The notes beneath the pieces are model-generated. The model was given only the letters and a program-made list of their open reading frames with translations, was not told where the DNA came from and did not search any database. From an uncultured Gemmatimonadota bacterium (GTDB lineage Bacteria > Gemmatimonadota > Gemmatimonadetes > Palauibacterales > Palauibacteraceae), in the NCBI GenBank assembly GCA_964499635.1, contig CAZCLY010000013.1, forward strand, positions 62,329 through 126,328: 64,000 nt of DNA, given 5' to 3'. The position numbers and the translations under genes are program-made. This document shows positions 1 through 64,000 of this stretch, piece after piece. How positions within the stretch are numbered: the stretch's first letter is position 1; each line of letters begins with the position of its first letter.

Positions 1-803
1 AGGTCGAGGGGAGCGGGGGGTGCCAGAAAGCGGACGAACGCGTCCACCGCCTCGACGTCGGGCGCCGTCGTCTCCGGGTCCGGGGCCGGGTCCGTCCCGG
101 GTGGTAGCGGATCACCCGCGACAGTGCCCTCGTCCGGCGCGCCGGGAGTCGTCACCCCCTGTTCGACCGGAAACGCGCCCTCGTTGAACTCCGTCAGACT
201 CGCCACCAGGGCCTTGCGGCCGAAGCGGCCGATCCGTCCGTCGAAGAATCGGTTGGGACGACCGGAGATCCCGTCGCCATCCTCGTCGTTCGGGTCGGCC
301 ATCGAGAGGATGACGGCGTCCGGAACCGCGTCGAGCAGGCCGAAGCCGAACACGTCGGGCGACGTGCGCGTCCCCCGATGGGTCGCCTCCGACGGGATCG
401 GCTCCGCATCGATGCCGAGGGCGTCCCGCAAGGCCTGCGTCACGTGCTGCTGGTACACGGGACCGCCGCGCTCGGGCAGGGGATCGCAGAATCCATCCGC
501 ACGCAACCGGGTGGCGTGCACCTCCGTGATCGGGCTGGCCCCGCCGGGCACGGGATCGCCGTGACAGGCCGCGCAGGCGGCGCCGTTGAACAGCGGCCCG
601 AGCCCCGAGGCCGCGTCGAACGTCCGCTCGAAGACCTGGCGGCCGGTCTCGAATCGACGGAGCTGGGCGTCCGTAAGCCCGTCGAGGGGATCGCCCGGTC
701 TCGGCGGTGGGCTCCCGCACGCGTAGAGGGACAGCGCCACGATCGCCGCCGCCAGCGCGACGCGCCCTCCGGCCGGCGCGGCCCCCGGTGGCGCGCCACT
801 CAC
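1..803 (-). CDS. DUF1111-like di-haem cytochrome c peroxidase-family protein (putative thiol oxidoreductase); N-terminal part only, 3' end lies beyond the window start
   Basis: This minus-strand frame is open from 803 to the window edge and is not in the ORF track. GTG at 803-801 overlaps the stop of the upstream gene (GTGA). N-terminus has a signal/lipoprotein-like region (VALAAAIVALSLYAC). Contains a CAACH haem-binding motif and a GRIGRFGRKA motif resembling the DUF1111 GRFGWK signature. Confidence 0.5.
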   Translation of the reverse strand, partial: MSGAPPGAAPAGGRVALAAAIVALSLYACGSPPPRPGDPLDGLTDAQLRRFETGRQVFERTFDAASGLGPLFNGAACAACHGDPVPGGASPITEVHATRLRADGFCDPLPERGGPVYQQHVTQALRDALGIDAEPIPSEATHRGTRTSPDVFGFGLLDAVPDAVILSMADPNDEDGDGISGRPNRFFDGRIGRFGRKALVASLTEFNEGAFPVEQGVTTPGAPDEGTVAGDPLPPGTDPAPDPETTAPDVEAVDAFVRFLAPPAPLD

Positions 804-1207
804 TGGAAGCGACTCCCGGGACGTTCCGGCGGAGGGTTGGCGTCGCCGATCTCTTCGATCCGTTCGGCGACCATGCCGGACTCCGTCCTGCGGTACTGGA
901 TCCGAACGATGTACCCCGGCACCATCGCGGTCAGCTGCACCTCCTCGCCGTGCCAGATGATGGGCACGCTCTCCGGAACTCGAAACTCCATGGCCTCGAT
1001 CACGAGCCCACGCCCGGTGAGCACTTCGAGCATCCGGCGAGCCGGCTGGACGGTCCGGATGGTGCCGGCGATCGCACCCCGGGGGGTCTCGACGTCGGCC
1101 GGTCCGGGCACGAATCGCGGCGACCGAGGGCCCCCGCAGCCATTCGGGAGAACGGCCAAAGCCATGCCGGCAGTCAGGAGAGCCGGCGCGCATGCGTTGC
1201 GGAGCAT
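800..1207 (-). CDS. small secreted/lipoprotein-like hypothetical protein (about 135 aa)
   Basis: Track ORF 800..1246. Internal ATG (MLRNACAPALLTAGMALAVLPNGC) is preceded by a G-rich RBS. Hydrophobic signal region. Its stop overlaps the start of the downstream gene. Confidence 0.4.
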   Translation of the reverse strand: MLRNACAPALLTAGMALAVLPNGCGGPRSPRFVPGPADVETPRGAIAGTIRTVQPARRMLEVLTGRGLVIEAMEFRVPESVPIIWHGEEVQLTAMVPGYIVRIQYRRTESGMVAERIEEIGDANPPPERPGSRFQ

Positions 1208-1511
1208 GTGGAACCCCCGTTCTCGCTTTCCGCGCTCCACGGGCAATCTAGCGTCAAGGAGGGGTCACACCATACCAGCCTTCCGAACGCGGGTCTCGTG
1301 GTGCGAGCGTCCTCGCTCTACTGGCAGGACAGCGATCCTACCGATGATCGTCCGTGGATCGAGCCCGATGTGGCGGTGGGGCCGACAGCCGCCGACTACC
1401 GGGCAGGCCGTGACCCCGTGCTCGACGCGGCCCTCGCGCAGCCGAGGTAGAAGCGCCCGATGACGGCCGAAGCCCACTACGGAATCGCGGCGGTTCGCCT
1501 CACGGGAGGCC

Positions 1512-2450
1512 TCACCCGTCAAGGGTGCCGAGATGCGCGAAGATGGCCCTCAAGTCGTCGTCATCCTGGAAGAACCCGCTCAGATCTTCCCACGGCATCA
1601 GCTCGCCGTCGACCGGCGGACCGCTCGGCCGCTCACCCGTTCGAATGAAATGGATGAACTGCTCCTCGGTCCAGGTGCGGCCCACGCCCGCCAGTGGCGG
1701 GGCGAGAAACGCCTCGATGCCACCGAGATCCGCACCGTGGCAGAGCGAGCAAACGACCGAGGCGAGGTACCCGCCGTGCGCCGCCGTGGGGCCCGGCGCC
1801 GGCGCCACGACGGGCTCGGTGAGCGGAGGCTGGACTTCGAAGGGTCCGCCCAGGGCCGCCATGATCGCGCCGAGCACGTTGAGCCGGTTGGTCGGCGTGT
1901 CGGGCTCCACGGGGGGCTGGGCACGCAAGTAGGCCACGATGGCCTGTACGTCGTCGTCGCTCAGATGCCGGAACACCGATGATGGCATGACCAGAAGGGA
2001 CCTGCCGCTCCGGTGCACGCCTTCCCGGATCGCCCGAATGATCTCGCCGTCCGTCCACTCACCCAGGTGCGTCGGGGTCAGGTTCGGCGCGTAGAACGTG
2101 CCAATCGGCGGGGCGTCTTCGAGGAAGTCGCTGCCTTCGATCGGCGGTGACTCGTCATCCGCGTGACACGCCGCCGCGCACAGGCGTCCGAATCGCTCGC
2201 CCTGCGCGATCCGCTCGGGCGTGACGTCGACCGAAACGCGAGGCACGGGATTGTCGTGCTTCCGGTTCAGCTTCGCGTAGCCGATGAAGACGAGGACGAG
2301 GGCCGCGGCCGATACGAGCGTCATCAGGCCCGACAGCATGGCCCCGGACCATCTCAGGACCCGCCGACGGGCACGCCACGCGCGGCGCGTGAGCCAGGCG
2401 AAGAGGACAGCCAGGCCGACGAGCAAGGAAACGCCGACAGTATCGAACAT
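1512..2450 (-). CDS. membrane-anchored di-haem c-type cytochrome
   Basis: Start chosen at MFDTVGVSLLVGLAVLFAWL, an N-terminal transmembrane anchor. Two CxxCH motifs (CAAACH, CSLCH). The longer track ORF 1512..2597 has a non-protein-like N-terminus. Confidence 0.7.
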   Translation of the reverse strand: MFDTVGVSLLVGLAVLFAWLTRRAWRARRRVLRWSGAMLSGLMTLVSAAALVLVFIGYAKLNRKHDNPVPRVSVDVTPERIAQGERFGRLCAAACHADDESPPIEGSDFLEDAPPIGTFYAPNLTPTHLGEWTDGEIIRAIREGVHRSGRSLLVMPSSVFRHLSDDDVQAIVAYLRAQPPVEPDTPTNRLNVLGAIMAALGGPFEVQPPLTEPVVAPAPGPTAAHGGYLASVVCSLCHGADLGGIEAFLAPPLAGVGRTWTEEQFIHFIRTGERPSGPPVDGELMPWEDLSGFFQDDDDLRAIFAHLGTLDG

Positions 2451-2572
2451 CCGCCGAGAATAGGTCGCGGGAGGGCCGACGCGCGAGGACACCCGCGCCG
2501 ACAGGCAGGTGAACGCGTAGATTCCTCTGCGGGCCGCACGCCCATCCGGGGCGGCGATACCGTCCCGTCGCG

Positions 2573-5035
2573 ATGCGCCGAGGCGTATACGTGGCAACCG
2601 AGCTCGACCGACTCACCGCGGGCCTCTCCGACCGCTACCGCCTGGTGCGCGAGCTCGGCCGGGGCGGCATGGCCACCGTCTACCTGGCCGAGGACCCGAA
2701 GCACGGACGGAGTGTCGCCGTCAAGGTCCTGCGACGCGAGCTGGCGGCCACGCTCGGGGCCGACCGGTTCCTGCGCGAGATCGCGATCGCCGCCAGGCTC
2801 ACCCACCCGAACATCCTGCCGCTGCACGACTCCGGAGAGGCCGCCGGGCTGCTCTACTACGTGATGCCGTTCGTCGAGGGCGAGTCGCTCCGCGACCGGC
2901 TCCAGCGCGAGAAGCAGCTTCCGGTGGACGAGGCGATCCGGATCGCGCGCGAGGTGGCGGCGGCCCTGAGCTACGCCCACGGGCAGGGAGTGATCCACCG
3001 CGACATCAAGCCTGAGAACATCCTCCTGTCGAGCGGTCAGGCGGTGGTCGCCGACTTCGGCATCGCTCGCGCCCTGTCGGTCGCCGCGGGGTCGACCCTG
3101 ACGGGGACCGGCATCGCCCTCGGGACCCTCGGCTACATGAGTCCCGAGCAGGCGAGCGGAGAGACCGACCTCGACGCCCGCGTCGATGTGTACGCCCTCG
3201 GGTGCACGCTGTACGAGATGCTGGCAGGCGAGACGCCGCATACGGGCGGCACCGTGCAGGCCCTCCTGAACCGCATGCTGACCGAGCCGGTGCGACCGCT
3301 GCACCCCATCCGGGAGACCGTCCCGCCGGCCCTGGACGACGTGCTGGGGAGGGCCCTGGCGCGCACGCCGGCCGACCGTTTCCCGACCGTGTCGCGGTTC
3401 GCCGACGCGCTCGCGCACGTATCGACGATCAGCGCGGCCGAGGGGGCGATGGGTTCGGGCCGCGCGCGCGGCGCGGAGGGTTCGGGGAGGCGGTGGCGTG
3501 TCGCGCTCTCCACCGCCGCGGTCGTCGCGGCCGTCGCGCTCGGAGGCTGGATCATCGGATCGAACGTTGGCCGGGGCGCCGGATCGCCGTCCTACCGGCG
3601 GCTCGCGGTGCTCCCGCTCGACGACGTGAATCGCGACACCGCGCAGGACTACTTCGTGGACGGGCTGACCGATGCCCTGATCGGCACGGTGGCCCAGATC
3701 GGTTCGCTCGAGGTCATCTCCCGCACCTCCGTCATGCAGTACCGGGGCACGGACAAGACGCTCCCCGAGATCGGGCGCGAGCTGAACGTGGATGCGGTGG
3801 TGGAAGGGTCCGTGTCCCGCTCGAGCGGACGCGTCCTCGTCCGCGTGCACCTGGTGGACGCCCGCACCGATGCGCAGCTCTGGAGTCGGGACTACGATCG
3901 CGAGCTCGGCGACATCCTCCTCCTCCAGAGCGAGATCGCCCGGGAGATCGCGCGCCACGTGGACGCCCGGCTCACGAAACGCGAGTCGGATCGGCTGGCC
4001 GCCGCGGAGGCGGTGAACCCGGAGGTGCACGAGGAGTATCTGCGCGGGCGTTTCCAGCTCGAGCCGCGCACTCCGGACGGCTTCCGCGAGGCCCTGGACC
4101 ATTTCCGCCAGGCGCTCCAGCTGGATCCGACCTTCGCCCCGGCCCACGCCGGCCTGGCGGACTACTACCGGCTGCTGCCGTTCTACGACAACGTCACGCC
4201 GGCCGAGGCGTTCGGCAGGGCCAGGGCGGCGGCTCTCAAGGCGCTGGAGCTCGACCCGTCGCTGGGGGTGGCGCACGCGGCGCTGGGGTATGTCGTGGCC
4301 TACGCCGACTGGGATTGGGCGCAAGCGGAAGGGGAGCTCCGCCAGGCGCTCGAGCTCAACCCCAACGATGCCGATACCCACCACGCCTACAGCCGGCTGC
4401 TGGCCGGACTCGGCCGGCTGCCGGAGGCCGAGGTGGAAGCGCGGCGTGCCGACGAGCTCGATCCGCTGTCGCTGGTCGCGCACGCGAACCTGGGGGTGAT
4501 CTCGTACTTCGGGCGGGACTACGCCCGCGCCGCATCGCAGCTGGAATCCACGCTCGAGATCGATCCCGACTTCCCGGTCGCGCACTGGGGTCTGGGACTC
4601 GTGAACGAGCAGCTCGAACAGTACGACCAGGCCGTGGCCGAGTTCGAGAAGGCCATGGCGCTCGCGGGACGCGGCGTGAACAGCCTCGCCTCGTTGGCAC
4701 ACGTCCTCGCCGTCGCGGGGCGCACGACGGAGGCGGAGGCGGTGCTCGACGAGGTGCTCGAACGCACACGCACCCGGCATGTATACTCGTATCAGGTCGC
4801 GCTCGTGTACGCGAGTCTCGGCCGCGCCGACGAGGCGTTCGACTGGCTCGAGCGCGCGTACGAGGAGCGGTCGCCGATGTTGAGCTACGCGAAGCAGGAT
4901 CCCCGCTTCGACGATCTGCGCTCGGACGCCCGGTTCGCGGACCTGCTCCGCCGGGTGAACCTGGCACCACCGGCGGTGGTGCGGCAGGACGCCGCCCCGC
5001 CCGCCGGAGCCGCGGACGGGTCATCCGTCCGCTAG
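2573..5035 (+). CDS. serine/threonine protein kinase with C-terminal TPR repeat domain
   Basis: Hanks kinase motifs: GRGGMATVYLA, VAVK, HRDIKPENILL, DFG, SPEQ. A TM-like segment follows (WRVALSTAAVVAAVALGGWII). The C-terminal half is TPR-like (repeated A..Y.RAL.L.P... units). Confidence 0.85.
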   Translation: MRRGVYVATELDRLTAGLSDRYRLVRELGRGGMATVYLAEDPKHGRSVAVKVLRRELAATLGADRFLREIAIAARLTHPNILPLHDSGEAAGLLYYVMPFVEGESLRDRLQREKQLPVDEAIRIAREVAAALSYAHGQGVIHRDIKPENILLSSGQAVVADFGIARALSVAAGSTLTGTGIALGTLGYMSPEQASGETDLDARVDVYALGCTLYEMLAGETPHTGGTVQALLNRMLTEPVRPLHPIRETVPPALDDVLGRALARTPADRFPTVSRFADALAHVSTISAAEGAMGSGRARGAEGSGRRWRVALSTAAVVAAVALGGWIIGSNVGRGAGSPSYRRLAVLPLDDVNRDTAQDYFVDGLTDALIGTVAQIGSLEVISRTSVMQYRGTDKTLPEIGRELNVDAVVEGSVSRSSGRVLVRVHLVDARTDAQLWSRDYDRELGDILLLQSEIAREIARHVDARLTKRESDRLAAAEAVNPEVHEEYLRGRFQLEPRTPDGFREALDHFRQALQLDPTFAPAHAGLADYYRLLPFYDNVTPAEAFGRARAAALKALELDPSLGVAHAALGYVVAYADWDWAQAEGELRQALELNPNDADTHHAYSRLLAGLGRLPEAEVEARRADELDPLSLVAHANLGVISYFGRDYARAASQLESTLEIDPDFPVAHWGLGLVNEQLEQYDQAVAEFEKAMALAGRGVNSLASLAHVLAVAGRTTEAEAVLDEVLERTRTRHVYSYQVALVYASLGRADEAFDWLERAYEERSPMLSYAKQDPRFDDLRSDARFADLLRRVNLAPPAVVRQDAAPPAGAADGSSVR

Positions 5036-5077
5036 CGACCCGATGAACTTGCCCACCACGTTGCGGATCGCCCCCCC
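5021..5077 (-). pseudogene. remnant of the C-terminal tail of a beta-lactamase-family paralog (about 18 codons)
   Basis: Minus-strand tail translates to GGAIRNVVGKFIGSLADG*. It matches the C-terminus GAILQLVGKFIASLPSG* of the intact gene at 9454..11094. Nucleotides match roughly 30/35 (GATGAACTT.CCCACCA..T.G.G.ATCGCCCCC). The upstream reading frame is not protein-like. Confidence 0.4.
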
Positions 5078-5133
5078 GCGGTGCGACACGCGCACATTGG
5101 CGTGCACGCTACTCAGCCCCGAAGCCCCTGCCT

Positions 5134-6321
5134 TCATCCGTGCACAGGGCCACCGACCGCCCCGGGCCCCTGGCTGTGGCGCACCCACGCCGACAGGAAC
5201 GGATCGATGAGCCGGAATCGAGGCTCCCCGTCGCGGTGCTCCCCGCGCACCACATGGAGATCCTCGAGCTGCCGGAGGGCGGTCCGGAGGCTCGAGGAGG
5301 CGATCTGGAAACGGCGCGCGACGGCCGCGGACGCCAGCCCGCGCCCGTCCGTCTCCATGATCGCCTTCACGGCCTTCTTCTGGTTCTGACTGAGCGAAGA
5401 CCACAGCTGGGCGTAGGCGGGGTCCTCTTTTCCGAGCAGGCGTACCAGCGCATGGTCCACGGACGCGGGGGTCATCGTCGGGTCGTCCGCCACGCGCAGT
5501 AGTTCCCACACTTCGTGCGCGAGACGCTCCACGTTGTACGGCACCTCGTCGGCGCGGTGGAGGATCGCGTCGATCCCGGCCTCTTCCGGGGCCATCCCGG
5601 ATGCCTCGAACGTCTCGCGAAGGTGGCGGTGGAACTCCTCCCGCGGGATCTCGCGGACGAACAGTCGAGCCCCGAGCCGCCAGAACGGTCGCTCGGGATC
5701 CTCGGTCATCTCGGCCAGGAGCCGGGTCGCGGAGCCGGCGAACACGTATGCGGTGTGCCGATGACGCTGAACGACCGAGCGGAGCTGGCGCTCGGCGGGA
5801 CGACCGTGCTCCACGACGATCGCCTGCACCTCGTCGAGCAGTACCGCGACCGGAGCCTCCGTCTTCGAGGCCAGCCGCTCGACCGCGTCCAGCGTCTCCC
5901 CGAAGAGGGGCAGGGGGTCCTCCTCCCGGAGGCCGAGCGACACCGTCACGCCGCCGGTCGTCGGGTCGAGGCCGAGCTCCGGCCGCAGCCGGCCCGCCGC
6001 CTCGTTGAGCGCGGCGAGCACGCGCTCCACCGGTCCTCGAAGCTCGCGGGCCGCGGCGGTCAGAAGCGCCTGCGCGAGAAGCGGCAGCGTCTCGTACCGC
6101 TCCGCGTCGATCCGGAGCACGCGCGCCCCCCGGCCGCGGGCCTCCTCGGCGGCGGCGGCGAGCAGCGAGGTCTTGCCGTACCGGCGGGGGCCGATCAGGA
6201 AGAGCTTGCCGCGGTTGTCGATCGTTCGGCCGATCTCCGCCAGCTCGTCCTCACGGTCGACCAGTTCGCGGGGGGAAAGCTCCCGGCCGTACGGAAACGG
6301 ATTTCGCTCCCTGGATCTCAC
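5134..6321 (-). CDS. AAA-family ATPase (archaeal-ATPase/DUF234-like, C-terminal winged helix)
   Basis: Walker A GPRRYGKTSLL and a DExx-type Walker B LLDEVQ. NPFPYGRELSPRELVDRE N-terminus typical of the Arch_ATPase family. Start proposed at GTG 6321-6319, 4 nt after GGAGG. The track ATG at 6351 lies inside the upstream palindrome. Confidence 0.7.
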   Translation of the reverse strand: MRSRERNPFPYGRELSPRELVDREDELAEIGRTIDNRGKLFLIGPRRYGKTSLLAAAAEEARGRGARVLRIDAERYETLPLLAQALLTAAARELRGPVERVLAALNEAAGRLRPELGLDPTTGGVTVSLGLREEDPLPLFGETLDAVERLASKTEAPVAVLLDEVQAIVVEHGRPAERQLRSVVQRHRHTAYVFAGSATRLLAEMTEDPERPFWRLGARLFVREIPREEFHRHLRETFEASGMAPEEAGIDAILHRADEVPYNVERLAHEVWELLRVADDPTMTPASVDHALVRLLGKEDPAYAQLWSSLSQNQKKAVKAIMETDGRGLASAAVARRFQIASSSLRTALRQLEDLHVVRGEHRDGEPRFRLIDPFLSAWVRHSQGPGAVGGPVHG

Positions 6322-6329
6322 AGGGCCTC

Positions 6330-6374
6330 CCGCGTAAATTGCGCAACGCAAATCACGACGCGCAATTTACGCGG
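6330..6374. promoter_or_regulatory. perfect 15-nt inverted repeat with 15-nt spacer (CCGCGTAAATTGCGC ... GCGCAATTTACGCGG); candidate operator in the divergent promoter region
   Basis: Read directly from the sequence. The AT-containing palindrome stands out in a GC-rich background. It sits immediately 5' of the RBS/start of the minus-strand ATPase gene, about 135 nt upstream of the plus-strand secreted-protein gene. Confidence 0.5.
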
Positions 6375-6509
6375 TGCGAGAGCTCGGGCAACCCATCCGG
6401 TTCGGCATCCGGAGGCCTTCTCAGGGCCCTGGTGAAGCCGTACCATAGCTTCTCGCCCACACCCTGCGTGATCGGTGGTTTCTCGCACCTGACCTGTGGA
6501 GGCTTCCCC

Positions 6510-6962
6510 ATGAGGCTACGCATCTTCACCCCTGTCGTCGCGACCGTCGTTCTCGGGTCGGCTCTCCACTCTCCGGCCCCCGGCCTCGCCGGCGCCGGGC
6601 AGGAGGCTCCGGTCGTGACGATCGGCCTCGATGACGAAGGAAACATCACGGTCTCCCCGGATCCGGTCGTCGTGAACCGGGGAGAGACCGTCGAGTGGGT
6701 GGCCGATCCCGAGAGCGCCGTCGAGTCGTGGACGATCCGCTTCCGGTCGCCCGTCCCCTTCGGGAACGCCGCGGCGCAGCAGGGGATCAACGGCAACAGG
6801 GGGCAGCGCCGCGGCCAGGCGCTCAACGCCGAGGCCCAGGTGGGTCGACGTTACAAGTACATGGTCAGCGTATGGGACGGCCAGCGCGTACGGATCCTCG
6901 ACCCCGAGATCGAGGTCGGACCGGGCCAGCTCGCCTCGAATCGATCACGACGGAATCGATGA
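6510..6962 (+). CDS. hypothetical secreted protein (about 150 aa)
   Basis: ATG 6510 is preceded by GGAGG. Signal-peptide-like MRLRIFTPVVATVVLGSALHSPAPGLAGA. GC3-rich frame. I recognise no family. Confidence 0.5.
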   Translation: MRLRIFTPVVATVVLGSALHSPAPGLAGAGQEAPVVTIGLDDEGNITVSPDPVVVNRGETVEWVADPESAVESWTIRFRSPVPFGNAAAQQGINGNRGQRRGQALNAEAQVGRRYKYMVSVWDGQRVRILDPEIEVGPGQLASNRSRRNR

Positions 6963-6989
6963 TCCGCCCTCGCCGGAGGCGGTAGTCCC

Positions 6990-9332
6990 TTGTCCGAGAT
7001 CCCGCGCGACGCCTCCCGGGTCGACCCCGGACGCGAGGGTGCGGGCGGCGGGGCCGGGTCCGAGGCGGGGTCGGGCGATGTGAACGACACTCCCCGGCAG
7101 ATCGGCCCCTACAGGATCCTCCGAACGCTCGGCGAGGGAGGGATGGGGGTCGTGTACGAGGCCCGACAGATCGAGCCCGTGCAGCGGCGCGTCGCCCTCA
7201 AGATCATCAAGCTCGGCATGGACACGAAGCAGGTCGTCGCCCGCTTCGAGGCCGAGCGCCAGGCCCTCGCGGTCATGGACCATCCCTTCATCGCCAAGGT
7301 CCTCGATGCGGGCGTGACCGAGACGGGCCGTCCGTACTTCGTCATGGAGCTGGTCAACGGGGTTCCCCTGACCGAGTACTGCGACGCGCAGAAGCTCGCC
7401 ACCGACCAGCGGCTCGAGCTCTTCATCCAGGTGTGCGCCGCGGTCCAGCATGCCCATCACAAAGGGGTCATCCACCGCGATCTCAAGCCGAGCAACGTCC
7501 TGGTCTCCCTGCAGGACGGGAAGCCGGTGCCGCGTGTGATCGACTTCGGGATCGCGAAGGCCGTGGGGCAGGACTTCACCGACCGGACACTGGTCACGCA
7601 GCTCGGCCAGATGGTGGGGACGCCCGAGTACATGAGTCCGGAGCAGGCCGAGATGTCGGGCATCGACGTCGACACCCGGACCGACATCTATTCGCTCGGC
7701 GTGATGCTGTACGAGCTCCTGGTGGGCGCGCTTCCCTTCGACCTGCGCGGCGTATCCGACATCGCCAGGCAGACCACGATCCGGGAGAGGAACGCCCCCA
7801 CGCCGAGTGCCCGGCTCACGACGCTCTCCGGAGAGCAGCAGGAAACCGTGGCCCGGTATCGTCATACCGATCCCGGAACGCTCAAGACGGCGCTCAAGGG
7901 GGACCTGGATTGGGTGGTGATGCGGTGTCTCGAGAAGGACCGGACGCGACGATACGAGACGGTCAATGCCCTCGCCATGGAGCTCGGGCGACACCTCGAT
8001 GACCAGCCGGTCCTCGCCCGGCCGCCGAGCACGAAGTACCGCCTGCAGAAGTTCGTGCGCCGGAACAGGACCGCCGTGATCGCCGCGTGCGTCGCGGGGC
8101 TCGCCATCTCGGGTGGAGCCGTGGCCGCCACCATCGGGATGGTGAAGGCGCGGCGCGCGGAGACGCGGGCCGAGCGGGAGTCGGCCACGGCCAAACAGGT
8201 GTCGGAGTTCCTCGAGGATCTGTTCGAGGTGAGCGATCCCAACGAGGCGCTCGGGAACACGATCACCGCCCGGGAGCTCCTGGATCGTGGAGCGGCGCGC
8301 ATCGAGGACGAGCTATCCGGCCAACCGCTGGTCCAAGCGCGGATGATGGCCTCGATGGGCGAGGTGTTCCGGAAGCTCGGGCTGTACGACAGCTCGCTCC
8401 CGCTGCTGGAGCGGGCCCTCGCCCTCCGGGAGCGGGAGCTGGGAAGCGACGACCTCGAGGTCGCCGCCAGCCTTCACCAGCTCGCGACCCTGCACCGTTA
8501 CCGGGGGGAGTACGACGCGGCGGAAGAGCTGTACAAGCGCGCGCTCGCCATCCGGGAGCGGAGGCTGGGGCCGAATGACCTCGATATGGCGACCAGCATC
8601 GGAGGTCTGGCCGGACTGTATCTGAGGCGGGAGCGATACGCCGAGGCCGAACCGCTGCTCCGGCGCGAGCTCGCAATCCGCGAAACGGCGCCCGGATCGG
8701 ATGAGCTCGACATGGCGACCACGCTCTCCGACCTAGGGGTCCTGTACTGGGGGCAAGGAGAGTACGCGGCGGCCGAGCCGTTCTTCGAGCGATCGGTCGA
8801 GATCCGGGAGTCGAAGCTCGGTCCCGACGACCCCACTGTCGCCTCGGCGTACAACAACCTCGGCGCGCTCTACTGGTCACAGGGGAAATACCAGGAGGCC
8901 GAGGGCGTCTACGAGAAGGCGAGGCGGATCTTCGAGAAGACGCTGGGGCCCGAGCATCCGCGGGTGGCGGGGATCCTCAACAACCTGGCGGAGACGGCCT
9001 GGGCGTTGAAGCGGTACGATGAGGCCGATTCGTTCTTCACGCGCTCGCTCGCGATCAAGGAACGAACCCTGGCGACGGATCACCCGAGCGTGGCGATCGG
9101 CCTGAACGGGCTGGCGAATCTGCGCCGCGATCAGGGCCGGTTCGCCGAGGCGGAATCCCTGTACCGGAGGGCGCTCGACATCCGGGAACGAGTGTTCGGA
9201 CCGGACGGCGGTCCGGTGGCGGAGACGCTCGAGGGGATGGCCGACCTTCTCCGGCGGGTGGATCGGACGGACGAGGCCGACAGGCTGGCAGCTCGGGCGC
9301 TCGACATCCGGACGTCGGCGAAGGACCGCTGA
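6990..9332 (+). CDS. serine/threonine protein kinase with C-terminal TPR (TPR_12-like) domain
   Basis: TTG start 10 nt after GGAGG. Kinase motifs: [36 protein letters not shown]-like segment [24 protein letters not shown]. The C-terminus has about 8 TPR-like repeats (LYRRAL.IRE..LGP.H). Confidence 0.85.
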
Positions 9333-9453
9333 CCAGAGCGTGCCGCGCCCGTGCGTGGCGGTCCGGACCTGGTGGTCGACCGGTCTTCGACGGCCTTCGA
9401 CACGGGGGGTGGCGGCCCGCACACGGGCAGGGCGTGCAGCGCACGCGGACCGA

Positions 9454-11094
9454 TCAGCCGCTCGGGAGGGACGCGATGAACTTCCCCACCAGCTGGAGAA
9501 TCGCCCCCTCGTACTCCCAGCTTTCCGCCGGTCCGAGGCGGTAGAGGGGGTCGGCGGCGGTGACGACAAGCATGTCGAGGTCGTGCAGCAGGACGATCAG
9601 ATTGCCGCCGTGTCCCCAGGCGAAGTCGAATCGGTGCTCGCCCACCCTCGCGGACCACCACTGATATCCGTAGGCGATGTTTCGAAGATAGGGGCCCATA
9701 TAGTTGTCGGAGTCCCGCCGCCAACGGTCGTCCCACATGCCCGTGGAATACGCCTGCAGGGACTCTCCGACCCAGTCCGCGGGGAGGACGCGAGTGCCCT
9801 CGTACTCACCTCCACGGAGATAAAGGAGGCCGAACTTGGCCATATCGCGAGGTGTAACGGAGATCTCGAACGAGCCGAAGTTGTAGCCATCCGCGTCGCG
9901 GGTCCAGCTCCCTAGCTGGGCGCCGAGCGGTGCGAACAGGGTTCGCTCGGCGAACGATTCGAGTGTCGTGTCGCACGCCCGCGCGACGATGATCCCGAGG
10001 ATGTGGGACGTCAGGTTGCTGTACCCGAATCCCGTGCCCGGATCATTGCTCAGAGGGAAGTCGACGAGGTGGGGGAGCCAGCGCAGGTCGCCGGTCGCGA
10101 ACAGGATCTCGGCATACGGCGGCTCGCGTTCCTCCCAGGGATATCCGGCGCGCATCTGGAGCAGCTGCCGGATCGTGATCCGCTCCTTCCGCGGGTCCGT
10201 GATCCGCCCGGCGAGCTCTGGGAAGAAGTCCATCATCCTCTGGTCCAGGCTCGCCAGGCATCCCCGATCGAGCGCGATGCCGACCAGCGCCGAGGTGTAG
10301 CTCTTGGTCACGGACTGAACGACGTTCTTCCGCTCCACCCCCCCATCGTTGAAGTATCCTTCCGCGATCAGTCGGCCGTTCTTGACGACCAGGACCCCGT
10401 TCAGGGTCGACAGCTCGGCGGCATCGAGATACAGCTCCGCCACGAGCGCCGGATCCAGCCCTTCCTCGCGCGGCGTGGACACGCTCCAATCGGCGCCCGG
10501 GAGCGGCGCGTATTCGACCCTCTCGAGATCCTCGGCACGAGGGTGCAGCATCGCCGCGATCCGGGGACGGGTCCTGCGGATCTGTTCGTAGTCGAGTTGC
10601 AGCCCCAGCGGCCCCAGGGCCTCTCCGAGCAGGTCGTAGATCCCCCTGGCATCCTCGAACGGAGCGGCGACGGCGTCGAACGGTGTCTGGCCCTCGTGGT
10701 CGCGGGCATACCTGTCGGCTCCCCCGTCCAGCAGGGCCCGCACGATCTCGACGCGGCAGAGGAACGCGGCGATGTAGAGCGGGGTGGCTCCGTCGTCGTT
10801 GGCGATCTCCAGGTCGACTCCCGCTTCGATCAACGCACGGGCTACCTCCACCCTGCCGAACGTGGCCGCGATGATCAGTGGCGTGGAGCCGTACCGGTCC
10901 CTCGCGTCCAGGTCCGTGCCCGCCGCGATGTGCCGACGAACGCCCTCGAGGTCTCCGCGCAGGGCCGCCAGGTGGAGGTCCACGCCCGGGGGCTGTTGCC
11001 TCGCGGCTGCGAGCGGACGCGACGCCACGAGCAGGACCGCCAGGGCCGCGCCGAGGAGCGCCGTCACGCCACGTCCCCCGAGCCGGGGGCTCAT
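9454..11094 (-). CDS. secreted ankyrin-repeat / beta-lactamase-family serine hydrolase fusion protein
   Basis: Start chosen at MSPRLGGRGVTALLGAALAVLLVASRPLAAA, a signal peptide; ATG 11094 follows GGAG. Ankyrin repeats (GSTPLIIAA..G..E....LI.AGADL, three units). C-terminal domain carries an SxxK motif (SVTKS) and YxN-like features of beta-lactamase/PBP-like esterases. The N-terminal 182 codons of the track ORF are not protein-like. Confidence 0.75.
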   Translation of the reverse strand: MSPRLGGRGVTALLGAALAVLLVASRPLAAARQQPPGVDLHLAALRGDLEGVRRHIAAGTDLDARDRYGSTPLIIAATFGRVEVARALIEAGVDLEIANDDGATPLYIAAFLCRVEIVRALLDGGADRYARDHEGQTPFDAVAAPFEDARGIYDLLGEALGPLGLQLDYEQIRRTRPRIAAMLHPRAEDLERVEYAPLPGADWSVSTPREEGLDPALVAELYLDAAELSTLNGVLVVKNGRLIAEGYFNDGGVERKNVVQSVTKSYTSALVGIALDRGCLASLDQRMMDFFPELAGRITDPRKERITIRQLLQMRAGYPWEEREPPYAEILFATGDLRWLPHLVDFPLSNDPGTGFGYSNLTSHILGIIVARACDTTLESFAERTLFAPLGAQLGSWTRDADGYNFGSFEISVTPRDMAKFGLLYLRGGEYEGTRVLPADWVGESLQAYSTGMWDDRWRRDSDNYMGPYLRNIAYGYQWWSARVGEHRFDFAWGHGGNLIVLLHDLDMLVVTAADPLYRLGPAESWEYEGAILQLVGKFIASLPSG

Positions 11095-11561
11095 CTCCGG
11101 GCCTCCGCGAGGGGATCGACGTGGGCCCTGAAGCCGGGGTCCGAGTCCGGGCCCTTGATCTCCCAATACAGCCGGTTGTCGGGCGTCTCCAGGGTCCCAC
11201 CCACCCACGCCGCGAGCTCCTCCGACCAGCCGCGCCGGCCGAAATCCGCCTCGTGCCCCAGCCAGATGAGCCACAGATGCCGCTCCCACAGGACCGCCTC
11301 CTCCGGCGTGAGGCCGTATCGCTCCGTCAGGGCCCGGGGCAATGGATCGGTCCCGTCGACCGCCTTGATCTTCGCCAGGACCGATGACAATCGCGGCGAT
11401 GAGAAGAAGGAGGTGTTCAACGCGGAGGCCCGATCGAGATCCGCCCGCCACTCGAGCGCCCGCGTGTTCCCTTCGACCTCCAGGATCAGGAAGACCAGCG
11501 TCACGACCATCGCGAAGCTGGCGACGATCTCCGCGCCGTGCGCCCAGGCCTGAAGCTTCAT
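11091..11561 (-). CDS. small hypothetical membrane protein (156 aa)
   Basis: Start at MKLQAWAHGAEIVASFAMVVTLVFLILEV, with GGGAG RBS 7 nt upstream. Its stop overlaps the start of the ankyrin/beta-lactamase gene (ATGA), suggesting co-translation. The upstream part of the track ORF 11091..12434 is a shadow of nfo. Confidence 0.5.
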   Translation of the reverse strand: MKLQAWAHGAEIVASFAMVVTLVFLILEVEGNTRALEWRADLDRASALNTSFFSSPRLSSVLAKIKAVDGTDPLPRALTERYGLTPEEAVLWERHLWLIWLGHEADFGRRGWSEELAAWVGGTLETPDNRLYWEIKGPDSDPGFRAHVDPLAEARR

Positions 11562-11827
11562 GACATGGCTCCCAGCTGAGGTGTCGCCGTCCGGCAGGAG
11601 AGAGGTCCGGGTTCGCAGGGACCTGCCACCCGCCGGGCACCCCGACCGAGCGGAAGCCGCGCGACGCGAGCTCAGCGGTGTCCCGACGTCGCCGGGGTGA
11701 GCGGTGCGTGCTCCCGAAAGGTACTCGAATCGAGGCCGGCCTGCCCCCGGATCGGGCCGCCGGGTCGGGCCCGCGGACCCGCCGGCGCGCTGCGCCCGCC
11801 GACGGGATCCTCCGGGGCGACGTGACC

Positions 11828-12691
11828 TCAGTCGCGGAGGCCGCGCAGCAAGCCCAGGTTCATGACGTCGAAGGTGAGTGGGCTGTCCTCCTTGGGTGTC
11901 TCGAGGAGCTTCGGCACGCCCGCGAAGCGCTCGTCGTTCATGAGGAGCCGAAACGGCTCGGTGCCGAGCGTTCCCCGGCCCAGGTGCTCGTGTCGGTCCC
12001 GGCGCGAGCCGAGCGGGTGCTTCGAGTCGTTGACGTGGAACAGGCGGAGCCGTTCGAGCCCGAGCGCGTCGTCGAAGCGCGTCCATACGCCCTCCCAGTC
12101 GCCGGCGAGGTCGTAGCCGGCGGCCCATGCGTGGCAGGTGTCGACGCACACACGGACCCGCGTCGCGAGGTGGCGGGGGAGGGCGCTGATGATCTCCGCG
12201 AGCTGCACGAACGATCCGCCGATGGACGTGCCCGATCCGGCCGTCAGCTCGAGGAGGACCGGCGTCGAGCCGCCGACCCGCTCCAGCGCACCCGTCAGCG
12301 CTTCGGCGTTCCGGGCCACCCCCGATGCAAGGTCGCCGTCGGTCGCGTTCCCCGGGTGGGTGACGAGGAAGTCGAGCCCGAGCATCGATGCGCGCGCCAG
12401 CTCGCCCTCGAAGGAGCGGAGCGACCGCTTCCACAGCGCCCGGTCCGGTGACGCCAGGTTGATGAGGTAGGAGTCGTGCGCCCCGGCCACGCGGATGCCG
12501 TGCGCCTCGCGGGCGCCCTTGAAGGCCTCGCAGGTCGCGTCATCGAGGGTCGGCTCGGCCCACCGCTGGGGCTGCTTGGTGAACAGCTGGAGACATGCGC
12601 ACCCGATCTCGACAGCGCGGCCCGGGGCCTTGTCCACGCCGCCCGCGGCGGACACGTGCGCGCCCAGCTCATCGGGGCTCGAGACTGGCAC
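11828..12691 (-). CDS. nfo: endonuclease IV (AP endonuclease family 2)
   Basis: Strong collinearity with Nfo: GAHVSAAGG, DSYLINLAS, HPG, CVDTCHAWAAGYDL, LFHVNDSK, HEHLG. GTG start at 12691, 7 nt after GGAGGG, gives a 287-aa product. The rest of the 1241-aa track ORF is a shadow of the plus-strand ADOP gene. Confidence 0.85.
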   Translation of the reverse strand: MPVSSPDELGAHVSAAGGVDKAPGRAVEIGCACLQLFTKQPQRWAEPTLDDATCEAFKGAREAHGIRVAGAHDSYLINLASPDRALWKRSLRSFEGELARASMLGLDFLVTHPGNATDGDLASGVARNAEALTGALERVGGSTPVLLELTAGSGTSIGGSFVQLAEIISALPRHLATRVRVCVDTCHAWAAGYDLAGDWEGVWTRFDDALGLERLRLFHVNDSKHPLGSRRDRHEHLGRGTLGTEPFRLLMNDERFAGVPKLLETPKEDSPLTFDVMNLGLLRGLRD

Positions 12692-12877
12692 CTCGGTTCC
12701 CTCCGTCGGGTCTCGGCCGGGAGCGGGGTCCCGGGGACGGAAGTTCGGGACCCCGCAGGATGTTCGACCGGGAGTGTGCCGGCGCGGGTCGCCCCTCGCC
12801 ACCACCGGATGAAACCACCCCGCCGGCGCAGCCGTAGTTCCCGCGTGTCCGCACCTCGACCCGAACGGACTAATCCC

Positions 12878-15319
12878 GTGCGCAAACTGCTCCGCGATCT
12901 CCGCTTCAGCGTCCGTATGCTGGCCAAGAGCCCCGTGTTCACGCTCGCCGCGGTGAGCACCCTGGCCCTGGGCATCGGCCTCAACGCCGCCACCTTCTCC
13001 GCGGTGCGCGGCATCCTCCTTCGCCCGCTGGGGGGGACGGAGAGCCCGGACGACCTGGTACAGCTGTACCGGAAATGGCCGGGGATGGACTACGGCTCGA
13101 ACTCCGTCCCCCACTACCAGGACCTCCGGGACCGCACGGGCGATGTGTTCTCCGACGTCGCGGCGTGGGGCTTCGTGCAGGCGGCGATGTCGGTGGATGG
13201 TCAGCCCGAGCGGCTCATGGGCCTCATGGTGAGCGCGAACTTCTTCCAGACCTACGGGGCGGAGATGCTCCTGGGCCGACCGTTCATCCCGGGAGAGGAG
13301 GATCGCGGGCCGGGCGCCCACCCGGTCGTCGTGCTCGGGAACACGTTGTGGCACAACCGCTTCGGGGGCGACCCGGAGGTCATCGGACGGACGATCGACA
13401 TCAATGGCCACCGCTTCGAGATCGTCGGCGTCACGCGGCCGGAGTTCAAGGGCCCGGCCACGTTCGCCGATGTCCCGTTCTATGCGCCGCTCATGATGCA
13501 GCACGAGATCAACCCGGGCTACGACATGCTCGAGGCGCGCGGGAACAACAGCCTCAACGTGGAGGCGCGCCTGCGGCCCGGGGTGACGATCGGGCGGGCC
13601 GAGCAGCGGCTCGATGCCGTGCTGGCGGAGCTCGGGGAGGAGCTGCCGGACAGCTACGACGACCAGGTTGGCACCTCGGTCGTCCCGCAGAAGATGGCCG
13701 GCTTCCACCCGACGTTGCGGGACGCGCAGGTGGGGATGTCGACGGTCATCACCGTCGTCGTGGCGCTTCTTCTCCTCATCGCCTGCGTCAACGTGGCGAA
13801 CCTGTTCCTGGCCCGCGCGCAGGACCGGCGACGCGAGATGGGGATCAGGTTGAGCCTCGGAGCCGGAAAGTCGGACATCATCCGACAGCTCCTCACGGAG
13901 GCCCTCGTGTTCAGTCTGCTCGGCGGTCTCGCCGGTCTGGCGCTGGCCTGGGGCGCGGTCCACGTGCTGGGTGGCATCCGGCCCCCGATGGATGGGCCGT
14001 GGTACTTCGACGTGTCCATCGACCGCGTCGTGCTCGGGTTCACCTTCGCCATCGCGGTCGGCGCCGGGCTGATCTTCGGTCTCGCCCCCGCGCTCCACGC
14101 CGCGCGTCCGGATACGATGGCCGCCATCAAGAGCGACTCGGAGCGCGGCGGAAAGTCCCGGGCGAGCCGCGCGCTGGTCGTCGTCCAGATGGCCCTGTCG
14201 CTGGTCCTCCTCATCAGCTCCGGGCTCTTCCTGCGCAGCCTCCAGCGCGCGGCCCTCATCGACCCGGGGATCGACGACCCGCGCAATCTGGTCACGCTCT
14301 CGATGGACCCCTCGCTGCGGGGCTATGACGACACGCGGACGCAGGCGTTCTTCGATCGGCTCATGGAGGAGGTCCGGGCCCTTCCCGAGATCCAGACCGT
14401 CGGGATGATCGACGCGCTCCCCCTCGGCCTCGGCGGGTCCGACCGCGGGGTCGACATCCCGGGCTACGAGTTCGCCGAAGGCGAGCTCCGGAGCATCATG
14501 TACGGCATCGTGACCGAGGGCTATCTGGAGGCGGCGGGGGTGCGTCTGGTCGAGGGGCGCACATTCGAGCGTCGGGACGACGCCACCGCGCCCCCGGTCA
14601 TCATCGTGAACCAGGAGTTCCGCGACCACTTCTGGCCGGGCGAATCGGGCGTGGGGAAGATCGTGCGCACCGCCGGCGAGGATCGCACGGTCATCGGGGT
14701 CGTGGAGACCGGCAAGTACCGGAGCCTCGGCGAACAGGACACCCAGTACATGTACCTCTCGCAGCGCGAGCTCCTGAGCTCCGAGATGTCCCTCGTCGCG
14801 CGCACATCGGGCGACCCGACCATCGCGCTGGGGCACATCCGCCAGGCCGTGCGTGAGCTGGATCCCGATCTGCCCGTGTACGACGTCCGCTCGGTGGAGA
14901 ATCACATGGGTATCGCGCTCATGCCGGCGCGGCTGGGAGGGTCGGTATTGGGGTTGTTCGGCCTCCTCGGACTGACGCTGGCGGCCGTCGGGATCTACGG
15001 GGTGATGGCCTACTCGGTCTCCCGGCGTCGTCGCGAGATCGGGATCCGTATCGCGCTCGGTGCCCGGCGCGGCCGGGTGATCGGAATGGTGCTCGGCGAG
15101 GGGCTCCGGCTGGTCGTGATCGGAGCCCTGCTCGGGCTGGCTGCCGCGGTGGCCGCCGCGCGGCTGGTGAGCGGCATGCTGTACGGCGCGAGCCCGCTCG
15201 ATCCGGTCGCCTTCGTGGGCGTGCCGCTCGTCCTGGTGGGCGTGGCCGCGCTGGCGGTGCTGCTGCCGGCACGCCGGGCGGCGTCGCTGCAGCCCATGCG
15301 CACGCTCCGGGCGGAGTAG
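12878..15319 (+). CDS. ADOP-family ABC transporter permease (MacB-like, duplicated FtsX domains)
   Basis: Family N-terminus LLRDLRFSVRML.KSP.FT. Two MacB_PCD/FtsX halves (VNVANLFLARAQDRRREMGIRLSLGA and SRRRREIGIRIALGA). GTG 12878 chosen for the canonical N-terminus; the in-frame ATG at 12809 is an alternative. There is no PadR partner; the divergent neighbour is nfo. Confidence 0.8.
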   Translation: MRKLLRDLRFSVRMLAKSPVFTLAAVSTLALGIGLNAATFSAVRGILLRPLGGTESPDDLVQLYRKWPGMDYGSNSVPHYQDLRDRTGDVFSDVAAWGFVQAAMSVDGQPERLMGLMVSANFFQTYGAEMLLGRPFIPGEEDRGPGAHPVVVLGNTLWHNRFGGDPEVIGRTIDINGHRFEIVGVTRPEFKGPATFADVPFYAPLMMQHEINPGYDMLEARGNNSLNVEARLRPGVTIGRAEQRLDAVLAELGEELPDSYDDQVGTSVVPQKMAGFHPTLRDAQVGMSTVITVVVALLLLIACVNVANLFLARAQDRRREMGIRLSLGAGKSDIIRQLLTEALVFSLLGGLAGLALAWGAVHVLGGIRPPMDGPWYFDVSIDRVVLGFTFAIAVGAGLIFGLAPALHAARPDTMAAIKSDSERGGKSRASRALVVVQMALSLVLLISSGLFLRSLQRAALIDPGIDDPRNLVTLSMDPSLRGYDDTRTQAFFDRLMEEVRALPEIQTVGMIDALPLGLGGSDRGVDIPGYEFAEGELRSIMYGIVTEGYLEAAGVRLVEGRTFERRDDATAPPVIIVNQEFRDHFWPGESGVGKIVRTAGEDRTVIGVVETGKYRSLGEQDTQYMYLSQRELLSSEMSLVARTSGDPTIALGHIRQAVRELDPDLPVYDVRSVENHMGIALMPARLGGSVLGLFGLLGLTLAAVGIYGVMAYSVSRRRREIGIRIALGARRGRVIGMVLGEGLRLVVIGALLGLAAAVAAARLVSGMLYGASPLDPVAFVGVPLVLVGVAALAVLLPARRAASLQPMRTLRAE

Positions 15320-15539
15320 CCGCGGACCGAACGACTCGACGGGTCCGGGTCGGACGCGCGAACCGGGCTGCTGTCCATCGCCCTGTCGACGACTATGGGT
15401 TTTGCCACATTCGTCTCCATCGGTCCATTGTCGACCACGGCGATCACTCGCCGGCGGTCTGTCGGCTCCGGGCCATCTTCGCGGGCGGACTGCAAGCGAC
15501 TGATGGGGGTGATTCGTGACCGGGTCCGTGTCCGGGGTC

Positions 15540-16250
15540 CTCGGCGCGGGCACTCATCATCCTCCCCGGCGACACGCTCCAGGTCCAGGACTTCATGGAC
15601 CGCGTCTACTTCGCGCCGGACGGTACCTTCCTGCATTCGCGAGACGACCGACATGCAGGCCCGGCCGAGGCGGTAGGAGGTCGCCGGGGGGCAGTCCGAG
15701 GGCGGACAGTGGATGGGAGATGGGACCCTGTTCGCTCCCATCTATCACTGGGACCGGAACCCCGACCCTTCCCGGCCCGGACCGCCCTACCGACCGCCGA
15801 TGACGCTGGTTCGCGTGTCCGCGGATCTCGCGGGCTGGACACGCTCGGCGACTACGGGGGCATTCAGCAGCGGTACGTGTACGTCGGGGGCACGTGGAAG
15901 CCCACCTCGATCGTACCGCCGTTCGCGTCCGATGCGTCGTGGGCGCTGGGCGCTGCGGATGGGACGATCGTCGTCGGAGACGACGCCTCCCCACAGGTCG
16001 ACCGGCCCGATGGGACGCGTTCGATCGTGCGCTGGGAGGCCGAGCCCGAGGCGATCACCGACGCGGACGTCGACGCGTGGAGAGGACCGGCAGCGAAACG
16101 CCTCGTGGACACGGGGACAGTTGCCGGAGCTGGAGCGGGGCTGGGCGGCCATGGACGTTCCGGAAACGAAGGCGTCCTACGAGCGGGGTGTTCGCCGGCT
16201 CGGACGGAACCGTGTGGGTCGCCCTCACGGAGCTCGCTCCATAAGGACCA
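15540..16250 (+). pseudogene. decayed gene, possibly a beta-propeller/lactonase-like protein broken by frameshifts
   Basis: Protein-like segments sit in three different plus frames: DFMDRVYFAPDGTFL, LGDYGGIQQRYVYVGGTWKPTSIVPPFASDASWALGAADGTIVVGDD, SDGTVWVALTELAP. No single long ORF. The 15320-16270 region lacks any intact gene. Confidence 0.25.
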
Positions 16251-16274
16251 CCGGCATCGGCCGCCGGGCGGGTC

Positions 16275-17123
16275 CTACGGAGCGTGCGGCTCGGTGGAGG
16301 CGAGCCGCGAGCCCTCCGCGCAGGGGTCGGCGAGGCCGCTTGCGCTGGCCGGACTCGTGGCCGTGACGCCCGTGTGGCAGAAGATGAGGGTGATCTCGGC
16401 CCACGCCGCGACGGGGCGCCCCCCGCGCAGCGCGGGCTGATACCTGAGGAGCCGCACCATCGACGCGATCTCGCGATTCATGTAGGGGTCCGCGGTCGGG
16501 GGGACCAGCTCCACGAGACCCGTGGCACGTCCGGCGGCGCTCGTGTGGACGCGGACCGTGATCTCGACGCCGTGCAGCTGCGTTCGGGGCTTCCAGTCCC
16601 GAAGAATCGACAGGGCCATGGGCCGGATGTACTCGTCTCCCTCCTCGGAGCTCGGTGCCGGTGCCGCGACCTCGGGACGTGGCGCGGGCATGGCCCACCC
16701 CGGGGGCGCGAGCTCGGCGAGCACCAGCTCCGGACCCCGCCGCATCGGGGCCGCGTCCACCAGCGTGACGGCGGGCACGTCGACGGGGACGACCGGTCGT
16801 CGGGACGGGGCGTCCGGGGCCGGCGATGGCTGGCGCACGCCGATCACCTGGATGGGGCGCACCAGCCGGGGCGGCGGCCCCGGATCCCGGGTGCCCTCGA
16901 CGGCGATCGACACGGCGGGCCACAGGAGGATGACGAGCGCGTGGAACAGCACGGAAGCGACGATCGCGTTCGCCCACGTCCCCCGCTCGCGGCGCGCGTA
17001 CCTCACGCTGCGCAGCTCGTGTCCGGATGAGCCGGGCACTTCAGCCGTGGCGCGTGTCCCGGAGGAGGCGGGGGTCAGGCGGAACACCCGGGGGGGCGGC
17101 GCCAGGAAGGATCTCACGTACAT
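16275..17123 (-). CDS. TonB-like energy transducer (N-terminal TM anchor, Pro-rich linker, TonB C-terminal-like domain)
   Basis: TM anchor WANAIVASVLFHALVILLW. Pro-rich middle (PPPRLVRP...PSPAPDAPSRRPVVPVDVP). C-terminus G.EI.V.V...G....V.LV..T.D..MN.EI...VR.LRY.PA...GRPVA.W. ATG 17123 follows GAGGTGA. Confidence 0.5.
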   Translation of the reverse strand: MYVRSFLAPPPRVFRLTPASSGTRATAEVPGSSGHELRSVRYARRERGTWANAIVASVLFHALVILLWPAVSIAVEGTRDPGPPPRLVRPIQVIGVRQPSPAPDAPSRRPVVPVDVPAVTLVDAAPMRRGPELVLAELAPPGWAMPAPRPEVAAPAPSSEEGDEYIRPMALSILRDWKPRTQLHGVEITVRVHTSAAGRATGLVELVPPTADPYMNREIASMVRLLRYQPALRGGRPVAAWAEITLIFCHTGVTATSPASASGLADPCAEGSRLASTEPHAP

Positions 17124-17387
17124 CCGTTCACCTCGACGTGTGCGCGCCCGGGCGACGGGACACCATGCCCGGCGTCCTGCACGATCGACTCATCGGTCTC
17201 ACGGACGGCCGTTTGGGAATTGCTCGCGGTTCGCTGGCTGCCGTCGCGCTTGGACTGGAAGGCGATCTGTCCGCCGTCCGGTCGCGACGGCCGGTCGGGT
17301 TCCGGCCGCCGCGGCGGTCGGACCGACGACGAGCACGAGGGTTCGGACTCGTATGGGTTGGCTTCGCATCGGCGTGCCCTCCTGTCC

Positions 17388-20033
17388 CTACTCTACCCTG
17401 AGCGCCACCACCGGGTCGATCCGTGTCGCCCGCCGGGCGGGGACCCAGCTCGCCAGGACGGCGACGCCGACCAGCACCGCCGATACCCCGACCAACGTCT
17501 CGAGGTCCTGGGCCGACACGCCGTACAACAGGGCCGCCAGAGTCCGCCCCGCCAGGGTCGCGACGGCGAGTCCCACGACCAACCCCGCCCCCGTGAGCGC
17601 CAGCCCCCGCGCGAGCACGCTCCGGAGCACCGATCCCCGGGCGGCCCCGAGCGCCATCCGCACCCCGATCTCCGCCGTCCGCTGCGTGACTGCGTGCGCG
17701 AGCACACCGTACAACCCCAGCGAGGCCAGCAGGAGCGCCAGCCCCGCCGCGATCCCGAGCACCGTGGTCGCGAGACGCTCGCGCGCGACCCCGTCCCCCA
17801 GCACGGCGTCGAGCGAGCGCATGGACATGAGCGGCACGGAGGGGTCCACCGAGCCCACGGCGCTCCGGAACGCCGGACCGAGGCTCGCCGCGTCGCCGGC
17901 GCCGGTCGCGATGAGGGCCATGCCCGCGAACGACTCGCTCCCGGGGATCTGCTCGAAGCAGAAGTACATGTGGGGCGCGGGGTCCTGGCGGGGCGGGCCG
18001 GCACGCACGTCGGCCACCACGCCCACCACCTGCATGAACGGGCCGTCGGGTCCCTCGACGCTGATCCGCGCGTCGAGCGGGTCGGAGCCCGTCAGATCCC
18101 GCACATAGGCGGCCCCGGCCTCGTTCACGACGATCACGGAGGGCGTCCCCTCGCGGTCGCCCGCCTCGAACGGCCGCCCGCGGCGGATCGGGATGCCGAG
18201 GGTCGAGAAATACGAGCGCGACACGACCGAGAACTGCATGTACGGGCTGCTCCCGTCTGGTGGCGCGTGGTCCTGGATGCGGATCATCATTCGATCGGCG
18301 TCGGGGCCCGGAAGCCGGCTCGAGAGCGCCACGCTCCGCACTTCGGGTCGCGCCCGAACGGCCTCGACCACGCCCTCGTGGAAGCGCTTCGCGCGCTCGT
18401 CCGTATAGCCCTGCAGGCTGGGGTCGAGCTCGGCGGTGAGGACGCCGTCCGACACGAACCCCGGGTCGAGGAGCCGCAGGTTGAGCAGCGTGCGGCCGAG
18501 CAGGCCGGCGGCCACGAGGACCGCGACCGAGAGCGCGACCTGGACCACGACGAGCGCCTCGGACGCCGCGATCGGGACGCGGCGCGGGGCAGGCGGTGGG
18601 GTCTCACGGAACCCGGAGACGAGCTCGTGCCGCGTGGCGCCGATCGCGGGCGCGAGCCCGAAGGCGAGGCCGGTCAGCACGGTGGCGGCGAGCGCGAACA
18701 GGACGACGTTCCGGTCCACGGCGAACGCCACTTCGAACGGGAGCGGGATGGTGGCCAGCAGGTGGTTCATCCAGAACGCGATCAGGAGACCCGCCACCCC
18801 ACCGATCAGCGCCAGCACGCCCGCCTCGGTCAACAGCTGCCGCACGAGGATGCCGCGCGTGGCGCCCAGCGAGCGTCGGACCGCGACCTCACGGTGCCGC
18901 GCGTGCGCGCGCGTGAGGAGCAGGTTCGCCACGTTCACGCACGCGATCAGGAGTACGAGGGTGACGAGCCCGATCAGGATCCCGCCGAACCCGAGGATGT
19001 CCGAGCGCACGCCGACCGGCATCGTGGCGTCGCGGAACGACCCGAGGGTGTACTGCCGGTCCCGGTTCGTGCGCGGGTAGGCCTCGCGCAGCCGCTCCCC
19101 GATCACCCGGAGCTCCGCCTGGGCCCGAGCGGTTGTGGCTCCCTTCGCGAGCCGTCCCAGCACGTCGATGCCGCCCCACCCGCGGCGATCGAGCAGCAGA
19201 CCGGACGATGGCATCAGCTGCGGCTGCATGGCCATCGGGACGAACACGTCGGGGGCGTTGACCAGGTTCGTTCCGCGGAACCCCTCCGGCGCCACGCCGA
19301 CGATGACGAACGCCCGCCGGTTGAGCGTGATCGTCTGTCCGACGACCTCTTCGCGCCCCCCGTAGCTCGACTGCCACAGCCCGTGCGACAGGACGGCGAC
19401 CGCCTCGGCGTTCGGGACCTCGTCCTCGTCCGGCGCGAAGAACCGCCCCACCCGAGGCCGCACGCCCAGGGTCCGGAAGTAGCTCTCCGACACCATGAGC
19501 CCCCGCAGCCGCACGGTCCCGGTCGGGGTCGTCGTGTCCACATCCCGGGCCTTGAAGGCGGCGAGCTCCTCGAGGGTCGTGACCTCCGCCGCGAAGTCCA
19601 CGTAGTCCATGTAGGACGAGACGCCGGGTCCGTCCCCCTCGTCGGTGTACAGCGCGACCAGACGACCGGGATCCTCGACCCCCGGGAGCGGGCTGAACAA
19701 GAGCGCATTGACGAGGCTGAACACCGAGGTGGTGAGACCGATCGACACCGCGATCGTGGTGAGCGCGATCGCCGCGAACCCGGGGCTGCGCCGGAGCTGG
19801 CGCCCCGCGAAGCGCAGGTCGCGGCCGAGACGGTCCACCCACAACCCGCCCCGGACGCGCCGCACGGCCTCCTTCACTTCGTCGGCGCGGCCGAACTCGC
19901 GCCGCGCCGCGTGCTCGGCCTCCTCCCGGGACTCTCCCCGCGCCACGCGCTCCTCGACGGCCATCCGGATGTGCGTGCGGATCTCCTCGTCGAGCTCCCG
20001 CGCCCGCCGGCGCCGGGACGGCCAGCCGATCAT
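17388..20033 (-). CDS. ADOP-family FtsX permease with N-terminal permease-prefix (HAAS-like) extension
   Basis: N-terminal prefix ELDEEIRTHIRMAVEERVARGESREEAEHAARREFG. Then the ADOP core (RDLRFAGRQLRRSPGFAAIALTTIAVSIGL) and two FtsX halves (RHREVAVRRSLGA / RTAEIGVRMALGA). Its start overlaps the PadR stop (ATGA). The plus-strand ORF 17220..20231 is a shadow. Confidence 0.85.
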   Translation of the reverse strand: MIGWPSRRRRARELDEEIRTHIRMAVEERVARGESREEAEHAARREFGRADEVKEAVRRVRGGLWVDRLGRDLRFAGRQLRRSPGFAAIALTTIAVSIGLTTSVFSLVNALLFSPLPGVEDPGRLVALYTDEGDGPGVSSYMDYVDFAAEVTTLEELAAFKARDVDTTTPTGTVRLRGLMVSESYFRTLGVRPRVGRFFAPDEDEVPNAEAVAVLSHGLWQSSYGGREEVVGQTITLNRRAFVIVGVAPEGFRGTNLVNAPDVFVPMAMQPQLMPSSGLLLDRRGWGGIDVLGRLAKGATTARAQAELRVIGERLREAYPRTNRDRQYTLGSFRDATMPVGVRSDILGFGGILIGLVTLVLLIACVNVANLLLTRAHARHREVAVRRSLGATRGILVRQLLTEAGVLALIGGVAGLLIAFWMNHLLATIPLPFEVAFAVDRNVVLFALAATVLTGLAFGLAPAIGATRHELVSGFRETPPPAPRRVPIAASEALVVVQVALSVAVLVAAGLLGRTLLNLRLLDPGFVSDGVLTAELDPSLQGYTDERAKRFHEGVVEAVRARPEVRSVALSSRLPGPDADRMMIRIQDHAPPDGSSPYMQFSVVSRSYFSTLGIPIRRGRPFEAGDREGTPSVIVVNEAGAAYVRDLTGSDPLDARISVEGPDGPFMQVVGVVADVRAGPPRQDPAPHMYFCFEQIPGSESFAGMALIATGAGDAASLGPAFRSAVGSVDPSVPLMSMRSLDAVLGDGVARERLATTVLGIAAGLALLLASLGLYGVLAHAVTQRTAEIGVRMALGAARGSVLRSVLARGLALTGAGLVVGLAVATLAGRTLAALLYGVSAQDLETLVGVSAVLVGVAVLASWVPARRATRIDPVVALRVE

Positions 20034-20395
20034 GCCTCACCCTCCTCCGGACGGAGCGCGAGGATGCGCGCCATGGCGTCCGAGAGCGTCTCCCAGCGCC
20101 TGCGCTCGACGACGAGGTGCTTCCGCCCGGCGTCCGTCAGGCGGTACTCGCGCACCCGCTGCCCCCTGTCCGACACGACCCACTCGGCCTCGATCCACCG
20201 CTTCTGCTCGAGCCGCTGGAGCGCGGGATAGAGCGAGCCGGTGTTGACCCGCAGGACGTCCTTCGAGGTCGACTGGATGAGCCGGGCGAGCCCGTACCCG
20301 TGGCACGGCCCCCACCGCAGCGACTGGAGTATGATCAGATCGAGCGTGCCCTGGAGCAGCTCGATCCGCGCGAGCGGGTCTCCGCGGTCGGTCAT
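20030..20395 (-). CDS. PadR-family transcriptional regulator
   Basis: PadR wHTH signature LDLIILQSLRWGPCHGYGLARLI..........GSLYPALQRLEQKRWIE...........REYRLTDAGR. Co-transcribed with the downstream ADOP permease. Confidence 0.85.
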   Translation of the reverse strand: MTDRGDPLARIELLQGTLDLIILQSLRWGPCHGYGLARLIQSTSKDVLRVNTGSLYPALQRLEQKRWIEAEWVVSDRGQRVREYRLTDAGRKHLVVERRRWETLSDAMARILALRPEEGEA

Positions 20396-20414
20396 GGGGC
20401 TTCCCCCCCCTGGG

Positions 20415-20453
20415 TGTAGGGTGTCTACAGCCTCAGGGAGTAGAATGTCTACA
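20415..20453. promoter_or_regulatory. two direct copies of a ~15-nt TGTCTACA-containing motif with internal dyad symmetry; candidate PadR operator pair
   Basis: Read from the sequence. TGTAGGGTGTCTACA (20415-20429) and GTAGAATGTCTACA (20440-20453) lie 20-60 nt upstream of the padR start on the minus strand. A G8/C8 homopolymer at 20403-20410 forms the padR RBS. Confidence 0.35.
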
Positions 20454-20671
20454 TGCCGGGCCCGACGTCAAGCGCGGCTCAGAACCCGCCGTCGCCCCCC
20501 GAGCGGCCCGCCTGCCCAGGGTACTCGCAGGTGGCGGGCTCCCCGGCCTCTGGCGGGCGACGCCGTTTCCAGCAGATTGTGGATCGGTGTTCCATGGCGC
20601 CGCTCTCCGCCTGCGCAGCGTCGCAGCGATCGAGGATCGAGAGAGAGCGCCTTGCACGAGGGATCTCCAAC

Positions 20672-22342
20672 ATGGCGCCACCATCCCGGGCTCCCGTATC
20701 GGGCACGCCGAACCCCCGCGAGGACATCTGGGGCGACATCGTTCACGACCGCGTGACCGTCGAGACCGCGACGGCCATGTACGAGCTGCTGGCGGGCGAC
20801 GCGGTCACCTCCGCGGAGACGCCCGACCAGATCGACGACGCCCTGGCGGCGCAGGTCGACTTCGTCGAGGCCGCGGTGGCTCTCGCCGCGACGAAGGGCC
20901 CGCAGGAGAAGGTCGCCCTCGCGCTCCTCGTCGAGGACGGCAAGATCGACGAGGTATCCGAGCGCCTGGACGAGATCATCCAGGCAGCCGGCGACGGCAT
21001 GATGGAGACGCTTCGCCTCAAGGGAAAGCTGTTCGCGCCGCTCAGGCCGCAGGTGGCCATGAACGCGTACGCGCGACTGCTCGGGCTCGAGCGGGACGAT
21101 GCGGACGCGCTCATGCGGCTCGCGAGCCTCGTGAACCGCTCGGGCGATCTCGCGGGGGCCGAGAAGTGGTACCGCGAGCTGCTCGCTGTTCCCGACCTCG
21201 GCAGCGAGCTCCGCGCCTCGGCCCTCGGGGATCTGGCGGACATGGCCGACCGGAGCGGGCAGCACGAGAAGGCCGACGCGTGGGGTGACGAGCTGGTGCG
21301 GCTGGCGGGCGATGCGGACTCGACCGATGCCGCCGTCGAGGAGCTCACCCGCCTCGCCGACAACGCCTGGGAGCGGGACGATCACGCCCGCGCCGGCCGC
21401 TGGCACGCGCTCCTGCTCGGCGTCTACGAGGAGGTCGGGGCGCCGAAGAGCATGGCCGAGACGTTCATCAACCTCGGGGCCAACGCCGCACACCTCGAGG
21501 ACCTGCCGGACGCGATGGCCAACTACACGCGGGCGCTCGAGCTGTACGAGCGACTCGACGATCGCGAGGGCATGGCGGACGCCCTCGGCCGCCTCGCCTC
21601 GGTCGAGGTCCTGCGCGAGAACCTGGCGGAGGCCGAGAGGCTCTACAAACGCGCCCTGTCGCACGAGAAGAAGCTCGGTGACCGGCGGGCGGCCGTCGAG
21701 ACCTTCGTCTTCCTCGCCGAGGTGGCCCGCAGGCGGGACAAGCACGGCCGAGCCGAGGACTATCTGAAGAAGGCCGTCGACCTCGGGATCGAGCTCGACG
21801 ACCCCGAGGTCACCGGGGACGCGTGGTGGAAGCTCGCGCGCCTGGCAGAAGGACAGGAGCACGAGGGGGACGCGCGGGAGTACGACGAGCGGGCCTTCGA
21901 GCGCTTCCAGGAGGCGGGGCTCCAATCGCGGGCCGCCGGAGCGGCCATGAAGCTTGGTGCGAGCTTTATGGGGGCCGGGGATCCGGACCGGGCGGCGACC
22001 TGGTACGAGGCGGCGCGGCGGGGGTTCGACGCCGCGGGCGAGAGGCTCAACGTCGCCCACAGCCTCTACAACCTCGGGATGGTCGCGAACCGGAAGGACG
22101 ACATCGACTCGGCGGAGCGCCACTTCGGCGAGGCGCAGACGATCTACGGGGAGCTCGACGACCAGCGGGGAAGCGCGAAGTCGTTCACGTATCTGGGGGA
22201 TCTCGCCGCCCGGCGTGGCGACATCGACGCGGCCCGCTCGAACTGGGGCAAGGCGCTGGCGCGGTGGGCCAACCTCGGCGAGCGGGACGGGCCGGCCGCG
22301 CAGCGGCTGATCGAGGCCCTCAACGGGACGGCGGGCCGGTAG
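20672..22342 (+). CDS. TPR-repeat protein
   Basis: Long stretches of TPR-like repeats (EAERLYKRAL, AEDYLKKAVDLG, YNLGMVANRKDDIDSAERHFGEAQTIYGEL, YLGDLAARRGDIDAAR). ATG 20672 chosen for its GAGGGA RBS. The track ORF starts at 20453, and 20594 is a further alternative. Confidence 0.6.
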   Translation: MAPPSRAPVSGTPNPREDIWGDIVHDRVTVETATAMYELLAGDAVTSAETPDQIDDALAAQVDFVEAAVALAATKGPQEKVALALLVEDGKIDEVSERLDEIIQAAGDGMMETLRLKGKLFAPLRPQVAMNAYARLLGLERDDADALMRLASLVNRSGDLAGAEKWYRELLAVPDLGSELRASALGDLADMADRSGQHEKADAWGDELVRLAGDADSTDAAVEELTRLADNAWERDDHARAGRWHALLLGVYEEVGAPKSMAETFINLGANAAHLEDLPDAMANYTRALELYERLDDREGMADALGRLASVEVLRENLAEAERLYKRALSHEKKLGDRRAAVETFVFLAEVARRRDKHGRAEDYLKKAVDLGIELDDPEVTGDAWWKLARLAEGQEHEGDAREYDERAFERFQEAGLQSRAAGAAMKLGASFMGAGDPDRAATWYEAARRGFDAAGERLNVAHSLYNLGMVANRKDDIDSAERHFGEAQTIYGELDDQRGSAKSFTYLGDLAARRGDIDAARSNWGKALARWANLGERDGPAAQRLIEALNGTAGR

Positions 22343-22343
22343 C

Positions 22344-23081
22344 TCAGGTCTGGACGACCCGCGCGAAGCGCCGCTGGAGAAGGAAGATCAGGAGCGCGAC
22401 GTAAAAGGTCCCGGCCGCCAGGTGGATCCACGCGTCCGACGCGCCGGCCTCGAGATCCCAGTACAACTTGGCCGGCCAGTACGTCGGGCAGAGCCCGAAG
22501 GCGAGCTGCCAGCGCGAGTCGACGAACCAGGCGATCAGCGGCGGCCAGTTGATCACCCCCGCCGCCTTCATGAGCGCGAAGCCCTGCACCTTGTTACGGG
22601 CAAAGGCGGCCAGGAAGAGGGCGAACGCGGGGCCGAAGGGAGCCGCGGCCAGGCCCGCGACGAGCTGCGCGCCGACGCCGAGGCGCGAGAAGCCGGACAG
22701 CGCCAGTACGACGGGAGCGATGAGGATGCCGAGCGCGACGGGGATCGCGATGCGATACGCGAGATACCCGCGCGCCGTCAGGGGCGTCACCCGGAGCGCC
22801 GTCAGGGTCCCGTCGTCCTTCTGATCGAGGAGCAGGAACCCGACCACCACGCCGTACACCATCGGCGCGAGGATGACCAGGGAGCTGGCCAGCAGCGGAT
22901 AATAGGTCGTCACATCCATGCCGAAGCGCTCGGCGAGCCAGGGGGCCGCCAGCGTCGCAACCCAGCGGAACAGAAGCGCGAAGAAGAGCGGCAGGACCAG
23001 CATCCAGCGGAGCAGGGGATCCCGGCGCACGTTGGCCGCGTCGATCGGGCCCAGGGCCCGCAGCACGGCGAGCGCGTTCAC
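22344..23081 (-). CDS. ABC-2 type transporter permease
   Basis: About 6 TM segments. ABC-2-like hydrophobic profile. Last gene of the peptidase-ABC operon. Converges on the TPR gene with a 1-nt gap. Confidence 0.65.
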   Translation of the reverse strand: MNALAVLRALGPIDAANVRRDPLLRWMLVLPLFFALLFRWVATLAAPWLAERFGMDVTTYYPLLASSLVILAPMVYGVVVGFLLLDQKDDGTLTALRVTPLTARGYLAYRIAIPVALGILIAPVVLALSGFSRLGVGAQLVAGLAAAPFGPAFALFLAAFARNKVQGFALMKAAGVINWPPLIAWFVDSRWQLAFGLCPTYWPAKLYWDLEAGASDAWIHLAAGTFYVALLIFLLQRRFARVVQT

Positions 23082-23099
23082 GCCGGCTTCCAGGTCACG

Positions 23100-23804
23100 T
23101 CAGCGGCCCCCCGCCGTCGCGATCACGAAGCGCCGGAACTCCCGTCGGCTCCAGGCGAATGCCATCCACGCGCACAGGGCCCCGTACCCGAGGCCGTACA
23201 TCCACTCCCACGCCGCGAGCGGTCGGAAGGCGCCTTCCAGAATCACGAGCGGTGCCTGGAAGGGATGGATGTACATGAGCGGGGTCGACCACAGCCCCGC
23301 GTAATCGAGGATCGGGAGCGCGAACAGCGTCACCCAGAACATGGTCGGGAACAGGAGCTCGTTGATCGAATCGTAGCGCACCGCGGCGGCGAATCCCGCC
23401 AGACAGTAGAGCCCGGCGGCCAGGGCGACGCCCGCGATGAGTGGCACGGGCGAGAAGTCGAATCCGACCGTGACCAGACAGATGACGAGGTGCTCGATGA
23501 TCGACAGGCCGGTAAGCGTGACCAGCTTGGACGCCAGGTACTCATCGACCGTCAACGGCGTCACGACCTGGGCCTCGATCGTCCCCTCCTCCTTCTCGAG
23601 CAGCACGAGCCCCGCCATGAAGAAGAACGTGGCCAGCGACAGGTTGGCGAGCACCAGCGGAGGCAGGACGGGGGCCCAGTCCAGCGACGGGAGCCGGCTA
23701 ATGACGGCCACGAGGATCGCGAGCAGGAAAGCCACGGCCCAATAGAAGCCGTTTCGGAATTGGAGACGGACATCGCAGGCCAGCGTCGCGACGAGGCGGC
23801 TCAC
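23100..23804 (-). CDS. ABC-2 type transporter permease
   Basis: GTG start 23804 overlaps the stop of the ATPase gene. N-terminus VSRLVATLACDVRLQFRNGFYW, then multiple TM segments. The 89 N-terminal codons of the track ORF lie inside the ATPase gene in another frame. Confidence 0.65.
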   Translation of the reverse strand: MSRLVATLACDVRLQFRNGFYWAVAFLLAILVAVISRLPSLDWAPVLPPLVLANLSLATFFFMAGLVLLEKEEGTIEAQVVTPLTVDEYLASKLVTLTGLSIIEHLVICLVTVGFDFSPVPLIAGVALAAGLYCLAGFAAAVRYDSINELLFPTMFWVTLFALPILDYAGLWSTPLMYIHPFQAPLVILEGAFRPLAAWEWMYGLGYGALCAWMAFAWSRREFRRFVIATAGGR

Positions 23805-24655
23805 GCGAGGCTGCGGCCCGTGATGCGGACGAATACGTCTTCGAGGGTCGCCTCGAGCGTGTGGATCCTCTCGAGCTCGGGGTGGCTCAGCAGGTCGAGG
23901 AACGCTTGCTCGGCCCCGAGGCCGTCGAGCGGAAACTCGCGTCGCTCGGTGCGCCCGTCCTCCAGATACTCGACCCGCACGCGTCGCTCTCCGTACTCGA
24001 GCTCGAGATTCCGGGGCGTGTCGATGAGCGCGATCCTGCCGTCGACGATGAAGGCCACCCGATCGCACAGGTCATCGGCCGCCGTCATGTCGTGCGTGGT
24101 GAGGAAGACGGTCTTCCCCGCCCGGCGCTGCCCCCGGATGAGCTCCTTGATCCGGCGCGCGCTCACCGGATCGAGGCCCGTGGTCGGCTCGTCGAGAAAC
24201 AGGATGTCCGGGTCGTTCAGAAGCGAGCGCGCGATGCTCAGGCGACCCTTCATTCCCTTCGAGTACCGCGACACCGGAACACCCGCCGCGTCGGCGAGAT
24301 CGACCCGCTCGAGGAGCTCCTCGGGGGAGATCGTCCCCTCGCTGTACAGGGCGCGAAAATAGGCGAGGTTCTCGAGACCCGTGAGCTTCAGATAGTGGTT
24401 CGGGAACTCGAACGCGACGCCGATGTGCTCGTACAGATCCGGGCCCCAGTCGGCGAGCGGCGTCCCGAGCACGGTCACCGTGCCATCGTACTCGCGCAGC
24501 AGCCCGATGAGGATCTTCTGCGTCGTCGACTTCCCGGCACCGTTCGGGCCCAGGAAGCCGAAGACCTCGCCGCGATCGATCTCGAACCGGAGTCCGTCGA
24601 CCGCGGGTCCGTCCGCGCCCGGATACGTGAAGCGAAGGTCGCCGACCTCGATCAC
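23801..24655 (-). CDS. ABC transporter ATP-binding protein
   Basis: Walker A GPNGAGKST. Q-loop. ABC signature YSKGMKGRL. Walker B ILFLDEPTTGLD. H-loop TTHDM. Confidence 0.85.
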   Translation of the reverse strand: MIEVGDLRFTYPGADGPAVDGLRFEIDRGEVFGFLGPNGAGKSTTQKILIGLLREYDGTVTVLGTPLADWGPDLYEHIGVAFEFPNHYLKLTGLENLAYFRALYSEGTISPEELLERVDLADAAGVPVSRYSKGMKGRLSIARSLLNDPDILFLDEPTTGLDPVSARRIKELIRGQRRAGKTVFLTTHDMTAADDLCDRVAFIVDGRIALIDTPRNLELEYGERRVRVEYLEDGRTERREFPLDGLGAEQAFLDLLSHPELERIHTLEATLEDVFVRITGRSLA

Positions 24656-24683
24656 GGCGACGTCCGGTGGCCCGGGTGGGGCA

Positions 24684-26870
24684 TCAGGGGCCGTCGCCCT
24701 CCTCCTCGCTCGTGGTCGCCGCGGCCGCCTCGGTATCGACCGGGAGCTCGATGTCCTCCCCCCAGATGTACTTGCCGAACCACTGCCAGTTGTGCCACAC
24801 GGCGGCCAGCAGCTCCTTCGGCTTGCTGATCCCGTGCCCGAACCCCTTGTACACGATGAGCTTCGTCTCGACCCCCTGATCCTGGAGGCCCTGGTAGAGC
24901 TCGTAGGCGTCCGAGATCGGAACCCGCCGATCGAGCTCGCCGTGCTGGATCAGGGTCGGTGTCGACGCGTGCGCGATGTTCGTGATGGGCGACGTCTCCG
25001 CGTACACGTCCGGATCGTCCCACGGCGTCCCCTTCAGGTACTGCCGCGTGAACGGGTGGATGTCGGTGCTCACGTAGTAGGTCATCCAGTCGGAGATCCC
25101 GGCCCCGACCGAGATCGCATCGAACATGTCCGTGTTCGTGGTCAGGAAGGCGGAGATGTAGCCCCCCTGGCTCCAACCCATGCACCCCAGCCGCTCGGGG
25201 TCGGCGATCCCGGCGTCGATCAGGTGCTCGACGCCGGATACGACGTCCCACATGTCCCCGACGCCCAGGTTTCGGACGTTCAGACTCCGGAACGCCTCAC
25301 CGTACCCGGCCGAGCCGCGGTAGTTGGGCTGGAGGACGACGGCCCCCTTCGCGAGCCAGTGGACGATCGGGTACACGTAGGACGGCACGAGGTCCGGGCG
25401 GGACGTCCCCGTCGGACCGCCGTGGATCTGGACGAGCAGCGGGTACCGCCGCGACGGGTCGTATCCGTCGGGCTTGTACAGCACGCCCTCGATCTCCGTC
25501 CCATCCTCGCTCTCCCACGTGATGACTTCCCGTGTGCCGAGCGCCCAGCCGTCGGTCTGGGCCGTCATGTCGGTCAGCCTTGCCCACTCCGGACGCGCGC
25601 CACCCACGCCGGCCCCCGACGCGACGCCGCCCCATGCCCGATAGACCTCGAAGAAGCTCTCGCCGCTCGCGCCGGTGAAGGCGACAGCGCTCCCGTCCGG
25701 GGTGAAGTCCCAGGCCCCGACCACCGGCGTGGGAAGCTCGAACGGCGTGACTCGCCGCGTGTCCGGGTCGAGACCGTACAGGACACGGCCGGTCCTCGCG
25801 CTCGCCACGAACCGGATCCCGGCCTCGGTCCACCGGGCGCCACCCGCATCCTCGTCGAAGCCGCGCGTCAGGACCTCGATCTCCCCGCCCCGCGAGGGGA
25901 TGCGCGCCAGCTCGCCGTTCAGGTAGAACAGCGATCCGAGGTCGCGGTCGAACTCGGAGAACAGGATCCACTCGCCATCGGGTGACCACACGGGGGACCC
26001 GTCGGGCCCGGGACCCACGACCAGCGGGCGGCTGTCGCCCGACGCCACGTCGAGCACATAGATGTCGGTCTCCATGAACGAGAGGAGATTCGAGTTCGGC
26101 TGTCGCACGTAGGCGATGCGCGTCCCGTCCGGAGACCAGCGGAAGTCCGCGACATCGAAGTCCCCCTCCGTGAGCCGCTCGGCCTCGCCCGCCTCGCCGT
26201 CCTCGTCGATCGACACCACCCACAGATGTGAGCTGGGGCCGGGCGCGTCCTCGATCGCGAAGGCTCCATACCCCTTCTCGCGCGCCTCGTCCGTCTTCGA
26301 CTCGGGGTCGCGGATCTGCAACAGCATCCGGCCGCCCGCCGGCGACCAGGCGAAGCCGCTCACCCCCTCCTCGACGTCGGTCATCGGCCACGCCTCGCCA
26401 CCCCGCGGATCGATGAGGTGGACCTGGGCCGCCTTCTCCTCTCCGCGCTTGGCGAGGAACGCCAGCCAGCGGCCGTCGGGCGACCACTGGGCCGAACTCG
26501 AGCTCCCGTCCGGTGTTCGCGTGAGCTGATACGGCTGGCCGTCGGGCGGCGCGATCCAGATCTCCGCGTCGTACCGGTTGTCGTCCCACACGGTGCTCCG
26601 AACGCTGTACGCCACCGAACGGCCGTCCGGCGAGATGGCCACCCCGCCCACGCCTTCCAGGGACAGGACCTCCTTGAACGACGGCAGGCCCGGGACGTCC
26701 TGGGCGGCCAGGGGGTCACGCGACGCGGCCAGGGCCACGACGAGGAGCACTGCCGCGAACGTGGCCCCCCGCGCGCCGATGAACGGCCGCGGGTCGCCTT
26801 TCGAGCTGTGCATGGCGAGGACCTTTCTCGATCGGGGGTCGAAGCGCGGTGTCCGCAGGGAGACGATCAT
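24684..26870 (-). CDS. S9-family serine peptidase (prolyl oligopeptidase/DPP-like: N-terminal beta-propeller, C-terminal alpha/beta hydrolase), secreted
   Basis: Propeller-like repeats (SPDGRSVAY, SPDGRWLAF, SPDGTRIAY, SPDGEWILF). Catalytic GWSQGG nucleophile elbow. Downstream D and GFGHGI histidine region. ATG 26870 has GGGAGGG 9 nt upstream; ATG 26813 is an alternative. Signal peptide FAAVLLVVALAAS. Confidence 0.8.
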   Translation of the reverse strand: MIVSLRTPRFDPRSRKVLAMHSSKGDPRPFIGARGATFAAVLLVVALAASRDPLAAQDVPGLPSFKEVLSLEGVGGVAISPDGRSVAYSVRSTVWDDNRYDAEIWIAPPDGQPYQLTRTPDGSSSSAQWSPDGRWLAFLAKRGEEKAAQVHLIDPRGGEAWPMTDVEEGVSGFAWSPAGGRMLLQIRDPESKTDEAREKGYGAFAIEDAPGPSSHLWVVSIDEDGEAGEAERLTEGDFDVADFRWSPDGTRIAYVRQPNSNLLSFMETDIYVLDVASGDSRPLVVGPGPDGSPVWSPDGEWILFSEFDRDLGSLFYLNGELARIPSRGGEIEVLTRGFDEDAGGARWTEAGIRFVASARTGRVLYGLDPDTRRVTPFELPTPVVGAWDFTPDGSAVAFTGASGESFFEVYRAWGGVASGAGVGGARPEWARLTDMTAQTDGWALGTREVITWESEDGTEIEGVLYKPDGYDPSRRYPLLVQIHGGPTGTSRPDLVPSYVYPIVHWLAKGAVVLQPNYRGSAGYGEAFRSLNVRNLGVGDMWDVVSGVEHLIDAGIADPERLGCMGWSQGGYISAFLTTNTDMFDAISVGAGISDWMTYYVSTDIHPFTRQYLKGTPWDDPDVYAETSPITNIAHASTPTLIQHGELDRRVPISDAYELYQGLQDQGVETKLIVYKGFGHGISKPKELLAAVWHNWQWFGKYIWGEDIELPVDTEAAAATTSEEEGDGP

Positions 26871-27089
26871 GGGCGGATGCCCTCCCGGGGCTGTCGGTGG
26901 ATGGCAGGATCGGCGACGGCGTTGGAGGTCGGGCGCATGGAAGGCACGATACGCATCGGCCGCGCCGGACGCAGGATCTCGTCGGGTCGCTCGACACGAT
27001 ACGTCTCGACCCGACGGCCGTGCCGGCCGCCGGGTGGTCGCGCGACCCGCACGCCGGGACCACATTGGTCCCACACGGGACCGCACGGA

Positions 27090-27446
27090 ATGGAGGTGGT
27101 TGTGTCATTGCAGATCACGGGACGCGTCATCGAGATCCTCGAGGAGCAATCCGGGACGGGGAAGAACGGGCCGTGGCGCAAACAGGACTTCATCCTCGAG
27201 ACCGAGGGGCGCTTTCCGAGCCAGGTCTGCATCACGCAATGGGGCGAGAACATCGAGCAGTTCGCGGTGGAGCCGGGGGAGAATCTCACGGCTCATATCG
27301 ATATCCGCAGCCGTGAGTACAACGGCCGCTGGTACACCGACGTGAAGGCCTGGAAGGTCGAGCGGGGGGATCGAACCGGGGAGTCGGGCGGCGGATCGCT
27401 GCCCCCGCCCGTCGAGGAGGACCTGGACGCCGACCTGCCGTTCTGA
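27090..27446 (+). CDS. DUF3127-family small protein
   Basis: Family profile SLQITGRVIEILEEQSGTGKNGPWRKQDFILET....P...CIT.WG.NI.QF.........H....SREYNGRWYTDVKAWKVE. An alternative GTG start at 27102 lies 5 nt after GGAGG. Confidence 0.65.
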   Translation: MEVVVSLQITGRVIEILEEQSGTGKNGPWRKQDFILETEGRFPSQVCITQWGENIEQFAVEPGENLTAHIDIRSREYNGRWYTDVKAWKVERGDRTGESGGGSLPPPVEEDLDADLPF

Positions 27447-27552
27447 GCCTCGGGGGTCTCGACGCCGTGGGAGCCGCGGCGTCAGCGGGCCGGCCGTCGG
27501 GCGTGCCTCGGTCGGCGAGGGTACCAAACACGCCACCGGAAAGGGGAAAGCC

Positions 27553-29040
27553 ATGGATCGACGCGGATTCTGTCGGAGCGCGCTGGCGGCGGGGGTCACC
27601 GTCGCCCTTCCGGGCTTCACGGCCTGCGAGCGGATGGCGCGGAACGCGACGCGCGCGCGGGTCCCCGCGATCTCGCTCGCCGGAGAGGAGATCGAGCTCG
27701 AGGGGGCCGCGATCCAGGAGCTGGCGGACGCCATGACCGGTCCGCTCCTTCTCGCCGACGACCCGGGGTACGAGCAGGCCCGGCACATCTGGAACGGCAT
27801 GCACGACAAGCACCCCGCCCTCATCGCGCGTTGCCGGAATCCCGCCGATGTCACGCACGCCGTGAGCTTCGCGCGCGAGCGCGAGCTACTGCTCGCGGTG
27901 AAGGGTGGTGGCCACAGCTGGCCCGGCACGTCGGTGTGCGAGGGCGGGCTGATGGTCGACCTCTCCTCGATGAACGGGGTCACCGTGGACGCGGAAGCAC
28001 GCACGGCGGCCGCCGGGGGTGGCGCGCTCCTCAACGGGCTCGACACGGCGACACTCGCGCAGGGCCTGGTCACCACCGCCGGGGTCGTGTCGCACACCGG
28101 AGTGGGTGGCTTCACGCTCGGGGGCGGCTTCGGGCGGGTGAACCGCAAGTTCGGTCTGGCGGTCGACAACCTCGTATCGGCCGAGATCGTCACGGCCGAC
28201 GGCCAGCTGCGCCGTGTGAGCGAGGAGGAGGAGCCCGATCTGTTCTGGGCGATCCGCGGCGGGGGCGGCAACTTCGGGGTCGTGACGCAGTTCGTGTACC
28301 GCGTCCATCCGTTCGACCGGAACGTGCTGTCGGGGATGATCATGTGGCCGATGGACCAGGCGCACGACGTCCTCGACTTCTACGGCGGGTGGTACGGCGG
28401 GCTGTCCGATGAGCTGTACGTCGGACCGGTGCTGGTGACGACGCCCGACGGCCAGGGCGTCGTCGTGATGGAGGTCGTCTACGCCGGGGACCCGGCGGCG
28501 GGCGAGCGCGAGCTCGCGCCGCTCCGCCGCCTCGGCACGCCGATCGAGGACGGGGTCGTCGTCCAGGACTACATGGTGATGCAGACGAAGGACGACGAGC
28601 CGTTCGCTCCCGGCGTCCGATCCTACGCCAAGAACGGCATGGTGAAGGAGATCACCCCCGAGCTGCTCGACGCGATGATCGACGCGTACGTGGCCGACCC
28701 GCGTCTCGCGTGCTTCACGCACACGGTGGGCGGGGCCGTGAAGCGGGTCGACGAGCTCGCGACGGCGTTTCCGCACCGGAACGTCGAGTCGATGATCATC
28801 GTCGCGGGCGGGTGGCACGATCCGGCCCAGGACGAGGAGGCGATCGCCACGGCGCGCGAGTGGTTCGGGGCGCTCGAGCCGTTCACGGGCGGCTACTACG
28901 ACAACATCGACTACGAGCGCACCGCGGCCACCGGGAACTACGGCCCGGCGTACGAGCGACTGAGCCGCATAAAGGCGCGGTACGATCCGATGAACCTGTT
29001 CCGCCTGAACAGCAACATCGCGCCCCTGGCCGGCGCCTGA
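27553..29040 (+). CDS. FAD-linked oxidase (berberine-bridge-enzyme-like), Tat-secreted
   Basis: Twin-arginine signal MDRRGFCRSALAAGVTVALPGFTA. FAD-binding PCMH region (VKGGGHSW, GGGFG). C-terminal BBE-like domain. Confidence 0.8.
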   Translation: MDRRGFCRSALAAGVTVALPGFTACERMARNATRARVPAISLAGEEIELEGAAIQELADAMTGPLLLADDPGYEQARHIWNGMHDKHPALIARCRNPADVTHAVSFARERELLLAVKGGGHSWPGTSVCEGGLMVDLSSMNGVTVDAEARTAAAGGGALLNGLDTATLAQGLVTTAGVVSHTGVGGFTLGGGFGRVNRKFGLAVDNLVSAEIVTADGQLRRVSEEEEPDLFWAIRGGGGNFGVVTQFVYRVHPFDRNVLSGMIMWPMDQAHDVLDFYGGWYGGLSDELYVGPVLVTTPDGQGVVVMEVVYAGDPAAGERELAPLRRLGTPIEDGVVVQDYMVMQTKDDEPFAPGVRSYAKNGMVKEITPELLDAMIDAYVADPRLACFTHTVGGAVKRVDELATAFPHRNVESMIIVAGGWHDPAQDEEAIATAREWFGALEPFTGGYYDNIDYERTAATGNYGPAYERLSRIKARYDPMNLFRLNSNIAPLAGA

Positions 29041-29110
29041 ACGACAACCTTCCGGCGCCCCGGTCGATCAAACCGATCGCGACGAAGACGAGTCCTCGTC
29101 AGGGCAGGGC

Positions 29111-29600
29111 ATGCTGCGAGATCTGCGATACGCGCTCCGGGCGATGCGACGCGAGCCCGGCTTCTTCGGCCTCACGGCACTCATCGTCGGGGTGGGGTCG
29201 GCGCCTGTACCGCCGTGTTCAGCGTGCTGAACCCGGTCCTGCTTCGGCCGCTCCCCTTCCGGGAGCCCGACCGGCTCGGGTGGATCGCGAACGCCGGCGA
29301 CCCGAGCGCGGGGATGTCCGGGGTCACCTCCCGCCCTTCCAACCTGTGCGACTTCCGTGCTCTCGGCCGATCCTTCGAGGGCCTAGCCGCTACAACGCGT
29401 TCTTCGGGCAGGGGAGCTACAACCTGGTCGGCGACGGCGAGCCCGAGCGGCTGATCGGCGCGGGCGTGGCACGGGATTTCCTCGACGTGCTGGGCGTGCG
29501 GCGCTCGAGTCGCGGCGCGAGACCCGCCGGGCTCGTCCGGCGCTCGTTCCGGGGCTACCGCCAAGACACCCCGGGACCGGTCCCGACCTCCCGCGGCGCG
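29111..29600 (+). pseudogene. N-terminal fragment of an ADOP/FtsX permease gene (frameshifted and truncated)
   Basis: ATG 29111 encodes the canonical ADOP start MLRDLRYALRAMRREPGFFGLTALIVGVG, then hits a stop at 29228. The family sequence continues after a +1 shift (FSVLNPVLLRPLPFREPDRL...FEGLAA) and a second 1-nt shift (YNAFFGQGSYNLVGDGEPERLIGAGVARDFLDVLGV). Similarity then fades. The region overlaps the 3' end of the convergent flavoprotein gene. Confidence 0.55.
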
Positions 29601-30844
29601 CCGGCTGCGGTTCGGTTCCTCGCCAGGTACCCCGCCAGGTGCGCGCTCAGGTCCCGGGCGTCGTCGCCGGCCCCGTCGATGAGGCTCGACTTGCGGCGTC
29701 TCAGGAACGGGATGCCCATGAGGTACATGCCGGGGGCCTCGACCACGCCGCCGTCGTGCCGGATGCGCCCCTTGCGGTCGAACACGGGGACCTCGATCCA
29801 CGAATGATCGGGCCGGAACCCGGTCGCCCACATGATGGTGCGGATCTCGCCGCTCGTCAGATCGACACCGAGCGGCGGCGATGCCTCCACACGGGTCGGC
29901 TCGAAGCGGTGCGCCGGCTCGACGGTCCCCTCGAGCCCGTTCTCCAGAACCCACTCGTCGATCCGGTCGAGCAGGCGGTTCATCTTGAGGTCGGCCAGGG
30001 CGCATACGTTCGGGAGCGAGCCGGAGAGCTGGGCCGTTCCCTGCTGGATGCCGGCGAGCCGGCCGATGAGCTTCACGCCGATCGCGGTGAGCGAGTTGAG
30101 ATCGACGGTGTGGCGGTCTTCGGAGCCCGCGAGCTGCAGCGAGGGGAGGCTCCGCACCCGGTCGAGGTTGTCGACCTCGTCGTAGCGCTCGTCGAGCACG
30201 CCGCAACGGTCCATCCACCACTCGATGTCCCGCCCGCGATACACGCGCGGCACGCGCACGTGCTCGCCCACCGACAGCGTGACGGGCCGGCCGGAGCGGT
30301 GGACCTCGTCGGCGATCTGGCTCCCCGTGGCCGACGCGCCCACGATGAGCACGCCGCCCTCGGCGAGCTGCTCGGGGTTCCGGTACTCCATCGGAGTGAG
30401 CGTATCGATCCCCGCGGGCACGAGATCCGCGACGCGCGGCACGCTGGGGGTGTTGCAGGCGCCGCTCGCGATCACCACGGCCTTCGTCTCCCAGCTCCCG
30501 CGGTCGGTCGACACCCGGTAGCCCTCGTCCATGGCCTTCACCGAGGTGACGGTGGTGTGCGTCTCTACCGGGGCGCGGATCGCCTTCGCGTAGCGCGTGA
30601 TGAAGGCGATCGTCTCGGGCATGTCGCGGAAGCCGTCGGGATCTTCCCCGTCGTAGCCGAAGCCGGGGAGCCGGCTCTGCCAGTTGGGCGTCAGAAGCCG
30701 GAGCGAGTCCCAGCGCTCGGTCCGCCACGAGTTCGCCACCTCGCCGCGCTCGAGGACCACGTGGTCGATCGAGCGCTCGGCGAGACAGCGACTCATGGCC
30801 AGACCGGCGTGGCCGGCCCCGATGATGACGGTCGTGGTGCGCAC
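29555..30844 (-). CDS. flavin-containing monooxygenase-like NAD(P)/FAD-binding oxidoreductase (CzcO-like)
   Basis: GTG 30844, 9 nt after AGGGAG, gives N-terminus MRTTTVIIGAGHAGLA (GxGxxG FAD site). A second dinucleotide motif VLIVGASATGSQIA. The track ORF extends 47 codons upstream with non-protein-like sequence. Confidence 0.7.
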   Translation of the reverse strand: MRTTTVIIGAGHAGLAMSRCLAERSIDHVVLERGEVANSWRTERWDSLRLLTPNWQSRLPGFGYDGEDPDGFRDMPETIAFITRYAKAIRAPVETHTTVTSVKAMDEGYRVSTDRGSWETKAVVIASGACNTPSVPRVADLVPAGIDTLTPMEYRNPEQLAEGGVLIVGASATGSQIADEVHRSGRPVTLSVGEHVRVPRVYRGRDIEWWMDRCGVLDERYDEVDNLDRVRSLPSLQLAGSEDRHTVDLNSLTAIGVKLIGRLAGIQQGTAQLSGSLPNVCALADLKMNRLLDRIDEWVLENGLEGTVEPAHRFEPTRVEASPPLGVDLTSGEIRTIMWATGFRPDHSWIEVPVFDRKGRIRHDGGVVEAPGMYLMGIPFLRRRKSSLIDGAGDDARDLSAHLAGYLARNRTAAGAPREVGTGPGVSWR

Positions 30845-30872
30845 GGGAACGGTCTCCCTCGTCCGCTTCCGC

Positions 30873-31436
30873 CTAGACGACGTCGACCGTGACGTTCGTC
30901 GGGTTGGTGACGATGTCGTACACCGCCGAGCGCTTCTGCGACTGGGCCACGACGGCCCTGATCTCGTCGGGCGTCGCGTCCGCATCGATCTCGTACCTCA
31001 CCTTGATCCCGTCGAACCCGTTCCGGACCTCGCCGTCGATCCCGAGGATCCCCTGGATGTCCATCCCGCCCTCGAGCGTCGCGGTCACGGACCGGAGCTG
31101 GATGTCGCGCATCTGAGCGACCGAAGCGATCCCCGCCGTGAGGCAGCTCGCCAGTCCGGCGAGCACCATCTCCACGGGGGTCGCGCCGTGATCCTCCGAG
31201 GCGAACACCTCGGGGTGGTCGGCGTCGAAGGTGAACGCCGTCCGGTGCCTCTGCTCTTCGCCCAGACCGAAGAACCCCTCCACGGTGGAGCGGCTGTGCG
31301 TGCCGTTGATCCACTCGCAGGTCGTGCGCCACTGGAAGCGGGCGGCTTCGGGGGCCTCCGACAGGGCCTCGCGGGCACCCAGCAGGGCCTCCACGTTGAC
31401 TCCGTTGTCGACCGGCCGGGTGGTGGTGGTCTCCAT
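30873..31436 (-). CDS. OsmC/Ohr-family peroxiredoxin-like protein
   Basis: ATG 31436 after AGGAGGAG. 187-aa product whose length and the two conserved Cys positions (CEWINGT and SCLTAGI) fit the OsmC family. The upstream 81 codons of the track ORF are not protein-like. Confidence 0.8.
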   Translation of the reverse strand: METTTTRPVDNGVNVEALLGAREALSEAPEAARFQWRTTCEWINGTHSRSTVEGFFGLGEEQRHRTAFTFDADHPEVFASEDHGATPVEMVLAGLASCLTAGIASVAQMRDIQLRSVTATLEGGMDIQGILGIDGEVRNGFDGIKVRYEIDADATPDEIRAVVAQSQKRSAVYDIVTNPTNVTVDVV

Positions 31437-31669
31437 GGTCGTTCTCCTCCTGTCGATTTCGGGTGTGGGCGAGTCATCGCGACCTGTGCGGATGCACGCC
31501 GCCATCCGTAAGCTTCGCCGATCGGGAGCCACTCGGCCAGCGCTGCCCGCGTGGCGGTCGGTGGCTCCGTGCCGAGCGTGGCGGGAACCGCTCCGCGTCC
31601 TGCTTCTGTCGTGTCGGCGCGCGGACCCGCATCTTCGTGTACACCCCATACGACCGGAAAAAGGCTTCC

Positions 31670-32842
31670 GTGGGCTCACCGTTCACCCGAGACCGGTACG
31701 ACGTCGTGATCGCGGGCGCGCGCTGTGCGGGCGCCCCGACCGCCATGCTGCTGGCACGCCGCGGACTCCGCGTGCTGGCGGTCGACCCGGTGCGCTACGG
31801 GGCGGACACGCTCTCGACGCACGCACTCATGCGGGGCGCCGTGCTGCAGCTTCACCGCTGGGGCGTGCTCGAGGCGGTGCGCGCGTCGGGGACGACCGCG
31901 ATCACCACGACGACCTTCCACTACGGCGCCGAGACGATCGAGGTGCGCATCGAGCCGCGGAACGGGGTCGACGCCCTGTATGCGCCCAGACGGACGGTGC
32001 TCGACCCGATCCTGGTGGATGCAGCGCTGGAAGCGGGCGCCGAGGTGGTGCACGGGCGTTCCGTCGTCGACCTGATCCGTGACGACGCGGGCCGCGTGCG
32101 CGGCGCGAGGATCTCCGGCGCCGATCGCGCGACGACCGACGTAGTGGCCGACCTCGTGATCGGCGCCGATGGGATGCGGTCGAGGGTAGCACGCATCCTC
32201 GACGCCGAGGTCGACTACACGGTGCCCCACGCCGCCTGCTCGATCTACGGGTACTGGCGGGGCGTCCCGTTCGAGGGCAACCACTGGTTCTACGACCCCG
32301 GCGTGAGCATCGGGACGATCCCCACCAACGATGACGCCACGTGCGTGTTCGCCCTCATCCCGCAGAGCCGGTTCCGGGAGCGGCGAGAGGAAGGGATCGA
32401 TGTCCTGTTCCACGAGGCCGTGGGTCGCGTGTCGCCCGAGCTCGCGGCGGTCGTGTCGGCGGAGCCGGCGGATGCCGCCCCGGAGAACGGCGCGACGGGA
32501 AAGCTGCGCGCCTTCGCGGGCTCGCCCGGCTTCCTGCGTCGCGCCGCGGGACCGGGTTGGGCGCTGGTCGGCGACGCCGGCTACTTCCGGGACCCGATCA
32601 CCGCGCACGGCATCAGCGACGCCCTCCGCGAAGCCGAGCTCCTGTCGCGTGCGATCACCCGTGACGGGGACGACGGTCTTCGCACCTACCAGACGGAACG
32701 CGATGCGCGCGTCAGGGGGCTCCTCGACGTGACCCACCGCATCTCGTCCTTCGACTGGAACCTGAAGCAGGCGAAAGAGCTTCACCTCGAGCTGAACCGC
32801 CAGATGAAGGCGCAGGTGGAGGTCCTGCTGGCCCTGGACTAG
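31670..32842 (+). CDS. FAD-dependent monooxygenase (aromatic-ring hydroxylase-like)
   Basis: GTG 31670 gives MGSPFTRDRYDVVIAGARCAGAPTAMLLARRG (GxGxxG). DG motif LVIGADGMRSRVA. GDAGYFRDPITAHGISDAL FAD-binding C-motif. Divergent from the OsmC gene. Confidence 0.7.
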   Translation: MGSPFTRDRYDVVIAGARCAGAPTAMLLARRGLRVLAVDPVRYGADTLSTHALMRGAVLQLHRWGVLEAVRASGTTAITTTTFHYGAETIEVRIEPRNGVDALYAPRRTVLDPILVDAALEAGAEVVHGRSVVDLIRDDAGRVRGARISGADRATTDVVADLVIGADGMRSRVARILDAEVDYTVPHAACSIYGYWRGVPFEGNHWFYDPGVSIGTIPTNDDATCVFALIPQSRFRERREEGIDVLFHEAVGRVSPELAAVVSAEPADAAPENGATGKLRAFAGSPGFLRRAAGPGWALVGDAGYFRDPITAHGISDALREAELLSRAITRDGDDGLRTYQTERDARVRGLLDVTHRISSFDWNLKQAKELHLELNRQMKAQVEVLLALD

Positions 32843-32953
32843 CCACCGGCGGCGCACCACGTGCGTCAGTTGCGCCACGTTCGACCGCGGCGCGCCATGG
32901 GTCCCGCCACGACCGCTCCGGTCTCCCCTCGACTTCGCTCTGTGTCGCGAAGC

Positions 32954-33057
32954 TGCGAATCGCAATCACGAATCGAACCCGCGGATGCTGGGGACACCCG
33001 CCATTACGCCGCTTCACGAATGTACGAATCGCGAGGTTGCGACAGGGGGACACGAAT
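32954..33057. promoter_or_regulatory. cluster of five ACGAAT/CGAATCG motifs (A/T-rich island) upstream of the ABC exporter gene
   Basis: Read from the sequence. TGCGAATCGCAATCACGAATCGAAC ... CACGAATGTACGAATCGCGAGG ... CACGAATGG, 90-190 nt upstream of the 33146 start. Shares GCAA(A)TCACGA with the 6330-6374 palindrome region. Confidence 0.25.
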
Positions 33058-33145
33058 GGCCGGCCACGACGCTCGGGCGCGTCGGCGGTGGCGACCGTCG
33101 TAGATTGCCCGACGCGAGTTCACGAGCGGGGAGTCCGGACGAGAC

Positions 33146-35008
33146 ATGGGCGACGAGAAGAGGAAAGTCCGATTGCGCGATGTACGCGGCGAGGCGTGGT
33201 CGCTGATCGTCGCGCAGCGGGGACCGCTCGGTGTGGGCCTCGGGCTGATGATCATCGGCCGTCTGGCGAGCTTCGTCCTGCCGGCGAGCTCGAAGTTCAT
33301 CATCGACGATGTGATCGGGAAGGGGCGCCCGGAGCTCCTCGTGCCGATCGCGCTGGCTGCCGGCGCGGCCACGCTGGTGCAGGCGGCCACCTCGTTCGGT
33401 CTGGCCAGGATCGTGAGCATCGCCGCGCAGCGGGCGATCCGCGACATGCGCACCACGGTCCAGGCGCACGTGATCCGCCTGCCGGTCGCGTTCTTCGATG
33501 CCACAAAGTCGGGCACGCTGATCACCCGCATCATGAGCGACGCGGAGGGCATCCGGAACCTGGTCGGCACGGGGCTGGTGCAGCTCGTCGGCGGTCTCAC
33601 GACGGCCGTGCTCGCGCTCGGCGTCCTTCTGTGGCTCAACTGGGCGATGACGATCGGCGCCATCGCCCTCCTGGCGGTGTTCGCCGTGGTCATCGGCTGG
33701 TCGATGAAGAAGCTGCGACCGATCTTTCGCGAGCGGTGGCAGATCGAGTCCGAGGTGACGGGGCGGCTGGGCGAAGCGCTGGGCGGCGTGCGGCTCCTCA
33801 AGGTGTACGTGGCCGAGGAGCGCGAGCGCGGCATCTTCCACGACGGCGTCGACCGGCTGTTCCGCACGATCGCGAAGACGATCACCGGGACATCCGCCGT
33901 GTCGGCCTTCTCGACGGTGGTGGTGGGCGCGATCAGCATGCTCATCATGATCGTCGGCGGCCGCGCCATTCTCGCGGGCAGCATGACCCTCGGCGACCTG
34001 GTCATGTACATCTTCTTCGTCGGGCTCATGGTCGCGCCGCTGGTCCAGATCGCCTCCATCGGGACGCAGCTCAGCGAGGCGTTCGCGGGTCTCGACCGGA
34101 TCCGGGAGATCCGGGGCAAGCCGACCGAGGACGCGGAGGACGATCGCCGCGAGCCGGCGGCGGAGCTCGAGGGGGCCGTCTCGTTCGACGGCGTGGACTT
34201 CGAGTACGAGCCCGACACGCCGGTCCTGCGCGACGTCTCCTTCGACGCGCCCGCCGGCACGACCACCGCGCTCGTCGGCCCGAGCGGGGCGGGGAAGAGC
34301 ACGCTCATCAACCTGGTGATGGCGTTCGCGCGACCGAAGCGCGGGCGCGTGCTCGTGGATGGGCGGGATCTTGCGATCCTCCGCCTGCGCGACTACCGCC
34401 GGCAGCTCGGCGTCGTCATGCAGGAGAACATCCTGTTCGACGGAACGATCGCCGAGAACATCGCCTTCGCCCACCCGGACGCCCCCGAGGAGGAGATCAT
34501 CGCCGCGGCGCGCGTGGCGCACTGCGACGAGTTCGTCGACCGCTTCGAGAACGGGTACGACACGGTGGTGGGTGAGCGCGGCGTCAAGCTGTCGGGCGGG
34601 CAGCGCCAGCGGGTCGCGATCGCGCGGGCCATCCTCGCCGATCCCCGCATCCTGATCCTCGACGAGGCCACCTCGAGCCTGGACAGCGAGAGCGAGGCGC
34701 TCATCCGGGACGGCCTCCTGAACCTGCGCCGCGGGCGCACGACGTTCGTGATCGCGCACCGGCTGTCGACCATCCAGAGCGCCGACCAGATCCTCGTCCT
34801 CGACGGCGGTCGGATCGTCGAGCGCGGACGGCACGTGGAGCTGCTGGCCGACGGCGAGGGCCTGTATCGCCGACTGTACGAGAAGCAGCGCATGATCGTG
34901 GAGGACGCGTACGTGAACCCAGGCGAGGATCCGATCCCGGACGCCGCGCGGCCGGGTCCGGAGCCGGACGACGACCGGGCGATCGCGTCGGCATCCCGCC
35001 GTCTGTGA
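33146..35008 (+). CDS. ABC exporter, fused permease/ATP-binding protein (MsbA-like type I exporter)
   Basis: Six-TM N-terminal domain. Walker A GPSGAGKST. Signature LSGGQRQR. Walker B ILILDEATSSLD. H-loop AHRLST. Confidence 0.9.
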   Translation: MGDEKRKVRLRDVRGEAWSLIVAQRGPLGVGLGLMIIGRLASFVLPASSKFIIDDVIGKGRPELLVPIALAAGAATLVQAATSFGLARIVSIAAQRAIRDMRTTVQAHVIRLPVAFFDATKSGTLITRIMSDAEGIRNLVGTGLVQLVGGLTTAVLALGVLLWLNWAMTIGAIALLAVFAVVIGWSMKKLRPIFRERWQIESEVTGRLGEALGGVRLLKVYVAEERERGIFHDGVDRLFRTIAKTITGTSAVSAFSTVVVGAISMLIMIVGGRAILAGSMTLGDLVMYIFFVGLMVAPLVQIASIGTQLSEAFAGLDRIREIRGKPTEDAEDDRREPAAELEGAVSFDGVDFEYEPDTPVLRDVSFDAPAGTTTALVGPSGAGKSTLINLVMAFARPKRGRVLVDGRDLAILRLRDYRRQLGVVMQENILFDGTIAENIAFAHPDAPEEEIIAAARVAHCDEFVDRFENGYDTVVGERGVKLSGGQRQRVAIARAILADPRILILDEATSSLDSESEALIRDGLLNLRRGRTTFVIAHRLSTIQSADQILVLDGGRIVERGRHVELLADGEGLYRRLYEKQRMIVEDAYVNPGEDPIPDAARPGPEPDDDRAIASASRRL

Positions 35009-35027
35009 TGGGGCGTCCCTCCCCCGG

Positions 35028-37502
35028 CTACTCCGCCCTCACCGCCACCATCGGATCCACACGTGACGCCCGGCGTGCCGGGACGAAGTTGGCGAGCGCC
35101 GCCACCGCCGCCAGGATCCCGCACGCGAGGGCGAAGCTGACGAGATCGAGGGGGCCGACGAACAGCACACTCGACAGGAAGCGCGCGCTCGCCGCGGCGA
35201 GCAGCACCCCGATCACGGCCCCGACCGCCACGAGGGCCATCCCCTCGCGGAGAACCATGCCCACCACCATGCCGCTCGCCGCACCAAGCGCCTTCCGGAT
35301 CCCGATCTCGCGCGAGCGCCGGCTCACCGAGTAGTTGACGACGCCGTACAGACCCACGGAGGCTATGACCAGGGCGAGGATGCCGAAGATCCCGATCAGC
35401 CAGGCCCCCGCCCGGATGGGGAACAGTCGTACGTCGGCGAGCCCTCGGGCCGTGCCGGTCCCGAGGAAGACGAGGTCCGGATCGAGCGCCCGGAGCTCCC
35501 TCTCGAGGCCGAGCACCGACCCCGTGGCCGGCGTGGCGGTGCGCACGAGGTAGTCGGCGTACATCGCGTCGTGTCGGAGCGGGATGTGGATGTAGGGCTT
35601 CGGCGACTCGCCGGGGGTGTCCACCTTGTAGTCCCCCACGACGCCGACGATGCGGTACGGGCGCCCGCCCCACGACGTGCGGAACTCGTGCCCCACCGCG
35701 TCCTCGTTCGGCCAGTAGCGCTCGGCCATCGTGCGGGTCACGACGGCCACGCGCTCGCCGCCGTCCCGGTCGGTCTCCTCGATCCCGCGGCCTGCGAGGA
35801 TGTGCAGATCGAGCGCGTCGAAGTAGTGCTCGTCGACGCTCGCCCCGTCGATGATGTAGGGCCGGCTGTCGGCGGACGTCTGATGGCCGTCGATGAATAC
35901 CCCGAAGCCGTTGTTGTTGAGCGACAGCGGCATGCGGCTGGCCAGCCCCACGGCCTCGACCTGTGGCAGGGCGCGGATGCGCCGCGTGCTCTCCGCGATG
36001 AAGGCGGCGGCCTCGTCGGGCTCGTAGCCGTTCATCTCCAAGGCCAGCGACAGGTACGCGATGCGGTCGATGTCGTACCCCATATCGACGCGCCCGGCGG
36101 CGTCCAGGCTCCTGACCAGGAGCGCACCGGCGACGAGCACGACGATTGACACGGCGACCTGGACCACGACGAGCGCGTTCCGGAGGCTGAGGCGCCTCCG
36201 CCGGCCGTCGCCCTCGCTCGTCCCCTTGAGGGCCGGCACCAGCTCGGCGCGCGACGCACGCCACGCGGGCACGAGTCCGAACGCGATGCCCGTGCCGCAC
36301 GCCACCAGGAGGGTGAACACCAGCACACGCCAATCGGGCGTGACGTCGAGCCCCAGGTCGATGGGGAGCGGCGGCTGGAACCGGGCGATGAAGCGCGCTA
36401 GCCCGTGCGCGAGGGCCATGGCGAGGGCCCCGCCGGCGAGCGAGAGCATCATGCTCTCGGTCAACAGCTGGCGCACCAGACGCCCCGGACCCGCTCCGAG
36501 GGTGTGGCGCAGGGCGAGCTCCCGCGCCCGGGACGAGGCGCGGGCGAGCGTCATGTTGGCCAGGTTGGCGCACGCCACGAGCAGCACGAGACCGACCGCG
36601 CCCAGCAACACCATCCCCGCCGGCGCGATCGTGCGGTCGAAGTCCGGGTTGAGCGCCACGTCGTTCGTGGCGAGGACGGCCACGCGCTCGAGCTCGTTCG
36701 TCTCCGGATACTCGGCCGACAGCCGGGCCGCGATCCCCTCCATCTCCGCTCGTACCCGGTCGACGGACACGCCCGGCTTCCTTCGTCCCTTGATCCACAG
36801 GAAGTGCTGCCCGCGGCGTTCGAGACGGTTGTCGCCGCCACCGGCGCCCGACCCGCGCTGGTTCCCGAGCGGCTCCACCTCCTCGACCATCGTGACGGGC
36901 AGCCACATCTGCGCGGTCACGGCGGGGAACATCCCGCCGAACCCGTCAGGTGCCACCCCCACCACCGTGTACGTGGTCCCGTTCAGCCTGAGCGTGCGCC
37001 CGACCACGTCCGGGTCGGCCGCGAAGCGGCTCTGCCAGAACGGATAGCTGAGGATCGCGACGGGGGCCGCGCCCACGGCCGCGAACTCGTCGGGGGAGAA
37101 CCCGCGCCCCATGACCGGTCTGACGCCGAGGACCTCCAAGTAGTCCCGCGACACGAGCTCGCCCACGACGAGCTCCGAGCTCCCCGCGATCGACAGGCTC
37201 GCGAAGAAGTTCGTGAACGCCATCATCCCCGAAAGCGTCTCGGTCTGGTCGCGATAGTCCACGAAGTTCGGATACGAGCTCGACCCGTGGTCCGACGAAG
37301 TAGCGGCGCGGCCGTAGATGTCGACGAGCTGCTCGGGGTGCTCGACGGGGAGGGGCCGGAACAGCACCGCGTTCACGAGGCTGAAGATGGTGCTGTTGAC
37401 GCCGATCCCCAGGGCGATCGTTACGACCGCGACGACAGTGAATCCTGGCGCGCGCAGCAGGGAGCGGAGTCCGTAGCGGAGATCTCGAGTCAGCTTTTCC
37501 AT
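35028..37502 (-). CDS. ADOP-family FtsX permease
   Basis: ATG 37502 gives the canonical MEKLTRDLRYGLRSLLRAPGFTVVAVVTIALGIG N-terminus. Two FtsX halves (SSRARELALRHTLGA / RRSREIGIRKALGA). The 104 upstream codons of the track ORF are not protein-like. No PadR gene upstream. Confidence 0.85.
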   Translation of the reverse strand: MEKLTRDLRYGLRSLLRAPGFTVVAVVTIALGIGVNSTIFSLVNAVLFRPLPVEHPEQLVDIYGRAATSSDHGSSSYPNFVDYRDQTETLSGMMAFTNFFASLSIAGSSELVVGELVSRDYLEVLGVRPVMGRGFSPDEFAAVGAAPVAILSYPFWQSRFAADPDVVGRTLRLNGTTYTVVGVAPDGFGGMFPAVTAQMWLPVTMVEEVEPLGNQRGSGAGGGDNRLERRGQHFLWIKGRRKPGVSVDRVRAEMEGIAARLSAEYPETNELERVAVLATNDVALNPDFDRTIAPAGMVLLGAVGLVLLVACANLANMTLARASSRARELALRHTLGAGPGRLVRQLLTESMMLSLAGGALAMALAHGLARFIARFQPPLPIDLGLDVTPDWRVLVFTLLVACGTGIAFGLVPAWRASRAELVPALKGTSEGDGRRRRLSLRNALVVVQVAVSIVVLVAGALLVRSLDAAGRVDMGYDIDRIAYLSLALEMNGYEPDEAAAFIAESTRRIRALPQVEAVGLASRMPLSLNNNGFGVFIDGHQTSADSRPYIIDGASVDEHYFDALDLHILAGRGIEETDRDGGERVAVVTRTMAERYWPNEDAVGHEFRTSWGGRPYRIVGVVGDYKVDTPGESPKPYIHIPLRHDAMYADYLVRTATPATGSVLGLERELRALDPDLVFLGTGTARGLADVRLFPIRAGAWLIGIFGILALVIASVGLYGVVNYSVSRRSREIGIRKALGAASGMVVGMVLREGMALVAVGAVIGVLLAAASARFLSSVLFVGPLDLVSFALACGILAAVAALANFVPARRASRVDPMVAVRAE

Positions 37503-37984
37503 GTCGCTCCGTCCTGGCCGCACGGTGAGGAGCCGCAGGTACGTACGGCGCGGCGAGTCGAGGCGTTTCGCCCGCCCGCCGCCCGGGGACGCGAGTGGTG
37601 CAGCTCGCCGGGGCGTCGGCGAGCCGTTACCAACACCCGGACCCGGGATTCGATTCCACGCCAACGTAGCACGGCGAAGGGGACGTGCCAGCGTGGGGGC
37701 CAGAAACGCGTGCGACTCCGTGGGCGCCGCGTCCAGATTCTCGCTGGGCCGCGACGGCCTCGCGTGCCCCGGCGGCGCGTCGCACACCGCCACGGGCGAA
37801 GCGGAGATCTGCACAGGAGGTCACCGTCACGGATGCATCGGTCGACGGACACCACACCTGCCCGGAGGTCGACTCGTACGACCGAAGACCGCCAACGTGG
37901 GGAGGATCGGGATCGAGATCAGGTTCGCGGCCGGGTCGTGAGTCGCCGCTCCGTCTCCCAATTCGGGGAGCCCGTCCGTCATGT

Positions 37985-38383
37985 TCAGCGGCCCCCGGTC
38001 GCGGCGTCGAACTGACGCTCGATGAGACGCCGCTCGTGCTCCGTCGGAGCGCCGGCGAGCGCCTCCTCGAGGAAGCGTCGGGCCGCCTCCAGCGAGCCCG
38101 CGCGCGTGTACAGGTTGGCCAGGACGGACACCGCCGGGCCGTGAGGGGGCGCCGCGATCGCCGCCTCGAGATGGTACGCACCGGCCTGCATCCGGTCCAT
38201 CCTCGACGAGCGGGCCAGGTAGGCGAACCCCCGGGCGATGAGTGCCGCGTCCCAGAGCGACCGCTCCTGCCGATCGAGGGGGATGAGCCGCCCCTCGCCG
38301 CCCGGCCTGCGCGTGAGGACCGCGATCAAGCGACCCGACTCGCCCCGGAAGAGGCCTTCCATGTCGGTTTCGGGCGGAGTCAT
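37985..38383 (-). pseudogene. C-terminal fragment of an ECF sigma factor of the DUF6596-containing type (paralog of 54874..56232)
   Basis: The 132-aa ORF aligns only to the C-terminal region of the intact sigma gene. PLDRQERSLWDAALIARGFAYLARSS matches LEDQDRSRWDRGLIEEGATLVQRALSS, and AGAYHLEAAIAA matches FTLQAAIAAVHAE. No sigma-70 region 2/4 is encoded upstream. Confidence 0.5.
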
Positions 38384-38662
38384 GCGGCCTCTCGACCCGG
38401 ACGTCGGCTCCGGGGTTCATGATTCGCCATGTGGTCGTGGCGCAACAGCCGCGCGGGTCACGGATCGGCACCCGGACGATGCGGCAGGCGTCGTATCTCC
38501 CCGCCGCAGGGGACGCGCCCCTGCCCCCGCTACTACTGCCATGATGGCACGATCGTTGCCCCCCCAGGGCCGACTGGTTCGCACGCACGTCCGTAGCCTC
38601 CGGGAGGGGGAGGTGCGTGGTGTCCCGCCGGTCACGGAAAGACCCCTATCGACAGTGACGCC

Positions 38663-39802
38663 GTGCGCACACGACCGCCAGCGTGGCCCGACCGCATCGA
38701 GTCCGTGCTGTCGGTCGTCGGTGCGCGTCCGAATTTCATGAAGCTCGCCCCGGTCGCCCGGGAGCTCGCCCGCCGTCCCGACGTCGGGCACGTGATTCTC
38801 CACACCGGCCAGCACTACGATCGGGAGATGTCGGACGACTTCTTCACCGATCTCGGCATCCCCGAGCCCCACGAGAACCTCGAGGTGGGGTCCGGAAGCC
38901 ACGCGCGCCAGACGGCAGCCATCCTCGAGCGTTTCGAGGCGTTCGTGGCGAGCGACCGACCCGACGTGGTTCTGGTGTACGGCGATGTCAACTCGACGCT
39001 CGCCGCCGCGCTGGTGTGCGCGAAGGCAGGGATCCCGGTGGCGCACGTCGAGGCCGGTCTCAGGAGCGCCGACTGGTCCATGCCGGAGGAGATCAACCGG
39101 ATCGTGACCGATCGTCTCTCGAGCCTCCTCCTCCTGCCATCCCGCGATGCCGCGGACAACCTGCGGGCCGAGGGAGTTCCGTCCGAGCGTCTCGAGTTCG
39201 TCGGAAACGTGATGATCGATTCGCTCGTGCGCGCCTTGCCGGCGGCCCGGGAGCGCGACGCGGCCGCCGGGCTGGGTGTGGAGCCGCGGGGGTACGTCGT
39301 CGTCACGCTCCACCGGCCGTCGAACGTCGACCGACCGGACCGGCTGAGGGCCATTCTGCGGGTCCTCGCGGAGCTGTCCCGTCGGCACCCGGTCCTCTTC
39401 CCGGCGCACCCGCGGACGCGCGATCGGATCGAGACGCTGGGGTGGAGCGTCCCCCCGGGGTGCGATCTCCGGCTCCTCGATCCGGCTCCCTATCTGAGCA
39501 TGTTGTCTCTCCTGGCCTCGTCGCGTCTGGTCATCACGGACTCCGGCGGGATCCAGGAGGAGACCAGTTTCCTCGGGATTCCGTGCGCCACCTTGCGGCC
39601 CAACACCGAGCGTCCGATCACGTGCACGGCGGGGACGAACACCTTGCTTCCGCCGGACGACCCCGGCCTGCTCGAGGCGTGCATCGAGCTGCTGGATGGA
39701 GGACCGACTGGAGACGCCGCGTGCGCGATCGAGCGCTGGGACGGGAGGACCGCCGGCCGCATCGTCGACGTCCTGTGCGATGGGGGGCATTATCCGGTCT
39801 GA
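38663..39802 (+). CDS. wecB: UDP-N-acetylglucosamine 2-epimerase (non-hydrolysing)
   Basis: Collinear with WecB/MnaA: VVGARPNFMKLAPV, HTGQHYD, DVVLVYGDVNSTLAAALVCAKAGIPVAHVEAGLRS, EE.NR, DSGGIQEE. First gene of the sugar cluster. Confidence 0.85.
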   Translation: MRTRPPAWPDRIESVLSVVGARPNFMKLAPVARELARRPDVGHVILHTGQHYDREMSDDFFTDLGIPEPHENLEVGSGSHARQTAAILERFEAFVASDRPDVVLVYGDVNSTLAAALVCAKAGIPVAHVEAGLRSADWSMPEEINRIVTDRLSSLLLLPSRDAADNLRAEGVPSERLEFVGNVMIDSLVRALPAARERDAAAGLGVEPRGYVVVTLHRPSNVDRPDRLRAILRVLAELSRRHPVLFPAHPRTRDRIETLGWSVPPGCDLRLLDPAPYLSMLSLLASSRLVITDSGGIQEETSFLGIPCATLRPNTERPITCTAGTNTLLPPDDPGLLEACIELLDGGPTGDAACAIERWDGRTAGRIVDVLCDGGHYPV

Positions 39803-39833
39803 GACGCCCGGCAGGGGAAGGAACGGTCTCGCA

Positions 39834-40844
39834 TTGAAGATCGTCCGGCTGGCGGTCGGCGTGGCCCTGTTCGGCTGGGTGCTCGCCAGGACCGATGCGC
39901 CCGAGGCCCTTGCCCGTCTGCTCGGAGCTCCCTGGGCCCTCGCGGCCATCGTCGCGATCCCGTTTCTGGGAGCCGCCATCGAGGCCATCAGATTGCACCT
40001 GCTGTTCGAGGCGCAGGGTCTCGACGTGTCGATCCCGTACGCGTATCGCATCGTGGCCATCGCGACGCTGTTCAACTTCACGCTCCCCGGCGGGACGGGC
40101 GGCGACGCGCTCAAGCTCTACTACCTGTGCGGGCGACACCGGGGCCGCGTGCTCGAGATCGGGACCACGCTGCTCGCCGATCGGATCATCGCGCTGTTCG
40201 CGTTCATCGTGGTCACGCTGGCGCTCGGTCTCGCCGTGCTGACGGAGGTGCTCGACATCCCGTCGATCCGGAGCCTGTACGTGTTTCTCGCGGCGGTAGG
40301 CGCCGCCCTCCTCCTCGGAGCGGCGTTCCTCGGTTCGGCCAGGCTGCGGCGCAGCGCTCTCTTGGAGCGGGGCCGGGGACGCTTCTTCCCGCCGGGGAGC
40401 CGTGTCGAGCGCGTGGGACGCGCCGTGGCGACCCTGGCGAGCAATCGCGCCGCGTCCGTGAAGGCCTGCGCGATCTCGGCCGTGGGGCACATCGCCCTGG
40501 CAGCCATGTTCGTCGTCGCGGGGGCGGTCATCCTCCCGGACGCCGGACCGATGACCGTGTGCTTTCTCTCCCTGCTCGGACTCCTGGCCAACGCGCTTCC
40601 GCTCACCCCTGGCGGGCTGGGGGTCGGCGAGGCCGCGTTCGACCGGCTGTTCGGACTGGCCGGCCATGCCGGGGGAGCCGCGCTCCTGCTCGCGTGGCGT
40701 GCCGCCATCATCCCGGTCGGGGCTCTCGGCATGTGGTGGTATGCGCGGGGAGCCGGGTCGGGTGGCGCCCTCCGACCGGATCAGGTTCCGGAACCCGGGA
40801 CCGCCCCACCACTGTCCCGCGACCTGCCCGGGGGTGCCGGGTGA
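39834..40844 (+). CDS. flippase-like membrane protein (lysyl-phosphatidylglycerol synthase TM-region family, UPF0104)
   Basis: TTG 39834, 7 nt after GGAAGGA. About 8 TM segments. Family phrases LLFEAQGLDVSIPYAYRIVAIATLFNFTLPGGTGGDALKLYYL and LANALPLTPGGLGVGEAAF. Confidence 0.6.
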   Translation: MKIVRLAVGVALFGWVLARTDAPEALARLLGAPWALAAIVAIPFLGAAIEAIRLHLLFEAQGLDVSIPYAYRIVAIATLFNFTLPGGTGGDALKLYYLCGRHRGRVLEIGTTLLADRIIALFAFIVVTLALGLAVLTEVLDIPSIRSLYVFLAAVGAALLLGAAFLGSARLRRSALLERGRGRFFPPGSRVERVGRAVATLASNRAASVKACAISAVGHIALAAMFVVAGAVILPDAGPMTVCFLSLLGLLANALPLTPGGLGVGEAAFDRLFGLAGHAGGAALLLAWRAAIIPVGALGMWWYARGAGSGGALRPDQVPEPGTAPPLSRDLPGGAG

Positions 40845-42022
40845 CCGTCCTCGCCGTGTCGGGGTACGGGCCCGGGGAGCGGGGGGTGTGGTCGGCCGGA
40901 CCGATCGGCGCGTACGAACGTGCCGGCGCGGCCGCCGTCGATGCGCCGTTCGCGTGCGCGTTCTCTCGGGCCCGGCATGCGCTGGTCGCGATCCTCCGGT
41001 CGCTCGACGTCACGGGACGAGTCGCCGTCTCGGGCCTCACGTGCTCGGTCGTGCCGATGGCCGTGATGCGGGCCGGTCTCCGCCCGGTGTACGTGGACAT
41101 CGATCGGCGGACGCTCAACATGTCCCCGGACGCCCTGTCGGCGATCGAGCCCTCTCCGGCGGTCGCCCTCTTCCAGCGCACGTACGGCAACGCGTCGGGG
41201 GCCGCGGAGGTGGCCGCCCGCGCCGGGGCCCTCGGCATACCGCTGGTGGAGGATCGCGCACAGGACGTCCCCCTGTCGAACGGGGAGGCCGCGCTCGGCA
41301 GCCACCCGATCGCGGCGCTGTTCTCGAACGACCTGTTGAAGCCCGTACCGGCCGGGGCAGGAGGGTTGGCGGTCACGACCGACCGGGCGCTCGCGAAGCG
41401 GGTGGCGGCGTGGCGCGATCGGGCGCCTGCCGCCGGGCCGCTGGCGCGAGTCGCCATCCGGGCGCGGGCCCTCGGAACCGCGACGCTCCTTCACCCGAAC
41501 ACGTACTGGACGCTGCTCGGCGTGCACGACATGATCGTCCGAGGCGCACGACCGGCCACGATCGATGAAGCGCTCGAGCGCGAGTTCGGAGAGCCCCGCA
41601 CGCTCTCCGCCTGGGAAGCCCGGCGTGGTCTCTCCTGGATGCGCCGGGCAGAGGAGGTCGCGGCGCACCGGACGGCCCGCTCCATCGAGTACGCCGACGG
41701 CCTTGCCGGGCTCACGCGGTGCGAGATGCTCCCATGGCCGGCGGCACGACCGTACTACCTGTTCCCGGTCCTGGTCGACGACAAGGCCGCGTTGCTCGAC
41801 GAGGCCCGCCGTCGCCGCCTCGAGCTGGTCGACTGGCCGGGCTCGACGCCCCTGTACGGCGTGAGGCGCGCGAAGGAACTGGCCATCTACGGATACCAGC
41901 CGGGGTGCTGTCCGAACGCCGAAGCGGTCGCCACGCGCCTCGTCGGGCTCCCCACCCACCCGCGGGTCGGGCCGGACACGAGCCGGCGCCTGCTGGAGCT
42001 CCTGCGAGATCGATATGAATAG
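40841..42022 (+). CDS. DegT/DnrJ/EryC1/StrS-family (sugar aminotransferase-like) protein
   Basis: GTG 40841 overlaps the upstream stop (GTGA). Fold-type I order conserved: RPVYVDIDRRTLNMSPDALSAIEPSPAVALFQRTYGNASGAAEVAARAGALGIPLVEDRAQ, then FSNDLLKPVPAGAGGLAVT with a candidate PLP lysine. Divergent from canonical DegT. Confidence 0.6.
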   Translation: MTVLAVSGYGPGERGVWSAGPIGAYERAGAAAVDAPFACAFSRARHALVAILRSLDVTGRVAVSGLTCSVVPMAVMRAGLRPVYVDIDRRTLNMSPDALSAIEPSPAVALFQRTYGNASGAAEVAARAGALGIPLVEDRAQDVPLSNGEAALGSHPIAALFSNDLLKPVPAGAGGLAVTTDRALAKRVAAWRDRAPAAGPLARVAIRARALGTATLLHPNTYWTLLGVHDMIVRGARPATIDEALEREFGEPRTLSAWEARRGLSWMRRAEEVAAHRTARSIEYADGLAGLTRCEMLPWPAARPYYLFPVLVDDKAALLDEARRRRLELVDWPGSTPLYGVRRAKELAIYGYQPGCCPNAEAVATRLVGLPTHPRVGPDTSRRLLELLRDRYE

Positions 42023-42073
42023 GATGCCCCCCGTATCGACGGGACCCCGTTCCCTGCCGGTTCAGGCGAAGGC

Positions 42074-42832
42074 GTGATGGCCGTTTCCACGCAAGAGAAG
42101 CGATCCGAGAAGGCCTTCTACGACGACCTGTTCGGCCGCCGTCAGCGGTTCGATCAGTTCCAGATGGAGATCTACGAGCGGATCGCACACACGGCGGCCG
42201 ACGGAGCGCCGGGGCGCCGGACGATCGAGCTGGGGTGCGGCTCGGGCTCACAGGCTATCTGCCTCGCCCGGTGCGGGATGCAGACCCTGGCGACCGACCT
42301 GTCCATCGAGGGCTGTCGTGTCGCGAGAGCCACCGTCGAGGGGGAGGGCCTCTCGATCGCGATCCTGAACGCCGATGCGGAACACCTGCCCGTCTCGGAT
42401 CGAGTGTTCGACGCCTGCATCTGCGGGTTGCTTCTGCACCATTTCGCGGACTTCTCGCGGGTCGCCGACGAGATCGCCCGTGTCCTCCGGCCCGGCGGGG
42501 TCGTGGTCGCGCTCGATGCCAACGCCCACAACCCCGCGCAGTGGGTGTTCATGAACGTCCTGCACCGTCTGAAACGGAATCCGCGTCTCACCCCCAACCA
42601 GCGGGCGTTGTGGAAGCGGGAGCTGGTGTCCGTATTCGGCGCGCGGGGCTTCGAGGGATTCCAGTTCGAATCGGTGAAGAGCGAGCTCAGGAAGGACTGG
42701 CTGGGCGATTCTCCGGGCGCGTGGCTCAACTACCACACGCGGAAGCTCGTCCTCGGACTCACCGACCTGGTCCTGCCCCCCATCGCCCGGGGAAACCTGC
42801 TCCTGGCCGTGTTCCGCAAGTCCGACCCGTGA
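42074..42832 (+). CDS. class I SAM-dependent methyltransferase
   Basis: Motif I IELGCGSGSQA. Motif post-I ATDLS. LLLHHFAD motif II region. Confidence 0.8.
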   Translation: MMAVSTQEKRSEKAFYDDLFGRRQRFDQFQMEIYERIAHTAADGAPGRRTIELGCGSGSQAICLARCGMQTLATDLSIEGCRVARATVEGEGLSIAILNADAEHLPVSDRVFDACICGLLLHHFADFSRVADEIARVLRPGGVVVALDANAHNPAQWVFMNVLHRLKRNPRLTPNQRALWKRELVSVFGARGFEGFQFESVKSELRKDWLGDSPGAWLNYHTRKLVLGLTDLVLPPIARGNLLLAVFRKSDP

Positions 42833-42857
42833 CCCGTGACCCGGTCGATCGCTCTCG

Positions 42858-43922
42858 ATGCTGACCGTCGAGCGCCTGTCCGAATCATCCCCGGGCGAAC
42901 CGGCGGAGCTGTGGGATGCCTATATCGCGGGCAACCGGGATGCCGACCTGTATCACACGAGGGAATGGGCGGCGCTCATCCGGGAGGTGTTCGGGCACCG
43001 GCCCCACTACCTCCTCGCCCGGCGTGGCTCCCGCCCGGTCGGCGTGCTGGCCATATTCGAGATCCGGCTTCCGCTGCTCGGGCGAAAGCTGGTGTCGATG
43101 CCGTACGATGCGGGATCCGGAGGACCGCTCGCCGACGACCCGGAGGCGGAACGGGCCCTCGCCGGGCACGCACTCGCGCTCGCGAAAGAGCTGCGCGCGC
43201 GCTCGCTCGAGCTCAGGTGCGGCCACGACCGTCCCTCCCTGGAGAGCATGTCGTTCCACGTCGATCACCCGATCATGTTGTCGGAGACGTGCCTCGAGGC
43301 TGGGTCCGAGGCGTGGGAGCGGGTCGCCCCGGATCAGCGGAAATCCCTCTCGAAGGCGGAGCGGCGGGGCGTGCGCGTCAGGTTGGCCGATGATCCGGCG
43401 GACTATGATGCGTTCTACGAGGTCTATCTGCGCGTGTTCCGGGATTTCGGAACGCCGCCGTACGCGCGGCGCTACTTCGTGGCGGTGTCGAGGTCGCTCG
43501 TCCCGCACGCCAGGGCGCAGCTGCTGCTGGCGGAGCGCGAAGGCGCCGTCATCGGCGGAGCGCTGCTGTTCTGCTTCGGTTCCACGGCGATCAGCAAGTT
43601 CGCCGTGGTGCTACCCGACGCGGTCGAGTACCGGACATTCTCCGCCCTGTACGGAAAGACGCTCGACATCTGTATCGAGCGCGGATTCCGGAAGGTCGGA
43701 TGGGGCACCTCCTCCCGAACGCAGACCGGGCTGATCGACTTCAAGGAGCGGTGGGGGGCCGAGACCCGTCCGGTCACTATCTACACGCGCACGAGGTCGG
43801 GTCGGCCGGTCTCGCTCGAGAAGTATTACGACTCCGATCCTCTGGCGCGGAAGCTCTGGCGCCGCCTTCCCGTCCGCCTGACGCCGGTGCCGGGCCACAC
43901 GTTGAACCGCTGGTTCTGCTGA
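42858..43922 (+). CDS. FemAB-like / Acetyltransf_6 (GNAT-fold) family protein of the exopolysaccharide-locus-associated type
   Basis: About 350 aa. Profile typical of FemAB-related proteins found in EPS loci (WAALIREVFGHRPHYLLARRGSRPVGVLAIFEIR...; C-terminal LLAEREGAVIGGALLFCFGSTAISKFAVVLPD..FSALYGKTLDICIERGFRKVGWGTS). Confidence 0.7.
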   Translation: MLTVERLSESSPGEPAELWDAYIAGNRDADLYHTREWAALIREVFGHRPHYLLARRGSRPVGVLAIFEIRLPLLGRKLVSMPYDAGSGGPLADDPEAERALAGHALALAKELRARSLELRCGHDRPSLESMSFHVDHPIMLSETCLEAGSEAWERVAPDQRKSLSKAERRGVRVRLADDPADYDAFYEVYLRVFRDFGTPPYARRYFVAVSRSLVPHARAQLLLAEREGAVIGGALLFCFGSTAISKFAVVLPDAVEYRTFSALYGKTLDICIERGFRKVGWGTSSRTQTGLIDFKERWGAETRPVTIYTRTRSGRPVSLEKYYDSDPLARKLWRRLPVRLTPVPGHTLNRWFC

Positions 43923-43939
43923 GTGGAGCGTACCCTGGC

Positions 43940-44806
43940 ATGATGCCGGAGGACCGTCCACCCGGGACCGTTCACATCGACCTCGACGGCGCGAAGCATA
44001 TCTTCGCGGCCCACGGGTGGGAGTATCCCCTCGACCGCGACGACCTCTTCCTCTCCGGGCTCGAAGCGGCGCTCGACTTCCTGGGGCGCGCCCGGGTGTG
44101 CGCGACCTTTTTCGTGATCGCGGAGGATCTCGGGGATCCGGCCAAGCGGGAGGCGCTCGGCGAGGTCGTCGCGTGCGGTCACGAGCTCGGGTCCCACGGC
44201 TGGAGTCACCGACGGCTGAGCGGATTGGGAGCCGCGGAGCTGGATCGCGAGATCGCGGACAGCCGCAAGGCGATCGAGGACGGGCTCGGCGTCTCCGTGA
44301 GGGGCTTCAGGGCCCCCGGATTCGACCTCGATCGAGCGGTCCTCGAGCGCATCGCGGAGGCCGGATACGCGTACGATTCGTCGTTGCATCCATCCCGCGG
44401 TGGGGCCCGCCGGCTCGGTGTCGACCGCATCCCGGCCCACCCGCATCGTCCCCTCGCCGGGCCCCTCCTCGAGCTCCCGCTGCCGGGGCACGGCGGGCTG
44501 CCGCTCCCCTTCCACCCCAGCTACGCCCTGGTGCTCGGCAAGTGGTATTTCGGCACCGGGTTACGACGCTTCGCGCGGCAGCGGGCACCGCTGGTTCTCC
44601 TGTTCCACCTCACCGATTTCGCACGACCGCTGTCGGAGGGTATCCGCGGTCCCGCGCAGCGGCTGTTCACCATCTCGCATCGATCGCAGCCGGACAAGCT
44701 CGACTCTTGCAGTGGCATGCTGAATCTCGCGCGCGAGCGCTTCCGCCTGGTAGCGACCAGCGAGATCTTGGCGCACCTCTCCGGGGGGGAAGAGGCGTAC
44801 CCGTGA
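43940..44806 (+). CDS. polysaccharide deacetylase-family protein (NodB homology domain)
   Basis: NodB motifs: ATFFVIA (TFDDG-like region replaced), HELGSHGWSH, RGFRAPG. Double ATG at 43940/43943. Confidence 0.8.
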   Translation: MMPEDRPPGTVHIDLDGAKHIFAAHGWEYPLDRDDLFLSGLEAALDFLGRARVCATFFVIAEDLGDPAKREALGEVVACGHELGSHGWSHRRLSGLGAAELDREIADSRKAIEDGLGVSVRGFRAPGFDLDRAVLERIAEAGYAYDSSLHPSRGGARRLGVDRIPAHPHRPLAGPLLELPLPGHGGLPLPFHPSYALVLGKWYFGTGLRRFARQRAPLVLLFHLTDFARPLSEGIRGPAQRLFTISHRSQPDKLDSCSGMLNLARERFRLVATSEILAHLSGGEEAYP

Positions 44807-46992
44807 AAGCCGTCATCCAGGACCTCGCGAACGGCGAGGTCCGGGTCGAAGAGGTCCCGCCTCCGCAGCTGCACCCCGGGGGCGTCCTCGTCCGCACCCG
44901 CCGGTCGCTGATCAGCCTGGGGACGGAGCGTGCCGTCATGTCCCTGGCCGGCAAGGGACCGATCGGCAAGGCCCGCGACCGGCCCGACCTCGCGCGCAAG
45001 GTCCTGAACAAGGCGAAGCAGGAAGGCTACTGGGGGACGTACAGAGTCGTGCGCAACCTGCTGGCCTCCCCCATTCCGCTCGGATACTCGTGCGCCGGGG
45101 AGGTCATCGCGGTCGGAGGCGAGGTCACGGAGCTGGTGGCCGGCGATCGAGTCGCGTGCGCCGGGCTCAACTTCGCGAACCACGCCGAGGTCAACTACAT
45201 CCCCCGCAACCTCGTCGTGAAGCTCCCCGCCGATCTCGACTACGATGCGGCTTCGTTCGTGACCGTGGGGACGATCGCCATGCACGGGGTTCGGCTGGCC
45301 GACCTGGCGCTCGGCGATGTGGTCGTCGTGATCGGGCTCGGGCTGGTCGGGCAGCTGGCGGCGCAGCTGGCGCGCGCCGGGGGCGCGACGGTCATCGCCA
45401 CCGACCTCGATCCGGACAAGTGCGAGCTCGCCCTCCGACTGGGGGCCCATCGGGCAAGCGCCGATCCCGGTCGGGTGCAGGAGCTGGTGCACGGCATGAC
45501 CGACGGCCACGGCGCGGACGCGGTGCTCGTGTGTGCCGCCGCCGAGTCCTCCGCGCCGCTGCGACAGGCCGTGAAGCTGTCGCGGATCCGCGGCCGCGTC
45601 GTCCTGGTGGGCGATGTCGGCATGGACCTGGAGCGTCGCCCCCTGTTCGAGAAGGAGGTGCGGCTGGTCGTGAGCCGCTCGTACGGCCCGGGACGCTACG
45701 ATCCCGCCTACGAGGTGCGCGGGGACGACTATCCGTACGAATACGTCCGGTGGACGGAGCGGCGGAACATGCAGGCGTTCATCGACCTGCTGGCGCGTGG
45801 CGACGTCGAGGTCGCCCCCCTGATCACGCACCGGTACGAGATCGACGCGGCCGAGAACGCCTACCGGACTGTGAAGGGGGCCGATGAAGACCCTCCCATC
45901 GGCATTCTGCTCCAATATCCGGGGGAGGAGGGGCGAACACGGGTCGTCCTCTCCGGGGGTCGCCCCGCCGCGCCCCCCGGGACGATTCGCCTCGGCGTGA
46001 TCGGCGCCGGACAATTCGCCAAGGGGGTGCTGCTTCCCGCCTTCGCGCGCTCGAACGACGTCCGGTTCGAGGGCTTCAGCACGGCCTCGGGCATCACCAG
46101 CCGGCGGGTGGCCGAACGGTTCGGGGCCGCGTTCTGTACATCGGATCCCGCGGAGATCATCGGGCACGACGCGATCGACGCGGTCGTGATCGCGACGCGC
46201 CACGACCGGCACGCGGGGCTGGCGATGGAAGCGCTGAGGTCGGGCAAGGCGGTGTTCGTCGAGAAGCCACTCGCGCTGGACGAGGACTCGCTCGCGGAGC
46301 TGTCCGAGGTGCTCGGGTCCTGCGAGAACCCGCGGCTCATGGTGGGCTTCAATCGCCGCTTCTCTCCACTGGCCGTCCGCTGCCGGGACTTCTTCCAGCC
46401 ACGGACCCGTCCCCTGAACGTCTCGTATCGGGTGAACGCGGGCGCCGTCGAACGGGGAAGCTGGGTCCTCGACCCGGTCGAGGGTGGGGGACGGATCATC
46501 GGCGAGGGGTGCCACTTCGTGGACCTGGTCTGCTACCTGACCGGCTCCATACCCGAACGCGTATCGGCGGCGAAGACGTCCGGCGGACGGGAGGCGGACC
46601 TGGATCCGGATGGCATCGCGATCACTCTGCGGATGGCCGACGGATCGGTGGGCGTCATCCACTATGCGGCGAACGGTGACCCGAGCCTGCCCAAGGAATA
46701 TTGCGAGGTGTTCGGAGGCGGACGCGTCGCCATCCTCGACAACTATCGCCGGGCCACTTTCCACGCCGGCAATCGGGCGAGGAAGAAGCGTCTGTGGAAT
46801 CAGGCGAAGGGTCATGCCGAGGAGGTGGAGGCGTTCTTGCGCGCGCTCCTGCGCGCCGAGCCCATGCCGATCGATCCGGGGACGCTGATCGCGGTGACCC
46901 AAACGACGTTCCTCGTCCACGAGAGCCTCGAAACGGGGCGCACGGTGGAGTATCGGTCGCCCCTCCGGCACTCCGCGCGAGGAGACGCTTGA
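44803..46992 (+). CDS. bi-domain oxidoreductase: N-terminal zinc-type MDR alcohol-dehydrogenase-like domain fused to a C-terminal Gfo/Idh/MocA NAD(P)-binding oxidoreductase domain
   Basis: GTG 44803 overlaps the upstream stop. MDR half: GYSCAGEVIAVG, VIGLGLVGQLAAQLARAGGATVIATD. Gfo/Idh/MocA half: IRLGVIGAGQFAKGVLLPAF, AVVIATRHDRHAGLAMEALRSGKAVFVEKP, GFNRRF. 729 aa. Confidence 0.8.
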   Translation: MKAVIQDLANGEVRVEEVPPPQLHPGGVLVRTRRSLISLGTERAVMSLAGKGPIGKARDRPDLARKVLNKAKQEGYWGTYRVVRNLLASPIPLGYSCAGEVIAVGGEVTELVAGDRVACAGLNFANHAEVNYIPRNLVVKLPADLDYDAASFVTVGTIAMHGVRLADLALGDVVVVIGLGLVGQLAAQLARAGGATVIATDLDPDKCELALRLGAHRASADPGRVQELVHGMTDGHGADAVLVCAAAESSAPLRQAVKLSRIRGRVVLVGDVGMDLERRPLFEKEVRLVVSRSYGPGRYDPAYEVRGDDYPYEYVRWTERRNMQAFIDLLARGDVEVAPLITHRYEIDAAENAYRTVKGADEDPPIGILLQYPGEEGRTRVVLSGGRPAAPPGTIRLGVIGAGQFAKGVLLPAFARSNDVRFEGFSTASGITSRRVAERFGAAFCTSDPAEIIGHDAIDAVVIATRHDRHAGLAMEALRSGKAVFVEKPLALDEDSLAELSEVLGSCENPRLMVGFNRRFSPLAVRCRDFFQPRTRPLNVSYRVNAGAVERGSWVLDPVEGGGRIIGEGCHFVDLVCYLTGSIPERVSAAKTSGGREADLDPDGIAITLRMADGSVGVIHYAANGDPSLPKEYCEVFGGGRVAILDNYRRATFHAGNRARKKRLWNQAKGHAEEVEAFLRALLRAEPMPIDPGTLIAVTQTTFLVHESLETGRTVEYRSPLRHSARGDA

Positions 46993-47015
46993 GCGCGGTC
47001 GACTGTGCGGCCCGC

Positions 47016-48656
47016 ATGTACTGGGATGCGATTCGGACCGAGGCTCCACGAGTCCTCGGCCTCATGGACCGGGAGGGCATGAGCCCGACTGCCGGTTGCT
47101 GCGACCGGAACTACTGGGCCTGGAAGTTCGTCGACTTTCCGGGCGCAAGGTTCCAGGAGTCGCTGTGCGCGCTGGCGTTCGTGTGGAGCGAGTCCGCGCC
47201 CGACAGCCCGTTCCGGGGGAGCCCGACGCTTCTGGAGTGGATCCACCTCGGCCTGGAGTTCTGGTGCGGCCTGCAACACCGCGACGGCAGCTTCGACGAG
47301 GCGTATCCGTTCGAGCGCTCGCTGGCCGCGACCGCCTTCACCACCTTCTACGTTTCGGAGGCGGTCGAGATGCTGGGGGACGCGATCCGCGACCACACCC
47401 GGGAGCGGGTCGTCGAAACCGTGCACGACGCCGGGCGGTGGCTGCTCGCCAACGACGAGTCGCACGGCGTGCTCTCGAACCACCTCGCGGCGGCCGCCGC
47501 GGCTCTCGCGCACGCCCACCGGCTCACCGGAGTGCGGGCGCTCGGGGACCGCAGTCGGTACTTCCTCGGCCTCATCCTGTCCCGTCAGTCCGACGAGGGG
47601 TGGTACGAGGAATACGGCGGGGCGGACCCCGGCTACCAGACGCACGGCAGCTTCTATCTGGCGCGCTGTCTCGAACTGGCGCCCGACGAGAACCTACGGC
47701 GGAGTCTGTATCGATCGGTGGACTTCATCGCCCACTTCGTGCACCCCGATCGCAGTCTGGGCGGCGAATACGCCAGCCGGAACACCAAGACCTACTATCC
47801 GGCCGCCTTCGAGATGCTGGCCGCCGAGCACGAGGGAGCGGCCTGGATCGCCGGACACATGCGGCCGGGTGTGGCGGTGGGCGCCGCGGCGAGCCTGCGC
47901 GGCATCGATGCATACAACTACTTCCCGTTCCTCAACAACTATGTGTTCGCGCTGCGAGCCTGCGCCGAGCGCGATGGGGATGGAGGGATGGCGCGGGATC
48001 CGACCCCCGGGAGCGGCTGCACGCGCTTTCCGGATGCCGGCCTCCTGAGGGTCCGGCGACCGAGCTACGAGCTGTTCATGGGGACGACCAAGGGCGGCGT
48101 GCTGAAAGTGTTCGACCGGTCGACCGGAGAGCTCCTGCTCTCCGACTGCGGGTACGTGGGCCGGCTGTCCGACGGGCGGCTGTGCTCGAGCCAGTACCTC
48201 GACCCCCGGCGGCCCGTCGAGACGCGCGATGACGAGGTCATCGTGGAAGGCTCCTTCATGGAGCTCGGTCGCCCCGCGATGACCCCCGCACGGTTCATCG
48301 GCTTCCGCCTGTTCAGCCTGACCGTGGGACGGGTTCCCCCTGTGGGGCGCTGGCTCAAGAGACTCCTGGTCCGTGTCCTCATCCACCGCAAGCGGCCGAT
48401 TCCGCTGCGCTTCGAGCGTCGCGTTCGGTTCGCGGAGGGCATCGTGGAAGTGGAGGATCGCATCGGGGGACCGGGGCTGGCGCGTCTCGAGAGATTGGAG
48501 TGGGCCCCGCTGCTGACCACGATCCACATGGGCTCTGCCCGCTACTACGTGGCCAACGAGCTCGCGAGCGGCGCGGAGCGCTCCATCGACCTGCGCGAGC
48601 TCGCGACGGGGGCTCCGCTGCGCCGCTCCGCCCGCCCCGTTCGCGCGGACGCCTGA
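47016..48656 (+). CDS. conserved hypothetical protein (547 aa), possibly an alpha/alpha-toroid polysaccharide-modifying enzyme (heparinase II/III-like)
   Basis: ATG 47016; an alternative TTG at 46989 overlaps the upstream stop. Protein-like throughout (WIHLGLEFWCGLQHRDGSFDEAYPFERS, DEGWYEEYGGADPGYQTHGSFYLARCLE). No family confidently recognised. Family assignment is a guess from neighbourhood and size. Confidence 0.5.
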   Translation: MYWDAIRTEAPRVLGLMDREGMSPTAGCCDRNYWAWKFVDFPGARFQESLCALAFVWSESAPDSPFRGSPTLLEWIHLGLEFWCGLQHRDGSFDEAYPFERSLAATAFTTFYVSEAVEMLGDAIRDHTRERVVETVHDAGRWLLANDESHGVLSNHLAAAAAALAHAHRLTGVRALGDRSRYFLGLILSRQSDEGWYEEYGGADPGYQTHGSFYLARCLELAPDENLRRSLYRSVDFIAHFVHPDRSLGGEYASRNTKTYYPAAFEMLAAEHEGAAWIAGHMRPGVAVGAAASLRGIDAYNYFPFLNNYVFALRACAERDGDGGMARDPTPGSGCTRFPDAGLLRVRRPSYELFMGTTKGGVLKVFDRSTGELLLSDCGYVGRLSDGRLCSSQYLDPRRPVETRDDEVIVEGSFMELGRPAMTPARFIGFRLFSLTVGRVPPVGRWLKRLLVRVLIHRKRPIPLRFERRVRFAEGIVEVEDRIGGPGLARLERLEWAPLLTTIHMGSARYYVANELASGAERSIDLRELATGAPLRRSARPVRADA

Positions 48657-48657
48657 T

Positions 48658-50589
48658 ATGTGCGGCATCTGCGGGTACGTGGGAATCCACGAGCCGGGGC
48701 TGCTTCGATCGATGACCGAGGCGATCGCGCACCGGGGTCCGGACGGGCAGGGGTGCTTCGCGGAGGAGGCCATCGGGCTCGGTCACCGGAGGCTGAGCAT
48801 CATCGACGTGGCGGGCGGTCAACAGCCGATCTTCAACGAGGATCGTTCGGTGGTGTTGATCGCGAACGGCGAGATCTACAACCACCGGGAGCTCCGTTCC
48901 GAGCTCGAAGCGAAAGGCCACCGCTTCCGCTCGCGGTCCGACTCGGAAGTTCTGGTCCACCTGTACGAGGAGGAGGGCCCGGAAGGCGTGCGGCGGTTGG
49001 GCGGGATGTACGCCTACGCCATCTACGATACGCGGGATCGCTCGCTGTTCCTCGCGCGCGATCGACTCGGCATCAAGCCCCTGTACTACGCGGACCTCCC
49101 GGGCGGCCGGTTCCTGTTCGCGTCGGAGAGCAAGTCGATTCTCCGCTACGGGGGACTCCGGCCGACCCTCGACCCCCGCGCCGTGCACGACTACCTGGCG
49201 CTGCGATACGTGCCCGGGCCGGGAGGGATGATCGCCGAGATCCGCAAGCTCCCGGCCGCGCATTGGGCGCGATACCGCGATGGACGCCTGGAGCTCAGGC
49301 GCTATTGGCAGCCCGAGCTGTACGAGGGCCCGTTCCCGTACCGGGACGAGGAGTACCTCGAAGGTTTCGCGCAGCGCTTCGAGATGAGCGTAGAGCGACG
49401 TCTGATGTCGGAGGTGCCCTTCGGCGCCTACCTGAGTGGCGGGCTCGACTCGAGCGTCATCGTCGCCGCCATGGCGGCGCGCGTCTCGACCCCGGTCCGC
49501 ACGTTCGCCGTCGGGTTCGACTATGCGCACGACGAGCTCGCGGCGGCGTCCGAGACCGCCCGCCTGCTGGGGTGCGAGCACACCGAGATCGCCTGCACGA
49601 TCGACGACATCGAGCTGCTCCCCGACCTCGTGTACCATCTGGACGAGCCGCTCGGCGATCCCATCGTGATCCCCATGCACCGCCTCGCGCGGACGGCCAA
49701 GAGCCACGTCACCGTGATCCAGGCCGGGGAGGGAGCGGACGAGATCCTCGGCGGCTATCTGTTCCACAAGGCCCTGTTGGGTGGCTGCCGACTGAATCGG
49801 GCCGTGCCCGGCTTCATTCGCCGCGGCCTGCTCGGCCCAGCGCTGCGGGCGACCCCGGCCCGCGTCCTGAACCTCGCGTTCAGCTACCCGGCGGCGTTGG
49901 GTGGGCGCGGCAAGCAGAAGCTGCTGGACTACCTCGATCTCACGGGTGCCGACCGGCTTCCGGAGGCGTATCGGCACCTGATCTCGCTGTTCGACGCGCG
50001 CGATGTCGAGGCGCTCTACGCGAACGAGTTCGAGCGGGCCCTCGGCGATGCACCGCCACACGAACTCGCGTCGCCCGACGGTGCGGCCCCGTACCTGAAC
50101 CGCATCCTGCACCTCCAGTTCGCGCACTGGCTCCCGGACGACATCCTCATGAAGCAGGACAAGATGTCGATGGCCAGCGGCGTCGAGGTGCGGGTTCCCT
50201 TCCTCGACCACGAGCTCGTCGAGTACGTGCTTCGCGTCCCCCCGCGCCTCAAGATCCGGGGTCTGACGTCGAAGCACCTGCTGCGCCGCTACGCGTCGCG
50301 AGTCCTCCCCGATCGGATCGTTCGGCGCCGCAAGATGCCGTTCTATCTCCCGCTCGAGAAGTACGCCCGACACCCGACCTTCCTGGCGTTCGTGGACGAG
50401 ACGCTCTCGGAGAAGACGGTGAGGGAGCGGGGGCTGTTCCGGCCGGCCGGGGTGCAGGCTCTCCGTGACCGGGCCGTGGGCGGAGAGTTCGTGTACGTCA
50501 AGCAGCTCTTCAGCCTGGTGGTGCTCGAGCTGTGGATGCGGGGGGTGTTCGACCGGTCGGGCCGGACGGGCGCGAGGCGAGCGGGATGA
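48658..50589 (+). CDS. asnB: asparagine synthetase B-type glutamine amidotransferase
   Basis: N-terminal MCGICG nucleophile Cys. GATase-2 domain. SGGLDSS PP-loop. 643 aa. Starts 1 nt after the upstream stop. Confidence 0.9.
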   Translation: MCGICGYVGIHEPGLLRSMTEAIAHRGPDGQGCFAEEAIGLGHRRLSIIDVAGGQQPIFNEDRSVVLIANGEIYNHRELRSELEAKGHRFRSRSDSEVLVHLYEEEGPEGVRRLGGMYAYAIYDTRDRSLFLARDRLGIKPLYYADLPGGRFLFASESKSILRYGGLRPTLDPRAVHDYLALRYVPGPGGMIAEIRKLPAAHWARYRDGRLELRRYWQPELYEGPFPYRDEEYLEGFAQRFEMSVERRLMSEVPFGAYLSGGLDSSVIVAAMAARVSTPVRTFAVGFDYAHDELAAASETARLLGCEHTEIACTIDDIELLPDLVYHLDEPLGDPIVIPMHRLARTAKSHVTVIQAGEGADEILGGYLFHKALLGGCRLNRAVPGFIRRGLLGPALRATPARVLNLAFSYPAALGGRGKQKLLDYLDLTGADRLPEAYRHLISLFDARDVEALYANEFERALGDAPPHELASPDGAAPYLNRILHLQFAHWLPDDILMKQDKMSMASGVEVRVPFLDHELVEYVLRVPPRLKIRGLTSKHLLRRYASRVLPDRIVRRRKMPFYLPLEKYARHPTFLAFVDETLSEKTVRERGLFRPAGVQALRDRAVGGEFVYVKQLFSLVVLELWMRGVFDRSGRTGARRAG

Positions 50590-52322
50590 GTGCGCCGGCG
50601 CTTACGCGGCCGCGCGGGCCGCTCGTCGGGCTCGCCCTGGGGGCGTTCGCGTGCTACGCGCCGGGCTTCTGGTGGGGGGCGCCGCACGCCACGTCTGCGG
50701 ACAGGGTCCGGCCCTGGGGTGTCGACGACGAGACCCCGCTCGGCACGCTCGGACAGGTCGCGGACATCGTCGCGCCGCGACCCCGCCGCAATGCCGGCTA
50801 CCCGAAGATGCACGCGCTCATGTCGACCGCCGCGATGGCCCCCTACATCGTGTGGAGCCGGGCGACGGGTCGGATGTCGGGGTTCGACGACGAGTACCCG
50901 TTCGGGTTCGCCGACCCGGTGACCGGGATCGAACGGCTCTCGAACGTCGCGCACCTGCTCTCCGTCCTGCTGGGCGTGGGGATCGTGCTGGCCGCGTTCG
51001 ATGTGGGGCGTGTGCTGTGGACACCGGGGACCGGCGTCCTGTCGGCATCGTTCGCTGCGGTGGTCTTCCCGATGTTCTACTACGCCCGCACCGGCAACGT
51101 GGACGTGCCGATGTTGTTCTTCATAGCCCTGGCCCTGTCCGCCTATGTCCGGGCGTTGCGCGGTGGGGTCACTGCGCGCCGCGCGGTGTGGGCGGGGATC
51201 TGGATCGGGCTTGCGGTCGCGACGAAGGAATCCGCGTTCGGCGCCGTGGCCCCCATCCCGCTCGTCATGGCGTGGATCGCGGTCCGGAATCCCGCCGAGG
51301 CCGCGCCCGACGGCATCCGGAAGCCGCTCTTGTGGGGTGGCCTCGCGTGCGTCCTCGCCTACGGTCTCGGCAGCGGGCTGTTCCTGGATCCGGGCTGGTA
51401 CATCGATCACGTCCGATTCCTGCTGGCCCGGACCGCCACCGTGGCCCGGGAGGGCGAGGGGGTCGTTCGGAGCTACCCACGTACCTTGTCCGGCGACCTC
51501 GCCTACCTGGGTGCGGGGGGTCGGTATCTGGTCTCCGCCATGAACCCCGTGATCTTCGGGCTGGGGGCGGTCGGGGTGGCGCTGGGGCTTCGCGAGCGTC
51601 GCACGCGACTGCTGCTGATCCCGGCGTTGGGATACGCGATCTTCATGTTCCTCACGGTCCGCACGCTTCAGCTCCGCTACGTGCTGCCATTCGCGTACGT
51701 GCTCGCGATCCTCGCCGGCGGGGCGGTGGCATCCGCGTGGCGCTCCGATCGCGCGTGGCTGCGAATAAGCGCCATCGCGGCGGCCACCACCGGTCTGGGG
51801 ATCGGGCTCCTGTGGGGTGGCGAGCTCACGTACGAGATGGTGCGTGACTCCCGGAACGACGCGGCCCGATGGCTGGCCGCGAGGACCGAGAGCGGGGACC
51901 GGGTCGCCTACTTCGGGCCCATCCAGAAGCTGCCGCCCCTCGAGCGCGGTGTCGTCTCCGACCAGTCCGCTCCCTTTGAGGGGATGTGGGCCACGCGTCC
52001 GGATGACGCCGTCGCGCCGAGGAAGATCCTGGATCACTGGGAGCGAACGCGGCCCGCCTTCGTCATCGTCATGCCGGACCACGTCAGCTATCCGGGCGTG
52101 CCACACAACATCACGCTGCCGCCCGAGCTCTTCGACGCCCTCGAGGCGGGCGCCACGCCCTTCCGGCCGGTCGCCCGATTCCGGACGGAGCCGCTCCTTC
52201 CGTGGACGGGCATGCCGGCGCTCGACTACCCGACCGTCAATCCGACGATTCGGATCTACGAGCGAGTCGATGGAGCGGCGCGAGCCCACGGAGGGGACCG
52301 GCCACCCGGGGGTGGACGTTGA
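50586..52322 (+). CDS. glycosyltransferase family 39-like (GT-C fold, PMT/ArnT-type polyprenyl-phosphate-sugar-dependent transferase)
   Basis: ATG overlaps the asnB stop (ATGA). 10+ TM segments. N-terminal periplasmic-loop DE-type motif region (GVDDETPLG). Large hydrophilic C-terminal domain. Layout typical of GT39/GT83. Confidence 0.75.
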   Translation: MSAPALTRPRGPLVGLALGAFACYAPGFWWGAPHATSADRVRPWGVDDETPLGTLGQVADIVAPRPRRNAGYPKMHALMSTAAMAPYIVWSRATGRMSGFDDEYPFGFADPVTGIERLSNVAHLLSVLLGVGIVLAAFDVGRVLWTPGTGVLSASFAAVVFPMFYYARTGNVDVPMLFFIALALSAYVRALRGGVTARRAVWAGIWIGLAVATKESAFGAVAPIPLVMAWIAVRNPAEAAPDGIRKPLLWGGLACVLAYGLGSGLFLDPGWYIDHVRFLLARTATVAREGEGVVRSYPRTLSGDLAYLGAGGRYLVSAMNPVIFGLGAVGVALGLRERRTRLLLIPALGYAIFMFLTVRTLQLRYVLPFAYVLAILAGGAVASAWRSDRAWLRISAIAAATTGLGIGLLWGGELTYEMVRDSRNDAARWLAARTESGDRVAYFGPIQKLPPLERGVVSDQSAPFEGMWATRPDDAVAPRKILDHWERTRPAFVIVMPDHVSYPGVPHNITLPPELFDALEAGATPFRPVARFRTEPLLPWTGMPALDYPTVNPTIRIYERVDGAARAHGGDRPPGGGR

Positions 52323-52381
52323 CCAGAACGACTTCGGACGATCCGAGGGCGGGTCGCGAAGCGACGGAGAGACGTAGAGAG

Positions 52382-53461
52382 ATGAGCATGAGAACCAATC
52401 CCGTGGTAGACATTCCGGGGCCCATGGCGACCCCCGGCGAAGCGGCCGTGGACGTGTCCGTCGTGTGCCCCTTCTACAATGAGGAGAAGATCCTCGAGTC
52501 CGCGGTGCGGCGACTGTTGGCACGTCTGGAAGCGATGGAGGAGTCGTGGGAGCTGCTCATTGTCAACGACGGCTCGACGGACGGTTCGGGCGAGATCGCG
52601 GCGCGGCTCGCTGCGGGGCACGAACGCCTCCGATGTGTGGGATACACGACCAACCGCGGGCGCGGGTACGCGCTCAGAACGGGAATCGGGGCGGCCCGGG
52701 GAGCCGTCGTGATCACCACCGAGATCGATCTCTCCTGGGGCGAGGACATCGTCGAGCGGCTCCTCGCCGCAATGAACGAGTGGCCCGATGCCGACATCGT
52801 CGTCGCGAGTCCGCATCTGCCGGGCGGCGGGTACAGGAACGTGCCCGGCAAGCGGGTCTTCCTGAGCAGGTTCGGGAATCACGTGATCCGGGCCTGCATG
52901 TCGCAGGCCGTCACGATGAACACGGGTATGACGCGCGCGTACCGACGCGGAGTGATCCGCTCGCTGCCCCTTCGCGAGGATCGCAAGCAGTTTCATCTCG
53001 AGGTCCTGCTCAAGGCGACCGCGCTCGGCTACCGCGTACGCGAGATCCCCACGGTCCTCGAGTGGCTGGAGTACAAGCATGAGGGTCGGCGGGTGAAGCG
53101 GAAGAGCGCGTCGCAGCTCCGACCGGTCATCAAGTCGCACACCCTGTTCAGCCTGTTCGCCGAGCCGCTGCGGTACGTGTGGGCCATGAGCCTGGCCGCG
53201 TTGTTCGTCGGCATGACCTCGCTGGTGTGGGCGATCGTGCTCACGGCCCAGGGCGAGGTGTCCGTGTACATGGCCCTGCTGAGCGTGCTGATGGTCATCC
53301 TGTCGATCGTGCTGTTCGTGCTCGGCGTGGTCCTCCAGCAGGGGAACGCGATCCAGCGGGAGCTGTGGATGACCCAGCGCCAGCTCAACCGCCTGCCGGG
53401 GATGTCGGAGGCGGACGAGCGCGTGCGGGACGCCTCTCCCCCGCCGCCCCCCCGGGCGTGA
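52382..53461 (+). CDS. glycosyltransferase family 2 (polyprenyl-phosphate sugar synthase type, DPM1/ArnC/GtrB-like) with C-terminal TM helices
   Basis: GT-A signature VSVVCPFYNEE, LLIVNDGSTDGS, DxD-like ITTEIDLS. Two C-terminal TM helices (LAALFVGMTSLVWAIVL, ALLSVLMVILSIVLFVLGVVL). GGAGAG RBS. Confidence 0.85.
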   Translation: MSMRTNPVVDIPGPMATPGEAAVDVSVVCPFYNEEKILESAVRRLLARLEAMEESWELLIVNDGSTDGSGEIAARLAAGHERLRCVGYTTNRGRGYALRTGIGAARGAVVITTEIDLSWGEDIVERLLAAMNEWPDADIVVASPHLPGGGYRNVPGKRVFLSRFGNHVIRACMSQAVTMNTGMTRAYRRGVIRSLPLREDRKQFHLEVLLKATALGYRVREIPTVLEWLEYKHEGRRVKRKSASQLRPVIKSHTLFSLFAEPLRYVWAMSLAALFVGMTSLVWAIVLTAQGEVSVYMALLSVLMVILSIVLFVLGVVLQQGNAIQRELWMTQRQLNRLPGMSEADERVRDASPPPPPRA

Positions 53462-53497
53462 GGGAGGCGACGGGGGGCCGGTGCTCCCCGCTCTCGT

Positions 53498-53860
53498 CTA
53501 CGGCGGCTCCGGGACGAACAGCGGCCGCACCGCCACGTACCACCCGAGCTCCTCGCCCATGCGGCCGGCGGGGTGGAGGGACGCGAGCTCGACCGCCTCC
53601 TCCAGGTCGTCGGCCTCGACGACGAACACGCCACCGATCTCCTTCGACTCGATGAACGGCCCGTCGGTGATCAGGCGCTCTCCGCCCCGGCTGCGCACGA
53701 TCCTGCCGCCTCCCGCGAGGCCCGCGTACAGCTGCACGCGCTCGTCGGCCGCGAGCTCCTCGTCGTACGCGCGGCAGCGATCCATGTAGACCTGCCGCTC
53801 CTCCTCGGTCAGCTTCTCCCACGCCGATCCGTCCCCACAGGCCAGGCACAGGTACTTCAT
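53498..53860 (-). CDS. YCII-related domain protein
   Basis: ATG 53860 after GGAGGAGG; overlaps the stop of the upstream VOC gene (ATGA). Profile MKYLCLACGDGSAWEKLTEEERQVYMDRCRAYDEEL...LITDGPF.E.KE..GG....EA.DL.EA.E.A...P. The 60 upstream codons of the track ORF are not protein-like. Confidence 0.75.
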   Translation of the reverse strand: MKYLCLACGDGSAWEKLTEEERQVYMDRCRAYDEELAADERVQLYAGLAGGGRIVRSRGGERLITDGPFIESKEIGGVFVVEADDLEEAVELASLHPAGRMGEELGWYVAVRPLFVPEPP

Positions 53861-54276
53861 CCGTCCTCCTCCGCCAGGTTGCCGTTGATGATCCACGCGG
53901 TCCCGTAGCGGTCGACGAGCATGCCGAAGCGCTCGGCCCAGAAGGTCCCCTGTATGGGCATCTTCACGTCGGCCCCATCCGCGAACGCGGCGAAGATGCG
54001 CTCGGCATCGGCGGCCCCGTCGACGTTGAGCGCCACCCACATGGTCCGCGACGTGCCGTCGCCCGGAGGCGGTCCGTCGGAGCCGTACAGCTCGGCGCCG
54101 CCGGCGATCAGCCGGGCGTGCATGATCCCGCGGTGGGACTCCGGCGGCATCTCGCTCGCCATCGGCGACTCGCCGTACGTCAGGATCCCGGTGATCTCGC
54201 CGCCCAGGACGTCACGGTAGAACTCGAACGCCTCCCGGCAGCGCCCATCGAAGTTGAGGTATGGAATGGACCGCAT
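53857..54276 (-). CDS. VOC-family (glyoxalase/PhnB-like) protein
   Basis: ATG 54276 after GGGAGA. PhnB-like profile: MRSIPYLNFDGRCREAFEFYRDVLGGEI ... GTFWAERFGMLVDRYGTAWIIN. Confidence 0.75.
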   Translation of the reverse strand: MRSIPYLNFDGRCREAFEFYRDVLGGEITGILTYGESPMASEMPPESHRGIMHARLIAGGAELYGSDGPPPGDGTSRTMWVALNVDGAADAERIFAAFADGADVKMPIQGTFWAERFGMLVDRYGTAWIINGNLAEEDG

Positions 54277-54494
54277 GGCTCGTCTCCCGTGGTTCCGGAT
54301 GTGGATACGGGCCGGCGGAGGGACGGCGTGTGGCCCGCCGCCGACGTTCTTCACTCCATGGTCGAGCGGAGGGAGACGGATTCGACAGCCGGCACTCGGC
54401 CGCCGGGCAGCTAGATGCGAAGGGCCTCGTATCTCCGGCGTCGCGACCCCACCCGCGCCGCGTCGGAGGGGGCGCGCCGTCTACGGGACCGGAG

Positions 54495-54860
54495 TCAGCC
54501 GCGCCAGCGCGAGCCGTCCGGGACGAGCGGGCGGACCTCCATCACCCCGCCCACGGCGAGCGTCGGGAAGCGGGCGGCGATCTCGGTCGCCTCCGAGAGG
54601 TCGCCGCACTCGATGAGGTGGTAACCCCCGAGGTGCTCCTTGGTCTCCATGAAGGGGCCATCGGTCACGGGCGCCCGGCCATCGTGACGGACCGTACGGC
54701 CCATGGCGGCGGGCTGGAGCTTGGCGGTGGCCAGGTGGCGGCCGGTGCGATCGAGATCGTCGAGCACGGCGTGGTACTCGTCCATGATCGCTTCGCGCTC
54801 GAACCTCGGGATCGCTTCCCACGCCTCCTCGTTGAACCGGCACAAGAGCAGATACTGCAT
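54495..54860 (-). CDS. YCII-related domain protein
   Basis: ATG 54860 after GAGGAG, 13 nt downstream of the sigma-factor stop. MQYLLLCRFNEEAWEAIPRFEREAIMDEYHAVLDDL...VTDGPFMETKEHLGGYHLIECGDLSEATEIAARFP. Confidence 0.75.
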   Translation of the reverse strand: MQYLLLCRFNEEAWEAIPRFEREAIMDEYHAVLDDLDRTGRHLATAKLQPAAMGRTVRHDGRAPVTDGPFMETKEHLGGYHLIECGDLSEATEIAARFPTLAVGGVMEVRPLVPDGSRWRG

Positions 54861-54873
54861 CGGGTCTCCTCGA

Positions 54874-56232
54874 TCACTCGTTGGTGTCGTCCGTCGTCGC
54901 CTCCCCGGCGACCCCCGCCAGCCTTCCCTCGAGAAATGCGCGCTGCGACGCCTCTCCGGTGAGCTCGAGGGCACGTCGATAGGCGTCGGCCGCCTCGGCA
55001 TTCCGCCCGAGCCGGCGGCACAGATCCGCCCTCGTCGCGTGAGCCAGGCGATATTCGGCGAGCTCGCCCGACTCGAGCAACTCGTCGACGGCCTCGAGAC
55101 CGGCCGCGGGTCCGTCGCGCATGGCGACCGCCACCGCCCGGTTGAGCGCCACCACGGGCGAAGGCTCGATCCGGAGCAGCAGGTCGTAGAGCGCCGTGAT
55201 CTGGGTCCAGTCGGTGTCTGCCACCGAGGGCGCCTCGGCGTGCACCGCCGCGATGGCCGCCTGGAGCGTGAACGGGCCGAACCGGCGCGACGACAGCGCC
55301 CGCTGCACCAGGGTGGCTCCTTCCTCGATGAGCCCCCGGTCCCAGCGCGACCGGTCCTGATCCTCGAGCAGCACGAGACTGCCCGCCGGGGTCGTGCGGG
55401 CCGGCCGGCGGGCTTCGTGGAGGAGCATCAGGGCGAGGAGTCCCTCCACCTCGGGCTCGGGCAGGAGCTCGACGAGCAGGCGGCCCAACCGGATCGCCTC
55501 GTCGCTCACATCGGGACGGGTGAGCCCGTCCCCCGCCGAGGCGAAGTAGCCTTCGTTGAACACGAGGTATACGACGCGCAGCACGGTGTCGAGCCGCTCG
55601 GGGAGCTCGGCGCGCGCGGGCACCTCGTACGGGATGCCGGCGTCGCGGATCTTCGACTTGGCGCGCACGATGCGCTGCGCCAGCGTCGGCGTGCGGAGCA
55701 GGAAGGCGTGCGCGATCTCCTCGGTCGTGAGGCCACACACCTCCCGGAGCGTGAGCGCGATGCGCGCGTCGGCCGACAACGCGGGGTGACAGCAGGTGAA
55801 GATCAGACGCAGGCGATCGTCCACCAGACCGCTGTCATCGTCCAGACGCTCGGCCACCTCGTCGCCATCGGGCGTCTCGAGCCGGAACTGGTGGACGATC
55901 TCGGCCTCGGTGCGCGCGTCGTCGAGCTTCGATCGGCGGCGTAGCCGGTCGATCGCCCGGAAGCGCCCGGCCGAGATGAGCCAGCCGCGCGGGTTGCCAG
56001 GGATGCCGTCGCGCGGCCAGGTGCGGAGCGCCGCCTCGAAGGCATCGTGCAGGGCCTCCTCGGCGAGGTCGAAGTCGCCCAGCAATCGGATGAGGGTGGC
56101 GAGCACGCGCCGGGATTCATTCCGATAGACCTCCTCCACCGCGTCGTGCACCGGGGAGGCATCCGTGTCGCGCGCCGGGGTGTCGGCGGCCGGACGGGCC
56201 GGGTCGCGCGCACGGGAGGATCCGGATCTCAT
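54874..56232 (-). CDS. ECF-type RNA polymerase sigma factor with C-terminal DUF6596-like domain
   Basis: ATG 56232 after AGGGA. Sigma-70 region 2 (RVLATLIRLLGDFDLAEEALHDAFEAALRTW) and region 4 (ALTLREVCGLTTEEIAHAFLLRTPTLAQRIVRAKSKIR). Long helical C-terminal extension. 452 aa. Confidence 0.8.
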   Translation of the reverse strand: MRSGSSRARDPARPAADTPARDTDASPVHDAVEEVYRNESRRVLATLIRLLGDFDLAEEALHDAFEAALRTWPRDGIPGNPRGWLISAGRFRAIDRLRRRSKLDDARTEAEIVHQFRLETPDGDEVAERLDDDSGLVDDRLRLIFTCCHPALSADARIALTLREVCGLTTEEIAHAFLLRTPTLAQRIVRAKSKIRDAGIPYEVPARAELPERLDTVLRVVYLVFNEGYFASAGDGLTRPDVSDEAIRLGRLLVELLPEPEVEGLLALMLLHEARRPARTTPAGSLVLLEDQDRSRWDRGLIEEGATLVQRALSSRRFGPFTLQAAIAAVHAEAPSVADTDWTQITALYDLLLRIEPSPVVALNRAVAVAMRDGPAAGLEAVDELLESGELAEYRLAHATRADLCRRLGRNAEAADAYRRALELTGEASQRAFLEGRLAGVAGEATTDDTNE

Positions 56233-56289
56233 GGCGTGTTTCCCTGGGTGTGCGGAACGACCGCTCGCGGAAGGTGGCGGGTGTCCCGA

Positions 56290-56631
56290 CCATCTACCCG
56301 ACCTCGGCCGCGGCGTTTCCCGAGGACCTCGGATCGGCCGGATCTCGATGCTCCCCGCCCGTCCGGACGGGAGCCCGGCGGCCAGCCGAATCGCCTCGTT
56401 GAGGTCGCGCGCCTCCACCACGAGCACGCGGCTCAGATGCTCGCCGCCGTTCGTCGCGGGTCCGTCGGTCGTGATGGGTCGGCCCACGCGGACGCGGACG
56501 GTCGTGGCCGCACGCACGGAGTGCAGTGGCTCCGCGCTCACCAGGTGACCGCTGCGGCCCAGCTCGGCCTCGCAAGCGTCGGATTCGAATCGACACGTGG
56601 TGGATCGGGCCCGACCCGATTCGCACGCCAT
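56290..56631 (-). pseudogene. remnant of a YCII-domain gene, start-less, fused in-frame to the 5' end of the sigma-factor ORF
   Basis: Upstream in-frame codons of the track ORF 54874..56631 read VRVGRPITTDGPATNGGEHLSRVLVVEARDLNEAIRLAAGLPSGRAGSIEIRPI. This matches the C-terminal half of the YCII proteins at 53498 and 54495 (VTDGPFMETKEHLGGYHLIECGDLSEATEIAARFP...VMEVRPL). No proper N-terminal half or start. Confidence 0.3.
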
Positions 56632-56678
56632 CTCCGGTCCGACGGCCTCGGGAACACGGCCGCGGGAGTGTGGACCAC

Positions 56679-56738
56679 CGGGGAACCTGGCTGCCGAACA
56701 GGTTCACGAGGCCATCCCCGGTCGCCGGCGGGGCCCCG
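56679..56738. repeat. copy A of a ~45-60 nt dispersed direct repeat (core ACCGGGGA.CCT.G.T.CCGAACAGGTTCACGA.G.CATC)
   Basis: About 35/41 core identity to copy B at 60016-60081. Copy A also folds as a nested hairpin (ACCGGGGA...TCCCCGGT enclosing AACCTG...CAGGTT). Lies 60-120 nt upstream of padR 56805. Confidence 0.4.
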
Positions 56739-56767
56739 GAGAGCTTGTGCGAGTCTCCGTACGGCCA

Positions 56768-56786
56768 TATATCAGTAACTGATATA
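56768..56786. promoter_or_regulatory. perfect 19-bp AT-rich palindrome TATATCAGTAACTGATATA 19 nt upstream of the padR start; candidate PadR autoregulatory operator
   Basis: Read from the sequence. 9-nt arms around a single central base. Overlaps the expected -10/RBS-proximal region of padR (AGGAG at 56792-56796). AT-rich in a roughly 70% GC context. Confidence 0.45.
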
Positions 56787-56804
56787 CAGGCCAGGAGACA
56801 CGCT

Positions 56805-57158
56805 ATGGCCAGTTCGAGCCCCGAGCCGCCGTTCAAGATCACGCCGATCGTGCTTCACGTCCTGCTGTCGCTCGGCGACGACGAGGCGCACGGGTACGCG
56901 ATCATGGTCGAGGTGACCGCGCGCACGGGCGGGCGGGTGAAGATCGGGCCCGGCTCCCTGTACTTCACCTTGAGCCGGCTGGCCGACGCCGGGCTCATCG
57001 AGGAGGTGGAGGATGGGGGAGGGGACGACGAACGCCGGCGTACCTACCGTTTGACCCCGTACGGGCGCTCCATCCTCGTGTCGGAGCTCGAGATGATGTC
57101 CGACATCGTCCGCTCGGCCCGCGACAAGCGGCTGCTGCGCGACGCGAGCGCCGCCTGA
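56805..57158 (+). CDS. PadR-family transcriptional regulator
   Basis: ATG 56805 after AGGAG. PadR signature ITPIVLHVLLSLGDDEAHGYAIMVEV......GRVKIGPGSLYFTLSRLADAGLIEE.......RRRTYRLTPYGR. The stop is 3 nt before the ADOP start. Confidence 0.85.
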   Translation: MASSSPEPPFKITPIVLHVLLSLGDDEAHGYAIMVEVTARTGGRVKIGPGSLYFTLSRLADAGLIEEVEDGGGDDERRRTYRLTPYGRSILVSELEMMSDIVRSARDKRLLRDASAA

Positions 57159-57161
57159 CCG

Positions 57162-59864
57162 GTGCGCCCCGTCGAGCCGACGTCGTTCGGGGAACGGCTG
57201 TTCCGCGCCTCCCTGCTCCTCTTCCCGCGCGCGTTCCGGCGCGCCTACGGGGAGGAGATGATCCATACGTACCAGGAGTACGTACGCGACTCCGAGCGGC
57301 CGGGCGTGCGCCTCGCCCTTCACCTCGTGGCTGACACGGTGTGGGCCGCGTTGCGGGCGCACCGCCATCGAACGACTCGTCGACGGGTGGCTCCTTCGGG
57401 CCCCGGGAAGGATCGAGATCCCATGCTGGCCGTTCTGGGCGACCACATCCGGCTGTCGGTGCGCACCCTCACCCGGCACCCCGGCTTCGCTGCGATCACG
57501 ATCGTGACCCTCGGGCTAGGGATCGGGGCGACCACGGCGATCTACAGCGTCGTCGAGGCGGTGCTCCTCAACCCGCTCCCCTACGCGCAGGCGGGCGACC
57601 TCGTCTGGGTCCAGAACCGATACCTGCCGGGCGGTGGCGTCGGGGGCGTCTCGCCGGCCGAGCTCGCCGAGTACCGCGGGTCCGCCGGGGCCTTCGAGGG
57701 GCTCGCGGCCCTGTCCCTGGAGTCGGACAACCTCACGGGTCTCGACACGCCGCTGCGGCTCCAGGGTCTCCGTGTGTCGGGGTCCTACTTCGACCTGCTA
57801 CGCGTCCCGTTCGCGGCCGGTCGCGGGTTCACGCCCGAGGAAGAGAGTCCCGGCGGCCCTCGCCCGGTCGTCATCAGCCACCGGCTGTGGCAGATGGCCC
57901 TCGGGGGCGATCCCGCGGTCCTCGGCCGCACCCTCGTCATGGGCGGCGTGTCACGCACGATCGTCGGCGTCGTGAGCCCCGGGCACACGCCGCTCGCCGG
58001 ATACCTGTTCCCCGGTCGGAGTGTGGATTTCTGGACCCCCGCCGTGATCGACCCGGCGACGTTCGACGACAGGACGGTCGAGATCCACAGCCTGTTCGTC
58101 CTCGGGCGTCTGGCGCCGGGCGTCGAGCCGCCGGGTGCCGAACGGGCGCTCCTCCCGGCCGTGGCGCGTCTCGAAGCGAGGTATCCGGGGATCTCCTCGG
58201 CCGGCAGCCGCGACGTCGCCGTGACGCCGCTCCAGGATCGGATCGTCGGCGATGTCGGGTCGACGCTGTGGGTCGTCCTGGCGGCGGTCGGCCTCCTCCT
58301 CCTGCTGGCCTGCATCAACGTGGCGAACATGCTGCTCGCCCGCGGAGAGGCCCGACTCGGCGAGTCGTCCATCCACTCGGCGCTCGGGGCCGGCCGGTCA
58401 CGGCTCGCGCTGCGGGCGTTGACGGAAAGCGCTCTCATCGGGTTGTGCGGCGGCGGGCTCGGCATCCTCCTCGCCTTCTGGGCACAGAAGGGCCTGGTGC
58501 GACTCGCTCCGCCCTCGTTCCCGCGCGTCGACGAGATCGGCCTCGATGTGCGGGTCCTCGCGTTCTGCGCCGGGATCTCCCTCGTGGCGGGCGCCCTCGC
58601 GGGGTCGCTCCCCTCGCTCCGGCTGGCGCGCTCGGAACCCTTCCAGGAGCTCAAGGCCTCCGGCAGGGGCGGGGCCCTCGGACGCCGTCGGACCATCCTG
58701 CGCCGGGCGCTGGTGGTCGCGCAGGTGGCCGGCGCCGTGGTGATCGCGTCGGCCGCGGGGCTTCTCGGACGGACGCTGGTCGCGCTACGCGCGGTGGACC
58801 CGGGCTTCCAGCCCGAGGATCTCCTCAGCTTCCAGGTCAACGCCCCGCGGGCGAGCTACGGGGATCCGGCGGCCATCCGCGCCCTGTATCGCACGCTGCT
58901 CGAGGACATCGATGCCCTGCCGGGTGTCGCCGCCGCGGCGGCGTCGTGGCAGACCCCCCTCCAGACCGGGATGAGCGATTGGCCGGTTCGTCCGAAAGCC
59001 GAGGAGAGCGAGTGGGTCAGCGCGGACCCCAACGTGGTGACGAACGACTACTTCGAGACGTTCGGGATCCGGCTCGTCGAGGGCCGGCTGTTCGACGAGT
59101 CCGACCTCGCCCGACCCGAAGGGTCCGTGCTCGTGAGCGAGACCGCGGCCCGCCGGTTGTTCGCGGACGGCCGGGCGGTCGGACGTCTGGTGAACGTGAA
59201 CTTCGATCGGCCCGTATGGCGCGAGGTCGTGGGAATCGTCCACGATGTCCGCATCCGGGGTCTGGGGAGCGAGCCCGGACCCCAGACGTACTTCACGCTT
59301 TCGGCCCTGCCGTTCGGCCCGAGCCCGTCGCTCATGGTCACCGTCCGGACGCGGCGGTCGGCCGCCGACCTGCGGGGGGCTATGGTGGACATCATGCGCC
59401 GGCTGGACCCCGACATCCCGCTCGGGGCGGTGACGTCGATGGAGGACCAGGTGGGGGTCTCCGTCGCCCGCGAGCGATTCCTGACGATGCTCCTCGGCGC
59501 GTTCGCCGGCACGGCGCTGCTGCTCGGCGCGATCGGGGTGTACGGGCTGCTGGCCTACGACGTGTCACGCCGGCGTCGCGAGATCGGCCTCCGCATCGCC
59601 CTCGGCGCTCGACCCGCCGTGGTCCTGGGCGGGGTCGTGCGTGGCGCCCTCCTTCTCGGCGCGATCGGGGTCGTCCTCGGAGGGGCCGGCGCCCTCGCGA
59701 CGAGCCGCCTGCTGGAGGGATTTCTGTACGGTGTCTCGAGCACGGATCCGCTGACCGTCACGGGCGTCGCCGGCGTCGTGCTCGCCGCTGCGTTGCTGGC
59801 GGGGTGGGTGCCGGCGAGACGCGCGGCCGCCGTCGACCCCCTGAGCGCGCTACGGGCGGACTGA
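57162..59864 (+). CDS. ADOP-family FtsX permease with N-terminal permease-prefix extension
   Basis: GTG start. Prefix FGERLFRASLLLFPRAFRRAYGEEMIHTYQEYVRD. Core LAVLGDHIRLSVRTLTRHPGFAAITIVTLGLGIGATTAIYSV. Two FtsX halves (SIHSALGA region / RRRREIGLRIALGA). The parallel plus-frame ORF 57341..59902 is a frame shadow. Confidence 0.85.
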   Translation: MRPVEPTSFGERLFRASLLLFPRAFRRAYGEEMIHTYQEYVRDSERPGVRLALHLVADTVWAALRAHRHRTTRRRVAPSGPGKDRDPMLAVLGDHIRLSVRTLTRHPGFAAITIVTLGLGIGATTAIYSVVEAVLLNPLPYAQAGDLVWVQNRYLPGGGVGGVSPAELAEYRGSAGAFEGLAALSLESDNLTGLDTPLRLQGLRVSGSYFDLLRVPFAAGRGFTPEEESPGGPRPVVISHRLWQMALGGDPAVLGRTLVMGGVSRTIVGVVSPGHTPLAGYLFPGRSVDFWTPAVIDPATFDDRTVEIHSLFVLGRLAPGVEPPGAERALLPAVARLEARYPGISSAGSRDVAVTPLQDRIVGDVGSTLWVVLAAVGLLLLLACINVANMLLARGEARLGESSIHSALGAGRSRLALRALTESALIGLCGGGLGILLAFWAQKGLVRLAPPSFPRVDEIGLDVRVLAFCAGISLVAGALAGSLPSLRLARSEPFQELKASGRGGALGRRRTILRRALVVAQVAGAVVIASAAGLLGRTLVALRAVDPGFQPEDLLSFQVNAPRASYGDPAAIRALYRTLLEDIDALPGVAAAAASWQTPLQTGMSDWPVRPKAEESEWVSADPNVVTNDYFETFGIRLVEGRLFDESDLARPEGSVLVSETAARRLFADGRAVGRLVNVNFDRPVWREVVGIVHDVRIRGLGSEPGPQTYFTLSALPFGPSPSLMVTVRTRRSAADLRGAMVDIMRRLDPDIPLGAVTSMEDQVGVSVARERFLTMLLGAFAGTALLLGAIGVYGLLAYDVSRRRREIGLRIALGARPAVVLGGVVRGALLLGAIGVVLGGAGALATSRLLEGFLYGVSSTDPLTVTGVAGVVLAAALLAGWVPARRAAAVDPLSALRAD

Positions 59865-60015
59865 CCCGCATCGACTACGCAGCGACGCCCGCCTCGGTGT
59901 GAACGCCGCCCGCTGGAAGAACAGGGAGCTCGGTGGCGCCACGCCGTGCTTGCGGAAGGGCGCGACGATCTGTCCGTCCACATCGCGTGCTGGTGTAGCT
60001 CGTCCCAGATTGCCG

Positions 60016-60081
60016 ACCGGGGACCCTCGTTCCCGAACAGGTTCACGATGTCATCGCCGTTCGATGGCCGGGGTGCGCCGG
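60016..60081. repeat. copy B of the dispersed direct repeat (see 56679..56738), about 150 nt downstream of the ADOP stop
   Basis: Shares the exact 16-mer CCGAACAGGTTCACGA and about 85% identity over roughly 41 nt with copy A. The copy A hairpin is not conserved in B. Confidence 0.4.
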
Positions 60082-60360
60082 CCTGCATGGGGGGACGATC
60101 TGTCACCGGGAGGGTGCGAGGTCGGGTCGGAACGTCCCGTGTGAAGAGTCGCCAGCCGGTGGCCTCGGCCGATCTCCCCGTGTGTACCGGGCGTTGATGA
60201 CTGCGGCCGGGGAACGCATAATCCGGCCCGTGTCGTGCGTCGGCATGCGACCACTCGCGAGAGACTCGCCGCCTTCCGACGAGCTCGGCAGCCGGGCGGA
60301 GGGCGTCCGCTCATCGCGCGTCTCCGTCCGCCTGGGCAATAATGACTCCTGGAGGCATCC

Positions 60361-61143
60361 ATGAGCACTGGAAGCGGACCTCGCGCACCGCGGGGTGCCG
60401 GCGCGGGGCGCCTTCCGGCCGTCGGCGCATTCCTGGTGGTGGCGCTCCTCGTCTCCGCCGCGGCGACGTTCGGTGGCTGCGCCCGGGAACGGGACTCGCA
60501 AGCGACGCTCGCCCTCATCGACAGCGTCATGACGGAGCTCGGAGGTCAGGCGATCGGCGTGATGAACCGGACCCAGAGGTGGCGGATGATCAGCTCCGTC
60601 GGACCCGGGCTCCCTCCCCCCGGCTTCGACCGCGAGAACCTGCCCGACCCGGACTCGAGGGGCGCGGCGCTTCTCCAGGCCCATTGCCAGAGCTGTCACT
60701 GGATGCCCGCGCCACAGATGCACAGCGCGCGGGAGTGGCCGCTCCTGCTGAGACGCATGGAGCTGCGCGCCGCCACGCTGGGTGAGCACATGGGTGGTCC
60801 GCTGACCATCGAGCTCCTCGGGAGCGAGCGGCTGCTGGAGGGGATGAGGTGGTCGTACATGCCGTCGGCCGAAGACGCGGACAGCCTGCTCGCCTACCTC
60901 GAGGCCCATGCCATGCCGGTGGCCGGCCCGGGGGAGATCGGTACGGGGGACGACGCGACGCTGTACATCGAGTCCTGCACCCGATGCCACGAGACGCCGT
61001 CGCCGAAGGCCCATACGGCTGCCGAGTGGGCCGGCGTGGTGGGCCGGATGCAGGCGAACATGCCGCAGATGGGCGTCGATCCGCTGAGCGAGGACGTCAG
61101 GTCCCGGATCGTCTCGTTCCTCGAGAGCCACGCGGCGCCCTGA
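60361..61143 (+). CDS. di-haem c-type cytochrome lipoprotein
   Basis: GGAGG RBS. Lipoprotein signal ending AATFGGC. Two CxxCH motifs (CQSCH, CTRCH), each followed by a conserved SAREW/AAEW region, giving an internal duplication. Confidence 0.7.
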   Translation: MSTGSGPRAPRGAGAGRLPAVGAFLVVALLVSAAATFGGCARERDSQATLALIDSVMTELGGQAIGVMNRTQRWRMISSVGPGLPPPGFDRENLPDPDSRGAALLQAHCQSCHWMPAPQMHSAREWPLLLRRMELRAATLGEHMGGPLTIELLGSERLLEGMRWSYMPSAEDADSLLAYLEAHAMPVAGPGEIGTGDDATLYIESCTRCHETPSPKAHTAAEWAGVVGRMQANMPQMGVDPLSEDVRSRIVSFLESHAAP

Positions 61144-61352
61144 TCGAAGGTCGCGCCGGGGAGCCGACATGGAGGCGACCTCGCCGCACGGGGTGGAGCG
61201 AGCCATGCGCTCGCTCCGCGCCCCTCCCGCCGCCCGGCCGGCGGCCGGCGTCGCACTCCGGCCGCGCGGCTTGCCGAGTCCGCCGGGCTCCTCCCACGTT
61301 GCCCACCGATCTCGCGTCCCGTTTTCAGAGCCACTCCAACCCGGGTTCACGC

Positions 61353-62765
61353 ATGCGCCCCACCGAGCGGTTCTTCGAGCAGGTCAACCGGTACTTCGAC
61401 AAGGCCGCAGCGCTCACCGACCACCCACCGGGTCTCCTCGACCAGATCAAGCAGTGCAACAGCGTGTATCACGTCGCCTTTCCGCTCGAGCGGGACGACG
61501 GCACGATCGAGGTGCTGCATGCGTGGCGCGCGCTGCACAGCAGCCACAAGCTGCCCGCGAAGGGGGGGATCCGCTTCGCCCCCACCGTGTCGGAGGACGA
61601 GGTCACGGCGCTCGCCGCGCTGATGACCTACAAGTGCGCCATCGTGGACGTGCCGTTCGGCGGTGCCAAGGGAGGCGTGCAGTTCGACCGGACGCGGTAT
61701 TCGGAGCACGAGCTCGAACGCATCACGCGGAGGTTCACCTTCGAGCTCATCAAGAAGAACTGCATCGGGCCCGCCGTCGACGTGCCCGCCCCCGACTACG
61801 GCACCGGTCCGAAAGAGATGGCGTGGATCGTCGACACGTATCTGTCGATGCGTCCCGACGAGCTGCACGGGGCGGCGTGCGTGACCGGGAAGCCGCTCGC
61901 CGAGGGAGGGGTCCGCGGCCGGCTGGAGGCGACGGGTAGAGGCGTGTTCTTCGGGGTCCGGGAGGCACTCGACGATCGCGAGGAGATGAAGGCCAGGGGA
62001 CTCGAGCCGGGTCTCGAGGGGAAGCGGATCGTGGTCCAGGGGTTGGGGAACGTAGGCTACTACACGGCCAAGTTCCTGAGCGAGGCGGGGGCCCTGATCG
62101 TCGCCATCGCCGAGCGCGACGTGGCGATCACGAACGAGGGGGGCCTCGATGTGGAGGCGGCTCGGTCGCACCTGGACGAATCGGGCGGCCTGTCGGGGTT
62201 TCCGGGCGCGACGGGGGAGATCGAGGAGTCGGCGCGGGCCCTCGAGCTCGAATGCGACATCCTGGTCCCCGCGGCCCTGGAGGGGCAGATCATGTCGAGC
62301 AACGTGGAGCGCGTACGGGCACCGATCATCGCCGAAGCGGCGAACGGGCCCGTATCCGCGGCCGCCAGCGAGAGCCTCCAGGAGCGCGGCGCGCTGGTCC
62401 TGCCCGATCTGTTCCTCAACGCGGGCGGGGTCACCGCCTCGTACTTCGAGTGGATCAAGAACCTGAGCCACGTGCGGTTCGGGCGCCTGCAGAAGCGCTT
62501 CCAGGAGACCAGCAGCCGTCGATTGCTGGAGGCGGTCGAGGGGGCGACGGGGGAGCGCTTCAGCGACGAGACCCTCGAGCGGATCGCGCACGGAGCGGAC
62601 GAGGAGGACCTCGTGAACTCCGGGCTCGAGGAGACCATGGTGTCCGCGTACCACTCGATCGCCGAAGCGGCCCGCCGGGATGACACCGATCTCAGATCCG
62701 CGGCCTTCCGGATCGCGATCGACAAGGTGGCCGTCATCTACGGGCAGCGCGGGATCTTCCCCTGA
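61353..62765 (+). CDS. gdhA: NAD(P)-dependent glutamate dehydrogenase (Glu/Leu/Phe/Val dehydrogenase family)
   Basis: Catalytic lysine-region motif VPFGGAKGGV. GxGxVG dinucleotide fold QGLGNVGY. 470 aa. The 168 N-terminal codons of the track ORF are not protein-like. Confidence 0.9.
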   Translation: MRPTERFFEQVNRYFDKAAALTDHPPGLLDQIKQCNSVYHVAFPLERDDGTIEVLHAWRALHSSHKLPAKGGIRFAPTVSEDEVTALAALMTYKCAIVDVPFGGAKGGVQFDRTRYSEHELERITRRFTFELIKKNCIGPAVDVPAPDYGTGPKEMAWIVDTYLSMRPDELHGAACVTGKPLAEGGVRGRLEATGRGVFFGVREALDDREEMKARGLEPGLEGKRIVVQGLGNVGYYTAKFLSEAGALIVAIAERDVAITNEGGLDVEAARSHLDESGGLSGFPGATGEIEESARALELECDILVPAALEGQIMSSNVERVRAPIIAEAANGPVSAAASESLQERGALVLPDLFLNAGGVTASYFEWIKNLSHVRFGRLQKRFQETSSRRLLEAVEGATGERFSDETLERIAHGADEEDLVNSGLEETMVSAYHSIAEAARRDDTDLRSAAFRIAIDKVAVIYGQRGIFP

Positions 62766-62888
62766 GCGGTTGGGCCCGGAGTCGCACAAGAACGGAGATC
62801 GGCTCCCGGGTGCGCAGCATGGTGGGTGGGGCCGCCCGTCGGCCCAACCAACGCCGCATGGGTCGGGGACGTCCGGGACCCGCTAGCC

Positions 62889-63509
62889 CTACGCTACCAC
62901 GTGTCCGCCGTCGGCCGCGCCGTCACCTTCCGGTCGCAGGGGGGCGGTCACGACCGCCACGACCCAGACGACGAGGAGCATGCGGAGGTTGGCGAGCACC
63001 CTCGCGTGGATGGCCAGGCCGAGGACCGCCGGTACCGCGCAGAGGAGGGAGAGGGCAACGGACCGGCGCACGGTGACGACGGCCCCCAGCGTCATCAGCG
63101 CGATTGCAAGCAACACCGTCACCTGCTCGGCCGTCGACCACCCCACGAGTCCAGGATCCGGCGCGACCACCGCCATGGCCGCGAACACGGAATACACTCC
63201 CGCCATGCACGAGAAGACCCTTCGCAGCAGGGCGGCGAGACGTGGATGAGCCGTCGAGCCCGAGCTTCGATCCCGACTCGCCATCGTCCGCCGCCAGCCG
63301 ATATCCGCCGCCATGCCGGCCAGGACCCTCCACAGCACGTGAGCCGCGGTCGGGAGCGCCGGCCGATCACGTCCGGCGACACCTTGCTCCCACACGTCCG
63401 ACTCCAGCTCCTCGATCCTGCGACTCCGGACGGCCTCGGACAGCCCCAGCGTGTACAGGCGGACCCACGCCATCACGATTCGTCTCGCGAGGGCCATGGA
63501 CCTCCTCAT
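62889..63509 (-). CDS. PadR-associated membrane protein (HAAS/permease-prefix-like N-terminal helix followed by TM segments)
   Basis: ATG 63509 overlaps the padR stop (ATGA). N-terminal SEAVRSRRIEELESDVWEQ resembles the prefix region of the ADOP proteins at 17388 and 57162. Four hydrophobic segments. Confidence 0.55.
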   Translation of the reverse strand: MRRSMALARRIVMAWVRLYTLGLSEAVRSRRIEELESDVWEQGVAGRDRPALPTAAHVLWRVLAGMAADIGWRRTMASRDRSSGSTAHPRLAALLRRVFSCMAGVYSVFAAMAVVAPDPGLVGWSTAEQVTVLLAIALMTLGAVVTVRRSVALSLLCAVPAVLGLAIHARVLANLRMLLVVWVVAVVTAPLRPEGDGAADGGHVVA

Positions 63510-63868
63510 GTTCCCAGAGCCGGGATCCGGACACGGTCGCTTCGGGTAGCTGCCGCCCGTCCGACTGCGGCCGCGACCTCCCTCCCGCGCGAGCTGAGTC
63601 GATAGAGTCGACGGCGCGGACGGCCCTCCGCCAGCGCCCGGTCGGCTTCCTCCCAACGGCTCGACAGCAGTCCCAGATCCTCGAGCCTCCGCAGAGCCTT
63701 GTAGAGCGTGCCATGCGAGGTGAGGACCCTGGCGCGCGATCCATCGGCCATCGCCGAAGCGAGCGCGAACCCGTGGATCTCGAGAGGATCCGATCCCCCG
63801 CCCGGTCGCGCCATCGCGGCCAGGATGCGCTGCTCGATCGGGAGGAGGTGCCCGGGCCTACGCCGCAT
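63506..63868 (-). CDS. PadR-family transcriptional regulator
   Basis: LLPIEQRILAAMARPGG.SDPLEIHGFALA......RARVLTSHGTLYKALRRLEDLGLLSS.W.E......RRRLYRLSSRGRE. wHTH PadR signature. Confidence 0.8.
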   Translation of the reverse strand: MRRRPGHLLPIEQRILAAMARPGGGSDPLEIHGFALASAMADGSRARVLTSHGTLYKALRRLEDLGLLSSRWEEADRALAEGRPRRRLYRLSSRGREVAAAVGRAAATRSDRVRIPALGT

Positions 63869-64000
63869 GCGTACGAATCCGCTCAGAAGAACGGCGGCAG
63901 CGGTCGTGTCAACAGGACGCGACTGGAGTCGCTGTCCAGGGACCGAACGCGCACGGAAACGCTCGCCTCATCGGTCGCGACGAATGCCAACAGGGTACCG

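Follow-up and report, generated by a model that had tools for sequence, protein, structure and literature searches.

The gene under study is the eighth of a tight, co-directional operon of 11 genes located in the window (the whole stretch of 64,000 nucleotides that was analysed). It encodes a conserved hypothetical protein and lies between the genes for a bi-domain oxidoreductase and an AsnB-type glutamine amidotransferase, where the first-pass annotation had placed it (Table 1). The product translated from ATG 47016 is 546 aa long; the length of 547 aa given earlier had included the stop codon.

Table 1. Genes of the operon and features of the target gene and protein, in order of position in the window.
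Feature	Position	Strand	Evidence
WecB-type non-hydrolysing UDP-GlcNAc 2-epimerase, first gene of the operon	38738..39802	+	TIGR00236, 277.7 bits (cutoff 210)
LPG_synthase_TM/flippase-like polytopic membrane protein	39780..40844	+	
DegT/DnrJ/EryC1 sugar aminotransferase	40841..42022	+	
Class I SAM methyltransferase	42077..42832	+	
FemAB-like GNAT, VimA-like	42858..43922	+	TIGR03019, score under cutoff
CE4 polysaccharide deacetylase, ArnD/LgmC/VimE-like	43940..44806	+	
Bi-domain oxidoreductase: N-terminal MDR (ADH_zinc_N), C-terminal GFO_IDH_MocA	44803..46992	+	Pfam, NCBIfam
Possible translational-coupling junction	46980..46992	+	AGGAG 46980-46984, TTG 46989-46991, upstream TGA 46990-46992; read from the sequence
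Target gene: conserved hypothetical protein, 546 aa	47016..48656	+	GC3 0.88, homologues, N-terminal alignment
Predicted N-terminal (α/α)6 toroid, residues 1-318	47016..47969	+	
Asn155-His156, candidate carboxylate neutraliser and acid/base pair	47478..47483	+	Two alignments; invariant in both subfamilies
Tyr207, candidate catalytic Tyr, N-terminus of even-numbered helix 205-221	47634..47636	+	Invariant in both subfamilies
His243-x-Asp245	47742..47750	+	Invariant in both subfamilies
Predicted C-terminal β-sandwich, residues 334-540, with helical insert 424-456	48015..48635	+	
His504, β-domain, kept in the target subfamily only	48525..48527	+	Alignment
AsnB-type glutamine amidotransferase	48658..50589	+	Closest family XrtA/PEP-CTERM amidotransferase TIGR03108
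PMT_2/ArnT-like GT-C membrane glycosyltransferase	50586..52322	+	Pfam PMT_2 2e-10; several TM-like segments
Polyprenyl-phosphate-type GT2, ArnC/GtrB/PgfS-like	52382..53461	+	C-terminal TM-like segments, residues 266-325

The open frame on the + strand spans positions 46701 to 48656, and is coding-like only from about 47016 on. The GC-content by codon position is 0.69/0.51/0.88 for 47016–48656 and 0.82/0.69/0.53, in the same frame, for 46701–47015. The earlier description of the frame as protein-like and GC3-rich is borne out by these values, and a chance ORF was rejected on codon statistics and conservation. The alternative TTG start at 46989, reported before as overlapping the upstream stop, does overlap it and would yield a 555-aa product. 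In homologues, about 10 residues stand ahead of a conserved Y-x-x-A-I-L helix, so both TTG 46989 and ATG 47016 are compatible with the alignment of the N-termini, which argues for a start no later than 47016. Under the public gene call P0001 (530 aa, start 47064), this conserved and confidently modelled N-terminal helix would be lost. A scan of the operon for promoters and terminators gave a result no better than that for shuffled sequence.

A single search returned 791 full-length homologues of the target with E ≤ 1e-3. The family, which falls into two subfamilies, comprises 2,357 representative clusters (counted at 50% identity) from many phyla, and the mean column identity in an alignment of 43 sequences from several phyla is 59%. 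Members occur in Acidobacteriota, Gemmatimonadota, Planctomycetota, Myxococcota-type deltaproteobacteria, Nitrospirales, Alpha- and Gammaproteobacteria and Omnitrophota; cultured carriers include Bradyrhizobium, Phyllobacterium and Caenibius. The target gene is real and under very strong constraint, and the concern raised earlier that the ORF might lack conservation in related genomes can be set aside on these numbers. A search of plasmids returned one unannotated Phyllobacterium homologue, along with short matches in Streptomyces and Gemmatirosa. Every naming source consulted gives “hypothetical protein” for the family, and a cluster look-up with the exact target protein returned no name. Two UniRef labels, “Heparinase II/III-li…” and “Lanthionine synthe…”, are attached to members of the sister subfamily; they were rejected as the identity of the family, as they reflect the toroid superfamily only.

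The first-pass annotation had found no assignable motif, and searches of Pfam, NCBIfam and PDB led to the same result. Pfam at E ≤ 10 yielded only DUF6461 (E 0.14, chance level), NCBIfam at E ≤ 1 yielded zero matches, and the PDB sequence searches (phmmer and profile hmmsearch) gave nothing significant and no lyase. Weak matches to complement C4 TED and to histones were dismissed as chance or generic toroid repeats. The only Pfam label carried by family members is PF25840 Ulvan_lyase_N, the N-terminal domain of PL40, which is precomputed and weak on the target. This match was not reproduced with a local copy of Pfam, even for homologues having a strong precomputed match. The target does not belong to the PL-family profiles (Hepar_II_III, Hepar_II_III_N, DUF4962, Alginate_lyase and similar). 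Placement in a well-characterised family unrelated to carbohydrates, which would have told against the earlier reading, did not occur either, the profile searches giving no family.

An alpha/alpha-toroid fold on a heparinase II/III- or lyase/hydrolase-like scaffold had been suggested from two short peptides, both of which are present and fall in the family's best-conserved motifs. This suggestion is supported by structure prediction and by two fold searches independent of each other, and the best full-length structural matches were polysaccharide lyases (Foldseek probability 1.0, E 3e-8 to 5e-5 for the predicted target structure; TM-scores 0.45–0.57 at 8–13% identity). According to the model, the target shares its two-domain architecture with uronate-specific polysaccharide lyases and dermatan-sulfate epimerase 1 (DS-epi1). 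It has both the toroid followed by an antiparallel β-sandwich by which the lyases are recognised and the (α/α)6 toroid with β-supersandwich of DS-epi1-type C5-epimerases. The same domain order and overall fold are found in PL15 Atu3025, the PL8 chondroitin AC, hyaluronate and xanthan lyases, PL17, PL33, PL35, the PL12 and PL21 heparinases, PL39 and PL40 Uly1040. Taken alone, the toroid domain is as close to AGE epimerases, GH88 and terpene cyclases as to lyases; the full-length target does not show the combined features of the AGE superfamily (a single-domain barrel, conserved catalytic His residues and free reducing sugars as substrates).

The target differs from the toroid/β-sandwich lyases in several respects. 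Hydropathy analysis revealed no signal-like or TM-like segment and a non-hydrophobic N-terminus, and the protein is predicted to be soluble and cytoplasmic, which makes it unlikely that it is secreted for degradation. Unlike the lyases, it is not secreted or set in a polysaccharide-utilisation context, and the substrate on which it probably acts lacks a glycosidic leaving group. In the target, no clear counterpart is seen of the His-x-His/Mn2+ base that PL39 and PL40 carry in the β-domain. Human DS-epi1 (PDB 6hzn) is 11% identical to the target with no sequence-profile relationship, and is a lumenal, glycosylated protein with a polymer substrate and an extra C-terminal domain, in contrast to the 546-aa cytoplasmic bacterial protein, which would serve a monosaccharide-carrier pathway.

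The conserved motifs of the toroid occupy the loops ahead of even-numbered helices. The two subfamilies, which are 31% identical, share some 45 invariant residues. Most of these are polar or aromatic, and they are clustered at the toroid loops; they probably represent an active-site signature, not a scaffold. The residues invariant across both subfamilies include N155-H156, Y200, Y207, H243, D245 and five Arg, and the candidates for the His/double-Tyr motif of DS-epi1-type epimerases, which acts at the C5 and carboxylate of the uronate, are His156, Tyr200, Tyr207 and Tyr252, with little or no variation at these positions. The catalytic set of the toroid/β-sandwich lyases comprises an Asn, His or Arg neutraliser, a toroid Tyr and a His or Tyr, often with a metal, contributed by the β-domain. 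The catalytic residues on the toroid of PL40 are Asn245-Trp/His246, Tyr305 and Asp358 (PMC12915356); DS-epi1 uses His205, Tyr261 and Tyr473 (PMC8006597). By analogy, the target has on successive toroid repeats, in the order of PL40, Asn next to His, then Tyr, then Asp. From residue type and the spacing of one toroid repeat, we infer that N155, H156 and Y207 may be equivalent to catalytic residues of the lyases and epimerases.

Linkage within 10 kb of the target was counted in 48 species with full flanks. AsnB is present in 40 of the 48 species (directly downstream in 20), the ArnC-like GT2 in 35, the bi-domain oxidoreductase in 29 and the CE4 deacetylase in 25. The co-occurrence of the target with AsnB-type and oxidoreductase genes, which the first-pass annotation had proposed as a check, is kept across phyla. 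A minimal cassette in Nitratireductor consists of GT2, AsnB, oxidoreductase, methyltransferase, a small EamA-like protein, the target and GT-C. The sister subfamily (31% identity, X) has a fixed operon of GT2, X, LPG_synthase_TM protein and membrane protein in Phyllobacterium, Caenibius and Antarcticirhabdus, where X stands beside the GT2 and flippase-like genes with overlapping start and stop codons; no AsnB is found in this operon. Planctomycetales homologues are surrounded by glycoside hydrolases, and the cassette is absent. Target domains are also fused with GNAT acetyltransferases, at either end, and with an amidohydrolase, and the fused forms adjoin a CE4 deacetylase or a formyltransferase. 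The Bradyrhizobium locus additionally has genes for MBOAT and ManC, which bring alginate-type systems to mind. The earlier notion of a lyase- or hydrolase-like scaffold repurposed for biosynthesis fits the missing signal and TM segments, the biosynthetic operon and the cross-phylum linkage to AsnB and the oxidoreductase.

The MDR domain of the oxidoreductase shows GYS at the position of GHE, which we take to be the motif expected at the zinc site of the MDR domain of Zn-ADH, and also matches quinone-oxidoreductase, acryloyl-CoA reductase and PKS ER-containing models. The best NCBIfam matches of the GT2 are ArnC, PgfS and Dol-P hexose transferase. A UDP-sugar 6-dehydrogenase is absent from the operon and from four other loci examined, so a uronic-acid substrate is suggested by AsnB alone. 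No such gene was found in the searched loci that lack the bi-domain oxidoreductase; LtaS/EptA-like sulfatase-family genes were seen at those loci instead. Amidotransferases of the TIGR03108 type have been tied to WbpS-like enzymes (PMC7468200).

The operon resembles the Wbp/Vim pathway of Porphyromonas gingivalis and Tannerella forsythia (PMC7468200) in its GFO/IDH/MocA dehydrogenase (WbpB-like), DegT (WbpE-like), Epimerase_2 (WbpI-like), CE4 (VimE-like), FemAB-like GNAT (VimA-like) and AsnB (WbpS-like) proteins, although all matches to the Wbp/Vim TIGR equivalogs are under the cutoff. It differs in having no WbpA 6-dehydrogenase and no WbpD acetyltransferase, so the full enzyme set is not there. 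Conversely, the pathway as described in that paper includes no toroid protein, ArnC-like GT2 or GT-C transferase. The likeness to Vibrio cholerae VpsJ (PMC13463779) concerns the proposed logic, that is, a WecB-type epimerase feed, C5 epimerisation on the carrier and a subsequent carboxylate amide. [quoted passage not shown] VPS is a Wzx/Wzy polymer, whereas the target operon appears to serve single-sugar transfer.

Features shared with the Arn/Lgm/Gtr systems are the GT2 with C-terminal TM-like segments, the CE4 deacylase, the flippase-like protein (replaced in Nitratireductor by the small EamA-like protein) and the ArnT/PMT_2 GT-C. All components of an Arn/Lgm operon (GT2, flippase, GT-C and deacylase) are present as domain-level matches, with equivalog scores under the cutoff. 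We know of no toroid/β-sandwich protein, AsnB or bi-domain oxidoreductase in those systems. Literature searches on the bi-domain oxidoreductase and on heparinase II/III with asparagine synthase retrieved no described system of this composition.

The operon most likely assembles a modified, lipid-carried sugar destined for the cell envelope, and the target most likely tailors this sugar. The operon would build a modified amino-sugar or uronic sugar, which the ArnC-like GT2 would load onto polyprenyl phosphate; the LPG_synthase_TM-type protein would flip the carrier-linked sugar, and the ArnT-like GT-C would move it to an envelope acceptor. With less than even confidence, we propose that the target is a cofactor-independent C5 acid/base enzyme, most likely an epimerase, acting on the carrier-linked hexuronate before a WbpS-like amidation. 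Asn155-His156 would hold the carboxylate of the hexuronate or amino-hexuronate, and Tyr207, with help from further invariant residues (Tyr, His and Asp), would take off and then return the C5 proton. A monosaccharide on a carrier offers no 4-O-glycosidic leaving group, so that the reaction would end in C5 epimerisation, from D- to L-hexuronate, and not in chain cleavage, and the adjacent AsnB would fix the product by turning the carboxylate into an amide. PGN_1234/WbpS, an AsnB-family protein of the Wbp/Vim pathway, is needed to bring the linking sugar into its uronamide form (PMC7468200), and VpsJ has been proposed to carry out the C5 epimerisation of lipid-linked ManNAcA, followed by amide formation at the carboxylate (PMC13463779). 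Several points stand against a C5-epimerase. No sequence profile puts the target in a lyase or epimerase family, the TM-scores and identities to lyases are low, and the toroid alone fits AGE-type 2-epimerases, GH88 and terpene cyclases equally. The spacing of the candidate residues by one repeat is expected of any toroid active site, and for the His that serves as base in the β-domain of PL15, PL39 and PL40 there is at most one counterpart, H504, which is lost in the sister subfamily. In addition, the loci examined show no UDP-sugar 6-dehydrogenase to make a uronic acid, AsnB is missing from the sister operon, and the Planctomycetales homologues stand without the cassette.

Fold and residue evidence identical to that for C5 epimerisation would also serve a 4,5-eliminase or dehydratase, an improbable alternative, in which removal of the C5 proton expels the 4-OH and leaves a 4-deoxy-4,5-unsaturated carrier-linked uronate. 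The MDR domain of the oxidoreductase would then reduce the conjugated double bond and AsnB would amidate the carboxylate. The GYS motif and the reductase-type matches of that domain are in keeping with this, as is the oxidoreductase gene directly upstream, which overlaps the possible start of the target. Hydroxide, however, is a poor leaving group, an ene-reductase role of the MDR domain is a speculation based on missing Zn ligands, and with the oxidoreductase absent from the sister operon and from 19 of the 48 loci, an unsaturated sugar would be transferred. The (α/α)6 pocket may instead serve chemistry outside uronates, as in AGE/cellobiose 2-epimerases and GH88/GH127-type hydrolases, on a carrier-linked or free sugar. 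It might be a different epimerisation, an isomerisation, the hydrolysis of wrongly made polyprenyl-P-sugar as an editing step, or N-acyl removal or transfer. We consider this less likely than not, and only slightly less likely than C5 epimerisation. AGE-type chemistry requires a free reducing sugar, a condition that linkage to a carrier rules out; the order of toroid and β-sandwich and the full-length Foldseek matches favour the lyase/DS-epi1 class, and it would be left unexplained why an enzyme that amidates carboxylates is linked to the target in 40 of the 48 species.

The lyases at the top of the full-length structural matches, Ulvan_lyase_N as the sole Pfam label and the alginate-like MBOAT and ManC genes in Bradyrhizobium are what could be cited for a degradative or chain-trimming polysaccharide lyase that, like AlgL, cuts the cell’s own acidic exopolysaccharide. 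Such a role is very improbable and was rejected on location and gene context: the target has no signal peptide or TM segment and no sequence membership in PL Pfam families, polymerase, export and PUL genes are absent from the operons, and the GT2 belongs to the type that makes polyprenyl-P monosaccharides. We give an equally slight chance to a non-catalytic partner, for example a protein that scaffolds or activates the membrane GT2 or the flippase, or one that chaperones the substrate. Small partner proteins that stimulate polyprenyl-P sugar synthases exist, and the sister operon keeps X beside the GT2 and flippase-like genes with overlapping start and stop codons; yet the invariant polar and aromatic residues at the toroid loops look like an active site.

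The target family marks a conserved envelope-modification cassette that combines Arn logic (a lipid-carrier sugar, flipping and GT-C transfer) with tailoring of the Wbp/Vim type (amination, N-deacetylation and re-acylation, and carboxylate amidation). Should C5 epimerisation be its function, the target could found a cross-phylum family of cofactor-independent, cytoplasmic C5-epimerases for polyprenyl-P- or UDP-linked hexuronates, a bacterial counterpart of DS-epi1 at the monosaccharide level; we regard this wider claim as rather unlikely. To our knowledge, no assignment exists for the step that makes L-hexuronic acids or hexuronamides for Arn-like envelope systems. If the claim is true, the family would supply this step for the envelope glycoconjugates of Arn-like GT2/flippase/GT-C systems. 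C5 epimerisation of a carrier-linked uronate by this fold, if it takes place, would be a further case of a degradative fold taken over for biosynthesis. It would also give a genetic handle on the origin of L-hexuronic acids and their amides in bacterial surface glycans.

The plus-strand frame that contains the target gene is open far upstream of the predicted ATG. From this codon onwards, GC by codon position is 0.69/0.51/0.88, typical for genes of this 70% GC window, and the preceding stretch, with 0.82/0.69/0.53 in the target frame, is the end of the upstream gene, read in another frame. Since the codon-position GC changes there, target coding starts near 47016, and the product from this ATG comprises 546 aa. 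The alternative TTG start proposed in the first-pass annotation does overlap the upstream stop codon, and AGGAG precedes it. An alignment of the target and 42 homologues features a conserved N-terminal helix (consensus Y-x-x-A-I-L-x-x-A-P-R-V-L-S-L-M-D-R-E), which begins at residue 2 in the window protein. Most homologues have about 10 residues ahead of it, so both starts fit. The public call (P0001, 530 aa) cuts off this helix, modelled by AlphaFold2 at pLDDT ~90; hence, ATG 47016, or TTG 46989 with AGGAG, is a better start than the public ATG.

Coordinates of the features discussed (window coordinates unless a locus is named; L numbers are homologue loci in other genomes)
Feature	Position	Strand	Remark
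MacB/FtsX-type ABC permease, DUF6596 gene	35028-38416	-	upstream of operon
Operon	38738-53461		11 genes
Gene 1, WecB-type 2-epimerase			above TIGR00236 cutoff
Gene 2, LPG_synthase_TM / flippase-like membrane protein
Gene 3, DegT aminotransferase
Gene 4, SAM methyltransferase
Gene 5, FemAB-like GNAT
Gene 6, CE4 deacetylase
Gene 7, bi-domain oxidoreductase	44803-46992	+	729 aa, ADH_zinc_N + GFO_IDH_MocA
Gene 8, target	47016-48656	+
Gene 9, AsnB-type amidotransferase	48658-50589	+
Gene 10, PMT_2 GT-C
Gene 11, GT2
YCII, glyoxalase-like, ECF sigma factor with DUF6596, PadR, second MacB-type permease	53498-57000		downstream of operon
Open target frame	46701-48656	+
End of upstream gene in target frame	46701-47015
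AGGAG	46980-84
TTG start	46989
Upstream TGA	46990-92
Public ATG start (P0001)	47064
Low-pLDDT segment, residues 33-44	47112-47147	+
Low-pLDDT segment, residues 96-99	47301-47312	+
Low-pLDDT segment, residues 253-256	47772-47783	+
Low-pLDDT segment, residues 503-508	48522-48539	+
Sister operon, L087	10973-15805
Sister operon, L092	7983-13285
Sister operon, L093	8010-13254
Annotated Planctomycetales locus, L044	2997-19640
GDSL-like/MBOAT pair, L077	11642-14181
Sulfatase-family genes, L008	3218-7162
Sulfatase-family genes, L031	4159-7895

The operon genes are co-directional, with overlaps or gaps of at most 59 bp. Domain searches bore out the flanks named earlier, a bi-domain oxidoreductase upstream and AsnB downstream. 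Unrelated genes adjoin both ends, and the 11-gene cassette is therefore a discrete unit. The GT2 matches ArnC, PgfS and dolichyl-P hexose transferase best and carries C-terminal hydrophobic TM-like segments at residues 266-325; this combination is characteristic of polyprenyl-phosphate monosaccharide synthases. The N-terminal 'zinc-ADH' domain of the oxidoreductase contains GYSCAGE (residues ~90-110) where the Zn-ADH GHE motif is expected. The catalytic zinc site is thus probably absent, and instead of an alcohol dehydrogenase the domain may represent an MDR that works without zinc, an ene-reductase or another type. The hydropathy scan of the target found no signal-like or TM-like segment (maximum 19-residue Kyte-Doolittle mean of 1.0), so the protein is cytoplasmic.

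As the first-pass annotation had stated, no motif can be assigned to the target: Pfam gave no match at E ≤ 0.01 and chance-level DUF6461 alone at E ≤ 10, NCBIfam none at E ≤ 1, and PDB sequence and profile searches chance-level matches only. The sole label on the family is a precomputed Pfam match, PF25840 Ulvan_lyase_N, marked weak on the exact protein and unmarked (E ≤ 1e-5) on two homologues. This match was not reproduced with the local Pfam-A copy, even where unmarked, the model being apparently missing from that copy. Source names of family members are all "hypothetical protein". The family is large, with 791 matches in a word-indexed search and 2,357 matching representative clusters at E ≤ 1e-3, 1,047 of them at E ≤ 1e-30. 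Mean column identity is 59% across phyla, and long invariant motifs include DGSFDEAYPxERSLAA, ExHGxLSNHLAAAA, QSxEGWYxEYxxxDPGYQTHGxFY, HxDxSxGGEYxSRNTxTYYPA and TIHMGSxRY. A 56%-identical homologue occurs in a MAG labelled 'uncultured Halobacteria archaeon' (L066, contig CAVYIJ010000014.1) among bacterial-type neighbours (DegT, CE4, AsnB, LPG_synthase_TM), reflecting either mis-binning or lateral transfer.

Genomic context was studied at 80 loci, each from a different species, by tblastn of the window's neighbour genes; linkage was counted in the 48 loci whose homologue is flanked by 8 kb or more on either side. AsnB lies within 10 kb in 40 of the 48 (same strand in 39, immediately downstream in 20) and the bi-domain oxidoreductase in 29 (immediately upstream in 13). 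Within the same distance, GT2 is found in 35 loci and the CE4 deacetylase in 25; AsnB, GT2 and the oxidoreductase are all present in 24 loci and all missing in 5. The target is a real gene, and its place in a cassette for sugar modification on a lipid carrier is conserved, with tight linkage to an enzyme that amidates carboxylates. A compact order (GT2, AsnB, oxidoreductase, methyltransferase, 116-aa EamA-like protein, target, GT-C) occurs in Nitratireductor, where the EamA-like protein resembles ArnE/F in size and family. In the Planctomycetales loci L036, L040 and L042-L044, the tblastn scan found none of ten neighbour genes; the homologues there (48-51% identity) have intact motifs and no signal peptides, and the one in L044 lies among GH127-like, GH106-like, URO-D-like and HEAT-repeat genes.

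In Bradyrhizobium sp. (L077), two genes follow the cassette (ManC, GT2, AsnB, oxidoreductase, MTase, target): one encodes a 379-aa protein, faintly GDSL-like, and the other an MBOAT O-acyltransferase, a pair that recalls polysaccharide O-acetylation of the AlgI/AlgJ type. In L008, L031, L014, L021 and L026, the operon is adjoined by one or two genes of the sulfatase family for membrane-anchored, LtaS/EptA/OpgB-like transferases of phospho substituents, a hint that these loci also encode additional decoration of the envelope target that the cassette modifies.

A sister subfamily (1,814 matches), reached through a homologue with 31% identity that a Phyllobacterium megaplasmid carries, occurs in cultured Alphaproteobacteria (Phyllobacterium, Caenibius, Antarcticirhabdus, Pararhizobium, Aureimonas and others). 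Its fixed, translationally coupled operon encodes GT2, the toroid protein, LPG_synthase_TM and a polytopic membrane protein (~430-570 aa) that matches no Pfam model; neither AsnB nor the oxidoreductase is among the four genes. As this operon retains them, the GT2 that loads the carrier and the flippase-like protein are the partners that stay constant across the wider family. The four-gene unit looks like a stand-alone, hitherto uncharacterised envelope glycosylation system. Elsewhere, the target domain is fused to a GNAT acetyltransferase (N- or C-terminal, one such fusion being followed by a CE4 deacetylase), to an amidohydrolase, in a gene preceded by an ArnA-N-like formyltransferase, or to a GH30C-like domain, which is also a separate neighbour in L014, L027, L031 and L090 (fusion proteins P0148, P0178 of L089, P0213 of L090 and P0206). 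The fusions tie the target to the handling of N-acyl groups on an amino sugar.

The AlphaFold2 model, built from the homologue alignment (pLDDT 83.5, pTM 0.86), features twelve helices in residues 1-318, with long conserved loops ahead of each even-numbered helix, and a β-sandwich in residues 334-540 with a helical insert at 424-456. Foldseek against PDB gave full-length matches with probability 1.0: PL15 alginate lyase Atu3025 (E = 3e-8), human DS-epi1 (E = 9e-8), PL8 chondroitin AC, hyaluronate and xanthan lyases (TMq up to 0.57), PL17, PL33 and PL35, and, lower in the list, GH127, heparinases II and III and PL40 ulvan lyase. The predicted structure thus shows a two-domain fold of the lyase/DS-epi1 type. 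The earlier guess of a heparinase-like alpha/alpha-toroid stands at the fold level and fails as sequence-level membership in those families. pLDDT falls below 50 solely in four segments, all overlapping invariant motifs, the pattern expected of ligand-ordered active-site loops; these loops probably order only upon ligand or metal binding.

About 45 positions are invariant across both subfamilies, including D30, R31, W34, D40, Q47, D94, P98, E100, E148, N155, H156, E194, W196, E199, Y200, D204, Y207, H243, D245, R255, E266, R431, R468 and D481. Most map to loops ahead of, or N-termini of, even-numbered toroid helices in the model; H504 of the β-domain is conserved in the target subfamily only. 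Asn155-His156 are followed by Tyr207 one repeat later and then by His243/Asp245, and one-repeat spacing is expected of any toroid active site. By residue type and order, this set may recall those of PL40 Uly1040 (Asn245-Trp(His)246, Tyr305, Asp358; PMC12915356) and DS-epi1 (His205, Tyr261, Tyr473; PMC8006597). Among the invariant residues, five Arg and three Trp are well suited to an anionic sugar.

With a GT2, a CE4 deacylase, a flippase-like protein and an ArnT-like GT-C, the window operon follows the established logic of the Arn/Lgm pathways. The GFO dehydrogenase, DegT, Epimerase_2, CE4, FemAB-like GNAT and AsnB mirror Wbp/Vim enzymes; a WbpA-type 6-dehydrogenase and WbpD are absent from the window operon. 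In the Wbp/Vim systems, VimE is a proposed deacetylase, VimA a transferase of Ser or Gly, and formation of the uronamide requires the AsnB homologue WbpS (PMC7468200). A recent proposal for the VPS of V. cholerae has ManNAcA on a lipid undergo C5 epimerisation by VpsJ and then glycine amidation (PMC13463779), an order comparable to the one considered below.

The target would act by acid/base chemistry on C5 of a hexuronate or amino-hexuronate bound to the carrier. Epimerisation would be the most economical outcome, as a monosaccharide offers no glycosidic leaving group, with amidation of the carboxylate by AsnB as the next step. Oxidation, epimerisation and amidation in turn would agree with the order of the three genes (oxidoreductase, target, AsnB). 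A C5 epimerase of carrier-linked uronate is put forward as a tentative assignment, and both a degradative lyase and a scaffold role appear very improbable. Against the epimerase counts that no local 6-dehydrogenase was found in the window operon or in the four other loci examined for one; the AsnB-free sister operon is a further weak point. The toroid also resembles non-uronate enzymes equally well. Some other, non-uronate sugar chemistry is given nearly the same probability as the epimerase. Elimination by the target with ene-reduction by the adjacent oxidoreductase is kept open by GYS in place of GHE, at a low probability, and a small share of the probability goes to none of these readings.

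This fold class and lyase-fold proteins in biosynthetic loci are already known, from DS-epi1 and from the heparinase-like V. vulnificus VV0358, which is required for capsule (PMC6037467). The new element is the family itself: very large and unnamed, it extends across phyla, has a set of motifs of its own and is placed within an Arn-like and Wbp/Vim-like carrier pathway.

Follow-up and report, generated by a model that had tools for sequence, protein, structure and literature searches.

Results

The window, i.e. the whole 64,000-nucleotide stretch of DNA analysed here, harbors an 11-gene operon (38663-53461, +) with intergenic spacing of -23 to +71 nt and three 4-nt overlaps; the genes beyond it (YCII and glyoxalase) lie on the opposite strand. 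Its last two genes encode a GT-C-fold membrane glycosyltransferase of the PMT_2 superfamily (50586-52322, +) and a GT2 (52382-53461, +), and they are indeed the adjacent, same-strand pair that an earlier sequence-only reading had linked to polyprenyl-phosphate-sugar dependent periplasmic glycosylation. The operon context, with its flippase-like gene and sugar-tailoring set, was absent from that account.

The GT-C gene starts with an ATG at 50586 that overlaps the stop codon of the asparagine-synthase-like gene (ATGA, -4 nt); its 578-aa product has also been called, in identical form, in public assemblies (P0001), and its third-position GC of 0.88 is what true genes show in this window of 70% GC. 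Pfam analysis yielded matches to PMT_2 (1.9e-10) and, marginally, to PMT (2.1e-5; 24.7 bits vs. a cutoff of 22.7). The architecture initially proposed, about 10 TM helices followed by a large C-terminal domain, held for the domain but undercounted the helices: hydropathy revealed ~9-10 strong hydrophobic segments, and the AF2 model, which is confident, comprises ~13 membrane helices followed by an extracytoplasmic alpha/beta domain of ~150 aa (residues ~420-560). A first-loop acidic motif, suggested earlier as a check on this assignment, is present as D47-D48-E49 (codons at 50724-50732, +), ~16 residues past TM1, with the model placing it between TM1 (helix 10-24) and a loop helix (52-62). D47 and D48 were invariant in an alignment of 43 homologues; among 74 homologous segments from 68 loci, D47 was kept in all 74 while position 48 was D or E in 69. 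Based on this conservation and on the model, the motif is the predicted catalytic site. All significant structural matches were GT-C glycosyltransferases rather than members of an unrelated membrane family, but the more specific label "GT39-like" was not borne out because the fold is about equally near GT22, GT39, GT83 and GT66, with ALG12 scoring above the PMTs, and ArnT and STT3 about equal to them. A sequence-based profile search with the family detected no solved GT-C, and comparison with NCBIfam gave a weak match to TIGR03663 "Agl23" (6.1e-4). Homologues carry the public annotation "glycosyltransferase family 39", and a Chloroflexota orthologue is extended at its C-terminus by a region that weakly matches a GH30 beta-sandwich.

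The GT2 gene starts 59 nt past the GT-C gene, with GGAGAG preceding the start, and encodes a product of 359 aa that includes the strings VSVVCPFYNEE and LLIVNDGSTDGS and matches Glycos_transf_2 in Pfam (1.1e-25). Its closest solved relatives in a PDB sequence search were ArnC (3.9e-15), GtrB (4.2e-14) and DPM synthase (6.2e-11), with the GtrB alignment spanning residues 20-319, both TM helices included; ArnC was likewise the top NCBIfam match (66.9 bits vs. a cutoff of 529), with PgfS, a Dol-P hexose transferase and PpgS among the best of those that followed. The two C-terminal TM helices recognized earlier (residues 264-291 and 295-325; 53171-53356, +) accompany a GT-A domain, were found as strongly hydrophobic segments (hydropathy peaks of 2.14 and 3.14), correspond to the TM pair of GtrB in the alignment and are kept in GT2 orthologues. 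With these relatives and no QxxRW motif found on scanning the GT2 sequence, its placement in the DPM1/ArnC/GtrB class is upheld. A processive polysaccharide synthase was also considered and is ruled out on the same two grounds. Where the canonical motif reads DADLQ (canonical GT2 motifs are quoted in PMC12690121), the protein has E114-I-D116-L-S, a variant DXD (E114-I115-D116; codons at 52721-52729, +) that aligns with the DAD of ArnC and GtrB, and TTE(I/A)DLSWG is conserved among 17 GT2 orthologues. ArnC R128 and GtrB R122 have been proposed to bind the phosphate of the acceptor; at the aligned position the window protein has no Arg (local sequence ASPH), with R151, the R137 equivalent, as the sole one of the two proposed phosphate-binding Arg residues retained. 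Given the variant DXD and the lost R128/R122 equivalent, undecaprenyl phosphate (Und-P) is a plausible but not certain acceptor.

The operon begins with a non-hydrolysing UDP-GlcNAc 2-epimerase of the WecB type (38663-39802, +; Pfam Epimerase_2 4.9e-99), scoring 291.6 bits against TIGR00236 wecB, which exceeds the cutoff of 210. A UPF0104 / LPG_synthase_TM membrane protein follows (39780-40844, +; Pfam PF03706 2e-31, above cutoff), with ~7-8 hydrophobic segments; it belongs to the PplT/AglD2/YbhN family, which takes in the flippase domain of MprF as well as the proposed flippases HexF, GpgF and AglD-C (PMC5898192, PMC10128005, PMC12713373), and is a candidate flippase. Overlapping this gene by 4 nt is that of a DegT/DnrJ/EryC1-family sugar aminotransferase (40841-42022, +; PF01041 9.5e-27), WbpE/ArnB-like, with weak NCBIfam matches to DesI, PseC and ArnB. 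Next are a class I SAM-dependent methyltransferase (42077-42832, +; Methyltransf_11 1.3e-22) and a FemAB-like GNAT acyl/aminoacyl transferase (42858-43922, +; Acetyltransf_6 1.8e-13), the latter with TIGR03019 pepcterm_femAB as its top NCBIfam match (6.4e-49; 166.8 bits vs. a cutoff of 260), a family also matched by VimA (PMC7468200). A CE4 polysaccharide deacetylase with a putative VimE/ArnD-like role (43940-44806, +; Polysacc_deac_1 8.4e-19; top NCBIfam TIGR03006 7.7e-23, below cutoff) showed no hydrophobic segment or signal peptide at its N-terminus. It is followed by a WbpB-like bi-domain oxidoreductase joining MDR and Gfo/Idh/MocA domains (44803-46992, +; ADH_zinc_N 3e-20, GFO_IDH_MocA 4.9e-20), whose NCBIfam matches include UDP-GlcNAc 3-dehydrogenase (1.5e-13), and by a cytoplasmic (alpha/alpha)-toroid plus beta-sandwich protein with a polysaccharide lyase/uronyl epimerase fold (47064-48656, +); for this protein the precomputed Pfam match to PF25840 Ulvan_lyase_N is weak, the AF2 model has a pLDDT of 80.6, and Foldseek matched PL8/PL15/PL17 lyases and dermatan-sulfate epimerase 1 (E ~1e-6 to 4e-8). 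The last of the set is a WbpS-like, asparagine-synthase-family glutamine amidotransferase (48658-50589, +; Asn_synthase 7.3e-92 plus GATase_7), predicted to convert a carboxylate to an amide, with TIGR03108 XrtA/PEP-CTERM amidotransferase as its top NCBIfam match (1.2e-153; 513 bits vs. a cutoff of 817). Signal peptides were found in none of the tailoring enzymes. By Pfam, NCBIfam and annotation, genes for a phosphoglycosyltransferase, Wzx/Wzy, Wza/Wzc or any further GT are absent from the cluster, leaving GT2 to GT-C as the only exit route. Since the operon has no equivalents of WbpA and WbpD and its XrtA-associated NCBIfam matches are all below cutoff, the identity of the sugar is a guess only.

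In 44 of 68 genome loci, a polyprenyl-phosphate-type GT2 is encoded no more than 10 kb from the GT-C homologue, as it is in 28 of the 38 fully flanked loci (at least 8 kb on both sides of the homologue), vs. a rough estimate of a few percent for a random 20-kb neighborhood; this pairing is far above chance. In about a quarter of the fully flanked loci, a GT2 of this kind is missing from the 10 kb around the homologue. The GT2s fall in two non-orthologous lineages. The orthologue of the window GT2 occurs in 17 loci (50-68% identity), mostly directly adjoining the GT-C gene and mostly in the order AsnB-GT2-GT-C, vs. AsnB-GT-C-GT2 in the window, while a different DPM1-like GT2 (top PDB match DPM synthase, 1.8e-23) is found in the same cluster at 27 further loci. 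Adjacency is kept across phyla and in both gene orders. In a reverse look-up from GT2 orthologues, a GT-C gene lay immediately downstream in 3 of 4 long contigs, with one of the three not homologous to the window GT-C family; such non-orthologous replacement of both GT2 and GT-C argues that the pairing is functional and not accidental. In addition, 32 of the 68 related loci have a PF03706 homologue, which often comes right behind the GT-C gene, and in most related loci the lyase-fold gene adjoins AsnB. One Longimicrobiales genome groups the flippase-like, FemAB, deacetylase and GT2 genes, with GT-C absent within 10 kb. The GT-C and GT2 genes form a genuine pair that is conserved. What the analysis establishes directly is the presence of the genes, their families, fold and motifs, and the conservation of their linkage.

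Discussion

Our data support a polyprenyl-phosphate-sugar dependent periplasmic glycosylation step, with a GT-C that carries the acidic motif and resembles no unrelated membrane family, and a GT2 distinct from processive synthases. Most likely, the GT2 charges a lipid carrier in the membrane with a sugar that the GT-C moves to an extracytoplasmic target in the cell envelope. We think it probable that the GT2 makes, and the GT-C uses, the donor of a three-component extracytoplasmic glycosylation system, with the pair closing the 11-gene operon and the UPF0104 protein as a candidate third component that would flip the lipid-linked sugar. In such a pathway, cytoplasmic enzymes (the WecB-type epimerase, Gfo/Idh/MocA oxidoreductase, DegT, methyltransferase, FemAB/VimA-like, AsnB/WbpS-like and lyase/epimerase-fold proteins) would convert UDP-GlcNAc to a tailored amino sugar that is probably a derivative of the uronic-acid or uronamide type; the membrane-anchored GT2 would move this sugar, or a precursor of it that is N-acetylated, off its nucleotide and onto Und-P at the inner leaflet; the CE4 deacetylase may expose an amine, as with ArnD and VimE; the UPF0104/MprF-type protein would flip the polyprenyl-P-sugar; and the GT-C, via its D47-D48 loop, would pass the sugar, at the outer side of the inner membrane, to an acceptor in the envelope. 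What we infer from these genes is each catalytic step, which lipid is the carrier, what the sugar is and in which order the steps occur.

Three-component periplasmic glycosylation is an established paradigm (PMC11127046), with GtrA/GtrB/Gtr*, C. youngae ORF15/ORF14/ORF12 and PgfS with the GT-C proteins PgfM1/PgfM2 as named comparators. As in these systems, the genes of a polyprenyl-phosphate glycosyltransferase, a (candidate) membrane translocator and a GT-C lie together, the alignment of the GT2 with GtrB spans its full length, including two TM helices, and the GT-C keeps an acidic residue in the loop past TM1. Unlike them, the candidate flippase is of the UPF0104/MprF type and not GtrA, SMR or MATE, the operon holds eight sugar-modifying enzymes and has no O-antigen locus next to it, E-I-D replaces D-A-D in the GT2, and the GT-C has no sequence-detectable solved relative. 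The same three families form an archaeal triad of UPF0104, PMT/STT3-like arCOG00563 and an AglD-like GT2 (Makarova et al. 2015; PMC5898192). That triad is itself only predicted and its carrier would be dolichyl phosphate; in contrast to the window, AglD fuses the GT2 and UPF0104 domains and the triad is devoid of a Wbp/Vim-like tailoring set. It is with the linking-sugar pathway (WbpB/E/I/S, VimE and VimA) of Porphyromonas gingivalis and Tannerella forsythia that the operon shares the Gfo/Idh/MocA, DegT, 2-epimerase, AsnB-family, CE4 and FemAB-like families, WbpS and VimA being reported in TIGR03108 and TIGR03019, the families of the top matches of the AsnB-like and FemAB-like proteins, respectively. 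However, the operon contains neither WbpA nor WbpD, the NCBIfam scores are below cutoff, and no T9SS or sortase was seen in the 64-kb window. In addition, the predicted glycosyltransferases of P. gingivalis A-LPS are WbaP, GtfC, GtfF and VimF, taken to be a cytoplasmic Und-PP route, whereas the window has only the Pren-P-type GT2 and the GT-C.

The Arn pathway (ArnB, ArnC, ArnD, ArnE/F, ArnT), to which LgmABC, FlmF2/FlmK/NaxD and PpgS/Rv3779 are related, follows the order here proposed from genes, namely transfer of an N-acylated amino sugar to Und-P by a GT2, deacylation, flipping and GT-C transfer; it also shares a many-TM GT-C with a C-terminal periplasmic domain, a DegT protein, and ArnC as the top PDB and NCBIfam match of the GT2. 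By the same mechanism, the acceptor could be lipid A or the LPS core, in an Arn/Lgm/Flm-type cationic modification conferring resistance to cationic peptides. We deem this unlikely. The Arn-like set (ArnB-like DegT, PF01522 deacetylase, GT2 with ArnC as best match and GT-C of ArnT-like architecture) is in its favor, to which ArnD, a deacetylase-family deformylase, would be a parallel of the PF01522 enzyme; so are the formyltransferase gene added in type-B relatives, ArnA having a formyltransferase domain, and the sulfatase-family genes flanking the cluster in relatives, the sulfatase superfamily taking in EptA and LtaS. Nevertheless, all scores against the Arn models are far under their equivalog cutoffs, ArnA is absent, and ArnT, ArnA and ArnD models gave no match at the sequence level. 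A lipid A acceptor is not indicated. The amidotransferase and lyase/epimerase-fold proteins suggest a sugar of the uronic-acid type and not Ara4N, GlcN or GalN, and these genes together with the FemAB-like and methyltransferase genes imply a sugar that differs from that of Arn and is more elaborate. The weak GH30 region of the Chloroflexota orthologue also hints at a glycan acceptor; Chloroflexota are generally not known to carry LPS.

In a synthase-deacetylase-flippase (SDF) glycolipid pathway, the GT2, CE4 deacetylase and UPF0104 protein may instead make and flip an amino-glycolipid as end product, a membrane lipid that modifies charge, with the GT-C acting separately or only extending the lipid, a reading we regard as improbable. 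The operons HexSDF of C. difficile and GpgSDF of P. aeruginosa have experimental support; each combines a glycosyltransferase with a deacetylase and a UPF0104 flippase-like protein and yields aminohexosyl glycolipids by deacetylating an N-acetyl sugar on lipid, a step the window CE4 enzyme would parallel; the Longimicrobiales locus, the variant DXD and the missing phosphate-binding Arg also fit. In those systems, however, the synthases HexS and GpgS are annotated as MGDG-synthase-like and GT4 and not as ArnC/GtrB-class GT2, the acceptors are phosphatidylglycerol or glycosyl-diradylglycerol, the glycolipid is itself the end product and a GT-C is not involved, whereas the window GT2 matches GtrB end to end, TM hairpin included, a GT-C directly adjoins the GT2 in most type-A loci as well as in 3 of 4 reverse look-ups, and seven further tailoring enzymes exceed the needs of a simple GlcN-lipid. 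It is more doubtful still that the GT-C is an oligosaccharyltransferase, ligase or polymerase using a polyprenyl-diphosphate oligosaccharide made elsewhere, with the GT2 as an anchored cytoplasmic transferase adding the sugar of the cluster to an Und-PP-glycan. While GT2s working on Und-PP-glycans are common, neither the operon nor its conserved relatives encode a phosphoglycosyltransferase, Wzx or other GT, no STT3-family Pfam match on GT-C was reported at E <= 0.01, the nearest relatives of the GT2 are all polyprenyl-monophosphate transferases, and two independent Pren-P GT2 lineages accompany the GT-C. Transfer to protein Ser/Thr, as in Ppm1/Pmt (GT39)-type O-glycosylation, would retain the mechanism and is consistent with the marginal PMT match, the family 39 annotation of homologues and the loop-1 D-[D/E] motif, but it seems very improbable: the PMT match spans only part of the model, PMT_4TMC and MIR are absent from the GT-C Pfam matches at E <= 0.01, ALG12 outscores the PMTs with ArnT and STT3 about level, and the context is one of sugar tailoring, not a Ppm1-Lnt type of arrangement.

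For the three-component system that we favor, the leading guess for the acceptor is a glycan, e.g. LPS or another envelope polysaccharide. The best reading of the operon is a putative three-component periplasmic glycosylation system that would deliver a modified amino-uronic sugar. The mechanism is already known; as the pair closes an 11-gene operon apparently building an unusual amino sugar, it is a further example of that mechanism.

The GT-C and GT2 genes

GC content is ~70% throughout the window, and real reading frames were picked by third-position GC. The two adjacent, co-directional genes of the sequence-only reading were both found on the + strand, with the quoted sequence strings present: the membrane transferase gene (GT-C) spans 50586-52322 and encodes 578 residues, its ATG overlapping the upstream stop by 4 nt, and the GT2 gene spans 52382-53461 (359 residues), beginning 59 nt after the GT-C gene with GGAGAG in front. 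Identical products have been called for both in public assemblies (P0001 for GT-C and P0241 for GT2). In Pfam, GT-C matched PMT_2 (1.9e-10), with an additional marginal and partial match to PMT, and GT2 matched Glycos_transf_2 (1.1e-25). A second copy of GT-C, GT2 or the flippase-like gene was not found within the window.

Fold and family of the GT-C protein

An AlphaFold model of GT-C, built from an alignment of 43 full-length homologues (39-57% identity, mostly Gemmatimonadota), reached a pLDDT of 89.3 and a pTM of 0.91. The model comprises ~13 membrane helices, rather than the ~10 counted from sequence, and an alpha/beta domain of ~150 residues after the last of them. Foldseek returned ALG12, ALG9, STT3, AglB, ArnT, DPY19, Pmt4, PglB and AftA as best matches, and the significant structural matches were GT-C glycosyltransferases without exception, which speaks against an unrelated membrane family. 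On the basis of these matches, we assign the fold to GT-C (A-type) and see no preference for GT39. The predicted topology is deduced from this similarity in fold, as positive-inside loop counts gave no decision. The motif W44-G-V-D47-D48-E49-T-P51 follows TM1 (helix 10-24) and precedes a loop helix (52-62), thus supplying the first-loop acidic motif, D47-D48-E49, that the sequence-only reading had proposed to look for. Neither D47 nor D48 varies across the 43 aligned sequences; among 74 homologous segments (orthologues and paralogues from 68 genome loci), D47 is present in all, and 69 carry D or E at position 48. Additional invariant residues, namely N171 in YYARTGNVD (with a nearly invariant D173), K214/E215 in ATKE, H275 and R364/Y365, may, judging by conservation, contribute to the donor-phosphate and acceptor site.

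The GT-C family is remote in sequence from everything solved: a single-sequence search of solved structures yielded only a 68-residue stretch of ALG12 (4.3e-4), the 43-sequence profile gave no GT-C match at all among solved structures, and NCBIfam returned only a weak match to the archaeal 'Agl23' model. With respect to the proposed GT39 likeness, an acidic D-D-E motif is present, the match to the PMT model PF02366 (24.7 bits vs. a cutoff of 22.7) covers only positions 86-204 of 245, and neither a PMT-specific C-terminal module (PMT_4TMC) and/or MIR domain nor a specific structural affinity to PMTs was found. Likewise, GT-C did not fall within the ArnT models of GT83, and the L-Ara4N context (ArnA, ArnD) was lacking. 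For these reasons we do not file GT-C under GT39 or GT83, and we regard the 'GT39' and 'ArnT family' annotations carried by its homologues as not specific. An HMM search of 1.84 billion cluster representatives (clusters at 50% identity) recovered 547 clusters at E <= 1e-30, mainly from Gemmatimonadota and also from MAGs labelled Acidobacteriota, Chloroflexota, Nitrospirota and Myxococcota; the family is real, modest in size and mostly environmental.

Class and variant motifs of the GT2 protein

The closest solved relatives of GT2 are ArnC (3.9e-15), GtrB (4.2e-14) and the DPM synthase of P. furiosus (6.2e-11), which are the three polyprenyl-phosphate glycosyltransferases of known structure, and the GtrB alignment (GT2 residues 20-319 vs. 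GtrB residues 23-309) covers both TM helices. Hydropathy and this alignment give GT2 an N-terminal GT-A domain and a C-terminal TM hairpin, with strong hydrophobic segments at residues 264-291 and 295-325. The polyprenyl-phosphate GT2 class has been described as comprising a GT-A domain, juxtamembrane helices and a C-terminal TM hairpin (PMC12690121). By alignment, GT2 shares the architecture of the GtrB/ArnC/DPMS class and, at family level only, fits the role of a polyprenyl-phosphate glycosyltransferase; the earlier placement in the DPM1/ArnC/GtrB class, with two C-terminal TM helices, was thus borne out. NCBIfam ranked ArnC first and PgfS next, followed by Dol-P hexose transferase, AglJ and PpgS, all far under their equivalog cutoffs. 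A processive synthase of the PgaC, NodC or cellulose-synthase type was ruled out because the PgaC match is restricted to the N-terminal nucleotide-binding part (residues 22-144), the QxxRW motif is absent from GT2, and there is no channel-forming membrane domain, only two TM helices.

ArnC, GtrB and DPMS share DADLQ(N/D/H), with the first Asp as the proposed catalytic base (PMC12690121). When aligned to ArnC and GtrB, the DXD-aligned site of GT2 (52721-52729, + strand) reads T-E114-I-D116-L-S-W, and TE(I/A)DLSW is kept in 17 GT2 orthologues, with Glu for the first Asp and Ser for Gln constituting a conservative, non-canonical variant. Among the basic residues proposed to hold the acceptor phosphate (R128 and R137 in ArnC; R122 and K132 in GtrB), GT2 keeps the R137 equivalent as R151, but the position of ArnC R128/GtrB R122, an Arg in DPMS too, is A142 within 'VVASPH', of which 'ASPH' (142-145) is conserved in the 17 orthologues. 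The RAYRR motif is retained. We read GT2 as a distinct subfamily with an ExD motif inside the polyprenyl-phosphate class, as its alignment suggests. Owing to the variant DXD and the lost Arg position, we place less confidence in undecaprenyl phosphate as the GT2 acceptor; TE(I/A)DLSW together with 'ASPH' could be a sign of a different lipid acceptor or of altered metal/nucleotide geometry.

Pairing of GT-C and GT2 across relatives

Scanning one genome per species, we recovered 68 loci with GT-C relatives. An orthologue of the window GT2 (50-68% identity) was present in 17 of these, usually directly beside GT-C but in the order AsnB-GT2-GT-C vs. AsnB-GT-C-GT2 in the window (AsnB being the asparagine-synthase-type amidotransferase). 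Another 27 loci, mainly from Gemmatimonadaceae, carry a different, shorter GT2 with a single C-terminal helix (type-B loci). Among solved structures this protein is closest to DPM synthase (1.8e-23), its NCBIfam matches are PgfS, ArnC and PpgS, and it reads 'ASRY' at the R128-equivalent position. Of 38 loci flanked by 8 kb or more on each side, 28 have one of the two GT2 types within 10 kb of GT-C, and about a quarter have no such GT2 within that distance. In the reverse check, starting from GT2 orthologues on long contigs, a GT-C gene was immediately downstream in 3 of 4: a 34% orthologue in Vicinamibacterales, a 46% orthologue in Limnocylindrales and a non-homologous PMT-type GT-C in Blastocatellales. 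Such variation in gene order, together with the exchange of either partner for a non-orthologous one, is expected if donor maker and donor user are functionally related.

Several loci differ in layout. In most Gemmatimonadaceae relatives (type-B loci, e.g. L010-L012, L021, L026 and L028, and L020 at 7131-7979), the non-orthologous one-helix DPM1-like GT2 replaces the two-TM GT2, a gene for a UPF0104 protein (PF03706/LPG_synthase_TM, MprF-type) is directly 3' of GT-C, and a formyltransferase gene is added (L020 2899-3744), which we take to be comparable to the formyltransferase domain of ArnA. On a 4.67-Mb Longimicrobiales chromosome, UPF0104, FemAB, deacetylase and GT2 genes form one block (L073 6907-11029), and no GT-C gene lies within 10 kb of it; the orthologue of GT-C is ~2.2 Mb off (L001), where its neighbors are a Polysacc_synt (Wzx-like) gene and a second paralogue of GT-C.

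The operon and its flanks

GT-C and GT2 lie at the 3' end of an 11-gene same-strand cluster (38663-53461, +) with spacings of -23 to +71 nt and three 4-nt overlaps. The order is as follows: 1) a WecB-type UDP-GlcNAc 2-epimerase scoring above the NCBIfam equivalog cutoff; 2) a UPF0104/LPG_synthase_TM membrane protein (PF03706, 2e-31); 3) a DegT aminotransferase; 4) a SAM methyltransferase; 5) a FemAB-like GNAT protein; 6) a CE4 deacetylase; 7) an MDR plus Gfo/Idh/MocA bi-domain oxidoreductase; 8) a lyase/epimerase-fold protein (47064-48656); and 9-11) AsnB, GT-C and GT2. Neither signal peptides nor TM segments were found in the products of genes 3-9. The whole module, with its order shuffled, recurs in MAGs labelled Gemmatimonadota, Nitrospirales, Planctomycetota, Myxococcota-type 'Deltaproteobacteria', Acidobacteriota and Chloroflexota. 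An ordinary EPS or O-antigen locus was rejected because no priming phosphoglycosyltransferase, Wzx/Wzy, Wza/Wzc or further glycosyltransferase is encoded in or beside the operon. Scanning 38000-54500 yielded 0 promoter-like and 4 terminator-like sites vs. 4.5 expected, a result that is uninformative at 70% GC.

The product of gene 8 has an (alpha/alpha)-toroid plus beta-sandwich fold, its model matching PL8, PL15 and PL17 lyases and dermatan-sulfate epimerase 1, with no local Pfam-A match and a weak precomputed match to PF25840. It is cytoplasmic, has a mean column identity of 64% over 32 homologues with many invariant acidic and aromatic residues, and across nearly all related loci its gene is a direct neighbor of the AsnB-like one. 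A lyase/epimerase fold that lacks a signal peptide and is encoded within a biosynthetic operon is puzzling; the protein may act as a uronyl epimerase on a sugar linked to a nucleotide or a lipid.

The flanks are unrelated to the operon (MacB-type permeases, an ECF sigma factor, YCII). The opposite strand directly downstream (53498-56631, -) carries two genes of the YCII family, one glyoxalase-like gene and one for an ECF-type sigma factor whose C-terminal domain is DUF6596; just upstream is a truncated DUF6596/TPR ORF (37985-38383, -). The window also contains four large MacB_PCD+FtsX permease genes at 12476-15319 (+), 17388-20033 (-), 35028-37814 (-) and 57162-59864 (+), with PadR-family regulator genes adjoining two of them (20030-20395 beside the second and ~56800-57158 upstream of the fourth), a conventional ABC exporter (33146-35008) and an ABC ATPase (23801-24655). 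An AAA-ATPase gene (5134-6351, -) lies between two genes (2573-5035 and 6990-9332, both +) in each of which a Ser/Thr protein kinase is fused to a long TPR array, and another TPR protein is encoded at 20453-22342. Two ORFs, at 10003-11553 (+) and 16275-17123 (-), have coding-like GC3 and no Pfam family at E <= 0.01; the former (516 aa) has a weaker codon-position signal (GC3 of 0.78) and may be mis-framed. The window contains no tRNA genes.

Comparison with the Wbp/Vim and XrtA gene sets

In P. gingivalis, the Wbp/Vim pathway leads to 2-N-seryl-3-N-acetylglucuronamide via WbpB, WbpE, WbpI, WbpS, VimE and VimA (PMC7468200). The families of all six occur in the operon, matched by family only: WbpB (Gfo/Idh/MocA), WbpE (DegT), WbpI (2-epimerase), VimE (CE4), VimA (TIGR03019) and WbpS (TIGR03108). 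Among the operon genes there are no equivalents of WbpA (UDP-GlcNAc 6-dehydrogenase) and WbpD (3-N-acetyltransferase), and the operon holds neither a UDP-glucose/GDP-mannose dehydrogenase-family gene nor a WbpD-type acetyltransferase gene, the latter type being of the hexapeptide-repeat kind. The comparison leaves the methyltransferase and the MDR domain of the oxidoreductase unassigned. The NCBIfam scores are under cutoff (167 vs. 260 for TIGR03019, 81 vs. 276 for TIGR03006 and 513 vs. 817 for TIGR03108), and no exosortase was found in the annotated neighborhoods of the window operon and its relatives. For these two reasons, the FemAB, deacetylase and AsnB genes were not accepted as members of the XrtA/PEP-CTERM set.

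Discussion

In the established three-component paradigm of periplasmic glycosylation (Kelly et al. 2024, PMC11127046), a polyprenyl-phosphate glycosyltransferase works together with a flippase and a GT-C enzyme, and all three roles have candidate genes in the operon. As modelled, the transferase is of the GT-C fold with the conserved extracytoplasmic loop after TM1 expected of the third component. The flippase candidate is the UPF0104 protein, whose gene is found in the window operon and in 32 of the 68 related loci; in contrast, characterized three-component systems rely on flippases of the GtrA, SMR or MATE type (PMC11127046). The UPF0104 family includes the flippase domain of MprF and is the proposed flippase in the synthase-deacetylase-flippase (SDF) operons HexSDF and GpgSDF and in archaeal AglD (PMC5898192, PMC10128005, PMC12713373), and in archaea UPF0104 has been described in one neighborhood with a PMT/STT3-like protein and an AglD-like GT2 (PMC5898192). 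From the observed gene content, folds, motifs and linkage, we infer the following chemical steps: a modified amino-uronic sugar would be made from UDP-GlcNAc and loaded by GT2 on undecaprenyl phosphate; the lipid-linked sugar may be deacetylated at the membrane; the UPF0104 protein would then flip it, and GT-C would pass the flipped sugar to an envelope acceptor. In its working, such a system would resemble the Gtr/Arn-type three-component systems.

The same genes could be read in other ways. GT2, the deacetylase and the flippase-like protein could make an SDF-type aminoglycolipid as end product, a reading that the Longimicrobiales block lacking a nearby GT-C and the variant phosphate-binding residues of GT2 support; the class of GT2 and the pervasive adjacency of GT-C argue against it. 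The presence of STT3, PglB and AglB among the structural matches of GT-C raises the prospect that its donor could be an Und-PP-oligosaccharide; on the other hand, priming or assembly genes for such a donor are not present. As regards the acceptor, an Arn-like transfer to lipid A and a Pmt-like transfer to protein are both possible, but we found no specific support for either.

In our proposed scheme of GT2 loading, flipping and GT-C transfer, the hints on the acceptor, albeit weak, together lean to a glycan. Sulfatase-family genes (~600 aa) flank the module in relatives, in tandem beside it (L072 11855-19115, with four in a row; L074 1-2209; L020 898-2832); the L020 copy has its sulfatase domain from ~residue 222, leaving a long N-terminal region before it, as in LtaS/EptA/OpgB-type phospho-transferases (the sulfatase superfamily includes LtaS and EptA). 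These proteins may decorate the same acceptor. In Limnocylindrales (Chloroflexota), a GT-C orthologue of 46% identity (L076 11111-14080) has an extra C-terminal ~430 aa with a weak GH30 beta-sandwich match (5.8e-5), which may hint at a glycan acceptor, and downstream of it are a second PMT_2 gene, a second GT2 and a UPF0104 gene. Lastly, tandem GT-C paralogues, two or three per genome with 29-36% identity (L043 6455-11662; L039, L030, L031, L048, L054 and L001/L035), suggest successive extracytoplasmic transfers that build or decorate a glycan.

We also entertained a more specific reading, which we deem improbable: the product of the operon would be a Wbp/Vim-type 'linking sugar', an N-aminoacylated diamino-uronamide carried on polyprenyl phosphate and placed periplasmically on an envelope glycan by GT-C, with its free amine anchoring secreted proteins covalently via a sortase-like enzyme, e.g. 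an exosortase. If true, the FemAB, deacetylase and amidotransferase genes of PEP-CTERM-type loci, long enigmatic, would gain a biochemical function, and the operon would constitute the first bacterial three-component system using an MprF-type flippase.

Each element is known and the overall mechanism is textbook knowledge, and homologues have already been annotated as 'GT39/ArnT family'. To our knowledge, no characterized system combines Wbp/Vim-like tailoring genes with an MprF-type flippase candidate and delivery by GT2 and then GT-C; a literature search on this gene combination or on Gemmatimonas envelope glycans found nothing specific. The operon joins two separately studied themes, three-component periplasmic glycosylation and Wbp/Vim-like (XrtA-locus-like) tailoring, the products of the latter being known from few organisms only, and it nominates the UPF0104/MprF-type protein as a flippase for polyprenyl-phosphate-linked sugar. 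If our model is right, the operon would represent an uncharacterized and moderately widespread pathway of envelope modification in groups of bacteria with almost unknown surface chemistry.
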